The notes: generated by a model from the letters alone, not told the origin. Positions 1 through 64,000 are shown, counted from the first letter of the stretch. The stretch: DNA of 64,000 nucleotides from an uncultured delta proteobacterium (GCA_963733195.1 CAVTCR010000010.1:1-64000), one strand, 5' to 3'. Program-made: numbers and translations.

Positions 1-580
1 AGTATAGATCAGTGCAAACACGCCGTCTTGCTGCCAGCCAATACGTACTGCGATCTCATGTACAGCCTGATTGGTTGTCGTAGGGTGACACATGAGCACG
101 GTAGTGCACGTCAGGGAGTACTCTATTATATTGGTAGACTCAGCCATAAACATACCTGATGGTGAAGGTTACCGTGTTGCCAGGTTATGAAAGGCTAAAA
201 CAAGAATACAATTCCCTAAGCCCAGACGAAAGTAGCACTGTCAGCGAGAGTGTTTGGCACTCTTATAACCCATGCTACAATGGGTCCCTTCTCTCCTGGG
301 GGGAAATGGGTCCTAGACTCCTCCCTTTGACTTTCCGCGACCCCGGGCCTCGGACGCTGGACTTCTTCCCCATTCATTATTCTGCATTCTACATTCATCA
401 TTATTTGATGACGCTGGGATTCGTCTTTGCTTCATCTCAGCCTGCGTTACTGTCAATTCTCATTTCCATGCTGTCTTCAAAATTTTCCACCATGGCTTTG
501 TGGCACGTCCGAAAGTCTCCTAGGAACTTCAGCTACTTTTCGCCTTTCCGCTGTACTTATTCTCTATCTACACCCGAAGA

Positions 581-3500
581 ATGACCACCTCGGCGACGGG
601 CCCAATTCTTGCTCATTCCTCCACATTGATGCTCAGGGCTCATGACATTATGGCGAAGATTATCCCTATCTCCCTATCGCCTCCACGCGACCGTAGAGCA
701 GACGAATCTCCCTTTATTGCTACGTTTCCCTCCCGTTTTGTCGGCAGGGAACGTGAGCTCGAGGAGTTGCGTCAAGCGTTGAGCGATGCAGCAACAGGTC
801 GAGGACGGTTGGTCTTATTAGCAGGGGAAGCCGGCATTGGCAAAACCCGTCTGGCGGAAGAATTCACACTCATTGCATTACAACGGAAAGCCGAGGTCGT
901 GTGGGGGCGCTGTTGGGAAGGAGAAGGAGCTCCTGCCTTCTGGCCGTGGCTTCAGATGCTCCGAACTCTGGTCCACGCTCGGGATACTCACCTCTTACGC
1001 AAGGAGTTGGGCGCGGGCGCGGCCGATATTGCACACGTCGTCTCAGAGCTGCGTGCACAGTTCCCTGAGATACAGCCACCAGCAGTGCTTGATCTTCAAC
1101 ATGCCCGCTTTCGTTTCTTCGATAGCGTGACGGTATTTCTGAGAAATGCCGCACGGGCGCATCCGCTCGTTCTTATTCTCGATGATCTGCACTGGGCCGA
1201 TACGCCATCGCTCTTGCTGTTACGATTCCTGGCTCGTGAGCTTGCAGGCACACACATGTGCCTCATTGGTACCTATCGCGACGGGGAAGTCGACCGTGCG
1301 CATCCCCTCGCCGACACCCTCGGCAAGCTGACCCGGGAGGGAACAATCCTCACGCTGGGTGGACTCGCTAGAAGTGAGGTCTCTCGTTTAATTGAGAACA
1401 CTCTGGGAACCACTACCACGGCCAACGTCGCGGACGCTGTGTATCAGCGAACAGAAGGAAACCCGTTTTTCGTCACCGAGATCGTCCGGCTTCTGCCGGG
1501 CGACGGGGAGAGTGCTGCGGCCCTGACACCCCTTTCTTCTTCGATTGATATGGCGATTCCGCAGCGCGTACGGCAAACGATTCGCCAACGATTAGAGCGC
1601 ATTTCTCCCGTATGCCAGCATGTGTTGGCAACCGCCGCAGTAATGGGGCAGGAGTTCAATCTCAAGATCATAGAGAGGGTAGAGGCAGGTTTGCAATCTA
1701 CTTCTACGAAAGCAACCAGGCTTGCTTCACTTGACGAGGCCCTGGACGCGCACCTCATTACGTGCCTGCCCGGGAACCTAGGGACGTATCGTTTTTCGCA
1801 TGCCCTCATTCGCGAGACGTTATATGAAGATCTGCCGCTTGGTACACGTCTCGAACTGCACCGGCAGATTGGTGTGGTGCTCGAAGCACTGGATAGAACC
1901 GATCACGAACACCACCTTGCTGAATTAGTCTACCATTTTGAGCAAGCAGCTTCTGGGGGAGAGGCGACAAAAGCGTTGACGTACGCGGTTCGTGCGGGAG
2001 AGTATGCGACTTCCCGCCTTGCCTATGAAGACGCGGTCGATCATTATGAGCGGGCGTTGCGCATGCTCGATCTGCTGGAGCCTGATGAAAAACAACGCGG
2101 TAAGCTCCTCTTGAGGTTGGGGGATGCTTGCTGGTGGGCAGGAAAAGATGCCCAGTCTCGGGAGACCTATGAGCAGGCTTTTCATCTCGCGCAACGTATA
2201 GGAGATGCAGAACTTCTTGCCCAAGCCGCACTTAGCTTCGGTCGGGTGCGAGAAGAAACGGGGGTGCTGGATTCTGTCCTCGTTGGTTTTCTCAGGGTAG
2301 CATTACAGGCTTTGGGCGATCAGCCAAGAGTTTTACGCGCCCAAGTTCTCGCCCGCCTTTCTGTTGCACTCTATTTCTCCCCTGCGGTGGACGAACGCGA
2401 GAGGCTGAGTGCGGAAGCGCTTGCCATCGCTCGCCAGCATGGCGACCGCAGAACCCTTGCCATGGCATTGATTGCACGCCATTTTGCGCTCTGGGGGCCG
2501 GACTATACGGAAGAACGATTGAGACTCGCCACGGAAGCTATCCGCTTGGCAGAAGATCTCAATGATCGCGATCTTGTACGCGAGGGACAGGCGTGGAAAA
2601 TCTTTGACTTGTTTGAAATCGGAGACAGCATTGCGCTGAGTCACGAAGTCCTGAGTTACGCGCAGCGCGGTAGCGATATCCGGATCCCGCGCTACCGGTG
2701 GCATCTGCTCCTCATCTCTGCAACCCGTGCGCTTTTGGCAGGCCGATTCGACGAAGGCGAGCGTTTAGCTCAGGAAGCCGTTGCCTGTCGGGATGAAAAC
2801 GAAGTCAACAACGCGATGCAATTCTTCGGTGTACAAATGTTTTGGCTCCGCCGTCAGCAGGGACGGGGTGCTGAACTGGAGCCTGCGGTTGCCGCCCTGG
2901 CTGCGCAATTCCCAACCCTACCTGCCTGGCGCTGTGCACTCGCACTACTCTACAGTGACCGTGGTGATTACGAAAAAGCCCGCCATGAGTTTCTGTCTCT
3001 CGCCGCACGAGACTTTACCGATTTCCCCCGCGATGCCAACTGGCTCCCTGGGCTGACGGCGCTCGCTGAAGTCTGCACTTTCCTTGGTGATAGACACCGC
3101 GCCAGCCAACTCTACACGCTGCTGCTGCCATATGCGACCCACAATATCGTCGTCGCCACCTCCGCCGCTTGTTACGGTTCGGTCGCACGTTATCTGGGAC
3201 TGCTGGCGACAACCCTCACCCGCTGGGACGAGGCCGAGGCACATTTTGCCTCCGCGCTCCATTTCAATCGCCAACTGGGTAGCCGTCCGTTTGTTGCCCA
3301 CACTGAGTGTGATTATGCTTCCATGCGGCTAGCACGTAATCAGCCAGGTGACCATGAACAGGCCCACGCTCTTTTGCAGTCCGCTTTGACGACCACACAA
3401 GAACTGGGGATGACACGGCTGAGTGAAAAAATCGAGTCTCAAATCTCAAGTCTCGCGTTCCAAGATGTGGAAGCACATAACCACCGGCCATCGTCTCCAC

Positions 3501-4142
3501 GCAAACCGTCAGACATCAACCCTTTGACGACTGTTGACTCCAAACCCTGCATCTCCAATTTTCCAGCTCCTAATCCCCAAGCCCTAACCCCTACTCTGTT
3601 CCGTCGCGAGGGTGAATACTGGACAATCGCTTATCAAGGTAGCACCTGCCGTCTCAAACAGATGCGCGGTCTTGTCTATCTTGCCCATTTGTTACGCTAC
3701 CCTCACCACGAGTTCCACTGCTTTGAATTCATCGCCCTAACCACTAAGGAAGGCCAGGCTGGCGTGACGAGTGACACCGTAGACTCCTGTGCTTGATACC
3801 CAAGCCCGCGCGGCCTATCGCCAGCGGCTGACTGATCTCCAGGAAGAGTTAGAAGAAGCGCAAGGCTTTCACGACTTAGCACGTATCGAGAAATTGCAGC
3901 AGGAGATGGATTTTCTCACCCAAGAACTCAGTGCTGCCTTAGGGTTAGGCGGGCGGACGCGGCAGGTGGCATCTCAGACAGAACGGGCCCGGGTCAACGT
4001 CACTAAAGGAATCAAAGCGGCATTGCAAAAGATCGCCGTGCTCAATCCGGAACTGGCGCAGTATCTGACGCGCACGATCAAGACCGGCACGTTTTGCTCG
4101 TACACTCCTGTCTGCCGGTTCCCCGTGCAGTGGGAATTTTAA
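581..4142 (+). CDS. STAND-type AAA ATPase/TPR transcriptional regulator (MalT-like), split by a frameshift near 3788; true start may be ATG 650
   Basis: FVGRERE, Walker A GEAGIGKT, Walker B LILDDLHWAD, TEGNPFF, TPR-like helices. C-terminal FRREGEYWTIAY... continues in ORF 3789-4142 (LDTQARAAYRQRL...ERARVNVTK...TGTFCSY). Confidence 0.85.
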
Positions 4143-4569
4143 GCCCCCAGCCGGGTGCACCACGGCCTGATGAATTTTGCTGATCATATGCGGTAATCAT
4201 CCAGTGATGCCAGTTTCTCTCTGCACAGCCACACTGTAGTAGAGATCCTGGAACCGTACGGGTTGAGCTTGTCGAAGTTCGCCCAGCGCAAAATTCTCCC
4301 TCCCACAAAAATTTCTCTTTTTCCTCGTGTTCTCGCTACGAGTCACACTGTGACTCGAAAAGTCACGCCTTAGAGATAAAGACACCGCGGTTCTGTACCG
4401 CAGAGGAGGCATACATGACGGATGACAATATCTAACACAGCGCTGGCGTAGAGGCTGCTTGCGGCGCGGGCGAAGCGATCACCCTTGGGTTCTTCTGCTT
4501 CGCACGGGTGGCAAGGGGTACAGCAAAGTCAATCAACTAGTGAAGAACCCTGATGAGGAGATCCTGATT

Positions 4570-4994
4570 ATGAGCAAGACCTTTAAGAATCGTTTGGCCA
4601 TCGCCGCCGGGACTATCAGCTTAGTATGGGGAAGCATCGCAACCGCTGCACCGCTCGCCAATGTCACCGGCACCTGGACCATTGTCGGCAATCAGCATGC
4701 CGGGTCGTTGAGAATCAGCAGCCAAACTGGTCCCTTACCGTGTCAAGCGATCAACGGTACGATCTATCCAGGCACACCGTCAGTCACGCCGTGCGCGGTT
4801 ATTACTGCCCGGCGACCGGTCGTATTGCCTTTGCCCGCAAAAATACCGCAGGTGTGGTCATTCAGACCTGGGTGGGGAACGTTTCCGATGTGATCGCGAG
4901 CGCGCCGCATCGCATGGGTGGGACTTTTCATGCGTTAGATACCGCTGCGGGTTCTGGGATCCTCGGCGAATATCACTTCCAAGGTCAGAAATAG
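4570..4994 (+). CDS. Small secreted beta-rich hypothetical protein (frameshift near 4790)
   Basis: GAGGAG RBS before ATG 4570; signal peptide MSKTFKNRLAIAAGTISLVWGSIATA; ORF 4459-4893 joins ORF 4626-4994 (RGYYCPATGRIAF...). Confidence 0.65.
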
Positions 4995-5165
4995 CGCTCT
5001 TCGCAGCCCGTTCAAGTCGGGGTTCTCCTTTCGAGCCATGCTTGAACGGGCCTCAGCCGAGGAGAAACGGCTCACCCTCACTACCCGCGGGCGCTTTTGC
5101 AGAGAACCTGAGACGGCTCCTGACGCAACGCCCGCGGCATTCTTTATACAGATCGAGTAGAGGCC

Positions 5166-6185
5166 ATGACAAAAAAGTTCTTGATCTCCGTAATCATTTT
5201 AGGTGTGTCACTTGGAGTAGGCGCGATGCTTGTCGGCATTCGCAACGACATGATTTCTCACCCTGCGCCACCCCGGGAACGGCATCGAGCGACCGCTACC
5301 AGCGACATCACCCCGGCAGGTAAACAGAATACCGAGTCCAGAGCAAAGAATAACCCGCAGCGTAGCCCAACTCCCAAAGATGTCGCCACGAGTGTAGAGC
5401 CATCACACCAACCGCGCCCTCATAGTAGCCTAGACGTTGAAGTCCAGGGTGGCGATGTGACCCTCCGTGTGGAAAACCAATCACTCAAGAAGGTATTGGG
5501 GGTCCTGGCTCAGGAGAGCGGCATCCAGATCAACGCACAACTCATCGCGGACCGACCCGTGAGCATTCAACTCATCCGCGTCCCATTTGACCGCGCGCTG
5601 CAGACCATGCTCGAATTTGAGGACAGCTTTTTCGCATTCGCAAATCAGGGAACAGCTAATGTTGCCCTAAAAGCGGTATGGGTGTTACCGGCTGGTACTG
5701 GTGAAGCCTGGCTGCCACAAACCTCCACATGCTCTCACGAACTATCCGAACTTGAACAGCAACTTACCTCTGCGCAAGCGAGCCAGCGTGCCGAGGCGCT
5801 CGAAACTCTGATCGATCTTCAGGGCCCCAACGCCTCACAGGTCGTTGTACAGGCTCTGGGAGATCAAGATGACGACGTGCGCTATCGAGTCCTGCGAAAG
5901 GTGCATGTTACCGGCCTTGCCCTTCCGCCCGAGGTCCTATCAGACCTCGTCCAGCATGACAGCGCTGAACTGGTTCGCATGATGGCCGTAGAGGTCATTG
6001 GTAACCACCCTGCTATTGATGAGCAAGACAAGATTGCCTTTGCTCGTTACGCAATCAACGATGTAAGCCCTGCGGTACAAACGCGGGCGAGTGAGATCTT
6101 AAGCCACCTCGAGTCCGCGCCTCTAATTCGTGAACAAGACCAAATGCTATATGACGAAGCAAACCGGGAAATATTTGACGAGTGA
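5166..6185 (+). CDS. Membrane-anchored protein with secretin/TonB short N-terminal-like domain and HEAT repeats
   Basis: N-terminal hydrophobic helix, VTLRVENQSLKKVLGVLAQESGI segment, HEAT-like ALGDQDDDVRYR and DVSPAVQTRA repeats. Confidence 0.7.
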   Translation: MTKKFLISVIILGVSLGVGAMLVGIRNDMISHPAPPRERHRATATSDITPAGKQNTESRAKNNPQRSPTPKDVATSVEPSHQPRPHSSLDVEVQGGDVTLRVENQSLKKVLGVLAQESGIQINAQLIADRPVSIQLIRVPFDRALQTMLEFEDSFFAFANQGTANVALKAVWVLPAGTGEAWLPQTSTCSHELSELEQQLTSAQASQRAEALETLIDLQGPNASQVVVQALGDQDDDVRYRVLRKVHVTGLALPPEVLSDLVQHDSAELVRMMAVEVIGNHPAIDEQDKIAFARYAINDVSPAVQTRASEILSHLESAPLIREQDQMLYDEANREIFDE

Positions 6186-6382
6186 TGAAGCAAATTGGAG
6201 GCTGGGTCGTGACCCAGCCTCCAGTACTCTGTCCATCTGAAACTGTTGAGTGTGTCATGGTGCTAGCGAGTTTCGTTTGCTTCCGGTACCGCGCGCGATT
6301 CCCTCACTGGATGTGTGACGAGGAGAACGATCGGCTAGTGATAGTGAAGAAGAAGGTCCCGCTAGGTAGCCAATTACGGCGA

Positions 6383-7448
6383 TAAGTACTCAAGCAAAAG
6401 TAATGCGGTATTTAGGACCGATGCCTCTGAGCACTTCAAAGAGCGCCCGAGTCATCGCCTTGAAGCTCTGATAGGCATCTAATGGTAACCACTCGTACTT
6501 GATCGTGCGCCAGAGGATTTCAATCAGGTTGAGTTCAGGACAGTAGGGAGGGATGAACTTCACCGCGAGATCCTGTGCTTGCCAGAGGAGCTTTTGCTCG
6601 GCAAAGTCATCACTGGTGTGAATCGGCGCATTATCCACCACGACCACCGCCGGGCGTTCGAGCTGCTGGCGGAAAAGATTGAAGCAGTGGATCACGATCT
6701 GGGTGTCAATGGAACCCTCAAAGGCGAAATGAATGAAATTCGTGGTGCAGGTTGAAAAAGCCCAGAATATTCTGGCGCGGGCTGTGGGAGGACGCGAGTT
6801 GAAGGGTCTGTCCCACTTTCTGCCAGGCGTAAGGGACACAGGGAGTGAGCGTGAACCCCGCTTCATCGAAATACCAGAGATCAAACTGCCGCGTGGGCTT
6901 CCGGGCTTGCGCCCGGAGGGCGGCCAGTTCGGCGTGCGCGGCGCGAAACTCCGCCTCATCCCGCAGGGACCGCAAACTCCGGCCAGGCGTTTCCACCCGT
7001 AGTCCTCCGCTGCCAATATCCGCTTGAGCGTATCCCGACTGATGATCTTGCCCACTGTGGTGGCAATGGCGGTCAGCCCCTGGCGCAGCGAGCGGGGCTC
7101 CTTGAGGGTGAGCTTGACGGCATGCTTTTGCTCTTTCTCGGTCAGCTTCGGTGGACGGCCACTGCGTGGGTCATCATCCAACCCGTCAAACTGATATTCC
7201 TCCCACCAGTCCAACCACTCGCTGACGCGATCGCGATCCACCTGATAGATGTCGGCACTTTGGTCGATCGAGTACCGCCGCTCGCTGAGGAGAATGGCGT
7301 GGGCCCGCATCCGCGTGCGTTGCGACGACTGAGATTTCATCACTTCTTTGAGCTGCTCTCGCTGCTCTTCTGTCAACGGCTGGACGAACTTTGTTGGGGT
7401 TTTCATCGCTCGCGCTATTTTACCGCAAATATTTTGCTTAAGTACTTA
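6383..7448 (-). mobile_element. IS630-family insertion sequence
   Basis: Terminal inverted repeats TAAGTACTCAAGCAAAA (from 6383) and TTTTGCTTAAGTACTTA (to 7448), one mismatch, TA dinucleotide at both ends; encloses a transposase. Confidence 0.92.
6390..7406 (-). CDS. IS630-family transposase (internal frameshifts)
   Basis: N-terminal HTH (RMRAHAILL...RSGRPPKL), YFDEAGF in alternative frame 6718-6996, VVDNAPIH and PPYCPELNLIEILW DDE motifs. Confidence 0.9.
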   Translation of the reverse strand: MKTPTKFVQPLTEEQREQLKEVMKSQSSQRTRMRAHAILLSERRYSIDQSADIYQVDRDRVSEWLDWWEEYQFDGLDDDPRSGRPPKLTEKEQKHAVKLTLKEPRSLRQGLTAIATTVGKIISRDTLKRILAAEDYGWKRLAGVCGPCGMRRSFAPRTPNWPPSGRKPGSPRGSLISGISMKRGSRSLPVSLTPGRKWDRPFNSRPPTARARIFWAFSTCTTNFIHFAFEGSIDTQIVIHCFNLFRQQLERPAVVVVDNAPIHTSDDFAEQKLLWQAQDLAVKFIPPYCPELNLIEILWRTIKYEWLPLDAYQSFKAMTRALFEVLRGIGPKYRITFA

Positions 7449-7795
7449 GTTGACCATATCCACAATTTACCCTGGATTCCGTGCCGTTCCATCCGAGCTA
7501 CGCCACTCCGCACCAGAAATGTAGCCTAGATGAAATCCAGGGAAACTTCTCACCCCGGTGTCCTGGATTCTGCTTCGCTTCATCCAGGCTACTTCGCTGT
7601 CCGCCGATCCTTAATCAAAATCACCCTTTCTCCTGTTTCCTCACAAACCTGTTCCGTCGAAGGCTCCTGCCAATAGACGGTCAACGTTTCCCCTACCTGG
7701 ATCGTGAATCACGCAGATGTAGGCTATACCGGCTCTCCTTCTTTGACCTTATCGCTCAGATAACTTGTATGGTCTGCGACAGATGCGGCGTCTTC

Positions 7796-8762
7796 CTATC
7801 CCAGAAGTCTCGTCGCATGCTTCAGCGCCTCCTCTGCCTCCGTGACGATGCGGCGGACAATCTCGGCCGCAGGGACGATGTCCCGGATCAGGCCAACGCT
7901 TTGCCCCGCGGCGGGCAGCAGTTCCTCTAACCGCCCTTGCCGGATGGCCGCCATCACTTCGCCCCGTAAGCGCTCCGCTTCCCGCTTCGCGTCCTCCCGC
8001 CGATGCCGCCATTGCTCGATAAAGGGAGAGGAGAGCGCACGAGGGACCGTGCCATAGTCACCGCTCAGCGCCGCCAAGAAATCGTTCCACACCTCCACTC
8101 TGATCGCCTCCTCGGATTCGGCCGCCAGAATCGCCTGCTTCCACTCCGCACTGATGGGCGCTTCCGTCGAGGCCAAAAACCGGGTGCCGATATTGATTCC
8201 TTGCGCGCCCAGGACGAGGGCGGCAGCCAGTCCACGACCATCGGCAATGCCTCCAGCCGCAACCACTGGAATCGGGTTGACGGCGTCCACGACTTGGGGG
8301 ATTAAAGCGAGCCCCGCGACCGTGCCGACAAAAGCCCCGGCTTCGCTCCCCTGAGCGATGATCACATCGACGCCACGCTCCGCTGCCTGCCGGGCTTGTT
8401 GCACCGTCGTCACCTGATGCATGACCAGGATGCCGGCATCATGCACCCGTTTGACCAAGTCCCCCGGATCGCTCAGCGAGAAAGAGACCAGGGCCGGCTT
8501 GGCGGCCAACGTGAGTGCGAAGGACTCTTCGTTCAGCATCGGCACCCCATAATTGACCGCGAACGGCCGCTGGGTCAGCTCACGCGTCCGCTCCAACTGT
8601 TGCCTGAGATCTTCTGGGGACCGCATCCCTGCTCCGATACTGCCCAGCCCCCCGGCATTCGAGACGGCAGCGATCAACTCCGGCCCAGCGAACGGACCCA
8701 TTGCCTGCCTGGATAACTGGGCACTCAATCCCCAACAATTCGCATACGCGGGTGTGCAACAT
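7796..8762 (-). CDS. Nitronate monooxygenase / FabK-like flavin oxidoreductase (5' frameshift)
   Basis: MLHTRVCELLGIECPVIQA start at 8762, then AAVSNAGGLG, AQGSEAGA, VAAGGIADGRG, GTRFLAS. Confidence 0.88.
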
Positions 8763-8765
8763 GAT

Positions 8766-9458
8766 TCACCTCCTTATTCCCCACCTATTCCAATGCGTGC
8801 ACTGCTGGGCGGGTGCCCGTGTCGCCGGTTTGAAATCCGCGCCGGTGAAGTACGCGACCGGCAAAAGGGCCGCCTGCGTGATGTCGGCGGGGAGGTCAAG
8901 GATCTTAGTTACCTCACGCTCACAATGTTCAATGTGTCCAGTAATCAGGACGGAGCCGAGGCCGCGCGCGCGCAGCGCCAGCATCAAGGACCACGTCGCC
9001 GGCATGATCGAACCATAGAGCGAGGCTTGCGCCCCCGGGCCAGCGGTCTCTACCCGCCCTTCGATACACGCGAGCACCAGCACCGGCACCTCATGCAGGT
9101 GATTGATGAGGTACCGCCCGGAAGCATACATCCGCTGCTGCCGGGCAAAGCGCGGATCCTCAGCGCTGACCATGTGCAGTCGCGCCAGATATGGATCAGG
9201 GGACAACGTGCCGCTGAAAATGCCGTCAGCGGTCTTTTTGACCAGCGCCGCGATCGCCGCGCGCTTCTCCGACTCGGTCACGACGACGAACTGCCAGGTC
9301 TCGCCATATAAGCCGGTGGGGGCTTGCGTGGCGATCTCGATGCAGCACTCCAGGATCTCCGGCTCAACGGGCCGCCGCAGGTCGAGGCGCTTGCGCACGG
9401 CGCGGGTAGTACTCAACACATGGTCTACGCTCGCCAGATCAATACTTGCAACATCCAT
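8766..9458 (-). CDS. Nitroreductase family protein
   Basis: TTRAVRKRLD, QAPTG...WQFVVV, SIMPATWSLMLALRARGLGS; GGAGG RBS. Confidence 0.9.
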   Translation of the reverse strand: MDVASIDLASVDHVLSTTRAVRKRLDLRRPVEPEILECCIEIATQAPTGLYGETWQFVVVTESEKRAAIAALVKKTADGIFSGTLSPDPYLARLHMVSAEDPRFARQQRMYASGRYLINHLHEVPVLVLACIEGRVETAGPGAQASLYGSIMPATWSLMLALRARGLGSVLITGHIEHCEREVTKILDLPADITQAALLPVAYFTGADFKPATRAPAQQCTHWNRWGIRR

Positions 9459-9506
9459 ACTGTACCTCCTGTAATCACTTCAATGAGGATCACCGCGCGC
9501 TTAACG
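9415..9506. repeat. 92-bp direct repeat, copy 1 (nitroreductase 5' UTR plus first ~14 codons)
   Basis: Matches 11129-11220 with 9 mismatches by manual alignment. Confidence 0.92.
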
Positions 9507-9562
9507 TCGAACACTGAGGGTCGCGAACGTAGTGAGCGTCCCACTTCAGTGTTGTGTTAGGC
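9499..9562 (-). other. attC-like integron cassette recombination site
   Basis: Minus strand reads GCCTAAC (RYYYAAC, containing the upstream gene's TAA stop) ... CACTGAAG ... CTCAGTG ... GTTAAGC (GTTRRRY); 64-bp imperfect palindrome. Confidence 0.7.
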
Positions 9563-11052
9563 GTCGCTTGATCCCTTGTGATCGCTGAACATCGCTGGCT
9601 CGGGAGACAAAACAGACTTCGGGTCGTATTTCTGCTTGGCCTCCGAGAGCCGCCGCCACACGTCGGATCCAAAATGAGCCTGCCATTCTTCGTGTGAGAG
9701 GACCATCGAGTTGGGTATATTGCGCTTCCCTCCCAACTCTGTCATCTTTGCAAGGAGTTCACGGTTACTCGCCAGCACCGCCGAGAGCGCAGCCTGATCA
9801 CCAGGGTCCACGCTGCGGAACAGCCACACGGAAAACGCCTGCTCCTCGGTGGGCACCTTGAACAGCGGACACGTAAAGCGACGGGTGTTGAGGGGAGAGC
9901 AGCTAAATGTTTCCACCCCGTTCGTCTGTGGTAATCTGGCCATCTCCGGTGACAGCGCAAAGATGTGGGAGAGGTATTCTTTGGTGGCCGAAGCCGGAAT
10001 CTACAGCGTAAGGTATGGGCTGGGACGGTTGACGGGCTGGGTGGCATTCCGAGCTTCAAACCGGTGCAGGTACTCCTGATAGGTCATCGATACTGGCGGC
10101 GTGGCGGAGTCAAATTGTAAACCAGCCTCCAGCGCAGCAAGGTTTGGCTCAGTAGGGGGCGAGAAGAACTGTCCCACCTCAATGGTGAAACTCCACTTTC
10201 CCTCCTGATTGCGGCTCATCAGGCCGCGCTGGCTATTGAAGCGACCATCGGCCGCTATGCGCAACTGATCTCCGAGGTAGTTGTCGAGATCGGTGTAAAG
10301 CAGGTTGTGGAGCATAACATGGCTGGGGGCAGGGATAAGGGGAATTCTCGCGCGCACGATGATCCCGCATTGGCCCAGGCCTGCCAGCACCATGTTGAAC
10401 AGCTCGCGCTCGTGCGCGGGCGAACAGGTGACCAGGCGGCCGTCGCCCGTAACGACATCGAGTTCGGTGACGTTGTCCACCTGCGCGCCGTACCGGTGGC
10501 TCGTGCTGCCGTGCCCACCCACGCTGAGCGTTCCCCCCACGGTGAGGGCCATGCACGTTGCTGGGAACACTCGGGGGGTCAGTCCCTTGGGGAGCGTTGC
10601 GGTCGCTACCTCCCCCCAGAGCGCGCCAAACTGCGCATCCACGCTCTCCGTGGTGGGCGTGTGCACGGCACTGAAGGTGCTCGAATCAATAACGATACCT
10701 GCCTCGGCTTGGGTTTGGCCATACGGTGAGTGACCTTGTCCCTTGATAGCGATTTTGAGCGCGTGCTGGTTCGCGTACTGCACCATCGTGATAACATCCT
10801 GAACGGAGCCCGGTCTGAGCACCGCCGCAGGGATTCGATGAAAGAGGTTGCCCCGATCGACGGCGATCGCTTGCCGGGATGCTTCATCGAACAGCAACGC
10901 GCCGTCCAGCTTCGGGACGCTTTGAAACGATGGCGTCTGGGCTTGCGCCTGCGTGACCCAGGAGCGTGCGCTAGGTCAAACCCGCCGATGGTTGCCCCGC
11001 CCACTGCTGCCGCCAGTTTGATAAACTTTCGACGGGATAAGTGCTCTTCCAT
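9557..11052 (-). CDS. Tat-exported FAD-binding oxidoreductase, cytokinin dehydrogenase-like (frameshifted)
   Basis: Tat signal SRRKFIK; PAAVLRP, GQGHSPYGQ, TVGGTLSVGG, GAQVDNVTELDVVTGDG, AGLGQCGII; C-terminal HFG...W..L...KQKYDP in ORF 9557-9943. Confidence 0.85.
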
Positions 11053-11128
11053 GGTCTCCCTCCCACTCTGATCGAAGCCGATACTTCTCGTAGACAGCAT
11101 GCGAAACCGCCTCTAAGTACGAGCGCCT

Positions 11129-11220
11129 AACACATGGTCTACGCTCGCCAGATCGATACTTGCAACATCCATACTGTCCCTCCTGTAATCGTTTCCACGA
11201 GGATCACTGCACGTTTAACG
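11129..11220. repeat. 92-bp direct repeat, copy 2 (truncated nitroreductase start)
   Basis: Encodes MDVASIDLASVDHV on the minus strand, then switches at GTT to GTTAGGC, the cassette start. Confidence 0.92.
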
Positions 11221-11226
11221 CTGATT

Positions 11227-11257
11227 GGTGGGCAACGTTTCGCTTTTCCCACCCTAC
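11227..11257 (-). repeat. GTAG-type REP-like palindrome
   Basis: Minus strand GTAG-GGTGGG-aaaagcgaaacgttg-CCCACC. Confidence 0.55.
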
Positions 11258-11385
11258 TGTACTTGAGAGTGCAGACTACATTGCATGAGCAATCTCCTCT
11301 TCTTACCGCTTGGTATCTTGAGGTTGGTCCGCCTTGCCTTTCATGTCGTGTGGGAGAAGAATAGCGAACGCGAAGATATGAAGTC

Positions 11386-11423
11386 GTGAGCAAATAGTGA
11401 GATTTCGGTGAGTTTTTGGTGAG
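11386..11423. promoter_or_regulatory. Four GTGAG direct repeats phased at 11 bp (putative wHTH regulator binding array)
   Basis: GTGAG starts at 11386, 11397, 11408 and 11419, in the divergent region before the wHTH-STAND regulator. Confidence 0.6.
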
Positions 11424-14400
11424 CAACGTAGCAGGTCGCAACACTGCTCAGTTCCTTCGGCTCCTTTCGCCTCGACACGGTGAACGAGTGCCTCTGGCAG
11501 GAGAACCAAGCAATCGCGTCTGAAGCCCCAAAGCTTTCGCCGTATTGCGCTATCTGGTAGAGCATCCTGGGCGGTAGTGAGCAAAAACGAATTGCTCGAT
11601 GCCGTCTGGGCGGAGTTGCGGTCACGTGAGGGAATACCCGAGTTTTGCATTCGCGAGGTTCGCAAAGCGCTGGGTGACAAACCACAAGCGTCCCGCAGTT
11701 TCATCGAGACTGCACCGGCGGGGGTATCGGTTTATCGCCGCTGTCACCACCCCACCAGTTTCTGCTCCAAGTTTCAAGTTTCTAGTCCGAGCAAGGAACG
11801 ACCAGAACACGAGAAACCAGAAACGAGAAACCCTCTTGGTGGGCCGAGAATCCGAACTGGCCCAACTGCACCGCTGGTGGGTCAAGGCGTTAAGCGGCGA
11901 ACGCCAAATCGTCTTCGTTACGGGGAGCCGGGGATTGGCAAGACGACACTCATCGAAATCTCTCTGTCAGGAGTCCAGAGTCCGGAGTCACAAGAAGAAA
12001 ATCAAAAAGGCAAAAATCAGAAGACCAATCCTCAACACTGACCCCAGTCCCCTGGATCGGGCGTGGACAGTGTGTGGAGCACTATGGCGCCAGCGAACCG
12101 TACTTACCAATCTTGGAAGCCCTGGGACGCTTGGGGCGCGCACCGGACGGAGAACGTCTGATCGCCGCGCTGCGCCAGTACGCCCCGACGTGGCTGGTCC
12201 ATTTGCCTGCGCTGCTGAGTCCCACTGAACGCGAGCCACTCCAGCGACAGGAGCAAGGGACAACTCCACAGCGGATGATCCGGGAACTGGCCGAGGCGCT
12301 GGAGGCACTGACGGCTGAACATCCTCTCCTGTTAGTGCTGGAAGACCTGCACTGGAGCGATGTCTCGACGCTGGACTTACTGTCCGTCGTCGCGCGGCGG
12401 GCGGAGAGGGCACGGCTGTTCATCATTGGCTCCTATCGACCTGCGGAGGTGTTAGGCAATGGACACCCTCTGCGGACGGTCACGCAAGAATTGCACCTGC
12501 ATAAGCAGTGCGAGGAGCTGCGGTTAGGATTGCTGAGCGAAGAGGACGTCACGGCCTACCTGAGAAAGCGGCTCTCGGCAGGGGCGCACAGCCGTGCGCC
12601 CTTCCAACGGTTGGCCACGCTCCTGCACCGCCGCACTGACGGCAATCCGCTCTTTCTCGTCAGCGTGGTCGAGGACTTCGTCACCCAGGGCGCGCTCGTC
12701 CAGCACGATGAGAACTGGACGCTACTAGAGGGAGGAGCAACGATCGAGAGGAGCGTGCCTGAGAATATCCGCCAACTGGTGGCCCGGCAGGGGGAACGGT
12801 TGTCTCGGGCAGCGCAGCGCATCCTGGAGGCCGGGAGTGTAGCAGGGATGGAGTTTTCTGCGGCGGCGGTGGCGGCAGCGCTAGCCTGGGATGTAGCGGA
12901 CATCGAGGAGCAGTGCGCAGCCTTAGCCGGGCGCCAACAGTTTTTACGGCTGGCAGGCATTGCCGACTGGCCCGATGGCACAAGAGCGGCGCGCTATGGG
13001 TTTCTGCACGCCCTCTATCAGCAACTATGGCACGAACGGGTGAGTGTGAGCCAGTTACAGCGCTGGCACGTACGGATCGGTGAACGCAAAGAGGCGGCGT
13101 ATGGCGAGCGCCTGCGTGAGATCGCCACCGAACTGGCGGTGCATTTTGAACAAGGGCGTGACTACCGGAGAGCCGTGCAGTATCTGCATCTCGCGGGAGA
13201 AAATGCCACTCGACGGAACGCGCATAGGGAAGCGATCAGCCTACTGACCAAAGGGTTGGAATTGCTCAAGACTCTCCCGGACACGGCTGAGCGTACTCGA
13301 CAAGAACTCGCGCTGCACATCACGCTAGGCACGCCGTTACAGGCCACCAGAGGGTTTTCCTCGCCGGAAGTGGGGGCTTCCTATACCCGTGCCCGGGAGC
13401 TGTGCCAGCAGGTCGGGGAGACCCGCCAGCTCTTCTCGGTTCTCAATGGGCTACGGACGTTTCATCAGGTGCGGGGCGAGCTTCTCCCGGCGCGTGAGCT
13501 GGCGGAGCAACTCTTGGATCTAGCCCAGCGGGAGCAAGACCCGACCTTGCTTGTGGTGGCACATTGGGCAGTGGGAAGCACCTTCTTCAGTCTGGGTGAG
13601 CTCGGTGCAGCCCAGGCGCACCTGGAACAGAGCTTGACCCTGTATAATGCTCAGCGCCACTCTTCCCAGGTGTTCCTCCTCTCCGGCGGCATCGAGCCGG
13701 GGGTCTTTGGCCTCTCCTGGACAGCCTTTGTCCTGTGGCAGCTAGGCTATCCGGCCCAGGCGCTCCAGCAGAGCCAGGCCGCGCGTACCCTGGCGCAAGA
13801 GCTATCGTATCCCCTCAGCTTGGCCGGCGCCCGGGTTCTTGCTGCCCAGTTGCATCAGCTCCGCCGGGAAGGACCCCTAACCCAAGAGTGGGCAGAGGCA
13901 GCCATGACCCTCGTGCATGAGCACGGATTTCCAGGGTGGTTAGGGCGAGGGGCTATCCTGCAGGGCTGGGCGCTCGCCGAGCAGGGACAGGTTGAAGAGG
14001 GGATTGCCCAGATGCGCCAAGGATTGGCCACCTGCCAAGCCATAGGGGTAGGAACATTTCAATCCTATAATCTTGCCTTGCTGGCCGAGGCGTATGGGAA
14101 AGCAGGGCAAGCCGAGGAAGGGCTGGCCGCACTGGCCGAGGCGCTAGCGTTAGTGGACAAAAGCGGCGAACGTTTTACGAGGCGGAGCTGTATCGGCTGA
14201 AAGGGGAGCTGACGCTACAGACCAGAGTCCAGAGTCCAGAGCCTAAAGTCAAGGAAGCGGAAGCGTGTTTTCACAAGGCCATTGACATTGCCCGCAAGCA
14301 GCAGGCGAAGTCGCTGGAGCTGCGAGCCACGATGAGCCTCGCACGTCTGTGGCAGCAGCAGGGCAAGCGACACGAGGCACGCAACATGCTCGCCGAGATC

Positions 14401-14475
14401 TACGGTTGGTTCACCGAAGGGTTTGATACGAAGGATCTGCAAGAGGCAAGAAGACTGCGAGAAGAGTTAGGCTAA
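11419..14475 (+). CDS. OmpR-type wHTH (Trans_reg_C) + AAA ATPase + TPR regulator, multiple frameshifts; start approximate
   Basis: FGSFRLD...AFAVLRYLV...SKNELLDAVW, HRRGYRFIA, LVGRESEL, GEPGIGKT, LEDLHWSD, TDGNPLF, C-terminal QQAKSLELRA...YGWFTEGFDTKDLQEA. Confidence 0.85.
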
Positions 14476-14521
14476 GCGTCTAGACGATAGTAGTTAGTAA
14501 GGAAAACGATAAGACGCTTAT

Positions 14522-14959
14522 TCATATTACTTCCCACCGCAGCGGACGAAACTCGGCAATCCGCTGAAAATCGGTGGCATTCTGAGTCAGCAGCGTAAAC
14601 CCGTTACGCGCCGCAGTTATCGCAATCAGTGCATCGTTTGTCATTCGTGCCCGGCCAACTTCTTCATAGCCGTACTTCTCACCAATCAGCGCGAGGACCT
14701 GCCCACATGCTGTCCAGTCAGATTGGAGCGGCACCAAAATGCGTTTCACTTTCACAAAGTCGTTCTCCAAACGAGTGAGTAGCTTCTTCAATCGTCGATC
14801 TTGAGCTCCCACATACAATTCCTCCAAGACAACGGTGCTCAACCACAGTGGGTAAGTCCGTTCTTCTCGCCGTGCTGCACGACGTAGCATGAAGAGGGCG
14901 ACATTCCCGTGTCGTAAGGCAGAAATATACACAGAGGTATCGAACAGTATCCCAGACAC
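14522..14959 (-). CDS. vapC: VapC-family PIN domain toxin
   Basis: LFDTSVYI, VLEELYVG, NDALIA...TLLTQNATDF PIN motifs. Confidence 0.88.
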   Translation of the reverse strand: MSGILFDTSVYISALRHGNVALFMLRRAARREERTYPLWLSTVVLEELYVGAQDRRLKKLLTRLENDFVKVKRILVPLQSDWTACGQVLALIGEKYGYEEVGRARMTNDALIAITAARNGFTLLTQNATDFQRIAEFRPLRWEVI

Positions 14960-14960
14960 A

Positions 14961-15206
14961 TCACTTGCTTTCTAAGCGACCAAAGACATCATGGATCACA
15001 AACCCACCACGCAGAGCAGCTTTGAGAAAACGTTCGTGGGCTTCCCAAGCTTGTTGGTCTTTTTCTGCCTCACTGATCACCTGTTCGAGTGCGCGATCTA
15101 TCGCCTCAGTCTCTGTTTTCGCTCCTAATAACTGTTGCGCCTTCTTTAGCTTCACTTGGTCAAGACGCAGATGTTTGTTCTTACGTGTGTGCGGTGCAGG
15201 TCTCAT
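14961..15206 (-). CDS. Putative VapB-type antitoxin
   Basis: Small gene directly upstream of the PIN toxin; KHLRLD...AQQLLGAKTETEAIDRAL ribbon-helix-helix-like. Confidence 0.75.
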   Translation of the reverse strand: MRPAPHTRKNKHLRLDQVKLKKAQQLLGAKTETEAIDRALEQVISEAEKDQQAWEAHERFLKAALRGGFVIHDVFGRLESK

Positions 15207-15218
15207 AATGTTTCCCTC

Positions 15219-15247
15219 GTGTACACTTTCACTTCTTTTATGTACAC
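15219..15247. promoter_or_regulatory. Paired TGTACA palindromes, putative TA autoregulatory operator
   Basis: GTGTACAC at 15219-15226 and ATGTACAC at 15240-15247, immediately upstream of the antitoxin. Confidence 0.5.
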
Positions 15248-15306
15248 TCTCAAAAGATTTAGTCAAATGTTAGTTTTCCTAAGATCTCAAAAAGGAGGAA
15301 TCTGCA

Positions 15307-16385
15307 ATGCCCAAACATGTTGTGATTATTCCTGGTGACGATGCCGCACCAGAAGCGATGGCTCCTGCCGTCGAAATTCTTAAGAGCTTCAATCTGGATA
15401 TTACGTGGACAGAATTTCCTAGTGGCGAAGAAGGAGTCAAACGGTATGGTTCGCGGTCAGCGTTTGACCAAGCGCTCCGCGAAGCGATTGATCAATCCGA
15501 TACACCTTATTCGGCTCAACTAACGGAACGACCGGCGGGCTCAATCATCTGCGTTGGGGCAAACGGACCTTTGCCAATGTTCGCCCGGCGCGATGGCGAC
15601 CAGGGTTTCGCAGTCCACTCAAAAATCCCGATGGCATCGACTTTGCCATCGTTCGTGAAAATCTCGAAGACCTGTATATGGGAATCGAAGGAGATTTGCA
15701 GACACTTTCTTCACTACAAGTGACAAGTTGGCTCACGCGCAAACCGCTGGATACAACCCCGACAGGGAAGTTCGCGATCAAAGTGATCACCGAAGAGGGC
15801 ACGCGTCGTGTCGTTCGCTTTGCTTGTGAACTCGCACGCAAACGCAAAGCGCAGGGCGGCAAAGGCAAGGTGACCTGCACCAGTAAGTACAACATGCTGC
15901 GCGAGAGCGACGGGTTGTTCCGCCGTGTCGCGGAAGAAACTGCAAAAGAGTATCCCGATGTCACCTACGGCCAGTACATTGTTGATGACTTTGCCCGTCG
16001 CATTGTCGCCAGCCCACAAGAGTTTGACGTCGTGGTGATGCCAAATCTATACGGTGATATTCTTTCTGATGCTGCGGCAGGGACGATTGGCGGACTCGGT
16101 CTTGCCCCGAGTGGGTGCTATGGAGAGAATTACGCCTACTTCGAGTCAATCCACGGCACTGCTCCAGATATTGCAGGCCGAAACATCATCAATCCCACCG
16201 CAACCTTGCTGTCCGCGGTCATGATGCTGGAATACATTGGTTACACCGATGCGGCCGCACGGCTCGATCGTGCGGTCTCGCAGGTGTATGCTGAAGGAAA
16301 GACGCTCACCCTGGACCAAGGTGGGTCAGCATCAACCACTGCGTTCTGTGCGGCAGTACGAGAATGTCTGGGAAAGAACCGCTAA
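15307..16385 (+). CDS. Isocitrate/isopropylmalate dehydrogenase family protein (frameshifted)
   Basis: [52 protein letters not shown]; AGGAGG RBS. Confidence 0.88.
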
Positions 16386-16414
16386 GGAAAAACGCGCGGG
16401 GATGGAGCTAACGA

Positions 16415-16615
16415 CTATCCCTGCGCCTTATTGCGGGCCTTGGTGATGACCACCACTTCCTGACCATTCACACGAACCATCCGACGATCAGATGTATTTT
16501 GCTGGGGAACTTTGCGGGTACGAGTTTCCCGCCATTGTTTGAGTTGCTTCACTAGTTCGTTTTCGCTCACAGGTCTCCTCCGGTCGGTCGGTGTGACCGC
16601 CTTGTTATGCGTCAA
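16415..16615 (-). CDS. Small hypothetical protein downstream of rpoD
   Basis: 66-aa ORF overlapping the rpoD end; plausible composition; start uncertain. Confidence 0.35.
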
Positions 16616-18365
16616 TAAACGCTTCTAAACTCTTGGCGCGAGATGGATTACGCAGTTTCCGCAGGGCTTTGGCTTCGATTTGGCGGATGCGTTCTCGCGT
16701 TACGGCGAAACGCTGTCCGACCTCTTCTAGCGTATAATCAGTCTTTTCATCGATTCCAAAACGCATCCGTAAGATTTGTTCTTCACGGGGCGTAAGGGTG
16801 GCGAGTACTTTGCGGGTCTGCTCCTCTAGACTCAACGCCATTGCTGCATCCGCCGGTGACAATGTTTGCCGGTCCTCGACAAAGTCTCCGAGCGAACTCT
16901 CTTCATCATCGCCAATCGGTGTTTCGAGCGACACCGGTTCTTTTACGATCTTGAGGACCTTGCGTACCTTATCGGCAGGAACTTCCATTTGTGTAGCAAT
17001 TTCTTCCGGGGACGGCTCCCGACCCAATTGCTGCACCAGATACCGCGAGGTGCGCAGGACTTTATTGATCGTCTCAATCATATGGACTGGGATACGAATC
17101 GTCCGTGCTTGATCAGCAATCGCACGGCTCACTGACTGTCGTATCCACCAAGTGGCGTAGGTCGAGAATTTATACCCACGTTGGTATTCAAATTTTTCTA
17201 CCGCACGCATGAGGCCGATATTGCCTTCTTGAATGAGGTCTAAGAAGCCGAGACCACGGTTGACGTAGCGTTTGGCAATACTCACAACGAGACGGAGATT
17301 GGCCTCAATTAGGCGGCGCTTCCCTTCTTGTGCTTGATATTCACCGCGGGCAATAATCATCAACGATCGTCGCAGGTCCTCATAGCTGGTGCCAAGTTCG
17401 CCTTCGATCCTTGTTATTTCCTTGCGGACATCTTGGATAATGGTGCTGGCATCAACCATCCGTTGCGATTGCGTTTTGCCTAGTTCTGCAGCAAGAGTTG
17501 TTGCCCGACGGCCACCTGCCTTCAGTGTTCGTGCCAACGCAAGGATGTCCGGGGCTTTCCGGCGGAAGTGCTCTTCTTGATCCTGAATCAACCGTTGCTG
17601 ATGGGCAAGCGAGAAACCAAACTCTTTAAGCTTCTCTGCAATAGTCGTGATATGGCGACGGCCTAGTGGAAGGCTGCTCAGCGCAGCTTCGACTTTATGG
17701 CGAATGTCGACGAGCTTCTTTCCTGCTTTTTCTTTGTCTTTCAGCGTCAACCGCTTGTGGACATACTCTTCTGCCACTTCCCATTCGCGCGCAAATCGTT
17801 TCAGAGGAGCCATCCGGCTCAAGAAAAGCTCAATCCGATGGTCTTCCTTCGCTTCCGCATTATCAACCGCCTCTTCTTCTTCATCTCCGAAAACATGCCG
17901 AGCTTCGACTTCTCCTTGTTTCAGTCGGTCGCCAAGGGAAAGGACGTAGCGCAACGCCAAGGGCACAGAAAAAACTTCTCGACGAACCTGCGTCTCTCCT
18001 GCCTCGATTTCCTTGGCAATAGCAACTTCTTCCTCGCGACTCAGCAAGGGAATATTGCCCATTTCTTGCAGGTACATGCGGACAGGGTCAGAGGTATCAC
18101 CTATCGTAGGTTCCTCTGGAGTCACAACTTCCTCTTCCCACTCTTCCTCTTCCCGTTTGGGCAGGTCGATTCCCAACGTGCTTTCGTCGTCCATCACGTC
18201 AACGGGTTCAATATCCATTTCTTCAAAAATGGATATGACACCATCGATTTCTTCTGTGGGGGATACTTCAGTGGATAGGGGATGAGCAGTCTCTGAGGCG
18301 CCCATGAGTCCTTTTTCAGAGGAACGCGGAGCTACCTCGATTCTTTTTTCTTTCCCTTTTTTCAT
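16605..18365 (-). CDS. rpoD: RNA polymerase primary sigma factor RpoD
   Basis: [66 protein letters not shown]. Confidence 0.95.
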
Positions 18366-18719
18366 AAAAGGTTATGCCCTCTCGCGCATTGGATGTGCGT
18401 GGGTAAAGATCTCCCCTTCCCCCTTTAGTCGAGAGAAGAAAGAAGTACAGCGGTGACCACAAACGTTCGTACGCAAGCTTTTTACTGTATGATTGGGGAG
18501 GCTTTCTCCCGAAGTATTATCTCGCAGGAGAATGAAAGTCACTTCAATCTTAGGTATGAGATAGAGGACAGTCAAGGGAGCATACAAATATTCTCCTCTA
18601 TCACATCGTAGGTGCATTTGTGTTGTCTCTGAATCCGGACCTGCTCCTCTTGTCCTTACTTCTCTGGTGGGAATCGGCACATTTATCCTTTTCTTGATCA
18701 GCTCTTACCCAGGAAAGCG

Positions 18720-19538
18720 TCAACCGAGGGTCCCTTTTACCGCCTTAGCTGCCCCGATCGCTGTCGCGTATTCTGCATAGGGCGGAACAATGACATTTTC
18801 CCCACGGCGAGGCTGCATAGCTTCAAAGCGATCGCGAAGTGGTTTCACCCGTGTCAGTTTCCCGGTGAGAACAATCTCATGGTGTTGGCGAGCACGGGCT
18901 GCCATAAGGCTTAGCGTAAACGTCACCTCAGCTACCATATTGACCAAGGCTAACGCCTTATCTGCCTGAGTCGGATCAGACCGGACTTTCCCGAAATTAC
19001 TGGCAGTCGCTGTCGCCGGAACAATACCAACCGGCCCACCAGCAATATCTCCGACGGTTAAGTCAACCCGGCTTAAATCCCCATGCGTTGCAAGTTGTTC
19101 AAGTGTATCAAGACGAGACACTCCTAGTAGGTGACGGGCAAGCCCTAGTAACGTCCCACCGCCAACTCCAGTACCGCCAACATGTTCGATGTTCTCATTA
19201 CGGACGGATACCAGTGCCGTACCGGTTCCCAACGAAACGACTAGCGCTTCATTCTTTTCCGCTAATGTACTCCCACCGACCCCAATAGCGGTGATCTCGG
19301 GCACGTTCACCACCGGCACGCCAAAGAGCTGATCCTGTAAACAGCGCGCCCCTCCACCACTCGCCGCAATAGCGCGAATACTGGATAAGTTTCCCCCTGC
19401 TGTGCTCAGCAGCTTTCCCAATGCTCCCGCCGCAGCAGCAAGCGGGTCGCCAGTCTCGATCGTCACAACAATAATCTCTTCCCCGTCTACCAACACCGCA
19501 TCCGTCGTTGAACCCCCAATGTCGATACCAACAATCAT
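18720..19538 (-). CDS. Type II (Fumble/CoaW-like) pantothenate kinase
   Basis: GIDIGGST, VSLGTG, GGTGVGGGTLLGL, VDLTVGDI, ASNFGK. Confidence 0.82.
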   Translation of the reverse strand: MIVGIDIGGSTTDAVLVDGEEIIVVTIETGDPLAAAAGALGKLLSTAGGNLSSIRAIAASGGGARCLQDQLFGVPVVNVPEITAIGVGGSTLAEKNEALVVSLGTGTALVSVRNENIEHVGGTGVGGGTLLGLARHLLGVSRLDTLEQLATHGDLSRVDLTVGDIAGGPVGIVPATATASNFGKVRSDPTQADKALALVNMVAEVTFTLSLMAARARQHHEIVLTGKLTRVKPLRDRFEAMQPRRGENVIVPPYAEYATAIGAAKAVKGTLG

Positions 19539-20732
19539 TGAACCACCCTTCTTACTAGGGGGTCGGCCCCTAACAGATTTCGTCGATACACTGCTATTTG
19601 CTGCTTGCGCTCAGGACTGTACTCGCGCCATTTTTTCTCTGTGACTTCGTCTGGGAGTAACTCGACGAAATCCGTGTCGCTCGAAGAGCCGCTGTGCTCC
19701 CTCTTGGGTTGTACAGGCAAAAATGTAGGTTAAATGTTGTTGTTCTCCTTCAGCAACCATGTGGTCAACTAATCGCCCACCGATCCCTTCGCCTTGGTAA
19801 CGAGTGATAGTTGAAAGGCCAACAATCTCCACAGCACCCGCCTCTGGATAAGGCAAAAGCGCACAGAAACCCGCCAGCTCCCCAGGCGCAGGTCCGACTC
19901 TGGCCCCATATCCATGCAACAGCAATAAGGTAGTTTCATGTGGGGATCGTGGCTTGAGATAGCCTTCTCGTTCACCGCGTTGTAGAAGCTGTTCTACTTC
20001 ACGAAAATCATCAATGCCTAACTTTTCCACCTGACAATAGTCCGTCAAGGTAAACAGGGTTCCGTCGCCTTCATAGGTGAATAGTTCACGGCCGAGCCCA
20101 GCCAACGGACAAAGAGTGACTGAGGATATCCCTCCCTCCAGCACCTTGTAGATGGCTTCCAGTAACGGACGTCGGGTTACCAATCCTGCCCACTCGGCTG
20201 CGCCTGGGCGAAGCAACTCTTGCAACACGGCACCATTCATAAACGAGAGCGATCTTCCGCCAGTGGATACTCCTCCAACTGGATCGATAAACACCACCTT
20301 GTATACTCGCAAATTGACCGCAACCCGTTGCGCCGCTGTCACGAGAGGGACAGTAGTCCCGGCAGGCCAGAGGCTCACACAGACCTCGCTTCCGCGCAAG
20401 ACAGTCCAGATCGGTAACAGCAGATCGTCGTCGGTGCCATCCGCAGGTAAAACAACAAGTGACGGATATGCGACTTTCGCTACGCGTGCCAGGTGTTTAT
20501 ACAGCGCTCGCACCCGCCGCTGCTCACTCTCAGTGTCAGCAGCTTCGATGAGAAAGAGCAATTGCGTCTCATTCTTTAACAGAGTCTCAAACACTTCGAG
20601 CGCAGCAGTCACCTCCGTTTCAGATGCAAGGTCTGCTGCACGAATCACAAACAGTAAGCTCTTCTCGTGGAATTCGTCGAGGTAGAAGTCTTTCTCAGCA
20701 AACGACAGGGTAGAAACTTTGCTTCGTCTCAT
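19535..20732 (-). CDS. Amino-acid N-acetyltransferase (ArgA-like kinase-like + GNAT domains), 3' frameshift
   Basis: ELFTYEGDGTLF, GYLKPR, YQGEGIGGRL, LFERHGF; tail continues in ORF 19535-19720. Confidence 0.7.
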
Positions 20733-23700
20733 TGCACTGTGCCACCAGTACTAGAGGATCGCACGAGTTCCGTTGCAATAAAGTGGCGTTCTTCGTCCCT
20801 CCAGGCAGATGTCCTGACCTCACCAGAACGAACATAGACAACGGCAACCTCTTGCACTGGGCGCCTAGTCAATCGTTCAAGTGCAAACGCGTGGAGGAAC
20901 AGGGGAGTTTCCTTCCCATCCTTCACCATTTGCGATTGTCCAGCAGGCATGGGATCGAGGAGAAAGCTCCCAACAACCCAGGCATCACCAACGATGAACG
21001 CAAGGTCAATAGTTCCACTCCAGAGACGGCCCTCGTAATGCAATGTAAACGGAAGCCCCACCCACCGCTCATGCGCCTCGTACGCACGGGCAAACAAGGA
21101 GGTAGTGCGTAGAGACAGTAACAGATGTTCAAGTTCATGTTGCTCTGCCACCGTGTTCCCAACAGTTCTAGCGATCTCACTTCTGCTTTTCTCTGGATGA
21201 GCAAACATCTCTTGCACAGCTTTCCACAAGGTAATGCGTAGTGTCGAGGCAGATAGGAAGCTTTCCCCTCGTCCAACGTCAGCAGTAAGAATGCGTTGCG
21301 GAAGGTCCCTGAGCATTGACATCGTATCACGTTCCTTGTGTTCACACCCTTTTTCTGTGGTAGCACGCCGTTCAGCGTTCCAGTGTTCATAGGCACGCAA
21401 GACCGCAGCATTCGGCAGCACGTTCGTTATCATAGGTGGTGGTGGAAGCGAGGGTACTACCTGTTCGATACTCGCAGGATCAATATGGTAGGTATACACA
21501 TACGCCCCAGTTACAGGGAACGAAAAGGAACTCTCCGGTCCCCGTGCATCGTCATTTTTCTCCTCTGTTTGCTCACCAACGTCACTGACTTCTCGCTCTA
21601 TGTGCGGCCAGATCGGCATAAGAAGATGGTCACGGACTCGCGCAGCTGCCACGTATCGTAACCGCCATTCTTCTGCCAACTCGCGTGCCTGTTCGCGTGA
21701 CTCCGCCTTCTGCCACCCCCGTGTAGTACATGTCAAGGTCTGGGGACCAATACGCAGTTCTAATGTTCCACTCAAACGTTCGACAATGCCAGTTTTACTC
21801 GTTCGCCCTCGGCCAGGATCGTCAGTCATATCAGCGAGTATGACGACGGGAAACTCTAACCCCTTGGCTTTGTGAACGGTCAACAGTCGTACGACGTTGT
21901 CATCTTCTTCGGTGAGAAATGCTTCCTCTTCTTCTCCAGTCACATACTGCTGGGCAAGAAAGCGGTTCAAGGCTGCCAGTGTTGGTACTCCGCGAGTCGC
22001 CAGCGCCTGCGCGATATCAATCAATTTGAGCAGATTCGCTACGCGTTGCGCCCCATGTGGACGTAAAGCAAAGAGAGGTACCAGATGGGTGTCTCTATAG
22101 ACCTTATACAGCAATGCAACAGGACTCAGCTCAGCCGCATCCGTGTACAGCGCGCGTAAGGTTGCAAAAGCCGTCGTAAAACGACTAGCCGAGGGAAGTA
22201 CATCGGGTACTGCGGGCTGCAGTGCGTCAAATTTTCCTCCTTCACTCACAAACTGTGTCAATTCTTCGTCACTAAAACCGAAGACACTTGAGCGCAACAC
22301 GGCAACGACAATGGCAGGATCGGTCGGTCGTTCTATCGCGAGGAGTAATACCCGAAGATCCTCAACTTCTTGCCGGCTAGTATAACGCCGTCCCCCTAAC
22401 ACTCGATATGGGATGCCCGCGTTAGCAAACGCCTCTTCATACGCTCCCATCGCCCGATAGGTACGGAAGAGTACGGCTACGTCACGATATTCTTTCGCCT
22501 GATCTCCCCACACCGCAAGCGAGCCGTACGTCACCGCCTGTTTTAGCATTGCTGCAACGGTTCGCGCTTCGGCGCGTCGCAACTCATCCTTCGTCGCGCG
22601 TACCGGTACCACCTTCGCTGGGATCGGAACCGCGATGAGTTCCCGTCCGGTCACTTCTTTGCGAGTTGCTAATAAGGGCTGATAGGTAGGCTGATCGCTA
22701 CGAGTTCCTGCAAAAGCCGAAGCAAACGTATCGTTCATCCAGTCAAGTACCGGAGCACGCGTACGAAAGTTATTCTCCAAGATGAGCACTGCTCCTTGTT
22801 GAGCGATTGCGGTACGGACTTGCGAGTACACTTCCAGATCCGCTCGCCGAAACCGATAGATCGACTGCTGTGGGTCACCGACCAGAAACAACTTCCCAGG
22901 CCGAAGTGTTACATCCATCCATTCGGAGGCTCGCGGTTCTTGCTCAGCGAGGAAAAAAACGATCTCTGCTTGCAAAGGGTCGGTGTCCTGGAATTCATCA
23001 ACGAGCAGGTAATCAAACCGTCGCTGAAAATAGCGACGAACATCAAGATTAGTCTTCACCAAATCTCTGGTCACAAGTAGGAGGTCAGTAAAGTCGAGCT
23101 GACTCTGCTCGTGTTTCTTTTCGTTATACGTCTGTAGATACCCTTCAAGCCATTGTACCAAGCCGATGGAAAGATTATGAAACCAGCGGCTACGAGCCTC
23201 GGTATAGAGTTCAGCCAACTGACGAAAGAGTACTCGTACTTCGTCGAGAACAGAGGCGGGTCGCCAGTTTGCTTTTGTTCCGCTGGTTGCACTTGCGACA
23301 ATGTCATGGGGTTCATGCAAAAGGAAGTGTTCCCACGATCCCAGATCTTCGTCTTTTGGGACGAGAGTTTCTAACCGCTGAACATGTGCAAAGGCACGGT
23401 CAGCAGATGTTCGACAGGATGATTTCCGACAGCAGAGCTGCGCAAGGAGCTGGGGAACCGCCGCGTGTAACTCAGCAAGAGGTGATGGAACTGGAGCAGG
23501 TAGTAAGGTTAGACAGTCACGATGTTCAAGAACAAAGTTGCGCAACGTCTCGATGTGAGTCAGGGTCAAACCGGCTCGGAGCGCTTGTTTGAGAACGGTC
23601 GGACTGCGATCCATCTCTGTGCTAACCATTCCCGCCACACTTCTGTTTGCACGAGATTGGCCTCGAATTGACTCAGGGTTGAGAAGTAAGGATCAACCCG

Positions 23701-24066
23701 AGCCTCAACCGGGCGTTCGCGGAGAAGGGCCGCACAGAAGGCATGGACAGTAGCAATCTGTGCACGGTCGAGTTGCCATCGGGCGTTACGCAGATTTGTG
23801 TATTCTTCTTCAGTCAACGGTCCGGCTAAGGCGAGCTCAAGTTCGGCACGGAGACGCACACGGATCTCCGCAGCTGACTTTTCACTGAAAGTAATTGCGG
23901 CAAGGCGATCTACTCGACTCCGTCCACTACGCAACAAAGACAAGAGACGAGTGAGAAGAACAGTGGTCTTCCCCGTTCCTGCTCCAGCTTCAACCAAAAA
24001 GGTTGTCGTCAATTCCTTAGCGGCGCGTCGCCGAGCTTCGACATCGGCACGTGCGGTATCACTCAT
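20729..24066 (-). CDS. addA: AddA-like UvrD helicase subunit (frameshift near 23620)
   Basis: VEAGAGTGKT, AITFSEKSA, TVHAFC, VDEFQDTD, VGDPQQSIYRFR, NFRT, TVHKAKGLEFP. Confidence 0.85.
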
Positions 24067-27000
24067 GGTGTGCTTTTTGCTTTCTGGAGAAAAGCAAGTC
24101 GTGCATCGCCCTGTTTTCGAGCTGTACGTGTTTCTGCCTGTGACCCACAAATCAGCGGGAAAGGACACGGACGACACGAATCTGGAGTATTGGGAAAACA
24201 CCCAGTCCGAATACCGTGGGTAATCGCCCCGACCAATGTCTGCAGCACCTCCAGTTCTTCCGACCACGTATCAGGTGAGAATGTTGACGTATTCTCCTTG
24301 CGTACGGCTGCTGGCCGTAGGGTAACGTATTCTGCCCCCACCCACTGCAAATCTGGCCGCAAGAGGCGGGCGGCAAAAAGGTACAATGGAAGCTGTAGCG
24401 CCATACCACCTGCGAAACGTCCGCGAATCGGCTTGCCACTTTTGTAGTCGAGGATACGGGCCTGTTGCCCGTCGGACGTGATATCAATGCGATCGATGCG
24501 ACCATGGATAAAAACCGGGTCTGCCTCATTTCCGACCAACGACATGAGTTGGGCAGGAAAAAACGGCGCTTCTAGACTCGCTTCTTCCCGCCCAAAAGGA
24601 ATCTCGAAACCAATAGGAACGAATGTATCGTCGCGTTCGTATTCCCACTGCAGAAGAAAGAGAAGCTGCGCTCGTATGCGCTCCTGTTCTAGTTCCCACA
24701 GCAGAGGGAGTCCGGTGACTTTTGTCCGTGCAAAAGTAGCACAGTGTATATCAGCCACCTCTGTCAGTAAGCGACGAAGAGGTTCCTGGGGTTGAGAACG
24801 GACAGGAAGCCGATGTTCCCGTTGTAGACGCGAAAAGAAATCGTGCAGAATCATATGCAACAAGGTCCCGCGGTCGCGAGGTCGAATCGTCAGGAGCTGC
24901 TCCGGATCATCTTGCACTGAGAGCCCTAAGATTGCCGTGAGGAAATAGCGGAACGGGCAACGGGCATAGGTTTCCAAAGCACTCACCGAGAGCAACATCC
25001 GTGTGGGAAACAGATACGTGTTCAGTTTCGTCGTGGTCGTCTCTTCTGTCAACACACCATCGAATGCAGTTAGGAACGGTAAATCCCATCGTTGATGTAT
25101 GGCGGTAAGCGCCGAGGAAAAAAATGGTGCTGTTCCAGGAAGATACCCGAGCAGTGACGAATTGCCCGTTTCCTGTGACCGCGCAACACTCGCCCAGTGA
25201 AATTCAATAGTATCGAGGGCTGTCGATGGTGGATCACTCCATAGTGGAGAGAGCGGGACGTGAACACACCAGTCTTTTAACTCTGGCAGAGACACCGACT
25301 GTCCACTCAACGCTTCAACGACACGGAGCAGATAGGTAGAGGGGACTTGTACTCGCCCGCTCGCTTGATCTTGACGGGCGTAGGTGAATACCACGTATTC
25401 AGTCGCACTTTGGAGTGTCAAGGCAAAGGCAAGGCGTTCTTCTTCCACGACCCGGTTCCGTTGCCGCAAATCGCAGAGTAACACCTCACTGAGATGCTGA
25501 CGTTCACTATCGAAAAGCAGCGGATCCTGACGGACAGTCTGAGGAAATTGTCCCTCAACCATTCCGGGAATAATCACTGCACGAAATTGCATCCCCTGTG
25601 CGGACGCGAGATCACCGACAAACACCTTGCTGGTCGGCTCGTCGTTCGCAAGCACTGCTGGAGTCGATGCCAAAGCATCCGTCACAATTTTCCCCCACTC
25701 TCTGAGAGAGATGGATTCATCTAACAGCGTAAGCTGTCCCAGTCGTGCGAATACCGCTGCAACTTGGTCAGTATACAAAGACGGCGAAACATAACGAGAC
25801 AACACCGCACGCATCTGTACTTCCCATCCGTTCCAGCTATTGAGGCGCGGCAGGTGTTCTGTGTCAGCAAGAAAGTCTTCCATGAATTCGATAAAGGTAC
25901 GAAGTACCTGTTGATCAACAAGTTCTTGCGGACTCGTCTCGGTATCGTCAGGCACATTGCGGGCTTGGAGCTGTGCCAAGCGTGTACGCCACTCCTCAGC
26001 TCCTCTTACTATCCCTGCTTCTTGTGACAGGAGGTCCCATCGTGCCAGTTGCGCATACATTGCTGATGCACCCAGAAGTTCAGAAAAGGGTGGACGAGCA
26101 ACACTGAGAAACTCCAATACGCGAGTGCGCGCGTACTCCTCAGCCAACACTCGCCAGAGCAAGGACACACTTTGACCGGCTTGCGTCTGTAACAACGAGA
26201 GGCCTTTCGTAAAAGAACAGGGGACACCGAGTGCGGTCAGGGTTTCGTAGAACAATGGTCCATGTATCCCGAGATTCGGAACGAAGATGGCGATTTCATC
26301 GAAGCGAAGATTGCGTTCACGAACAAGCGTAAAAATGACCCGAGCAATCTCACGGACCTCACGACTAACAGTCGGTGCCGAAAGCAATAACACCGAGTGA
26401 TCATATTTTTGACGTTTCTCATCCACCAAAAAAGAAATCGGCTCAAAAAGTCGCGTTTGCAATTGCGTCAGACTCGTTTGCGGCGTGCCTTCAGCACTGA
26501 GTGTTGTACGGTGAAATCCAAGACTCGTCAGCCACCCGAGCGAAGCGGTTGCAGCTTCATATGCAGCCCCAGGGCGCCATGGGAAGAAGACCAGAGTGTC
26601 ACGATCTCGCACGGCCATTTCAACAACATGTTGTTGGAGAGGTGAGAAGTCGCTAAAGCCGTATATCAAGAGCGGGGTCGTCTCATGGCATTCCTCGAGC
26701 ACAGATGCCGCACGCTCCAAGATATCCGCATCATCGTACAAATGCTGTGCAGCAAGAAACTGGGCATAGCTCGTATACAGCTCCTGTAAACTTTCGCTTC
26801 GTTGTTGGTAGACTCCGGTTGGATGCGTCCGATCGAGGAAGTACTGCAACCCCTGCGGCGAGATTCGTGCCTGTTTGAACTCTTGGAGAGTCATCACCAC
26901 ATGGCGAAGGAAACCTGGTTGGGAAGCCAGTACAGAGAAGTAGTTCTGTGCACCAGCGTCAGCAAGCAATTTCTTGATGACTAACGAAGCAGTCAAAGAG

Positions 27001-27263
27001 GAGAGCGGTTGCCGCTTTTCCTGCAGCAGCGCATGTTCAGCCCTATCTTTGGCAAACTCACTCAGGGTGAAGACATGAAGTCCAAGATACCCATCCCCTG
27101 CTTTCGCCACGGCTTGTTGTAAATGTGCAGCAAGGAATTCATGCGGTACGAGAATGGTTACGGGTAGCAGCACATCAGCCGCCTTGAGCGTTTGCACTGC
27201 CGTCACCAGGGCATTCTGCAAAACAGTGAACGACTCACTCACAAACAGACGCTGTTGCGGCAT
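24063..27263 (-). CDS. addB: AddB-like PD-(D/E)XK nuclease subunit
   Basis: SVSALETYARCPFRYF, GRIDRID, LDYKSG, QLPLY, CRPCPFPLIC Fe-S cysteines; coupled to addA. Confidence 0.85.
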   Translation of the reverse strand: MPQQRLFVSESFTVLQNALVTAVQTLKAADVLLPVTILVPHEFLAAHLQQAVAKAGDGYLGLHVFTLSEFAKDRAEHALLQEKRQPLSSLTASLVIKKLLADAGAQNYFSVLASQPGFLRHVVMTLQEFKQARISPQGLQYFLDRTHPTGVYQQRSESLQELYTSYAQFLAAQHLYDDADILERAASVLEECHETTPLLIYGFSDFSPLQQHVVEMAVRDRDTLVFFPWRPGAAYEAATASLGWLTSLGFHRTTLSAEGTPQTSLTQLQTRLFEPISFLVDEKRQKYDHSVLLLSAPTVSREVREIARVIFTLVRERNLRFDEIAIFVPNLGIHGPLFYETLTALGVPCSFTKGLSLLQTQAGQSVSLLWRVLAEEYARTRVLEFLSVARPPFSELLGASAMYAQLARWDLLSQEAGIVRGAEEWRTRLAQLQARNVPDDTETSPQELVDQQVLRTFIEFMEDFLADTEHLPRLNSWNGWEVQMRAVLSRYVSPSLYTDQVAAVFARLGQLTLLDESISLREWGKIVTDALASTPAVLANDEPTSKVFVGDLASAQGMQFRAVIIPGMVEGQFPQTVRQDPLLFDSERQHLSEVLLCDLRQRNRVVEEERLAFALTLQSATEYVVFTYARQDQASGRVQVPSTYLLRVVEALSGQSVSLPELKDWCVHVPLSPLWSDPPSTALDTIEFHWASVARSQETGNSSLLGYLPGTAPFFSSALTAIHQRWDLPFLTAFDGVLTEETTTTKLNTYLFPTRMLLSVSALETYARCPFRYFLTAILGLSVQDDPEQLLTIRPRDRGTLLHMILHDFFSRLQREHRLPVRSQPQEPLRRLLTEVADIHCATFARTKVTGLPLLWELEQERIRAQLLFLLQWEYERDDTFVPIGFEIPFGREEASLEAPFFPAQLMSLVGNEADPVFIHGRIDRIDITSDGQQARILDYKSGKPIRGRFAGGMALQLPLYLFAARLLRPDLQWVGAEYVTLRPAAVRKENTSTFSPDTWSEELEVLQTLVGAITHGIRTGCFPNTPDSCRPCPFPLICGSQAETRTARKQGDARLAFLQKAKSTP

Positions 27264-27319
27264 ACGTTTGTGCCTAGAGGTTTCTCAGGCCGTTGGCAAG
27301 AACCTCTCCTGCTTCAAAT

Positions 27320-27388
27320 CCCACAACTTTCCCATAACTTTCCCACAACTTCCTGCTCGTTTCGTACATCTTCTCCGTGCATGACGCC
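27320..27388 (+). promoter_or_regulatory. Conserved upstream element copy A: triple CCCA(C/T)AAC at 11-bp period, then AAC-N17-CATC
   Basis: Repeat units at 27320, 27331, 27342; same architecture at 29870 and 37420. Confidence 0.75.
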
Positions 27389-27521
27389 GATCCTGCAAGG
27401 AGCACGCACGATGAACAGCGCAATTCGCGCTCCGCCTCCGATCATCAGCAAAACCGGCGCGGAACAACGACAGAACAATAAACACTCAAGCAACACAATC
27501 CACAGTAAGGAAAATACAATT

Positions 27522-27986
27522 ATGAAACACACATCTTCATGGGATTTCGTCGCTGGCTACTCACCAGTGCTCTCACCTTGGGTCATAAGCACCATCGCTA
27601 TGGTGAACACCCCTGGTTTCGCACAAGTCATTCCTGGCGATCCTGACCACCTCAAGTGTTACGAAGTGATTCAGGACCAAAATCCTGCGGGCCAAAACGA
27701 AGTGGATCTGGTCAATAAATTTGGATTGGAACCTGGCTGCCACGTCGGCAAAAAGGCACGCCGTTACTGCACCCCAGCCCGCAAGTTCATTGAAGGTGGC
27801 AATGGCGATGACCCGCGGGGCGTTGCCCTCAACACCGACTTTACCTGTTATCGACTCGAATGCCCAGACAGTCCCATTCGAGAGTTAGCCATCGATGACC
27901 AGTTCGGCAACCGCCACATCCGCATCGACGATGCCGTGATGCTGTGCACGCCAACGGAGTTGGAGGGAGTGCAGGTAGAGGACTAA
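27522..27986 (+). CDS. Secreted cysteine-containing hypothetical protein (DHxKCY...DQFG repeat-type domain)
   Basis: AAGGA RBS before ATG 27522; signal-like N-terminus; two internal units DHLKCYEV...NKFG...YCTP and DFTCYRL...DQFG...LCTP. Confidence 0.7.
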   Translation: MKHTSSWDFVAGYSPVLSPWVISTIAMVNTPGFAQVIPGDPDHLKCYEVIQDQNPAGQNEVDLVNKFGLEPGCHVGKKARRYCTPARKFIEGGNGDDPRGVALNTDFTCYRLECPDSPIRELAIDDQFGNRHIRIDDAVMLCTPTELEGVQVED

Positions 27987-28061
27987 ACCATCAATACCAG
28001 AGCACCCTAATGAGTTTTGACAAGCAAGTTCGGTAAAATTCAGACCTGTGGCTCGAAGGTT

Positions 28062-28094
28062 CCCTCTCCCGCCGGGAGAGGGACAGGGTGAGGG
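28062..28094. repeat. REP-like palindrome CCCTCTCCC-gcc-GGGAGAGGG...GGGTGAGGG
   Basis: Perfect 9-bp stem plus GGGTGAGGG tail, intergenic. Confidence 0.65.
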
Positions 28095-28249
28095 AGAGTA
28101 AACGGCGGGGTTGCCGATTTTGATCGTCAATTTTCATTAGAGTGCTCTGGCCTTCCTTACCGCCGGGAACGATTTGCCTCCATTCTCCCCTTTGCGGGAG
28201 ATAGGAGAACTAAGCCTGGAAACACTGAACGCTGTAGACAATCTCACAA

Positions 28250-28556
28250 ACAGAGGAGAAAAACCATGAAAGTAGTGAATATGTTGAGATCCGCTGGAGC
28301 TCTTGGTTGTACACGGTGGTGGAACCACAACAGAGCCGATGATGTCTTGAGGGGATTACCGCGCTGGTGGAGAAAAAAGAGCATTGCCGGCACGGCACGG
28401 TGTGCAACGCTGGTTGGTTTGAGTGTGTTGGTGGCCACGTTGTGTCTGCAGCCATCACTGGCAGTCGCCGTCAAGGACGTGCCGTATGGCGAGGACGGTT
28501 CACCCCCCGACAATGAAGCTCAGGCCGACGCGGACGCGTTCAACGACGCAATCTTA
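28250..28556 (+). repeat. 307-bp leader duplication, copy 1 (RBS plus 97 codons)
   Basis: Matches 37527-37833; 89/97 identical amino acids. Confidence 0.95.
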
Positions 28557-29723
28557 GAAGGGGACGTGGAAGACCTGGGGGTGTGGTACCAGGTGAAGTT
28601 CTGCGGCTGGTATCGACTGTCCTTTGCCGACGATATGGCCAGCTTACCGGCGGGATCGGCGTCCTACGACTACTGGACAACTAACGACGATCAGCGGGCT
28701 CTCGGGGCCAAGATCAAGGTGATACGCAACTCCGATAGGGCGGTGGTGCACGAAGCATTCACGCCTTGGACCGGGGTCGACATCGGATGTACACCCTCGC
28801 TCACTCTGAACTCGGCGGAATCCTACGAGGTGCGTATTTATTCGACCGCCAACGTGAATAGCAATACGATCACCGTGAAGAACGACGACGTAGACCAAGA
28901 CGTATACTATTCGGTTGCCCGGTCCGCCTTTACGCCCACCGCATCGAACACGATTAACGTATATACCGGGACCCATGCGGCGTGGAATATTGCCGGCGCT
29001 GCAGGCTGGGCAATGTCACGCCGTAACGGCGGGCTCAATGGCGAAACGTTCGTGGTGTACGATCAGGCCTGCCCTGGTGGCACAAGCAATTGTTTGAGTG
29101 GCGGCAATAACTATATCGTCACCGATACCAGCAAATTTGTCATCGTGCACGAACTGGGACACGCGCTGGTGAAAAAGGCCAATGCTGGCAGCGGAGCTAA
29201 TGTTAGCACTGCCCTGGTAAATGCGACCTGTCCAAATGTGGGTGGCACGCATGATTTCAATTCGCTCGAGTGGCAAAGCGGTGCCGCTAACGAAGGCTTC
29301 GCCAGCTACTATGCGGCGGTGGCGTGGAATCAAACCCAGGAGCCGAATTGTACCTATGTGCTACACCGCTGGAACGACTGGAATCTCGATGGAGTTAACA
29401 GCGATACCAGGGTGTTCTCCTGCGAAGGCGCAGCTCCTGGCGAGAGCGATGCCGAGGACTACGCTGGCCAGTTCTGTGGGGCGGCTTCCAACCAGGGCAC
29501 CCAACTCGACTGGATGCGGTTTTTCTGGGATCTCGACAACAAAGAAGGGCTAAACACCACGGACATTGTCGATATGTGGGTTGACTCGTCACCGGATACG
29601 TGGACCGCGACCGGCGTCGGTTCGGGTGCCGGGTTTCCGAGCTTTGAACTCGAGGCCGCCGCTGACCGACTCGGTTTTGGCACAGCTTGGAACAATCAGG
29701 AATCCAACGGCTCACTTCGCTGA
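28266..29723 (+). CDS. Secreted zinc metallopeptidase-like protein with extended leader
   Basis: VIVHELGH (HEXXH), downstream ANEGFASY, FFWDL; hydrophobic signal segment near aa 48-68. Confidence 0.75.
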   Translation: MKVVNMLRSAGALGCTRWWNHNRADDVLRGLPRWWRKKSIAGTARCATLVGLSVLVATLCLQPSLAVAVKDVPYGEDGSPPDNEAQADADAFNDAILEGDVEDLGVWYQVKFCGWYRLSFADDMASLPAGSASYDYWTTNDDQRALGAKIKVIRNSDRAVVHEAFTPWTGVDIGCTPSLTLNSAESYEVRIYSTANVNSNTITVKNDDVDQDVYYSVARSAFTPTASNTINVYTGTHAAWNIAGAAGWAMSRRNGGLNGETFVVYDQACPGGTSNCLSGGNNYIVTDTSKFVIVHELGHALVKKANAGSGANVSTALVNATCPNVGGTHDFNSLEWQSGAANEGFASYYAAVAWNQTQEPNCTYVLHRWNDWNLDGVNSDTRVFSCEGAAPGESDAEDYAGQFCGAASNQGTQLDWMRFFWDLDNKEGLNTTDIVDMWVDSSPDTWTATGVGSGAGFPSFELEAAADRLGFGTAWNNQESNGSLR

Positions 29724-29869
29724 AACCCGGCCAAAGAGGAGGAGGGTGGGTCGCATCTCACCCTCTCCTCGACTGAAGCGGGAAAAACGTCGCATCGTCA
29801 GGCTACGAAGGTCAGGAGACAGTAAGCGACGAAAACAGCATTGTTTCGTCGCTCAATCGCTGCGCAAAT

Positions 29870-29950
29870 CCCACAACTTTCCCACAACTCTCCCACAACT
29901 TTCTCTCCCTTTCACACGTCTTCTCCCTACGCGACCTCAGACCTGCAGGA
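29870..29950 (+). promoter_or_regulatory. Conserved upstream element copy B: triple CCCACAAC, AAC-N17-CGTC, CCTGCAGG
   Basis: Repeat units at 29870, 29881, 29892. Confidence 0.75.
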
Positions 29951-29985
29951 AAAGTAGCAAATTCAGGAATTCTCAGGAGGTTTTT

Positions 29986-31662
29986 ATGCATTTATCACTT
30001 TGGACCATTCTTCGCTTCGCCCGGAAACTTTCTTTCGCTCTGCCTCTTATCGGGCTCAGTATTCCTGCGAACCCAACATTGGCACAGACGAACAACTGTA
30101 GTGCTCCCTATTGGCAGGACACATTGCGATGTGCTGTGTTTCCTAACGATCCACCGCAAGCAAATTTCAACACGCGTCCTCTGAATGCTTCAGAGGTAAA
30201 AGACTTCTCACGGGTCTTTCTCAATAACAATCCCGCCGTTCGTTGTGCAGACGGCACTCGCCCCCTTATGTACGTCGACAAGGCTGTCGGTGCGCCCTCG
30301 AACAAGTGGATTTTCTCTATGACCGGCGGCGGCTCCTGTAATGCTCACGACAGCAACGGAGACGGTGTCTTCGACGATGCTCAGGAATGTCTCGATACGT
30401 ATAGCGATCCACAAGAGCACGGTGAGATGGGAACTGCGTCCCAACCGCCGATGAGAAACCTCGAAGGGATCAATCGTCCTGATACACTGCGAAATCCGGT
30501 TTTCGCCGGCTATAACCGCGTGCGCGTGCAGAAGTGCAGCTACGATCGCTACAACGGTCGCGCCGCGTACGAAGCCGCAGGTGGCTACTTCCATGAGACA
30601 GCTCCGACTGGCGTGGTTATTGATTTCAACCTGTACCAGCACGGCTACCTGATTATGGAAGAAGCGTTAGCGGCCCTGCAGAGCGGTCTGACTTACACTA
30701 CGTGGACCGTCAGTGGCGCCGGGGGCCCAAGGCGTGTTATCGAAGAGCAGGAATCCCTCCCACCGCTTGCCGACGCCGAGATCGTTCTCTTCATTGGCCA
30801 CTCTGGGGGCGCGCACGGGCTCTTTCATAATATCGACTACCTCGCAACATCACTTGCAGCTATACCCGGATTCGCAGGCGATGTGCGAGCACTGTTCGAC
30901 GCAAACTTTCTTGAGTCGATCGAGAATGAAGCGGCATTTGCTACTGATGCCTTCGGGACCCCATTGGATGGCGATGCCTACAGCAACATTTGGACAGGAT
31001 ACACAATCGGTGATGGGATTCCCTTTGCGTACGATGGAGCAACGCGCTATGCCACTAGCGATATCGTCGAACAGTACAACAGTTGGGCCGCAGTGTTCGA
31101 CTCTTCGTGTCTCGCCGCCCATACTGCCACTGGCGACGACTGGAAATGTCGAGATCGCTATCATGTACTCTTCAATCATATCGCTACCCCCTTCTTCTTC
31201 CGCGAGGACTTTACCGACCCCAATCAGGAGCATATCAATCACGGCAATGGACACTTCGTCGCATGGGGGACGTGGGATGCATATTCCCATTGCCCCGCAG
31301 GCTTCAACCCTTGCCCGCCACTCTTTACGGTTGATGAACACCGTACCCGACTGACACAACAGTTTGAGACACTTCTCGAAGGATCGTCCTCCCGCTCAGA
31401 ACTTGCAACCGGTGTAGACCCTAGCCTTGGCGTCGGTAACTTTCCGACCTTCTACGCATGGATGCCCAATTGCGGCGTTCACGAAGGCGCCTACGACGAC
31501 GCGTCTTTCTATAATACCGCGGTGTCGTACAAAACCTTTACCCACTCGATGCGACAGTGGCTTGAAGGCTTCATGTGGGTTGGGCGTACGAACTTACGCG
31601 GCTCGCGTGTCGACGGCCGGGCTGACAGTAGCGGCAATGTGATGACCAGTACGTGCCCATGA
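29986..31662 (+). CDS. Secreted pectinacetylesterase/Notum-family hydrolase
   Basis: AGGAGG RBS before ATG 29986, signal peptide, CADGT, TGGGSC, YNRVRVQKCSYD, GHSGG nucleophile motif. Confidence 0.78.
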   Translation: MHLSLWTILRFARKLSFALPLIGLSIPANPTLAQTNNCSAPYWQDTLRCAVFPNDPPQANFNTRPLNASEVKDFSRVFLNNNPAVRCADGTRPLMYVDKAVGAPSNKWIFSMTGGGSCNAHDSNGDGVFDDAQECLDTYSDPQEHGEMGTASQPPMRNLEGINRPDTLRNPVFAGYNRVRVQKCSYDRYNGRAAYEAAGGYFHETAPTGVVIDFNLYQHGYLIMEEALAALQSGLTYTTWTVSGAGGPRRVIEEQESLPPLADAEIVLFIGHSGGAHGLFHNIDYLATSLAAIPGFAGDVRALFDANFLESIENEAAFATDAFGTPLDGDAYSNIWTGYTIGDGIPFAYDGATRYATSDIVEQYNSWAAVFDSSCLAAHTATGDDWKCRDRYHVLFNHIATPFFFREDFTDPNQEHINHGNGHFVAWGTWDAYSHCPAGFNPCPPLFTVDEHRTRLTQQFETLLEGSSSRSELATGVDPSLGVGNFPTFYAWMPNCGVHEGAYDDASFYNTAVSYKTFTHSMRQWLEGFMWVGRTNLRGSRVDGRADSSGNVMTSTCP

Positions 31663-32872
31663 CGCACCTCGCTGCACAGACTGTGAGCGTAGGGTGCGTC
31701 GACATCGGAATCCGGATTTTCGGCATCGGGTGCCGGGGCCGTTGCCAGCCGTGGCGGAGATTGAAGCGGAACTGACGGCGTTACTCACCCCCGCGTTGTT
31801 CGCGCCGCGCCAGCTGGAACGGCGCGACCCGCGCAATCCCGCTCGGCGGATTCGGCTGCGCGCGCGGATTTTGACGTTACCGGTGATGGTGGCCCTGGTG
31901 GTGAGTTTGGTCTGGCGGCGCTTGGGCGCCATTGCCGAGGTGCAGCGCGTGGTAGTGCAAGACGGCTTGCTGTGGGTATCGCCGTTGCAGGTCAGCGAAC
32001 AAGCGATCGCCAAACGGCTCGATACGTTGCCCGCCAGTGCGCTTGGCAGCGGTGTTTACGGAGGTGAGTGCGCGCTTGCAGGCCCAACCCCCACCGCAGC
32101 ATCCCTGGCCTGGAGCGCTGGACGGAAGTGCGGGCGCAGTTTCCGCGCATTGCCATGGTCGATGGTTCGACGCTCGAAGCGCTGCGCAAAAAGACTCAGC
32201 CCCTGCAAGCTCAGCCGGGCCTCGTGCTCGCGGGCCGGATGATGGTGATGGTCGAAGCCTTTACCCATCGGCCGCTGTGGCAACTCTATCACCGAAGATG
32301 CGGCGGCCAATGATAAACGCTTTGCCACGGAAATTCTCGCGGCCGTGCCCGACGGCGGGTTGTTGGTCTTTGACTTGGGCTTCTTTAGCTTCTTATGGTT
32401 TGACGATTTTACCGACCAGCAGAAATACTTCGTGACCCGCTTGCGCCAGAAGACCGCCTATCGCACGACCCAGTGTTCTCAGTACCAGCCCGTACTATCG
32501 CGATGAACTCATTGAGGTGGGGCTGCATCATTCCCATCCCTGCCGTCACCCCTTACGCTTGGTCTCAGTCTTATGGCGCGGGCAGTGGTATCGCTACCTC
32601 ACCAACGTTCTCGATCCGACGCAGCTCTCCGCGCGCCACATTTGTGAGTTGTATCGGCGGCGCTGGCGTATTGAAGATGCCTTCTTGGTCACCAAACGCG
32701 TGCTCGATCTCGCCTACCTGTGGAAAGCCTCGGCCAATGGCGTCCAACTCCAACTCTATGCCACTTTCCTCTTCTACCTCGTGCTTCTCAATGTCTGTCA
32801 GCAGGTCGCTCAGAGCCTCAACGAACCGTTGGAACGCATCTCAGTGGAGATGGTCTTTCGCGCTTTCTACCA
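31657..32872 (+). mobile_element. IS4-family transposase element, frameshifted and apparently 3'-truncated; boundaries approximate
   Basis: MVDGSTL, VFDLGFFS, YFVTRL, YLTNVLDP, LYRRRWRIEDAF..TKR (YREK motif); no matching right inverted repeat found. Confidence 0.85.
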
Positions 32873-32954
32873 GGTCGCGACCCCACCCTACATGATTCGT
32901 CACTACATAATCCTTGTTTCTACGCGGGGACACCACACTCAGAAAGGAATAGTT

Positions 32955-34775
32955 ATGCAACCGATAATCGCTCTCATACGCACTTGGTTAAAGACTTCAA
33001 TTTGTTTGCTTACGCTATTGTTGATTCAAAGTCAGGCTGGCATGGCGGTGGCAACTCTTGATGGGGCCCAATGTGGGGAAGACGGCCTTTGCAGGATGAA
33101 CGGGTGCCCAGACCCAGACCCCGATTGCCCGAACGACGATCTCCCAAACAATGGCTCAGGTGGTGGCGGTGGCGGTAATTCAGCGCATTTCACGATCGAA
33201 GGGAAAGTGGAATTCTTCGCCGCCTATCACAGCGGTCAACGTGTCGGACAGGTTCCGAACGGGCAATCGCCGTTGCCTTACCTCCATGTCTGCGCGTGGG
33301 ATAAGGATGATGCTGTCGATTTCGAATTCACCGATTACCCCACCGCGCCCGGGAGCGGAGGAAACGACGAATTCCTCGGTTGTGACAGGGCTGACGTCAA
33401 CGGGAACTTCCACATCAACGCCTCGTTTGCAACAGGCGGAGAGAGTGAGCCTGACATCTATCTGGTCACTCTTCTTTGCGACGACACCGGAGAAGGGGCT
33501 GCCTCGGCAGCGGACGTATGCGTGCGGATCAATGCAGAAGAAGCAGACGCCGACTACCCAAGAAACGCGAAGTCGATCTGGTCGCGCGTGTACGCGGACA
33601 TCAACCCCAACGGGACCACGGTGACTATCTCGTGGAATCTATCGTGTCCGAATCGGAGTGGGTTGAATTCCGCATCCGTGACGTGTGCCGGAGACACAGA
33701 GCCTGACAACTGGGCCGAGTCCTCTCCCGGAGCCGCTGACTGGTGCGCGTGCCAGGACGAGCCGTGGAAAGAATGCCTGACCACAATCCCGTCCTGTTCG
33801 ACCTGCGGAGACACGAACTCCCGATACGGCTGCAACAAAGAGGCGGTTCATGTGTATCGTGCCGCGATCGAACCCTACGTGACATGGGGCACCAACAAGC
33901 CAGCCGCCGACAGCACCTTCTCAAAAGACTGTGACACTGCCGACATCTGGGATGACGGGGGAGACGATCACTGCGAGATGGATGAGTGCCAGGACGAAGC
34001 CCGATTTCACCTGTCGAATATTCAAGCAATAGCAGGAATGGGATACGAACAAGAGGGATCCGATGGGACAGGTGTTTGCGAGCCGGACCCCGCAGACCCC
34101 CAGAATGGGGCAGGTGACTTTGATCGGATCTGCATTCAAACGCCAGATCAACCGTTCAGAGTCGTCCACGAATACGGACACGTCATCCAAAACCGGTGGC
34201 TGTGTGACCCCAGGGACGCCAGGAAGCGTGTCAACGGAAGTTCCGCCCAGAACCATGCGACTCGAGAGGGGTGGGCGAACTATGTCGCGTCGAAGGCCTG
34301 GTCAGTGGATCGGTATTGTCAAGAAGGCAGCGGCGGCAACGATTGCTACTCCATGGAAGCAGGTGGAACGAACAACGGGGACGAAGTGAGTGTCGGCCAG
34401 TTCTTCTGGGACCTCGGTGACCCCGTTGATGATGCTGGCTGGACCGAAACAGAGGACCGGACATTTCAAGAGATCCGCAATGTCTGGAGTGCTTTTCCAA
34501 ACGGGTCGGGTCCGTCACAGACACGCGAGTGCGATCCAGGGCCCCCGCCGGGTATCGATTGCTCAGGCAGCGCTGGTCACCAGGCGAATGGGGTGAACAT
34601 GTTGGACTACTCCTACTGGTTTAAGGTGAAGATGACGGGGAGACGGCGGTTGACGACTTCATATTGCGACACGCTGAGACAGAACGACCTGACTATTCAC
34701 AGTGACTCGCTCGCAAGTGGCGATTTGGATGACATCTGTCGTTCTCTGAGTTGGACGGCTATCCCCGTACCGTAG
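32955..34775 (+). CDS. Secreted Cys-rich zinc metallopeptidase-like protein
   Basis: AAAGGA RBS before ATG 32955; signal peptide; CGEDGLC...CPDPDPDC repeat; VVHEYGH, TREGWANY, FFWDL. Confidence 0.75.
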   Translation: MQPIIALIRTWLKTSICLLTLLLIQSQAGMAVATLDGAQCGEDGLCRMNGCPDPDPDCPNDDLPNNGSGGGGGGNSAHFTIEGKVEFFAAYHSGQRVGQVPNGQSPLPYLHVCAWDKDDAVDFEFTDYPTAPGSGGNDEFLGCDRADVNGNFHINASFATGGESEPDIYLVTLLCDDTGEGAASAADVCVRINAEEADADYPRNAKSIWSRVYADINPNGTTVTISWNLSCPNRSGLNSASVTCAGDTEPDNWAESSPGAADWCACQDEPWKECLTTIPSCSTCGDTNSRYGCNKEAVHVYRAAIEPYVTWGTNKPAADSTFSKDCDTADIWDDGGDDHCEMDECQDEARFHLSNIQAIAGMGYEQEGSDGTGVCEPDPADPQNGAGDFDRICIQTPDQPFRVVHEYGHVIQNRWLCDPRDARKRVNGSSAQNHATREGWANYVASKAWSVDRYCQEGSGGNDCYSMEAGGTNNGDEVSVGQFFWDLGDPVDDAGWTETEDRTFQEIRNVWSAFPNGSGPSQTRECDPGPPPGIDCSGSAGHQANGVNMLDYSYWFKVKMTGRRRLTTSYCDTLRQNDLTIHSDSLASGDLDDICRSLSWTAIPVP

Positions 34776-34885
34776 ATCACGGTGGCTCGCTCCCAAGTGA
34801 CGATTTGGACGACTCTGTCCTTAAGGGATGTGGAAAACAGAGTAGCCCCGAATAATAAGGCCAATTAGCTTAGAGAGGAGATCAA

Positions 34886-36624
34886 GTGATGAATACTCGC
34901 AATAATGCAATATTCGCCTTGCCGTTGTCTCCAGTCGTAGCGTTAATCGGCTGCATCGAAGAGCGATGGCGGCGACTGGGCCATCTCATGAACTCACGAA
35001 AGGTCGACCTATGCGCGCTTGCCACGGCGCTGATTGCCACGCTTGTTGCGCACACCGCCGGAGCGCAGCCGGCGACCTACCACGACGTCGCGGCGATGGA
35101 TGCCGCTATCGTCCGGTTGGACGGCGCCGCTGGTGGCCGGATGCAAGTCCACGACATCGGAACGACCGCGAACGGCCGGCCCGTACGCGCGGTTCACATC
35201 TCTGCCACTCCCAACCTTTACGGCACCGGGGCCGAGGCCAGCATGGCCGACAAGCCCGCACTGCTGATCGAGTGCGGTATGCACGCACGGGAGTGGGCTG
35301 GTCCCGAGCTGTGCCTGAAGTACCTTCAGACTTTTCCGCTCGCCCTCCTGCTCGATCCGATCCGCATTAACGACATTCTCGCGAACGCAGACATCTGGGT
35401 GATCCCGATGGTCAACCCCGATGGGCGCGCACGCGACGACACCGCCGGTGGCGACCGAAGAAGTACACCACGAACAACGACTCGTTTATGTGGCACGGTG
35501 GCGACGCGGCAGGCTGGCGCCCCAACGCGCAGGTTGTGTCGTGCGCACGAGTCCCTTCGGCGGGTACAGCGTCGGGATCGACATCGCCCGGAGCTTCTCC
35601 ACGGGTTGGAGCATCGCCAATCCTAACGATCCTGATATCAGAGAAGATAATTGTGAGAGCGACCATTTCCACGGCTACGCGCCCTTCCAGGCGCTTGAGG
35701 CGCAGATCCTGCGGCGCTTCGTCGACAACCGGATGATCTCGATGTCGCTCTCGGTCCACTCCAACGGCCAGTCGATGGGTATCCGTACCGCATCGCTCAA
35801 CGCGATCCGCGACAACGTGATCAACCTGTGGAACGCCAAGGTCCCCTCGCTCCCGCTCACGACGGGCGCAACCGGGTCGCAGGCTAGTGGGCCAGTTTCC
35901 CGCGTGGATGGCCGACACGTCCGAGCACACCCAATGAGCCCGACATTGGCACGCGCCGTGGCGCGTCGCACTGCTGATGGAGCTGCCACCGAAGGAAGAA
36001 GAGGATGAGAACGTTGACAACTACGCCCCGCCGTATCAGTACGACTCAAACGACAGCTCGAACGGGTTTCACCCAAGCGCGCAGGTTTTCCTCGACGAAA
36101 GCTGGCAAGGCTTCATCGCCAGCGTACAACATCTCGCCGAGCAGACCGCCGCCCCTGGTGCCCACTCACGCCCGACACCCTGACGCCGTCGGCGACATGC
36201 AGCCGCGACGTCGGCATTACCGGCGCGAAGATCGCGGTGTGTAACGACTGCGTCGGCACTCTCGCCGAGTCGCCGTTCGGCTACTACGGCTCTCGCCAGA
36301 CCAACACCGCCGGCTCCCGCCGCATCGTCTACCGCATCCAGAAAGCTTCGACAGCACTACGGCAGCGACGGTACAAGTGGCGGTCAGCATATCCTCGAAG
36401 CCGACCGGGTCTTAGTACTTCGGGGCGTACCCACGGATCTCGTTAACACGACGAGCTTCCCGGTGGCGCCGCTGGCTTCGGGGGCGGCGGCGACGGGCAG
36501 CGTACCGTTCACGTTCGTCGCCGGCCGCGATTACATCGTGAACATCAACGCGACGGCGACGTCGTACACCGACGAGACGAACACGCAGAATAACTACCGC
36601 CAGTTCCGCTTCATCGTTCCGTAG
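34886..36624 (+). CDS. Secreted M14-family zinc carboxypeptidase with C-terminal beta domain (multiple frameshifts)
   Basis: GTTANGRP, CGMHAREW, IPMVNPDG, GIDIARSF, SVHSNG, LMELP across frames; ends ETNTQNNYRQFRFIVP*. Confidence 0.8.
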
Positions 36625-36825
36625 GGGTAGTGCCGCAGGCGGGCGTACGCCGGTCGAGACTTCCGTGCGCGTGGGGCGGCTGAATCTCCGCGGCTGGCGC
36701 GTCGACGGGTGGAGCGACGACGGTGGAAATGTGATGACGAGTACGTGTCCATAGCGCATCGAGAAAACTTCTTGTGACCTACATCAACAATTTCTAGGTA
36801 TGAGTTCGAGAAAGGACATGCGACA

Positions 36826-37223
36826 ATGAAACTACGACTCTTCTTCTTATTGGCTACCCTCTTCGCTTTCCTAACAGCGCCAGTGCAAGCGCAGCATCCT
36901 GAAGAAATACGCAGGGTCGCTGACACGGAATGGGAAGCCGCTCGTCAGGAAAACGATCCCATCGAATTTGTCCTTCCCGTTCACTGCCCCACTCGGCTCC
37001 AATAAAGGGAGTCGTTGAAAGGGACATGTCATTCTTCACCTCACCGCTCCACTCGGTTCCACGAAAGGGAGCATCACAGGCGCTGCGGTGCTTCAGTTCA
37101 CTCCTCCCATCGGTTCCGACAAGGGAACCGCTTACTGGGCTCATCGAAGGCGTCGCTGAGTGCGGCGATACTGGGAGTCTGCCGGGCAGAGATGGTTCTT
37201 TCCGCCACACGCTATCAGCATAA
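36826..37223 (+). CDS. Small secreted hypothetical protein with three TxP(L/I)GSxKG repeats (frameshifted)
   Basis: AAAGGA RBS; signal peptide MKLRLFFLLATLFAFLTAPVQA; first frame stops at 37005, repeats lie in other frames. Confidence 0.5.
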
Positions 37224-37419
37224 CCAAACTGATCTGGAATTCTTAGCTGATCAGGGGAGTTTGATATCACCACGCGTGAGTGGTTCAGCCTGAGTTTCAT
37301 CTTGCCATATCTTGAGCAGGACAATTGAACGGTTAACAAAAATTTCCGTTCCAATTATTGCTGGCATGACGCGGGGCGACCAACTGGTCGCCCCGTTGCT
37401 TTTTGTGCCCTGCCGAAAT

Positions 37420-37502
37420 CCCACAACTTTCCCACAACTCTCCCACAACTTCCTGGGTGTTTTCGAGCGTCTTCTGCTTCTCAAGACATCACCCCTGCAG
37501 GA
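37420..37502 (+). promoter_or_regulatory. Conserved upstream element copy C: triple CCCACAAC, AAC-N18-CGTC, CCTGCAGG
   Basis: Repeat units at 37420, 37431, 37442. Confidence 0.75.
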
Positions 37503-37526
37503 AGTGTCAAATTCAATACAACCGTT

Positions 37527-37833
37527 ACAGAGGAGAAAAACCATGAAAGTAGTGAATATGTTGAAATCTGCTGGAGCCCTTGGTCGTACACGGTGGTGGA
37601 ACGACAACCGAGCCGACGACGTCTTGAGGGGGCTACCGCGCTGGTGGAGAAAAAAGAGCATTGCCGGCACGGCACGGTGTGCGACGCTGGTTGGTCTGAG
37701 TGTGTTAGTGGCCGCGCTGTGTCTGCAGCCATCACTGGCAGTCGCCGTCGAGGACGTGCCGTATGGCGAGGACGGTTCACCCCCCGACAATGACGCTCAG
37801 GCCGACACGGACGCGTCCAACGACGCAATCTTA
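37527..37833 (+). repeat. 307-bp leader duplication, copy 2
   Basis: Matches 28250-28556. Confidence 0.95.
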
Positions 37834-39198
37834 TCGGGAGTCGATCCTCATCCAGACGCAATCAACACGGCTACGTGTGACTACCACGACACGACTTCTC
37901 CCTACAGCGCAACGTACGCTGATTTTGCATCGAACCTCACAGGGCCGAAAGGAAACACTGGGTTGACAATCCAAAATCAAGTCGAGTATCACCACGTCGG
38001 CGGCGCGTCAGTCGTCATTATTGAAGATGGCAATATTACCCAACACCATTGGTATGGCTGTCGAGATCGGGCGACAGCCAGTCGCACCACGGCAAATACG
38101 ATCTATCAGGCTGCTTCGTTGTCGAAATTTGTCAGCTCGATCGGCCTTGTGATTGCCGACCGTAACGGGGTGGTCGATCTCGATCGCACTGTGCAGTCCT
38201 ACGCGAACAGCTATCCGGACAGCTTACTGGCGGAATGGGTAGATGACAAATTTCGCGGCAACACTGAGAGTTACCCACAGAGTATCCCCCTGCGCCGCTT
38301 ACTCAACCACACCGCGGGTCTTGATACCCACGGCATCGGCGCGTGGGACCCCAGCGATGTCCCGACTATGCGCGACATCATCATGGGCTCGAACGACTTC
38401 GACGGTTTCTTTGACGGTGGTGTAGAGCCGCTCTTTGCCCCGAAGGTTTCGATTGAATACTCCGGTGGCGGCTTCATCGTCGCCGAGCATATCCTTGAAC
38501 TGGAGTCACCCCTCTCGTTCAGGGAATACCTCAAACAAAACGTCCTTGATGCAGCAGGGTTGACACTGAGTACCTTTGACAAAGCACTGACGTCGATGAC
38601 CAATCTCGCGCGCCCTTTTAGCCGCACAGTCGGTGACTCCAGCGTTTTGCAGACTAACGTTAAAGCGGCAGGCGGGCTCTTGGCCAATGCGCGCGAGTAT
38701 GCCGAACTTGTTACGGCTCTCGTCAACGGCGGACTCACAGACAGTGGACATCGTGTGATGGTGCAGTCCGATATTAACACCATTCTGACGCCGGCCGCAC
38801 ACGGAGAGTCGACCTTCGCGCCATGTGCCACTCCAAGTGAGACCAACACAATAGAAACGCCGATCGTTATCAAGGGGATAGAGATCCCAGCCTCCACTTC
38901 TATAACCGAGACATGTGTAGGCGGTGAGTTTCGCCGCGTGCTCCTCGATGGCAGCGACTGGTCCGGGCTCGGAGTCGAACTCTCCACTACTGTCGAGTCA
39001 GACGGCTACCCGCGCACCGTCGATCACGGTGGCTCACAAACCGGTTCGCGCACTTACTTTAAGATCGATCGTCGCACCGGTGACGGCATCGTTATTATGA
39101 TCAACGGAACAGAAGAGTGGGTTGATGGCGACGGGTTCATCTATGGTGCTGAGCCGTTACTTGAGGAAATTAAAGTTGCGTATAATGCGGCATATTAA
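37543..39198 (+). CDS. Secreted serine hydrolase (beta-lactamase/class C-like family) with extended leader
   Basis: YQAASLSK (SxxK), LLNHTAGL, YSGGGF, AAGGL, HGGSQTG. Confidence 0.85.
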   Translation: MKVVNMLKSAGALGRTRWWNDNRADDVLRGLPRWWRKKSIAGTARCATLVGLSVLVAALCLQPSLAVAVEDVPYGEDGSPPDNDAQADTDASNDAILSGVDPHPDAINTATCDYHDTTSPYSATYADFASNLTGPKGNTGLTIQNQVEYHHVGGASVVIIEDGNITQHHWYGCRDRATASRTTANTIYQAASLSKFVSSIGLVIADRNGVVDLDRTVQSYANSYPDSLLAEWVDDKFRGNTESYPQSIPLRRLLNHTAGLDTHGIGAWDPSDVPTMRDIIMGSNDFDGFFDGGVEPLFAPKVSIEYSGGGFIVAEHILELESPLSFREYLKQNVLDAAGLTLSTFDKALTSMTNLARPFSRTVGDSSVLQTNVKAAGGLLANAREYAELVTALVNGGLTDSGHRVMVQSDINTILTPAAHGESTFAPCATPSETNTIETPIVIKGIEIPASTSITETCVGGEFRRVLLDGSDWSGLGVELSTTVESDGYPRTVDHGGSQTGSRTYFKIDRRTGDGIVIMINGTEEWVDGDGFIYGAEPLLEEIKVAYNAAY

Positions 39199-39281
39199 TC
39201 ATTAAAAGTGATAATCACAAAACCTTACCGACGCCCGCAATTTACTCTTTAACTTTTTCTTTCCCTGTAAGGAGATTAGCC

Positions 39282-39479
39282 ATGATACACAAAAAAGCCC
39301 AACAGCTTCTTCGCACTGCCGTGACACAATTCACCGTAGGTGGAGCCGCAGGTTCAGCGACTGTTGCTAGTGGCAACACACTGCGGGCGCGGTTTGCATT
39401 TACCAATTACTCGACCGAAAGTGTAAACGTTATTGGTACACATCACGATGCAGCTCATCAGGATTGTCATTCTGAGTAA
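39282..39479 (+). pseudogene. Short gene remnant ending in a REP-like repeat
   Basis: AGGAG RBS; 65-aa ORF with a beta-strand-like segment that runs into a palindromic repeat. Confidence 0.35.
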
Positions 39480-39525
39480 CGCGAAGAATCTCTCGGAGAG
39501 GTCCTTCGCTACGCTCAGAGTGATA
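39465..39525. repeat. REP-like palindromic element (TGTCATTCTGAG...GAAGAATCT...CTTCGCT...CTCAGAGTGATA)
   Basis: Nested inverted repeats between convergent units; related partial copy near 51659. Confidence 0.65.
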
Positions 39526-39692
39526 TTGCCCTGGGTTAATCTCTTATGGCTTGATTTCGCCGAAAACTGTATCAGAGTCGGGCCCTGAAATCTGGGTTTT
39601 CAGGGCCGCCTTGCGCGGAGAGGCACAGCTTATCTGCATCCTCAGCTCACCTTACTAAACCACCTTTGTCGCTTTGGTACGGATGTGGCGAC

Positions 39693-40661
39693 TCACGCCG
39701 CACATGCCTTGAGAGATTCTCGTTCGCCGAATTCTTGTGTGAATTGCTCGCGCAGGCGAAAGATACGGGAATAAACGGATCCAGTGGTTGCGTTCAGCAG
39801 TCGAGCGATGTCCTTATACGGGGGAGTCAATTTGTACGTCCGCAGCTCCTCGACAAGGCGTTCACGCTGGCGGATACGTTTGGCAAGAGTGTGTTCTAGA
39901 GCATGCTTTTGAGCCAGGAGTTTTTTACTGTCAACAAATATTTTCCCCAGCGGAAAGAAAACCTACCTGCCTATTAAGCTCTTGCAGCTCCTTTTGTCGC
40001 AGGACGATCCATCCCCACACCGAATCGAGTTCGTCACGCAGGCGAGCAAGCTTTTCATCTTTTTGTTTGAGATTGTCTTGCACCTCAGCTAGCAACATCA
40101 ACGTATCGTGAACGGTTCGTCCGGAGATGCTCTGCCAGCAAACAGATATCTTCCGAGTTCAGTGGATACTCCAACAGTGACAACAATTTGAGATGCAACT
40201 GTTCCTCTGGAGTAAGAGCCTTCAGGGTTTCGGTTGTCATCTCCATCAACATTTCGTCACTGCTCACTCTGTCGACAGCAATTGATCCAGGGAGAATGTC
40301 TTCTAGGGTCCGACTTCCATCGTCTGAATCATCGACTGGAGTTTGCAAGGATATTGTTTCGATTTCTTTGCGGGTTCGTCGCCATTCTACGAACAAGTGC
40401 TTCAACACGTAGTAGGATAGAAAGGTACGAAACTGAATACTGTTGCGACCTTCGAAGGTTTTGAGGCGGATAAATATACGGTCTTTATCAAAGACATAGA
40501 GGTAAAAATCGCCGGCCTCCTCGATTGGGGTTCCATAGATTTTTACTGGAAAGTTATAGATATCCTCACCATAGGTTTCCTGGAAACGTCTGCCGTGCAA
40601 CCGTATCACCTGCAGCGCATGCATTGAGGAACGCGCAGAGACCGACGTTGTCTTGGCGCAT
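39693..40661 (-). CDS. Atypical ECF-like sigma-70 factor with long insertion in region 4 (frameshifted)
   Basis: GGAGG RBS; ACAAGDTVARQTF, region 2-like RLKTFEGRNSIQFRTFLSYYVLKHLFVEWRR, LTPEEQLHLKL, and distal HTH YKDIARLLNATTGSVYSRIFRLR read manually near 39750-39818. Confidence 0.75.
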
Positions 40662-40906
40662 AGAGTAATGCACCTCCCTGAAGAGAGAGCTGGGTCATAT
40701 CATTGCTCTTTGTGGCTTGTGTAGTGCCGCGAGTTCGGCTTTCTAACCTCAGGAAGGAGCAATTTCTGGACCGTGCGGTTAGGAGATGTTGCCAGTAGAG
40801 AGAAGGGCCGGTCTCGATTATCGCTGATGTTGCGATTTCAGATAGCGAGGAAAATCCTGTGAGAAATCAGGCTTGTAAGCTTCTTAGGTAGGATACACCG
40901 CCTTCC

Positions 40907-43900
40907 TCAGCTCCCGCTCCGTAACTCCTCTAGCAGTGTTTTCGCCTCACGCAGGTCAGGAGTGTCAAATCCTTCAGAGAACCAACTGTAAACTTCAGAT
41001 AACATTGAGTGTGCAGCGTGTTGCCTCCCCTGTTGTTGCCAGAGGCGAGCAAGGCTCGATAGAGGCGCGCAGTTCTAAGGATTTCGCCTGTTGTTGCCGG
41101 GCAATGTCGATGGCCTTTAAGAAACAGGCTTCGGCTTCGCCTTGGGGGTCGGGAGTCGGGGACGGAGGTCAGTTATTGACTTCCTTGACTTTGCTCTGGA
41201 CTTGCTTTTGACTTGCTCTTGACTTGCCTGAAACTTGTTCGAGACTTGTTCGAGACTTGTTCGAGACTGTTGGAGGGTCAGTTCTCCCTGTAAGCCGATA
41301 CAACTCTGCCTCAAACGTCCGTTCCTCGGTTCGCTCAACCGGCAGCGACTGCGTCAGTGAGCGCTTGCAGCGCAGACTCGACCTGGCCGGTTTTGCTATA
41401 GGCGTCAACCAGCAACAGCTGATATGAAACCTCCCCAATCCTGACCCCTGCGACCTGCTGTCGTTTAAGCCCGGTCTGCATGAGGGCAATACCTTCGTCA
41501 CTCTTGCCCTGCATGACTAACGCCCATCCCTGAAGTACCATCCCCATCGCCAGCAAATGAACAAACCCGCACTCCTGAGCAAACGTGCGCGCTGCTTCGG
41601 CATGGCGCTCTACTGCTTGAAAGTCACGGCAACAGACATGGAGCGTCGCGGCTAAGTTCAACGCCAAAGCCCGGCCATAGGGGAACATCGTCTCGTGCGC
41701 CAGGGCTAATGCCTGACGACTGCACTCTCGCGCCTGGTCCGGGTAGCCCACTATCCACAACAGTACGGCAAGATGAGCGAGACTACTGGCACGTGGGTCT
41801 TGCCCCGTCAGAAAGACTTTCGGTTGCGGCAGTTGCGGATTGTACAACGCGAGACTTTGTTCAATATGTGGACGAGCCGCGTCAAACTCGCCTAGGTGAA
41901 ATAATGGCGTGCCGATCCCCAGGTGAGCCTCCGCTGCGAGTGCAGACATTCCGGTCCGCTCGACAAACTCCAGAAACTCCTGCGCTGCTGCGCGTCCGGC
42001 CTGCAGCTCACCGCGCAAGAGATGGAAATTCCGTAATCCCCACAGCGCCGCGAAACGTTGCGGTGAATCACCAACGACACGGCTCAGGTCACGAATTCGC
42101 CCGTACGCATGCTCTACCTCTGGCGCCGCGAAGCCTCGGGTATGCATCAACGAAAGACTAAGGCCAACCTGCAACGCCAGCTCTTGCTGCGTTCGTTCTG
42201 GAGACTCCGGGAAGTGCGACAGCAGCGCAATACCCTTGTTCAGATGATCGATGGCTTCCTGATAGGCGTAGGTCCACATCGCATTCTGCGCCGCTTGTCC
42301 GAGATACTGCACCGCACGGAGGAAATCTCGGCCCAGTTCAAAGTGCACGCCGAGTTCCACTGCCACTTCACCGACTCGGCTCTGATACGCCCGTTCGAGA
42401 CGTTCACCAATCCGTAGGTGCATCCCCACTCGTCGGCTTGGCGGCACATGTTCATACAAAACGTTCTGGTAAAGCGCATGAATGAAACGATAGCGCGCAA
42501 CGAATGTTCCGTCTGGCCACTCGGCAGTCCCAACCGCCTGGAGGAACTGCTCTCTCTGCGCCAAGTTCGCACATCGCATCTCAACAGCTTCATCGTCTCG
42601 TCCCAATCCCGCCGCGACGGTCGCGGCGGAAAACTCCATCCCCGCTACGCTCGCGGCCGTTAATACTTCTTGTTCCTCGGCGCCCAATTGTTCGATGTGG
42701 TGCTCGATCAATTGCCGCAGGCTCTCTGGCACCCCAATTGTTGCCCCGTCCAGCATCTGCCGCATGCGTTCTCCGTTCGCACTATCGAGCATCCCCTGTT
42801 GTTCCAGATAGTCAGTGACATTCACCATAAACAACGGATTTCCCTCGGCATGATGATAGACAAGCTGTCCCACGCCAGCGGGTAATGCTCTGTCAGCGAA
42901 CCGCCGGGTGAGATAGTGCTCGACCGCCTCGGCGGAGAGAAAACTCGGGGTGAGTTCATGGTAATGCCCAGCACGTTGGATTTGCACGCGCAGCTTTTTC
43001 AACGGATGGTCACCTCCAAGCGTTTCCAAAGATCGGGAGGTTCCGAGCACAAACAATCGAGCAGGTTCGGGACGAGCAGCAACGACAGCAAGCAACTCCA
43101 ATGTCGAATAATCACTCCACTGCAGATCTTCGAGACACAGAATAAACGGGCGCTCCACAGTCAGTGCTTCGAATGCCTCGGCCATTTCTCGTAACATCCG
43201 GTCACGGGTCGCTCCTCCGACCTGGCGCTGAAGTGTCTCGCGTTCCGCATCACTGAGTAACGCGGGCATGTGCACTAACCAGGTTGGGGCGTGGCGATGG
43301 AGCAACTTTAACATTTCGTCTTTTTCAGAACCCCGACAGAGTCGCCCAAAAGCTTCCAGCACCGGCATATACGGTTCTCCTGCGCCGTATTGCTCGATGC
43401 ATTGGCCCCGACCCAGCCAGGGAACAGGATTTGGGGTCTGGGATCTAGGATCTAGGAATTGGTCTTCTATTTTTGATTTTTGACTTTTGATTTTTGACTT
43501 TTGACTTTCTTCCTGCTTTTGTACTCCGAACTCTTCGGAACTCTGTACCCCGAACACAAAGGTGTCGACGAGGGCCGTTTTCCCAATCCCGGCTTCGCCA
43601 GTTACGAAGATAATCTGCCGCTCACCGCTACATGCTCGAGCAAACCATTGGTGAAGTTGTACAAGTTCGGTGTCACGACCAACGAAGTTCGGGGCTTGAG
43701 GCTTGAGGCTTGAGGCTTGAGGGAAGACAAAGGCAGTTTCTGTTTCTGACTTTTGCTCTTTGCCTTTTGCCTTTTGACTTTCCTCTTGTCCTGGACTTTG
43801 GACTCTGGACTCTGGACTCTGGACTTCCGCGATAAACCGATACCCTCGTCGATGCGCCGTCTCGATGTACTGCGGTGATTTGGCGTCGTCTTCTAAAGCT

Positions 43901-44181
43901 TTGCGTAACTCCTTGATACATGAGGTCAACGTACTGTGACTCACAATCGTATCTGGCCACACCGCGCGTAATAATTCACGCTTAGACACCAACTGACTTG
44001 GACGATGAGCTAGATGGCGTAGGACTGCGAAAGCTTTCCCGGTTAGTCGCACGACGTGTTGATTCCGCCACAGTTGCCCGTTTTGTGGGTCCAATCGATA
44101 GACACCGAAGTGCAGGACTTCGTGTGGTTGTGCTTGTGGTGCTTGCTCTGCAGCTGGGAAGTCTGTTCGCGTTTTCATCAT
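40907..44181 (-). CDS. OmpR-type wHTH + AAA ATPase + TPR regulator (3' frameshifts)
   Basis: FGVYRLDP, AFAVLRHL, ETAHRRGYRFIA, FVGRDTEL, GEAGIGKT, LEDLQWSD, EGNPLF, QQAKSLELRA...WFSEGFDT. Confidence 0.88.
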
Positions 44182-44326
44182 GCTGACATTCCTCCCTTTT
44201 CGTAACGACCTTTTTGGTCACGTATCCAACAGGGTGGGTACTTATAAAATAGAAAAATCTAAGTCTAGATTAACAGGGAAAGAGGACTCTCGCAGCCTCG
44301 GAGGTTCGCTGATAAGAGATACAACT

Positions 44327-44590
44327 ATGGACTTAGTTGAGATCTACCTCCGCATCCGACGTGAGGACATCGCCCTGCTCAAGTTTGTCGTCGAATCTTA
44401 TGAAGGGATTGGTATTGTCCGAACCATCGATAGGAAAAGAGCGACGGTAGCGATCTTGGCCATGCCTGACTTGGTTGATCATATTTGGGCAGTACTGGAA
44501 TCCCTGCGCGAAGACATGGAGTGGTATGAGATTCCAGCTCCAACAGAACAGGATGATTGGCTGATGGAAAGACTGAAAAATGAAGACTGA
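44327..44590 (+). CDS. DUF4911-like small protein
   Basis: IYLRIRREDIALLKFVVESYEGIGIVRTID pattern. Confidence 0.75.
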   Translation: MDLVEIYLRIRREDIALLKFVVESYEGIGIVRTIDRKRATVAILAMPDLVDHIWAVLESLREDMEWYEIPAPTEQDDWLMERLKNED

Positions 44591-44632
44591 AAAATGAAGA
44601 ATTACCGGTTTATTGCTTTTCGATTATCTCTT

Positions 44633-45397
44633 TCATTCTTCACTCTTCACTTTTAACTCTTTATTCTCCTCTCTTCTCGTGCCACACACATAGGCCACGC
44701 CAATACTCACAAGGTAGAGAAGCAACAGCGGACCAGCCAGTAAGAGCTGAGAGGCGACATCTGGTCCGGGAGTCAAGACGGCGGCCATAATGAAAATTCC
44801 CACAACCGAGTAGCGGAAAAAATCGAGCAACGTACGGTGAGTAATCAAGCCGACGCGAGTAAAGAAGAACGCCAGCACCGGCAACTCGAACGTAATGCCA
44901 AACGCTAGCAGCATACGTGAGGTGAAACTAAAATATTCGCTGATGCGCAACGTCGCCTGCACCCCAATCGTTTTGTACTCCTCAAGGAAAAATCTGTAGG
45001 CCACCGGCAAAACCACCATGTAGCAGAAACTCGCGCCGAGGAGAAAAAAGAGGCTCGCAAACAAGACGAAGGGAATCGCATAGCGTTTCTCGTTTTGGTA
45101 TAAGCCCGGTGCGACAAACTGCCAGAGCTGATAAAAAACGACTGGGCTCGCGGCAAAAATAGCGGCAATAAAGGCGACTTTGAGTTTGGCGAAAAAAGCC
45201 TCAGCTGGAGCGAGACCCACGACAGGTGGTGGATCAGGTAGTTGGTGTAAAGGCTGCAGGAGAAACGCAAACAAAGTTGTGACAAATGCATAGGTCGGCA
45301 CAAAGGCGACGACAACTGCTAGCAACGCCTTCACCAGACGCCACCGCAATTCTTCAAGATGACCCAAGAGCGGCATCGTACGGTCATCAAGGGCCAT
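44633..45397 (-). CDS. tatC: Twin-arginine translocase subunit TatC
   Basis: MPLLGHLEELRWRL, WQFVAPGLY..EK, FGITFELP, AAVLTPGPD. Confidence 0.95.
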   Translation of the reverse strand: MALDDRTMPLLGHLEELRWRLVKALLAVVVAFVPTYAFVTTLFAFLLQPLHQLPDPPPVVGLAPAEAFFAKLKVAFIAAIFAASPVVFYQLWQFVAPGLYQNEKRYAIPFVLFASLFFLLGASFCYMVVLPVAYRFFLEEYKTIGVQATLRISEYFSFTSRMLLAFGITFELPVLAFFFTRVGLITHRTLLDFFRYSVVGIFIMAAVLTPGPDVASQLLLAGPLLLLYLVSIGVAYVCGTRREENKELKVKSEE

Positions 45398-45398
45398 C

Positions 45399-45752
45399 TT
45401 ACGAAGACTCTCCTGTTGGTGACTCCTTTTTTGTTTGTGCGACAGTAAACTCTGGCGGAGTCAGGATTGGTTCAGTAACAGACTCCGCAGACGTGGTTAG
45501 GGCTGATGAGGATTGCCCAGCGTGGTTTGTTCTCGTCTTTTCTTCTTGAGTAGCACGCTCAGCTTGACGTACCTCTTCTTCCAACATGGACTTTGCATTA
45601 TTGAATTCAGCAGAAATCTCATCTGTCGCTTTGCGAAATTCGCCCAGTGCTTTGCCGAGAAATTTTGCGACTTCTGGAAGCTGTTTCGGCCCTAAAATCA
45701 CCAGGGCCACAAGGAAGATCACGACTAATTCTGGTACGCCAACGCCAAACAT
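45399..45752 (-). CDS. tatB: Twin-arginine translocase TatB/TatA subunit
   Basis: MFGVGVPELVVIFLVALVILGPKQLP...GKALGEFRKA; directly upstream of tatC. Confidence 0.85.
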   Translation of the reverse strand: MFGVGVPELVVIFLVALVILGPKQLPEVAKFLGKALGEFRKATDEISAEFNNAKSMLEEEVRQAERATQEEKTRTNHAGQSSSALTTSAESVTEPILTPPEFTVAQTKKESPTGESS

Positions 45753-45842
45753 AATTGCTGTTTCGGCTACGGTAGTATAATCGACTCACTGACGCAAGCT
45801 GTGAGGATGGGAATCAAGGATCTAGGGAAGGAAGATAAGACC

Positions 45843-46880
45843 ATGACGACATTGCGCACTGGTATTGTTTTGGATTCACGTTATCAAGACCACTACACTG
45901 GCCGCACTCATCCTGAGCGACCAGAGCGAATTGCCACTTTGCTTGATCTCATCGAACATACACAGCGGTCAGGCTTGAAACGCATGTCACCTCGGCTGGC
46001 CACCCCGGAGGAAGTAGGGCTCATCCATGATCCCGCTCACGTAGACCGTGTCGCTGCCACAGCCCAGCAAGACCGTTTTTCCTTCGATGCCGATACTCCA
46101 GTCTCTGCGCAATCCTATGCCACAGCGATGTTAGCAACCGGTGGACTACTCACGTTGCTCGATGCCGTTATGGAGCGAGAGATCGACAACGGCTTTGCTC
46201 TTGTCCGGCCCCCAGGCCATCATGCCGAGCGCAATCGCCCTATGGGGTTCTGTCTTTTTAATAGCGCAGCAATTGGTGCGCAGTATTTGCGAGAAAGATT
46301 TGGACTGAACCGTATTCTAGTAATGGATTGGGATGTCCATCACGGTAACGGTACCCAACACAGTTTCTATGATGACCCTGGAGTACTGTACGTCTCCACC
46401 CATCAGTATCCGTATTATCCAGGGACTGGCGCACTTGATGAAGTCGGGCGAGGACGAGGCGAAGGCTATACGCTTAATTTGCCACTCTCAGCAGGTTGTG
46501 GAGATGAAGAGTATCAAGAGTTATTCGAGTTCGTTATTGATCCGATTTGTCGTCAATTCGATCCCGAATTTGTCGTGATTTCCGCAGGGTTTGACGCCCA
46601 TGTCCGAGACCCCCTCGGCGGCATGCAAGTGACCGAGACCGGATTCGGCACCATGGCCCGTATCCTTTTGCGCGTCGCGCAAGAGCATGCTCAAGGTCGG
46701 TGTGTTGCCATTCTTGAGGGCGGTTACGACCTCGAAGGGTTAAAAAAATCAGTGCTCCAGGTCGTAGATGAGATGGGCGGAACACATCTGGCAACAGAGT
46801 GCCCTCCATATACACCACGTGGTTTCACTGCACCCGTGCGTAAGATTCAGCAGCGTTACTGGGAACTACCACGACAGTAA
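45843..46880 (+). CDS. Histone deacetylase family protein
   Basis: HPERPER, RPPGHHA, GFCLFN, DWDVHHGNGTQ, SAGFDAH, LEGGY. Confidence 0.95.
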   Translation: MTTLRTGIVLDSRYQDHYTGRTHPERPERIATLLDLIEHTQRSGLKRMSPRLATPEEVGLIHDPAHVDRVAATAQQDRFSFDADTPVSAQSYATAMLATGGLLTLLDAVMEREIDNGFALVRPPGHHAERNRPMGFCLFNSAAIGAQYLRERFGLNRILVMDWDVHHGNGTQHSFYDDPGVLYVSTHQYPYYPGTGALDEVGRGRGEGYTLNLPLSAGCGDEEYQELFEFVIDPICRQFDPEFVVISAGFDAHVRDPLGGMQVTETGFGTMARILLRVAQEHAQGRCVAILEGGYDLEGLKKSVLQVVDEMGGTHLATECPPYTPRGFTAPVRKIQQRYWELPRQ

Positions 46881-46885
46881 CGTGC

Positions 46886-49279
46886 TCACGGCGGCATAAG
46901 GTTATCGTTTTCCTCTTGCACTGGCTCCGGACTGTCGTTGGGATAATCAGTCGGAGGAGCATCGATAACACTCTCCCCCACATCTGCGTTTGCCTCCGGC
47001 ACGATCGTATCTGTTGTCTCTGGTGTATCAACGGTACCGTCTGGCTCAGGACCTACATCCGATTCGAGCACTTCCTCAGTGAGTGGTTCCGGTTGCTGAA
47101 CAACGGGAACTTGCCTCTCAACAAGCTCATCAAGTGGCGTTCGTACCTCTGGCGTAATTGACGGAGCTAACACTACAGCTGGCTCTTGTATTGGGCGAGG
47201 GGCCTCAGTGCCAATAGGGGAAGGGGCGTTTGCATCGGCCATTGTTACCGATGGTGCTGGTGGTTGCGGCAACTGTGGCTCAGTACCACGGGCAAAAATT
47301 TCTAAGATCGCACGCGAAGAGATAGCTGTCGCTCTTTTGCCAGTCGCTGGGTTGATATGTGCGAACGTGATTTCATCAGGCATGTGGAAGTCGTTGACTG
47401 GATGTTCGGCTAGCGCCTCTTTCATAAAGTCGGTCCAGATAGGCGCCGCAACTTTCCCCCCCGTTTCGCCTGACCCAAGTGGACGTTTTTCGTCAAAACC
47501 GACCCATACTCCGGCTAACATCTCTGGCGTGTAGCCGATAAACCAAGCGTCTCCGTAATCGTTCGTTGTTCCGGTCTTCCCGGCTGCCGGACGGCCAAGT
47601 TCAAGGGCCGCTTTCCCGGTCCCTCGTTCGATAACACTCTTGAGCATGCTAGTCACCAGATAGGCAGTTTCTGCGGAAATCACTGGAGTTTGCTTGAACG
47701 TCGCTTCATTCACGAGCGATCCGTTGCCATCAGTAATCTTGGCAATAAAAATTGGCTCAAAGAGCATCCCACCATTCGCAAACACTCCATAGACACGGAT
47801 CAGTTCGAGCAAAGACACTTCAGCAGCACCGAGCGAAACTGACAAATTAGGCGCGAGTGGTGATGTGATTCCTATCTTCGAGGCATACGACAGGAGGTAC
47901 GGAAGGCCAATATTGTCGGCAATGCGCACGGTCGGTACGTTACGGGAGAAGGTTAACGCTTCACGTAAGCGTATGGGTCCCCGATACTTGCGATCTGCGT
48001 TTGCTGGTGACCACCGTTTTCCACGTCCGTCACGAAAGCTGATCGGCGAATCTTTCACAATCGAGGCCGGGGTGTACCCATGATCTAATGCAGCAGCGTA
48101 TATGACTGGCTTAAATACCGAACCAGGCTGACGCTTCGATTGGGTGGCCCGATTAAATTGGCTCCGGTTAAAGTCATATCCGCCAACCATCGCTTTGACT
48201 TGCCCAGTGGTCAGGTCAACCGCGAGCATGCCACCATCAACATGATTGCCATCTTTTCGTCGACAGATTCCTTCCCGCTTACACAACGAATCAATTCCAT
48301 CACGGAACGCTTTTTCTGCTATGCGCTGCAGGTTGAGATCGACCGTCGTGAAAACTTCGAGTCCCAATTTCTCAGGCGCATCTGCTCCATAACGGCGCTC
48401 TAAGATTTGCCGCACATACTCAACATAGTACGGGGCAAGACCAGTGTACGAAGGTGGTGGCTGTTGCGAGGGAGCAACTTGTTCTTGCCACGCAGTCATC
48501 CCTTGCGCGTATGAAACATACCGCTCTTCCATCATGCGCTCGAGCACATAACGTTGACGCTGTTTTGCCCCTTCAAGATTTTTGAACGGATCATACACAC
48601 TAGGGGCAGGCGCAAGACCAGCAATCATGGCAATTTCTGGTAACGTCAAGTCATTGACGCTTTTGTTGAAATACTCACGTGCAGCAGCTTCTACTCCGTA
48701 GGCACCGCTGCCAAGGTAAATCTGGTTCAGATACAGCTCAAGGATTTGTTCCTTGTTTAACTTTTGCTCCAAACGGAGCGCGAGAATCATCTCTTGGATC
48801 TTACGACGGTAACTCCGCTCCGGCGTTAAGAGGACGGTTTTCACAATTTGTTGAGTAATGGTGCTTCCCCCTTGCACCGTTTTCCCCTCATTCCAGTTGG
48901 TCAGAAACGCACGGGTAATCGCAGAGAAGTTCACACCGCGATGCTGGTAGAAATCTTTATCTTCCGCCGCAAGGACCGCGCGCTGCAACATGATGGGGAT
49001 CTTGCCAAGCGCGAGTGGATAGCGCTTCTGGAGGTAAAACTCGCCCAGCAGCGTAGCGTTATCGCCGGCATATACCCGGGTGACTGCTGGCGGAGTATGG
49101 CTGGCCAAGCTCTCAATTGGAGGGAGCTCACCAGCAATATCCTGGTAGAACACCCAGGCAGCGAACACCCCGCCGATCAGCGATACGAGGATAAGAGAGC
49201 GAAATAAGAAACGGAAGAAGCGTCGTATACGTCTAGGGGGTGGCGCTTCCGAAGAAACCGACGAATTTTCATTAGCCAT
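46886..49279 (-). CDS. Class A penicillin-binding protein PBP1A
   Basis: AEDKDFYQH, GGSTITQQ, RKIQE transglycosylase motifs; SVFK, SRN, KTG transpeptidase motifs. Confidence 0.93.
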   Translation of the reverse strand: MANENSSVSSEAPPPRRIRRFFRFLFRSLILVSLIGGVFAAWVFYQDIAGELPPIESLASHTPPAVTRVYAGDNATLLGEFYLQKRYPLALGKIPIMLQRAVLAAEDKDFYQHRGVNFSAITRAFLTNWNEGKTVQGGSTITQQIVKTVLLTPERSYRRKIQEMILALRLEQKLNKEQILELYLNQIYLGSGAYGVEAAAREYFNKSVNDLTLPEIAMIAGLAPAPSVYDPFKNLEGAKQRQRYVLERMMEERYVSYAQGMTAWQEQVAPSQQPPPSYTGLAPYYVEYVRQILERRYGADAPEKLGLEVFTTVDLNLQRIAEKAFRDGIDSLCKREGICRRKDGNHVDGGMLAVDLTTGQVKAMVGGYDFNRSQFNRATQSKRQPGSVFKPVIYAAALDHGYTPASIVKDSPISFRDGRGKRWSPANADRKYRGPIRLREALTFSRNVPTVRIADNIGLPYLLSYASKIGITSPLAPNLSVSLGAAEVSLLELIRVYGVFANGGMLFEPIFIAKITDGNGSLVNEATFKQTPVISAETAYLVTSMLKSVIERGTGKAALELGRPAAGKTGTTNDYGDAWFIGYTPEMLAGVWVGFDEKRPLGSGETGGKVAAPIWTDFMKEALAEHPVNDFHMPDEITFAHINPATGKRATAISSRAILEIFARGTEPQLPQPPAPSVTMADANAPSPIGTEAPRPIQEPAVVLAPSITPEVRTPLDELVERQVPVVQQPEPLTEEVLESDVGPEPDGTVDTPETTDTIVPEANADVGESVIDAPPTDYPNDSPEPVQEENDNLMPP

Positions 49280-49449
49280 GGAATAACACGTAAGGAACGC
49301 TCATACGCCGTTGATAAGGAAATAGCAGTCGTCAGCAGTTCGTTCCTTCAGACTTCTCCTTTTAATAAAAGGGTAAGTGACAGCGTATCATAGCTACTCT
49401 TAAGGACACATCCAAGAGAGAGCAGCATATCCCCCAAAAGATCGATCCG

Positions 49450-50226
49450 CTACTGCACGTTACGAACGAAGTCGCTCACAATACGATTGAATTCGTCCGG
49501 ACGTTCAAAATACGCCGAGTGTCCAGCCTGCGGAATTTTCACGAAGCGTGCGTGGGGAATCTGGTCAATAATACTTTCCATCACCTGTGGGGGTGCAAGG
49601 ACATCTTCTTCGCCCACTAGAAGAAGAGTCGGAATTTTGTGCTCGACGATCGGCTTTACGTTATGTTTCATACCAAAGAGCATCGGAACCAGATTCGGGG
49701 AGACGTGCGTATTGAGCGTCGAGATCTGTTGATAGAGAAAACACAGTGCTGGTTCTCGTTCAGGAAAGCTTTTCGCGTATGCATTCGTCAGGATTTGTTT
49801 GAGATTCCCCTGTGAACGCTCACGAATGTTGGCGTGAGATTTCACCGCCTCTGTCGTCTCAATCCCACCGGTGGTATCACAGAGAATCAACGCGCTGGCA
49901 CGTTCCGGATGCGACGCAGCAAAGCCGCACACTGTCCAACCACCCATTGATTGCCCTGCAACAGCCGCCTTCTGAATGCCGAGGTGGTCGAGAAGTGCGG
50001 TGAGATCTTCGACAAAGGCGTTTGGTCCAGGACCGTTGGGCAGATCGCGCGATTGGCCAAAGCTACGATGGTCAAAGGTAATGACTGTATAACGCGAGGC
50101 AAAAGCTGGCACTTGCTGCCACCAACTGAGGTGACTTCCTCCCCCCCCATGTGCAAAGACGAGCGCTGGGCCACTGCCATGGGTTTCATAATACAGCTCG
50201 ATTCCGTTGATTTTAGCAAAGGGCAT
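49450..50226 (-). CDS. Alpha/beta fold hydrolase
   Basis: FAHGGGG, GQSMGG, GEEDVL, AGHSAYFE. Confidence 0.9.
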   Translation of the reverse strand: MPFAKINGIELYYETHGSGPALVFAHGGGGSHLSWWQQVPAFASRYTVITFDHRSFGQSRDLPNGPGPNAFVEDLTALLDHLGIQKAAVAGQSMGGWTVCGFAASHPERASALILCDTTGGIETTEAVKSHANIRERSQGNLKQILTNAYAKSFPEREPALCFLYQQISTLNTHVSPNLVPMLFGMKHNVKPIVEHKIPTLLLVGEEDVLAPPQVMESIIDQIPHARFVKIPQAGHSAYFERPDEFNRIVSDFVRNVQ

Positions 50227-50380
50227 AAGTTTTCCTCCTCGGGTTGGGGTTCTCAACCTTAAGCAGGGTAAAAGGGAAATGGGAAAAAGGGCAAACGGAA
50301 GAGGGAATCTTGCCGCTCAACTTTCCTTTCCTTTTCACCCCTTCCCTTTTCACCTTTTCTCCTGGCTCTCGTTCGTAATG

Positions 50381-51613
50381 TTATACGTTCGCAGCTCGTT
50401 CAGCCATAATCTCCGCATTTGACGCCACGACTCGCTCGGCCTTAAGTTTGGCAATGTCGGCAACAGAATAGCCCAGGAGGTTGTGTAGCACTGATTCAGT
50501 GTGCTCCCCAAGCAAGGGGCCGGGTGCGGCAACGAACCCTGGTGTTGTAGAGAGGTGGATTGGCGGACCGTCGAGAACAACATCCTCTCCTTCGGGAGTT
50601 GGCACCTGTGCCCAGTAACCGCGCGCTCGTAGTTGCGGGTCACGGTCCATATCCTCGCTATTTGCTACGATGCCAGCGGAAACTCCAGCATGTTGAAGCG
50701 ACTCCATAACCTCCCCGACCGTCCGTTGCTGTGTCCATTCTTCAACATAGCGGTCCAGGGCTTCCTGATGCTGCACTCGCGTGGTCAGCGTGGTGAATCG
50801 TGCGTCGTGCGTCCACACCGGGTTTCCTAATACACGACAGAATCCTTGCCATTCTTCCTCAGTAAAGACGGTAATGGCACACCAACGGTCTTCACCGAGA
50901 CAGCGGTACACACCGTGTGGCGCTGCAGGAGCTTCCTGAGAGCGATTCCCGAAGGGAGCACTTTCTGTTTTATTTACGAGAATATCGAGAAGCGAGGGGC
51001 CAACGACACTCGAAATGGTCTCGAATTGTGAGAGATCGACAAACTGTCCCTGCCCGGTACGACGGCGATACCACAAGGCCATCAACACAGCCAACGCGCC
51101 ACTATAGCCGCCAGACATATCCGCGTAGGAATAGCCCCACCCAGCCGGCTCTTTTCCGTCGTGGCGCATAAGTAGCGTATAACCAGACAAAGCTTGCAGC
51201 GTCGGACCATAGCTGACGTAGTCTTTGTGTGGACCGGTGTGACCAAAGCCGGACATGCTCACTGCAATAATGTCAGGTTTGATCTGTTTGAGGCTCTCGT
51301 AATCCATCCCCCAGTTACGCATAACACGAGCACTGAAGTTGTCGATCACCACATCAGAAACTTTGACGAGCTGCTGAGCGATTTCACGTCCGCGCGGGTC
51401 TGACATATTGATGACCGTACTCTGCTTACCGCGGAAAAGATTACCGGTGAATCCGCCACGACGAGAACCCAGGTCAAGAGAATCTCGACGCTCAACCTTA
51501 ATCACCTCAGCTCCCTGGTCAGCTAGGATACGTGTCGCCACTGGCCCAGCGACAACCCAGGTAAAGTCGAGAATACGAACACCGTCTAACGCGCGTCGAG
51601 CTGGTTTGTCCAT
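50381..51613 (-). CDS. Family III CoA-transferase (CaiB/BaiF)
   Basis: LDGVRILDFT, GAEVIKVE, DVVIDNF, PLLGEHT. Confidence 0.92.
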   Translation of the reverse strand: MDKPARRALDGVRILDFTWVVAGPVATRILADQGAEVIKVERRDSLDLGSRRGGFTGNLFRGKQSTVINMSDPRGREIAQQLVKVSDVVIDNFSARVMRNWGMDYESLKQIKPDIIAVSMSGFGHTGPHKDYVSYGPTLQALSGYTLLMRHDGKEPAGWGYSYADMSGGYSGALAVLMALWYRRRTGQGQFVDLSQFETISSVVGPSLLDILVNKTESAPFGNRSQEAPAAPHGVYRCLGEDRWCAITVFTEEEWQGFCRVLGNPVWTHDARFTTLTTRVQHQEALDRYVEEWTQQRTVGEVMESLQHAGVSAGIVANSEDMDRDPQLRARGYWAQVPTPEGEDVVLDGPPIHLSTTPGFVAAPGPLLGEHTESVLHNLLGYSVADIAKLKAERVVASNAEIMAERAANV

Positions 51614-51716
51614 GTCAATCGATATTCACTAGCACTCTGTCCACTTGCATATGAAGGGTTGTCATTGCGAGCGCAGCGAAGTCGAAGGGTCGAGAAGCCA
51701 GTTTCCTGATTCTGGC

Positions 51717-52610
51717 TCACACTTTCTCCCCGGTGAGATGCGCCGCGATCTCCTGATAACGTGCGGCAGCTTGCGCAATAATGTCAGGCGGCAGATGAGG
51801 AGCTGGCGGCTTACGATTCCACCCCAGCGAAATGAGATAATTGCGGATGATCTGCTTGTCGTAGCTATCCTGCGCTGCCCCTGGCTGATACACATCGGCT
51901 CGCCAGAAACGTGACGAGTCGGGCGTGAAGGCTTCATCAATCAGCAGGACTTGCCCCTCGCGCAGGCCAAATTCAAATTTGGTGTCGGCCAGGAAGAAAC
52001 CTTTGGTCTCGGCAAACGCATGAGCTGCACGATACAGCGCGAGACTGAGATCACGTACTTGGGCCGCAAGACTAGAGCCGACGAGCCGCTCAGCCTCCGA
52101 GAAGGGAATATTTTCATCATGCGCGCCGGCTTCGGCTTTCGTCGAAGGTGTAAATATCGGCTCAGGAAGTCGTTCGCTTTCTCGTAGCCCTTTCGGCAAC
52201 TGAATGCCGCACACCGTGCCACTCGCGCGATACTCTTGCCAGCCGGAACCGGCAAGATAGCCACGGACGATGCATTCAACTGGGAGCGGTTGTGCCTTTT
52301 TTACTAGCATCGCCCGTCCGCTTAACATGTCGCGATAAGGACGACAGGGAGCCGGGAAATCGCTCACGTCAACTGAAACAAGATGATTCGGCACGATATG
52401 TGACAAATAATTGAACCAAAACCGCGAGACTTGTGTCAGCACTCGCCCTTTGTGAGGAATACCATCAGGAAGAACGACATCAAACGCAGAGACACGATCA
52501 GTCGCCACGATAAGGAGAGCATCCTCCAGTTCGTAAATATCTCGCACTTTCCCGCGCCGTGGTGCGGGAAGCCCTTCAATAGCAGTGGACAACACCACTG
52601 AATCACTCAT
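51717..52610 (-). CDS. purC: SAICAR synthetase
   Basis: GKVRDIY, DRVSAFD, VECIVRGY, DTKFEFG, TPDSSRFW. Confidence 0.95.
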   Translation of the reverse strand: MSDSVVLSTAIEGLPAPRRGKVRDIYELEDALLIVATDRVSAFDVVLPDGIPHKGRVLTQVSRFWFNYLSHIVPNHLVSVDVSDFPAPCRPYRDMLSGRAMLVKKAQPLPVECIVRGYLAGSGWQEYRASGTVCGIQLPKGLRESERLPEPIFTPSTKAEAGAHDENIPFSEAERLVGSSLAAQVRDLSLALYRAAHAFAETKGFFLADTKFEFGLREGQVLLIDEAFTPDSSRFWRADVYQPGAAQDSYDKQIIRNYLISLGWNRKPPAPHLPPDIIAQAAARYQEIAAHLTGEKV

Positions 52611-52665
52611 GACCAAGCCCTCTCCATCTCTTCTAAATTCTTACTTCTGACTTCTGCATTCTCTC

Positions 52666-54519
52666 TCAGTGAAGCGCTGTCGCCGCAGCCACTCTGGCGG
52701 TCGTTCCGGTCTGCGAGGCGATTGCTCTTAGCTCGTCACCGGAGATGACTTCCTTTTGCAGTAGCACTTCTGCCGCATCTCGCAAAGTGTTTTGTTGGGC
52801 AGTCAGCAAAGTCGTAACCCGTGTGTATTGTTCCTCGATGATACGCCGGACTTCGGCGTCAATTTCCTGGGCAGTAGATTCGCTGTAGTCACCATTATTT
52901 GAGGCTTGATTCGTACGCAAAAACAACGGCTGGCGTTCACCATCAAAACTCACCTTCCCCAACTTTTCGCTCATGCCATAGGCTTTGATCATGCTTTTGG
53001 CGATCTCCGTCGCTTTAAGCAGGTCGTCGCGTGCTCCGGTGGAAACCTCATGATAAATAATCTCCTCGGCAACGCGTCCCCCAAGCAATACGGCAATACG
53101 ATTCTCTAATTCAGAGCGGGTCATGAGAAACCGATCTTCGGTCGGTAATTGCAGCGTGTACCCAAGCGCCGCCACCCCACGCGGAATGATCGAAATCTTC
53201 TGCACCGTATCAGACCCAGGAATCGCCAACGCTACCAGCGCATGCCCAACTTCATGGTGCGCAACACGCTCTTTTTCTTGTTTGTTGAGTACACGGTTTT
53301 TCTTCTCAAGGCCGGCAATCACACGCTCAACCGCCTCTTGCAGTTCAGACAAACCGACCTTGTCTTTCCCTCGTCGGACCGCTAGTAGTGCCGCTTCATT
53401 GACAATATTCGCCAAATCCGCTCCAGCAAATCCTGGCGTCATCGCCGCAATCACTTCCAGATCCTCTTCAGAGACGAGCGGTACTTCGCGGGCATGCAGT
53501 TTCAATATAGCCAAGCGGCCAATCTTGTCTGGCCGGTCTACTAATACCTGGCGATCAAAACGCCCAGCCCGGAGGAGTGCGGGATCAAGAATCTCAGGTC
53601 GGTTAGTAGCCGCCACGAGAATAACGCCAGTCCGCGCATCAAACCCATCCATCTCGACGAGCAGTTGGTTTAGCGTTTGTTCGCGCTCTTCGTGTCCCAT
53701 CGGCCCCATACCGCGAGCTTTGCCGAGAGCATCGAGTTCATCAATAAAGATAATACAGGGGGCTTTCTGCTTTGCTTGGACAAACAGGTCGCGCACCCGA
53801 GCCGCACCGACACCAACAAACATTTCGACAAATTCCGATCCACTGATCGAGAAGAACGGCACTGCCGCCTCCCCGGCAACTGCTTTGGCGAGTAGCGTCT
53901 TGCCAGTTCCTGGAGGGCCGACCAGCAAAATGCCCTTAGGAATCTTGCCACCTAAACGACGGAATTTTTCCGGAGTTTTGAGGAACTCAATAACTTCCTG
54001 TAGCTCGGTCTTGGCCTCATCAACGCCGGCAACATCGGCGAAGGTCACCTTGACATCCTTCTCCATGTAGATTTTGGCTTTGCTCTTGCCAATGGCAAGG
54101 AAGCCACCACCGAGTCCTTCACGTTGCGCAAAGCGGCGCATGAGAAATATCCACAAGCCAAAGAACAGCAGCGTAGGAAGGACCCACGAAAGGAGATCAT
54201 GGAGGAACGTGTCTTCGATCTCACCGGAAAATTTTACTTTATGCGTCTCGAGCTTATCGGCAAGGTCGGGTTCCACACGAATAGTGACGAACTGTTGCGG
54301 ATGCCCCTCTGGCGCTTCCTTCAGCTTCCCGCGTATCGATTCAGGACCGATCCGTATCTCTTCGACTTTCCCTTCAGAGAGATAGGTTTGGAATTGGCTG
54401 TAGGGGATTTGCTCAATTGGGTTCGCATACTGCATCCATAAACTGTGCAGAATTACCACTCCCCAAACCGCAATAAAAATATATCCGAGATTAAACTTCG
54501 TCTTCTTATCCATAGGCAT
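52666..54519 (-). CDS. ftsH: ATP-dependent zinc metalloprotease FtsH
   Basis: Two TM segments, [27 protein letters not shown]. Confidence 0.95.
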
Positions 54520-54730
54520 TCATTCCTAGAACAATACAGATGTTGCCTGTCTGACAGACAGGACAACTCTATTGTGAACGTCTCCAGGGGGTCAAGCAAG
54601 GAACCCGCAAAGTTAATGAAGAATGAAGAGTGAAAAGTGAAGAATGACAAAAAGGAGGGGGGCAAAACCAAAGCTGTTGAATTCTTAATCTTCATTCTTA
54701 ACTCTTCACTATTTTGCTGGGTTTCTGCAG

Positions 54731-55942
54731 TCAAATGGATCTCTCCCGCGCCAGCATCATCAGTTGGTCTATGCTGATACCGAGTTCTCCTTGGTAGATC
54801 TCCGCATTGTGTTCTCCGAGCAGTGGCGGACGGCGAGCAATACGCCAGGGTGAAACAGTAAAGAAAAAAGGACCGCCTGGGTAGCGAATAGAGCGACCCA
54901 ATTCAGGATGATCAATGTCGGAAAAGAATCCGCGCGCATTGAGTTGTGGATCATCCACTAACGCTTCTGGTGGACGGACCATCGCATAGGGAATGCGGCG
55001 GAGCTGGGCGCCTTCCATCAGTTCGGCGACACTGTAGTCTTTTGCCCACTCATCCAAGACATCAAACATATGCTCAGCGTTGTCCTTGCGATAAAATTGA
55101 TCTTCCCATTGTGTCTCGCTCAGATCCTGGGCTTTATCGTCAGACTTCACCCATTCAACTAGTGAAGTCCAGTCGCCAAGAGAACAGTGCATGATATAAC
55201 CGTCTTTACATTTGGCCACACGAAAGTAGCGACTCCAGTGCAAACTACCGTGGCGGGTCTGCACTCCCATTCCTTGATGATAAAATGGGGCAACATGTTC
55301 AACTGCAGCCGCAACCGCCTCTTGAATACTGACATCAACCCATTGCCCCTCCCCAATTGTGTCACGTGCCCACAGCGCTGACATGGTACCAATCGCCGCA
55401 AAAAACGACGCACTGTGATACGCTTGTAAGCCCAACGCTTGTAACGGCGCGTCATCAGGAAAGCCGTTGGTATAGATCATTCCTCCAAGCGCCTCGGCAA
55501 CAGTGTCGGAAGATTTGTAATCACGATATGGGCCGGTTTGTCCAAACGGCGTAATTGAAGTCAGCACGAGTTGAGGATTGAGCCGCTTTAGCTTTTCATA
55601 ACCCAAATCCAATTTTTCTAGTGTCCCTGGAGCGAAAGACTCGATTACGACATCAACTGTTGTCACAAGCTGCTTGAAGAGTTCCTGTCCGCCAGGTTTT
55701 TGCAGATCCAGCGTCACGCCTCGTTTACTGGTGTTGTAAAACCAATAAAGCAAACTGCGGTCATGGTGCGGCGTGTGGTCAAGAAACGGACCGATCGAGC
55801 GCATCGCATCGCCGCCCGGCGGCTCGATCTTGATGACATCCGCACCCATATCACCAAACAGCTTGGCACACAGCGCACCTTTGATATCGGTGAGATCGAG
55901 GATGCGGAGGTCGGAAAGAGCGGTCGGAGGAACATTGCTCAT
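54731..55942 (-). CDS. Family III CoA-transferase (CaiB/BaiF)
   Basis: LSDLRILDL, GADVIKIEPPGGD, NTSKRGVTLDL, PLLGEHN. Confidence 0.92.
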   Translation of the reverse strand: MSNVPPTALSDLRILDLTDIKGALCAKLFGDMGADVIKIEPPGGDAMRSIGPFLDHTPHHDRSLLYWFYNTSKRGVTLDLQKPGGQELFKQLVTTVDVVIESFAPGTLEKLDLGYEKLKRLNPQLVLTSITPFGQTGPYRDYKSSDTVAEALGGMIYTNGFPDDAPLQALGLQAYHSASFFAAIGTMSALWARDTIGEGQWVDVSIQEAVAAAVEHVAPFYHQGMGVQTRHGSLHWSRYFRVAKCKDGYIMHCSLGDWTSLVEWVKSDDKAQDLSETQWEDQFYRKDNAEHMFDVLDEWAKDYSVAELMEGAQLRRIPYAMVRPPEALVDDPQLNARGFFSDIDHPELGRSIRYPGGPFFFTVSPWRIARRPPLLGEHNAEIYQGELGISIDQLMMLARERSI

Positions 55943-56006
55943 CGAGGAGAAATCTCCTTGCTACTCAGAAACAAAATCTTCAACCCGTACCGGACACTTG
56001 TGGCAG

Positions 56007-56090
56007 CCCGTCATTCCGGGCAAGGCCGCAGGCCGCGACCCGGAATCCAGGAGCAAAATACTGGATTCCGGCTTTCGCTGGAATGGCGGG
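56007..56090. repeat. REP-like palindromic element (CGTCATTCCGG...CCGGAATCCAG...CTGGATTCCGG...GGAATGGCG)
   Basis: Nested inverted repeats in an intergenic region. Confidence 0.7.
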
Positions 56091-56453
56091 CAGGGATACG
56101 TCCCCTGTTTCTGCCTCCACGCTTAGCACCCGCGCTATGGACGACTCAGAAGAACTTTTCTAGCAGCGCCCTGACTTCTTGCAAGTCCTGCGAGGCCACT
56201 TCTCTGGGTGTTCGCTTTTCAAGACCATCATCCGGCCTTTGGCACTCCGAGGACGCAATCCTCAAACTCAACAAATGGGTTCAGGGATAGTTATACTGGC
56301 ATTGGCGCGGTTAACGCTGATATGGACATCATCCTCGTGTTACGCGACGGACAGCAAGTGCCGTTGAAGTTTAATATGTATCGAGCCGTCTTCGGCAAAC
56401 AATGAGACGGATCGACTTGTATCTAGGTATAACCAAGGTCATACTCACTGTCT

Positions 56454-56659
56454 ATGAAAACAGCGATCTCCCTTCCAGACCCACTGTCACCGAAGCAGAA
56501 CATGTTGCAAAACGGCTGCGCATCTCACGGAGCAAGTTGTATGCAACGGCTCTCTCACAGTTCTTGAAACAGTCCGGCTCTTGTGAGGTGACCGAACGCC
56601 TCAATGAAGTGTACGTGCAGGAATGGAGGTTATCCGTAAAGAAAAACGGCAATAAGTAG
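56454..56659 (+). pseudogene. ChpI/MazE-like RHH antitoxin, frameshifted, no toxin downstream
   Basis: MKTAISLPDPL then EAEHVAKRLRISRSKLYATAL...VTERLNEVY; upstream imperfect palindrome GTATAACC..GGTCATAC. Confidence 0.7.
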
Positions 56660-56794
56660 TACTTCTCGATGAACGCTTTCGTAAACCGTACGAGCGTATG
56701 CCAGGGCCAGGGTGAAGGCGCTATTATTAGCTGTCATACGTCAAGGGACTAACGTGTAGAAGCGAAGAGGCATATAATTTCTTGTAGTCTTCAT

Positions 56795-57136
56795 ATGCAG
56801 AGAGAACAGTACGGAGCTCTTATGAATCTGGAATTGCTTGAGGATGAACTGCAAGCGGTAACGCAGGCAGGGGCATATAAGTCCAAGGAAGAAGCGATTG
56901 GGCACGCGCTGGAGGTGCTGCTCGCCGCGAATCCGCAATTACGGTTGAATACAGCAATCGAACTGTATCGTCAGGAGAAAGTCACACTCTCCCGTGCGGC
57001 GGAGATCGCTGGGCTCGAATGGGACGCCTTCAAAGAAAAACTGAGGGAACGCGGTATAGAGGTAATGGTAGATGAATCACTAGACGATGTTCAGGCCGGA
57101 GCTGCACTCATTCGTCGTCTGCGTGACGCCTCATGA
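56795..57136 (+). CDS. UPF0175-family antitoxin-like protein
   Basis: AIELYRQEKVTLSRAAEIAGL...F...L.ERGI. Confidence 0.8.
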   Translation: MQREQYGALMNLELLEDELQAVTQAGAYKSKEEAIGHALEVLLAANPQLRLNTAIELYRQEKVTLSRAAEIAGLEWDAFKEKLRERGIEVMVDESLDDVQAGAALIRRLRDAS

Positions 57137-57638
57137 TACTTCGCTGACACCGATATCCTGTCTGCATTGGCAAAAGTCGGCCGCCTTTCTTTGCTTTTCT
57201 GCTCTCTTCTCGCGTGCCACGATTACAAATTGTCCCGGGTGTCTTCAAGGAAATCTCTCACAGTGTCACGCTAAGACGATCCTACGCGACGGAAATCCTT
57301 TCCCTGATTTCTAGCGCGCAAATTGAAGTGCTTTCCTTGAGCCAGGATGAAACAACTCTTTTGTAATACACTACCTTCTTCCTTGGGCGCAGGAGAGCGT
57401 GAGAGTATTGCGATTGCACGAGAACGAAAAGGAACCCTGCTCTCGAATGAATCACGTGTTGCTCACTACTGCCGACAGTATCAAATGCCCTGCATCCGCC
57501 TTCCGGACATCCTTCGGCTCTTTCTGGATCGAAGGCATTACTTCCAAGGATGAAGTTCAGGCCATTATCGTCGATTTGCAGAGCAAAGATAAGATGCAGT
57601 TTAAGCGATCCACCCTTGACGCAATTTTTGCCGACTAG
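57133..57638 (+). CDS. PIN-domain (DUF3368-like) toxin, frameshifted
   Basis: ADTDILSALAK start, LGAGERESIAIA, LLSNE motifs across frames; coupled to the UPF0175 gene. Confidence 0.7.
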
Positions 57639-57952
57639 CAGGCTTCCTTAGCTCGTTTACTTCCGAGAGGCGTATGCAGGGAAATTTCGCGTCGTCTACG
57701 CGCTCCCTGCCTTTCAGAAGAAATCCTGGTATCACGGGCACGTAGCAAAGATACAGTTTGTTAATGCGTTTGATGAGAGTCTAGAGTGAAGACTCCCGAT
57801 TCGATTCTAGAGAGCGACTAAAGACATGGCGAAAGTTTTACCATCAAGTTCGTCGTAACGTACGGATTGATTGCTGGAGAACGGCCATTACTGAGAGAAG
57901 GTTGGTTCTGATCTATTCCCTTCCATCTGCTCTCCCGACCACACAACATTTA

Positions 57953-58140
57953 TCAACGGAGGAAGTGCACTCGCATACCATCCCTCTTATGAATCGGTTC
58001 AGCAAACGTCTGCTTATCGACAATACAGTGGTGCGGATCGTATACGATATATAGTACCCGCCGCTGGTTATCCCCGTATTTCGTGATGTCAGCGGCAATA
58101 GCTTCAGTAATCGGATGAATGTCCGCTTTCTTTCTTATGT
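57953..58140 (-). pseudogene. C-terminal fragment resembling a PD-(D/E)XK restriction-endonuclease-like domain
   Basis: EAIAADITKY...LYIVYDP pattern; no N-terminal catalytic part visible. Confidence 0.4.
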
Positions 58141-58883
58141 GATATCCAACCAAGGTTTTTCGCTTTCCGACATCCAACGTGTTGATCGATCATAGAAGCG
58201 CTTTAGCATTACAGCGCTGCGCCCTCCAGATTTTGTCTCTTCAATCCATAACTGAACATAGTAGGGATATCCTTGCGTATCTTTCCACGCTCGATCCTTC
58301 TCTTCCTGCTCGGTAACTCCGTGTGTCTCTACCAGTTGATCCATTTCTTGCCGACTTAAAGGCTCTAGAATAATGCTTTCTAGTAATGAACTCTTGAGGT
58401 GCTGATCCCATCCTGGGTGTGTTGCAAACAATTGATCGCGTCCAAGGATGACCATTACGGTCTCGAAGTCTACTGTTTGTAATGTTGGCAAGAGGTACTC
58501 AACGAGAAACGTTGCCAAAGATGAAGCTAGTGCCTCAAAGTCATCAAGAATAATGAGTAGGCGATCTATTCCCTGTATTTTGCGATGTCTTGGCTTCCAC
58601 CAATCGTCTCCTTGATAACGAGACAGAATTGCGGAGAAGTCTGCCTTCATTGCTTCAGCCAACGAGCGGCAAGCATTCTCCTTGACCGCATTTCGCAGTG
58701 CAGTTCCATTAAAATCTGGGAAAATACCGCCAAGCCACAGTGACTCTTTACGAAGACTCTGTAACTTCGGGAGTGTCTCTTCGATGATTGGTCGATATTT
58801 CTCAAACTTACGAGCTTCTATATATTTCTTCGTTACGGGAAACCCTTCATTCACAGCTTTCCCAAAGCTAATGATACTATCTA

Positions 58884-60596
58884 GAGCGTGTCGCAGAATT
58901 CCCTGGGCTCTACTCCTGGGGTTTTAGGCTCTCTCGATGACTTTTTTCCGTTGGCTCATGTGCAGCCTTCGTGCTGACCCACCCCAGCTTCCCTTGGCTC
59001 TGAGCCTAATGGCAGCGAAGGCGACGAGTGAGCGCACAGAGCTCGGAGCTACGCCTTCCCGTTGAGTGCCGCGTTCGTCTTTCAGGCTCGCGTCAAGCTT
59101 GCCGATTTGGTTTGTTTCACCACATCCCTCATCAGTGTGTTCAAATTCACTGACACGATGGCCCGCTGGCCAGCCGCGTCCTGCGTTTCTACGCAGCGCT
59201 CCTGCCGATGACTGAAGCCGTATTTGCGGCTCTTGAGGCGGCCGATGCTGCCTTCGGTCTTGCCCCGTTCGCTTTTGACAACTCCTTGATCCTTCTCCCC
59301 CACCAACCAGGTCCCCTGGCCACGCGGGGGGATCCCGACCTTCTTGACCCCGGTTTGTTGTAGCTTCGCGGCCGCAGCTCTCAGACTCGCTCCGCGATCG
59401 TAGACCACCATTGCCGGAGTCGCCTTTGCTCCGAACACGTAGCGATACTCCTTCACCCCTTCCTCTGGCATCGTGTTTTCGTCGGCGCGCGCTGCGACAC
59501 GTCGCCCAAAGAGATAGCCTCCGGCGAGGCGATTGAGCAGCCACTTCATCCCAAACTTCACCTTGCCCGCGCCTTGTGGTAATCGCCCGCGCCGCCGTGA
59601 TGCCGGGGTGAAGGATCTTCTCGGTGGCGACTCGCCCCGTCGTCATCCACTGCTTGATCTGCGGGAGTAACGTTCGGGCGACCCTCTCCCATCCGTTTCA
59701 AGGTGGCGGCGGCACGCTGTTTGACTTGTCCCCAGCGTGGGCTCAGCTGCGCGCTTACTACCTGTGTCAGCTTGAGCAGGACTTCGCTCTGCTCGACGAT
59801 CTCGTCGAGCAACTTTGTTTTCTCGGCTCTCGTTTTGGCAAACAGATGATGCTGTTTGACGCTCCGGTAGACCTCCTTGGCCTGCTGGATTCCCGCTTCT
59901 GCCGCCTGCACGCCACAGGCTTTGAGCTTCTTCAACGCCCGCTCGATTCGCTCGGCCAGGCCTTTCAAAATCCCGGGCTCGTGCGGATACCCAATCGCGG
60001 GTTCCTGTACCGTCGTGTCCGAAGAGAGCGTCTTGCCATTGGTAAACTGCAACTTTGCCGCAGTCTGGATGACCAGCGCGTTGACGGCAGCCTTGCCCTC
60101 CGCCCCCAACGCCGCTTCGGCCCGTGCAATACTTGAGTGATCGCGGATCTGTTTCAGCTCTCCGTCCTTCAGCGCGAGAAATCGCCGGGCCACCACGCTC
60201 TCGCTGATGTAGTCCTCCATCTGTCGTGCGTGATACGCCTTCACCCACATCAAGACCAACAAGGGCACATACAAAGACACCGGCCACGGCCGCCCGGACC
60301 CGCCGTCGACATTTTTGCCCGCCGTGCGCCAATACGTGATCATCCCTTCGGTGAGGGCTGCCCAATCCAGTACCTGCTTCAGGCGCAGCACGGGATGCTC
60401 GTCCCCCACAAAGATCGAGACCCATTCGCCGTTCCCTGCTGGCGCACCACCGCCCGCCAGCGTAGACTCGCGGTGTTCTCTCATGACATCCTCCTGTCCT
60501 CATCACACAGGCCATGTCATCGAGAAGCGGAGAGCTTTTCAACCCCTAACGTGTTGAGAAGCTCTCAATTTTTCGGTCCATTTCTGCGACACGCTC
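58884..60596 (-). mobile_element. IS5-family insertion sequence
   Basis: 15-bp perfect TIRs GAGCGTGTCGCAGAA / TTCTGCGACACGCTC, with 6-bp direct repeat TATCTA at 58878-58883 and 60597-60602. Confidence 0.9.
59082..60484 (-). CDS. IS5-family transposase (frameshifted)
   Basis: SDTTVQEPAIGYP, GKVKFGMK, YDRG, RGKTEGSIGRLK DDE-type motifs. Confidence 0.82.
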
Positions 60597-61154
60597 TATC
60601 TAGCAATTGTGAAACCGTTTCTCGTAAATCATCGTTAATAGAATCTTGGTTTTGAAACTCAGCAACAACTTTCGCTTTCACTTCATCAATAACTTTCAGT
60701 ACCGCGTGGACATTGGGGAAATAGTAACCTGGTGGGTGGGCACGAAGTGCGGAAGCCTCAGCACTATCAACAAGTCGAACAACATCGCGCGCAAGAGTGC
60801 GTGACATAAGGTCATTCCCATCGAGCTTGAGAACAAGGTACCTACATGCTGAAATGTCTGTTTGCTCGCACACGTGATCAAAAAGGTAGGTTTTTCCAAT
60901 ACCGCCGGACCCTTCTATACTGAGGATAGTGAGTTTTCTGCCGGCTTTTTCCCTTCCCTGTAAGACCGCAGAGCTATCTTCTCACTATCCTGCGAACGTC
61001 CAACAAACCGGTCTGCTGCCACTTCGCTTACCTCGACTTCTTACCGAGTTTACTTTGACTCTTCTTCAAGCTTATGACACCCGGTTTATTTTCGCCAAAT
61101 GGGACCTTAACCAGATAGAGCCTACTTGCTGCTGCATTTCAGTTGTTCTGGGCA

Positions 61155-61545
61155 TCACAACCTATCAAAGTATCCTTTGATCTTTGCTGCCATAAGATTT
61201 CGGCGCAGTTCAAGGAACTCGTCGTATTGCCCTGCCAGCGGACCAAACATTTCAGTTGCGAGGCAATGTTCTTGAAGATTCGCTTTCAACTCCCCCAGAT
61301 CGGTAATACCGCCATACTTCCTTTTCCCGCCGTAGCACTGCTCCATCGGCTCTGCGAAGTAGCCAGCAGGAGCTTCGTCACCAATAACGATATTGATCTC
61401 GCTCTGTGTTACGGCGTAGTTGGCAATCTGGTCGTAGGCCTCGGCTCAGTCCTTGTCCCTTAAGGTAATTACGAGGAAACACATGGTGTACATCGCTGCG
61501 GTTCAGGATGAAGTCTTGCATGGTGATGTTCTTGTGACAGAAAGT
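61155..61545 (-). pseudogene. C-terminal fragment of a GmrSD/DUF262-type restriction endonuclease
   Basis: Manual reading: [54 protein letters not shown]; N-terminal part absent. Confidence 0.65.
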
Positions 61546-61631
61546 GTAAGAAAATGGTTGTCAGTGTTTGTTGTTCCGCATTCCCCAGTCAAAATTCATC
61601 ATTCTCCATTCACTGCAAACGTCTTCCCTCC

Positions 61632-62927
61632 TCACTTGCCGCGCTGCATCAAGGCCCCAGTATTAAACTGATAGTCTGACAGACCAACGCCAAACCGTAG
61701 CGGTTGTCCCTTCTTCATCGGTAACTCTAGGGTTGCGCGACTTAGCAGTTCGTCTACGGACAGGGTCAGATCGGGCTGAACAAGGGAAAGATCACCCTCT
61801 GGGGTTCGTGCAACCGTCACAGAATTCAGCAACACTCGCCAGAGCTGACCCGCACGGTTATATGCCTCTTTGTAATAGGCCGTATACAATTCACGATCGA
61901 TCCACAGCACCTGACGCCCATAGGCATACTTGGGGTCTTTGGCTGTTGCCTCGATCACCCAGACGGGTCGCTTCACGAGCTGAATAGTGGTTGGCCACCA
62001 CGCCTTCCCTTTCCACCCCTCTTTCTCCCAACCCATGATGAGGAGATCCTTTTGCTCCTCTAAGCCATAGCCCTTACTCTCACGCTTTAGGAGCTTCGGC
62101 TCGGGTGAGTTATACGGAACGAGCGCGTCCTGAGCGCCCACTAACTTCCAGGTAAAATATTGCACCTTGCCAGAGAAAAGGTATGGGTCATCGTATGCGA
62201 GATCCGAACCAAAAAGATTATCCGAACCGTTCGCCGGAGGCAGTTGCCGTACCCGTCGCAGTTCTGGAGCATACATCCACAGGGAGTTCCACCGCTGCGG
62301 ATCGAGATACACCCATTCCAGAATCATCACGCCGTCGACCTCCGCCGGAGAAATCCCGGCGATAATCTCTTTGCGGAGTGTCATATCTGGGTTGGCAATG
62401 GGACCGGAAAAGCGCGAGCCATGAAACAACAACTGGGCCCGGAATTCAATGCGGTTTTGTCTCTCGGTTGGACCCACCCACTGGAGTGAACTGGACCGTT
62501 CGACATCGTCCGCCTGCATAAGCGTATAGGAAAAATTGTAGATCACCTTGGTCGCTGCTTGCGGATCTTTAGGGTCGATCTGCGGAAACGGATAACCATA
62601 AAGGAAGGGGGGAACGGTATTTGTCGCCTTAGCCGTTAACGAACCGGCAGCATCAACCGCGAACTTTCCAGCGTTGGCTTCGGTCGCAGACTTGAATTTA
62701 CTGCCCCAAGCCATCGTCGCTGGTAGGGTGGTAATCTTGGCTTGATAGCTCCCATCCTGAAAGCGGCGGAGAATTCCCTCTGGCAACAGACTCTTCGCTT
62801 GCTGCCAACTTTCTTGGTTCAGTGTGTCGCCAGGATTGAGATCTGCCACTGCGGCTTGGCAGTACGACAGACTCAGTACACAACTTGTTGTGACGACCCA
62901 CATCGCCAGCGTGAATGTCCTTCGCAT
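61632..62927 (-). CDS. DUF1329 family / lipoprotein-sorting-like periplasmic protein
   Basis: Signal peptide, GYPFPQIDPKDPQA, WMYAPELRRVR, YAYGRQVLWIDRE. Confidence 0.85.
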   Translation of the reverse strand: MRRTFTLAMWVVTTSCVLSLSYCQAAVADLNPGDTLNQESWQQAKSLLPEGILRRFQDGSYQAKITTLPATMAWGSKFKSATEANAGKFAVDAAGSLTAKATNTVPPFLYGYPFPQIDPKDPQAATKVIYNFSYTLMQADDVERSSSLQWVGPTERQNRIEFRAQLLFHGSRFSGPIANPDMTLRKEIIAGISPAEVDGVMILEWVYLDPQRWNSLWMYAPELRRVRQLPPANGSDNLFGSDLAYDDPYLFSGKVQYFTWKLVGAQDALVPYNSPEPKLLKRESKGYGLEEQKDLLIMGWEKEGWKGKAWWPTTIQLVKRPVWVIEATAKDPKYAYGRQVLWIDRELYTAYYKEAYNRAGQLWRVLLNSVTVARTPEGDLSLVQPDLTLSVDELLSRATLELPMKKGQPLRFGVGLSDYQFNTGALMQRGK

Positions 62928-64000
62928 TACGATTGTTCCTTTCTTTGATTCCCTGATGATCGTTGCAGAGTATACTGAAGACGGTCAAGGAGTGTGGTCG
63001 AAAGATTAAAAAAGATGCGTGCAGCAATGCGCGGGTAGCGCCACACACGAGTGCGAAAGCGCTCGTCCATAGCTAAGACCTCGACATCCTCTAAGCGCGA
63101 CCACTTCAGACACACGTTCGTCATTGCCGTTGCGCATCAGGCTGGTGACGCCGAACACATCTCCCCGGCGCAACTCCCACAAAGTACGGGATTGACCTGC
63201 CGTGTTGACTCGTGCCTCGGCGTGCCCACTAATCATGACAAACATTTCCTTGGTCTCTTCTCCAGGACGCACAATCACTTGGCCACTCGGGAAAGATTTG
63301 AGCTCGCCCATCAAGGCCACGATCTTGGCTTGTGAGGGACGCAGGTTGGCGAACAACCCAATCGTCTTGTGTGGGTCCTTGCCAAGTTTGACATACAAAA
63401 GGTCCCACAAGGTAATAATCGGCGTCGTTGCTAACAGAGCAGGGAGGAGCATAATCTCTCCCAATCAGCCCGACGAGTATGGTCGTCGCCGAAAGAAAGC
63501 CAAATTCACGAATCGGCACAAAAGTAGAGAAACTGAGGGTAAAAAAGCCAAGGAAGAGCACCAAAGAGGCGTAAAGTGCGGGCTTTCCGACCGTTGACAG
63601 TGTCTCAAGCAAGGCCTGCTCTTGGTCGGTGGTCGTCCGAATCGCGCGACTCAATCGCATCATAATGTGAATGGTGTCATCTACAGCAACTCCGAAAGCG
63701 ATGGAAGCAATGATGTTGGTACCAAAGTTGAGTTCTGCACCGGTGAGGCCCATAAGACCGAAGAACACAAAGAGGGGAAAAACATTCGGGACCATGGCAA
63801 TCAGTCCAACACGGATAGAGAGAAACATGGTCGCCATAAGGACGAAGATGACACCCGCGGTCAGCGCCAAACTCTGAATCTGGCCGTTGACAATATCACC
63901 AGTTGTGCGAGTCAGGAGTACCAGATTCCCAGTCGGGCGGACCGACAGTTCAGGGGGAAAATGTCCACGAGCGAAAGTTTCGATTCGCTCCACAAGAGTA
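62927..64000 (-). CDS. MMPL/RND-family transporter with C-terminal cyclic-nucleotide-binding domain (partial, frameshifted)
   Basis: GLIAMVPN, IASIAFGVAVDDTIH, F.PIREFG; then GQVIVRPGE..EMFVMISG, GDVFG cNMP motifs. Confidence 0.82.

Follow-up and report, generated by a model that had tools for sequence, protein, structure and literature searches.

The window, a stretch of 64,000 nucleotides from an uncultured delta proteobacterium, contains an array of secreted-protein genes flanked by AddB-like, DUF4911, TatC and TatA genes. The array comprises three copies of a promoter module and six cargo genes, and is followed on the opposite strand by a sigma-like gene and a gene for a STAND regulator (Table 1). 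Secretion of the cargo was judged by eye from the signal peptides. The first-pass annotation had counted at least seven secreted-protein genes. Six of them were recovered, namely those for the Cys-rich protein, two HEXXH proteins, the pectinacetylesterase-like (PAE) protein, the M14 peptidase (split between two frames) and the serine hydrolase. The proposed repeat protein was rejected, as the region 36008-37312 consists of broken frames, a PAE remnant and non-coding repeats; it also contains an ORF of 75 aa whose start is signal-like. The non-coding repeat is about 58 nt long and present in three copies (36981-37128).

Table 1. Features of the secreted-protein array and the adjoining genes (positions in the window)
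Feature	Position	Strand	Remarks
Module 1	27315-27415	+	repeats 27319-27351; spacer 15 nt; box CATCTTCT 27367-27374; nhmmer E 2.8e-22
DUF7450 Cys-rich secreted protein, 154 aa	27522-27986	+	PF24247, E 3.7e-8
Leader copy 1 (ribosome site and 97 codons)	28250-28549	+	head of HELGH gene
HEXXH (HELGH) secreted protein, 485 aa	28266-29723	+	headed by leader copy 1
Module 2	29865-29965	+	repeats 29869-29901; box CGTCTTCT 29917-29924; nhmmer E 4.9e-21
PAE-like secreted protein, 558 aa	29986-31662	+	PF03283, E 3.6e-16
IS-like insertion, 1.17 kb, DDE_Tnp_1 tail	31703-32872	+	transposase spread over several frames
HEXXH (HEYGH) Cys-rich secreted protein, 606 aa	32955-34775	+	
Peptidase_M14 gene, two frames	34886-36008	+	34886-35626 and 35421-36008; E 3.6e-22 and 1.1e-7
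Remnant of PAE-type 3' end, 33 aa, 67%	36653-36751	+	
Terminator-like hairpin, 11 pairs then T-run	37371-37396	+	immediately 5' of module 3
Module 3	37415-37516	+	repeats 37419-37451; box CGTCTTCT 37468-37475; nhmmer E 8.1e-25
Leader copy 2	37527-37826	+	head of serine hydrolase gene
Beta-lactamase-family (PF00144) serine hydrolase, 551 aa	37543-39198	+	headed by leader copy 2
ECF-type sigma gene, coiled-coil insertion in sigma-4	39705-40667	-	four frame pieces (three frame changes)
wHTH (Trans_reg_C)-AAA_16-TPR STAND regulator	40922-44181	-	main frame 41335-44181

The DUF7450 gene has a further in-frame ATG upstream, at 27411, encoding M..IRAPPP, and homologs of its product stand behind the module in two relatives (G010 and G002:C40). 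In G003:C279 and G018:C80 the module is followed by PAE-like homologs with 74-75% identity. The serine hydrolase shares 77% identity, from residue 97 onward, with a module-driven protein (G003:C722) whose signal peptide is ordinary and short. No match to any Pfam or NCBIfam family was obtained for the HELGH protein, and the family search gave none for the HEYGH protein. Neither of the two HEXXH genes nor the M14 gene has a promoter module of its own.

The two genes described as sharing one 97-aa leader do so. The two copies, of 300 nt each, are 94% identical in nucleotides, and their 99 aa are 91% identical in protein sequence. Among 31 genomes the leader was found only in the window's own genome, as two copies, and there is no promoter module upstream of copy 1. 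The leader had been regarded as swappable; on these comparisons it is better described as a one-off local duplication than as a general module.

A single upstream element shared by three units was confirmed. Each module is about 100 bp long and here contains three direct 11-bp TCCCACAACTT repeats, the last of which stands at the place expected of a -35 element, 15-16 nt 5' of a C(G/A)TCTTCT box. Across genomes two or three of these repeats are present, spaced one helical turn. The 3' part of the module holds a conserved GACAT..CCTGCAGG..TGTC palindrome or hairpin and then a ribosome site; in module 3 this element follows the box. Matches to a 33-mer with at most one mismatch were found at the repeats of the three modules and at no position in each of 100 shuffles; none of the three modules is expected by chance. 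TRF reported an 11-bp period with 3.0-3.2 copies exactly at these sites, and an 83-nt repeat family has three copies. A scan of all contigs of the genome, as suggested for both motif and leader, yielded five full modules (nhmmer E <= 5e-21), three of them in the window, and no leader copies beyond the two. The distance from the last repeat to the box is 15-16 nt in 16 of 18 class-A modules, across genera; of the remaining two, one failed to match the box pattern and the other matched it at a weaker site closer to the repeat. The orientation of the module is constant, with the box about 55-130 nt 5' of the start codon where this is readable. Scoring for sigma-70-type promoters returned none at the modules, and no RNA run was found to contain the stretch. 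The AAC-N17-CGTC spacing of the module resembles that of ECF sigma promoters when set against ECF consensus sequences.

The repeat pair was detected in 9 of the 55 genomes of the family, and the reversed-pattern control in none of the 55. Proteins of this family are labelled Candidatus Binatia by one source. The nine genomes with the module are spread over six genera. Module and sigma-like family occur together in eight of the 55 genomes, the module only in one, the sigma-like family only in three and neither in 43, counts that are not independent across genomes, as the compared genomes are kin. Agreement is only moderate in the three mixed genera, where 3 genomes have both, 1 has the module alone, 3 have the sigma alone and 5 have neither. 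Outside the window's own genome 13 module clusters are credible, and 8 of them have a gene of the regulator family within about 3.5 kb, arranged convergently or divergently; by our own estimate chance stands at about 6%. No regulator was found in the short stretch of DNA around five module clusters (four in G003), nor within 15 kb of the full modules C3 and C71:101449 of the own genome. The predicted co-occurrence of motif, sigma-like gene and STAND gene in relatives was observed at G002:C40 (same genus), G010:C3 and G016:C30 (two other genera), and G002:C40 has the same order of addB / module-DUF7450 / sigma / regulator as the window. The array, which had been called expandable, varies in size at the syntenic locus: in the sister species G002 a single unit separates addB from the sigma gene, against three modules in the window, and G010, from another genus, has three modules. 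Cargo families behind the module in different genomes are DUF7450, PAE, beta-lactamase-like, M10-like (421-467 aa) and PMP-repeat proteins, together with families of 150-393 aa, 107-144 aa and 164-167 aa. The idea that new catalytic domains are recruited by copying promoter and leader was not upheld, since different genomes have module-driven cargo of the same few families. It appears to be a conserved regulon clustered in different ways, rather than new recruitment.

The sigma gene had been described as atypical and ECF-like. This assignment held in profile comparison, although the gene lies in four pieces here, which individually share 71-95% identity with the intact homolog P0007. When a profile was built from 60 members, it matched AlgU, SigW, SigE and SigH chains in the PDB (E 2.3e-13 to 7e-11); the alignment is collinear from sigma-2 through sigma-4.1 and resumes at sigma-4.2. 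Positions 5-153 of profile A3 correspond to AlgU residues 4-150 (E 2.3e-13), positions 9-161 to SigW 5-155, and positions 273-306 align to sigma-4.2 of several ECF chains. Pfam Sigma70_r4_2 was found in all 33 members of the sigma family (best E 2.6e-6) and Sigma70_r2 in none of the 33; the G010 protein scored 18.6 for r4_2, below the cut-off of 25.7. TIGR02937 (NCBIfam) was covered over positions 1-163 of 165, but the score of 32.9 bits stayed below the cut-off of 42.9. In the AF2 model (pLDDT 88.6) a coiled-coil hairpin has two helix-turn-helix units at its base; sigma-E region 2 is among the top Foldseek rows (TM 0.57-0.65), at E-values of only 0.16-0.49. Like ECF sigmas, the protein has sigma-2 and sigma-4 regions that align with solved structures; unlike canonical ones, it carries within sigma-4 an insertion of a coiled-coil hairpin of about 110 residues plus a second helix-turn-helix, and Pfam r2 is undetected. 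By its profile match to ECF sigmas of the PDB (E 2e-13) the product is a true but divergent ECF sigma. A paralog lineage resembles ECF/ZAS anti-sigma pairs: in 6 of 7 loci of relatives, and also on the own contig C82, the sigma-like gene is followed in an operon by one for a protein with HxxxCxxC, which on C82 matches zf-HC2 (E 1.9e-11). The window's lineage, in contrast, has no anti-sigma gene at its four module-linked loci. ECF sigmas are usually autoregulated. The regions 5' of nine intact sigma-like genes and of the broken copy in the window showed no AAC-N16-18-CGT(C/A) site, and there is thus no sign of such autoregulation. By term search, the words 'coiled' and 'insertion' do not occur in a review of non-canonical ECF sigmas (PMC8999054), nor do 'coiled', 'CHAT' and 'TPR' in the main text of an ECF classification paper (PMC7826278).

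The wHTH-AAA-TPR gene contains the three domains attributed to it, but its frame changes twice toward the 3' end (near 41340 and 41057), the last approximately 130 codons lying in two other frames that reach 40922. Trans_reg_C covers residues 43-116 (E 2e-19), and NCBIfam indicated similarity to the binding domains of CadC, OmpR and PhoB. Merely a low-complexity linker of about 50 residues lies between this domain and AAA_16 (E 5.5e-20), in which the Walker A motif GEAGIGKT was read in translation. TPR_12 (E 2e-8) scored above the cut-off; TPR_MalT was weak (E 2.4e-7) and below it. Pfam detected 14 families at E <= 0.01, BTAD not being one of them, and on this ground membership of the SARP family was rejected. 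The regulator family has 53 matches in this genome, and with a family this large some adjacency to modules is expected by chance. In a tree of the wHTH domains the window regulator groups with G016:C30, G010:C3 and G003:C538 in a clade with support of 98/97. In its sister group a degenerate 11-bp repeat is found on the divergent strand at the 5' end of the gene in 6 of 7 rows, and repeat-associated rows make up 10 of 15 inside the joint clade versus 3 of 25 outside. Orthologs with at least 72% identity in the wHTH adjoin modules in G002, G010, G016 and G018; the ortholog G003:C538 (66% identity) has no module within its 9-kb contig. The presumed recognition helix, by eye, differs between window-type and G002:C16/G001:C514-type regulators despite near-identical adjoining repeats.

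On balance, and with moderate confidence, the stretch is read as one copy of a lineage-specific regulon, in which a STAND activator would read phased repeats at an ECF-type promoter. Activated by a ligand, the STAND protein would bind the repeats head-to-tail via its OmpR-type winged helix, like PhoB and AfsR, and would recruit RNA polymerase to a promoter without sigma-70 consensus. The recruited polymerase would probably carry the neighbouring ECF sigma.

Parts of this scheme have parallels in known systems. At the pho-box, PhoB/OmpR-type regulators place tandem winged helices on phased direct repeats of 11 bp, which take over from the -35 element. The modules likewise have 11-bp phased repeats in the presumed -35 place, to which binding is predicted, but the regulator has no receiver domain, and control would use the STAND ATPase and TPR sensor instead of phosphorylation. 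MalT, a STAND ATPase that senses its ligand and has a sensor domain made of repeats, activates an uptake and degradative regulon via several asymmetric repeat boxes. The window regulator shares the STAND ATPase and C-terminal repeats, here TPR, with putative ligand- and ATP-dependent oligomerisation, whereas the DNA-binding domain of MalT is a C-terminal LuxR-type helix-turn-helix and that of the window regulator an N-terminal OmpR-type winged helix. AfsR and the 'large' SARPs of Streptomyces show the same order of N-terminal OmpR-type winged helix, nucleotide-binding oligomerisation domain and TPR. SARP/AfsR regulators are described as binding 11-bp direct repeats that overlap the -35 of weak promoters (PMC10936776, consulted in part). 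The repeats here also lie at the presumed -35 region, their tie to the regulator consisting of adjacency and clade co-occurrence. The two systems differ in repeat number (three here versus two), in the distance from the last repeat to the presumed -10 (15-16 nt versus 8 bp), in the partner sigma (possibly ECF type versus housekeeping), in cargo (secreted hydrolases versus antibiotic clusters) and in phylum. Dedicated alternative sigmas for secreted hydrolase sets are known from Clostridium thermocellum, where Sigma-I paralogs control cellulosome genes (PMC10575876, consulted in part). A similar dedication is proposed here, but Sigma-I is another sigma class with a membrane anti-sigma sensor, without STAND activator or phased repeats.

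It is possible, though unlikely, that the sigma alone reads the module, with the last repeat as -35, CGTCTTCT as -10 and the extra repeats spare or cooperative; the STAND protein would then gate the sigma as a substitute for an anti-sigma, or control its transcription. The ECF-like AAC-N17-CGTC geometry would fit, as would the sigma-like family in eight of nine module-bearing genomes, the anti-sigma neighbour that the paralog lineage has and the module-linked lineage lacks, and the two modelled helix-turn-helix units at the hairpin base. Many regulator paralogs distant from sigma-like genes, however, have degenerate repeats at their 5' ends, and G018, G003 and G001 have modules, yet only the anti-sigma-linked paralog in the DNA searched. 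Moreover, the first helix-turn-helix, by eye, is without the basic residues of the sigma-4.2 recognition helix, and no matching promoter was found 5' of the sigma-like genes. Slightly less probable still is control by neither neighbour, an unlinked factor such as an OmpR-family response regulator binding the repeats. Adjacency would then reflect shared locus ancestry and the number of STAND paralogs, which is large in this genome, but it recurs with different paralogs and orientations in four genera, and the repeat association is limited to particular wHTH clades. The two orphan modules and the kinship of the genomes would suit such a factor; the triad layout kept in three genera argues against it. 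That the shared sequences are mere leftovers of local duplication, without regulatory role, in a decaying, IS-invaded region is disfavoured as very improbable: the array does hold frame-split genes, gene remnants and an IS, and the leader is a plain duplication, but module geometry is fixed upstream of unrelated genes in nine genomes and six genera, orientation and distance to the start codon are kept, and the module is missing from the reversed-pattern control.

Under the preferred reading of a STAND-activated regulon, the window copy may be partly decayed or locally misassembled, since the reading frame is disrupted in the sigma gene, in the M14 gene and toward the 3' end of the regulator gene, and the array contains an IS, copies of which are present on two further contigs (C15, 87%; C57, 83%). 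Taken together, the results suggest a dedicated regulatory circuit, part of which is broken in the present genome.

Three transcription units of the secreted-enzyme array carry a promoter module of about 100 bp (copies at 27315, 29865 and 37415). The shared upstream element proposed in the first-pass annotation is real: a 33-mer of three 11-bp repeats lies at 27319, 29869 and 37419 with at most one mismatch and was found in none of 100 shuffles. At exactly these sites TRF detects a tandem repeat with a period of 11 bp and 3.0-3.2 copies. In the aligned copies the repeats are followed by 15-16 nt, a C(G/A)TCTTCT box, about 7 nt, AAGACAT, CCTGCAGG, TGTCAAATT and the ribosome site. Judged from the sequence, CGTCTTCT and the downstream TGTCAAATT are candidate -10 elements. 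If the C(G/A)TCTTCT box is taken as the -10 element, the last repeat covers approximately -40 to -30. The AAC of the last repeat stands 17 nt before the CGTC of the box, a spacing typical of ECF promoters. No sigma-70 consensus promoter was scored at the modules. Immediately upstream of module 3 is the end of a strong terminator-like hairpin.

The GACAT..TGTC element was examined as a leader-RNA hairpin (GACAT/ATGTC plus CCC/GGG). Pairing was observed in 89% of cells, one pair switches (CG 4, UA 4, UG 1, other 3), the covariation score was reached by 14 of 500 shuffles, and RNAalifold gives -3.4 kcal/mol. These values are suggestive only of an RNA hairpin, and a palindromic operator is equally possible. 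An ATG just past module 1 opens a frame (27411-27521, M-N-S-A-I-R-A-P-P-P) that continues into the DUF7450 gene, and in two related genomes (G010 and G002, contig C40) the module is likewise followed by coding sequence for ..RAPPP or ..RAPPQ. The encoded stretch could be an N-terminal extension or a leader peptide rich in proline.

The source assembly comprises 6.95 Mb in 87 contigs, and the proteins of relatives carry the source label Candidatus Binatia. Signal peptides of the array proteins were assigned by eye only.

Features of the secreted-enzyme array, its flanks and the two regulatory genes
Feature	Position	Strand	Remark
AddB-like gene	24063-27263	-	one flank of the array
DUF7450 Cys protein	27522-27986	+	
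HELGH (HEXXH) protein	28266-29723	+	
Pectinacetylesterase-like (PAE) protein	29986-31662	+	
1.17-kb IS	31703-32872	+	further copies in this genome on contigs C15 (87%) and C57 (83%)
HEYGH (HEXXH) Cys-rich protein	32955-34775	+	
Peptidase_M14 gene	34886-36008	+	two frames
PAE 3' end remnant	36653-36751	+	33 aa, amid broken frames
~58-nt repeat	36981-37128	+	three copies, same broken-frame stretch as the PAE remnant
Beta-lactamase-family serine hydrolase	37543-39198	+	
Sigma gene frame changes	near 39937, 40135, 40588		
Regulator gene frame changes	near 41057, 41340		two, within the last ~130 codons
DUF4911, TatC and TatA genes			other flank of the array

The "repeat protein" listed earlier was not found in the array; before the serine hydrolase there are broken frames, the PAE remnant and the ~58-nt repeats. 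These repeats are non-coding, with a core of about 31 nt occurring three times at a spacing of 57-60 nt ahead of module 3. A stretch of 41 nt spanning the HEYGH stop (34748-34788) is 85% identical to the interior of the serine hydrolase gene (38995-39035, encoding ..DGYPRTVDHGG..) and looks like the remnant of another hydrolase paralog. Rfam gave no match at gathering score in 27000-45000. For expression, no RNA dataset was listed as containing the window DNA, and the best DNA datasets contained at most 0.09 of its words.

The leader is a 300-nt duplication with 94% identity that begins 16 nt upstream of the ATG and takes in the ribosome site; its first copy has no promoter module. It had been regarded as a swappable module, but it is confined to this genome, which has two copies, and was absent from the 30 relatives searched. 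The serine hydrolase ortholog of the related genome G003 has an ordinary short signal peptide in place of the leader.

The genome contains five full modules, the three in the window and one each on contigs C3 and C71, where they precede a 107-aa secreted protein and a broken PAE paralog, respectively. The repeat pair is present in nine of 55 family genomes (the reversed control gave 0 matches in all 55) and in none of the genomes sampled from nine other families. The syntenic locus of a sister species (G002, contig C40) holds addB, a single module-DUF7450 unit, sigma and regulator; in another genus (G010, contig C3) sigma, three module units and the regulator are found, and contig C30 of G016 carries the regulator, one module unit and sigma. 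The same few families recur as module-driven genes across genomes, which speaks for a conserved regulon with differently clustered members instead of an array that recruits new catalytic domains, as was first thought. On contig C607 of G003 (locus L036, 550-1262) a module lies upstream of a canonical 187-aa ECF sigma factor (Sigma70_r2, E 1.2e-13; r4_2, E 3.5e-10) and not of a secreted protein.

The STAND regulator (40922-44181, minus strand) consists of Trans_reg_C, AAA_16 and TPR domains in Pfam, with no BTAD. The family numbers 53 matches in this genome and is represented in every one of the 31 genomes searched. Fifteen module clusters were found outside this genome, two of them doubtful (2-mismatch matches lacking the third repeat or the downstream boxes). 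The supposed linkage of module and regulator was borne out in relatives: a family regulator lies within about 3.5 kb of eight of the 13 credible clusters, and the other five are on short contigs, four of them from one genome. With a chance expectation of about 6%, by a rough estimate, the adjacency is far above chance despite the huge family. Orthologs of the winged helix (wHTH) with at least 72% identity occur in six other genomes; they adjoin modules in G002, G010, G016 and G018, the G003 ortholog is not beside a module, and that of G062 lay outside the comparison. The wHTH tree groups the window regulator and the module-linked orthologs in one supported clade, whose sister group is almost entirely repeat-associated (10 of 15 rows in the joint clade versus 3 of 25 outside). 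The closest wHTH paralogs of this genome (contigs C25, C41, C48, C70 and C71) have a degenerate 11-bp repeat at the 5' end, on the divergent strand, facing a 68-75-aa ORF or a secreted-protein gene. A role of the STAND gene in anti-phage defence was rejected, with 0 PADLOC families.

The regulator paralogs at C48:29600-31400 (L063), C71:9057 and C41:57725 are divergent from the 68-75-aa ORF (..GRVEHVVSGQS.HF.SLEELLAF..), which belongs to no Pfam family and is preceded by a degenerate 3 x 11-bp repeat. The C48 unit is an inverted duplication whose regulator copies carry several stops. Another wHTH-AAA-TPR paralog, at 11447-14472 of the window, is likewise in alternating frames (tblastn pieces 2, 1, 2, 1). 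Tandem DNA repeats of 7, 11 and 14 nt inside the regulator gene (43427-43825 and 41176-41275) encode a Q/K/S-rich low-complexity linker between wHTH and AAA and another such stretch near the frame-shifted 3' end.

The neighboring sigma gene (39705-40667, minus strand) is broken into four frame pieces, and each has 71-95% identity with the intact homolog P0007. Pervasive sequencing error was rejected as an explanation of the frameshifts. With 698 open frames reaching 500 aa or more and 62 reaching 1000 aa or more, the genome is normal in its long frames, so errors are not genome-wide; the disruptions of the sigma, regulator and M14 genes and of the PAE paralog on C71 reflect recent regulon decay or local assembly errors, with local misassembly among paralogs a possible source.

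Pfam finds only a sub-threshold sigma-4 in the sigma protein, and the NCBIfam ECF model spans it end to end with a score under the cut-off. At E <= 0.001 the family comprises 286 representative clusters. An exhaustive search yielded a 60-member profile that is collinear with solved ECF sigma factors (E 2.3e-13 to 7e-11), positions 5-161 corresponding to sigma-2 through sigma-4.1 and 273-306 to sigma-4.2. The protein aligns clearly with ECF structures, yet fails curated thresholds. An AF2 model from 33 close homologs had pLDDT <50 in the N-terminal domain and matched only coiled-coil look-alikes in Foldseek. The deeper alignment (pLDDT 88.6) predicts four N-terminal helices, a sigma-4-like HTH, an antiparallel coiled coil of about 50+35 residues and a second HTH. 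ECF sigma factors and sigma-E region 2 rank first in Foldseek with this model, none at E <= 0.001; a wide VIA-align search with it listed matches to the coiled-coil hairpin (residues 194-301) and is uninformative for sigma-2 and sigma-4. ESM Atlas neighbors of residues 1-125 point toward Sigma70_r2 under the tool's bar, as a lead only. Searched by term, the main texts of a review of non-canonical ECF sigma factors (PMC8999054) and of the ECF classification paper (PMC7826278) yielded no account of a sigma-4 interrupted by a coiled coil, nor did the literature search, which found no publication on Binatia sigma factors either.

In a second lineage of the insertion-bearing sigma family an HxxxCxxC protein is next in six of seven relatives' loci and on contig C82 of this genome (zf-HC2, E 1.9e-11 for the C82 protein), followed by a CHAT-TPR protein with Pfam support for the C82 copy only. 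This operon (C82:37160-41536, L062; relatives L052-L057) is conserved; its anti-sigma-like zf-HC2 protein has about 284-312 aa and two HxxxCxxC motifs, and its third protein about 770-850 aa, the C82 copy being CHAT protease-like with TPR. The module-linked lineage has no HxxxCxxC/zf-HC2 partner.

Activation resembling that by AfsR or PhoB is the best-supported reading of the module. Under the control of the STAND ATPase and TPR sensor, the winged helices would bind in tandem to the helically phased repeats, which would occupy the -35 position of a weak promoter and the DNA upstream of it, and RNA polymerase would probably carry the neighboring ECF sigma; which protein acts on which element we infer. 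The likeness to AfsR (PMC10936776) and PhoB would lie in tandem winged-helix binding to phased repeats at the -35 of a weak promoter. The window system is not a SARP because BTAD is absent. In the main rival explanation, sigma itself reads the repeats and the STAND protein is its gatekeeper. The co-occurrence of module and sigma expected of a dedicated sigma factor held in part among 55 kin genomes: eight have both and 43 neither, but one has only the module and three only sigma, and within the three mixed genera the two show no more than moderate agreement. An ECF-like autoregulatory promoter was found upstream of none of nine intact sigma-like genes, nor of the broken copy in the window. An unlikely further reading is a promoter requiring two keys, in which the ECF sigma with its coiled-coil insertion in sigma-4 would have lost its anti-sigma and would work only with the adjacent ligand-sensing STAND activator, which would bind phased copies of the -35-like element of sigma and possibly dock on the coiled coil, the regulon firing only on both signals. 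If true, both the mode of ECF control and the sigma-4 architecture would be new.

Binatia are uncultured, and to our knowledge their gene regulation is unstudied. The modules are short and portable and therefore testable in heterologous hosts. If the AfsR-/PhoB-like reading holds, it would provide a testable cis-code for a secreted-hydrolase regulon in Binatia and an ECF sigma family with an insertion inside sigma-4. It would also extend the AfsR principle beyond Actinobacteria, without BTAD, through the large OmpR-wHTH STAND family, some of whose matches in this genome adjoin a repeat site of their own.
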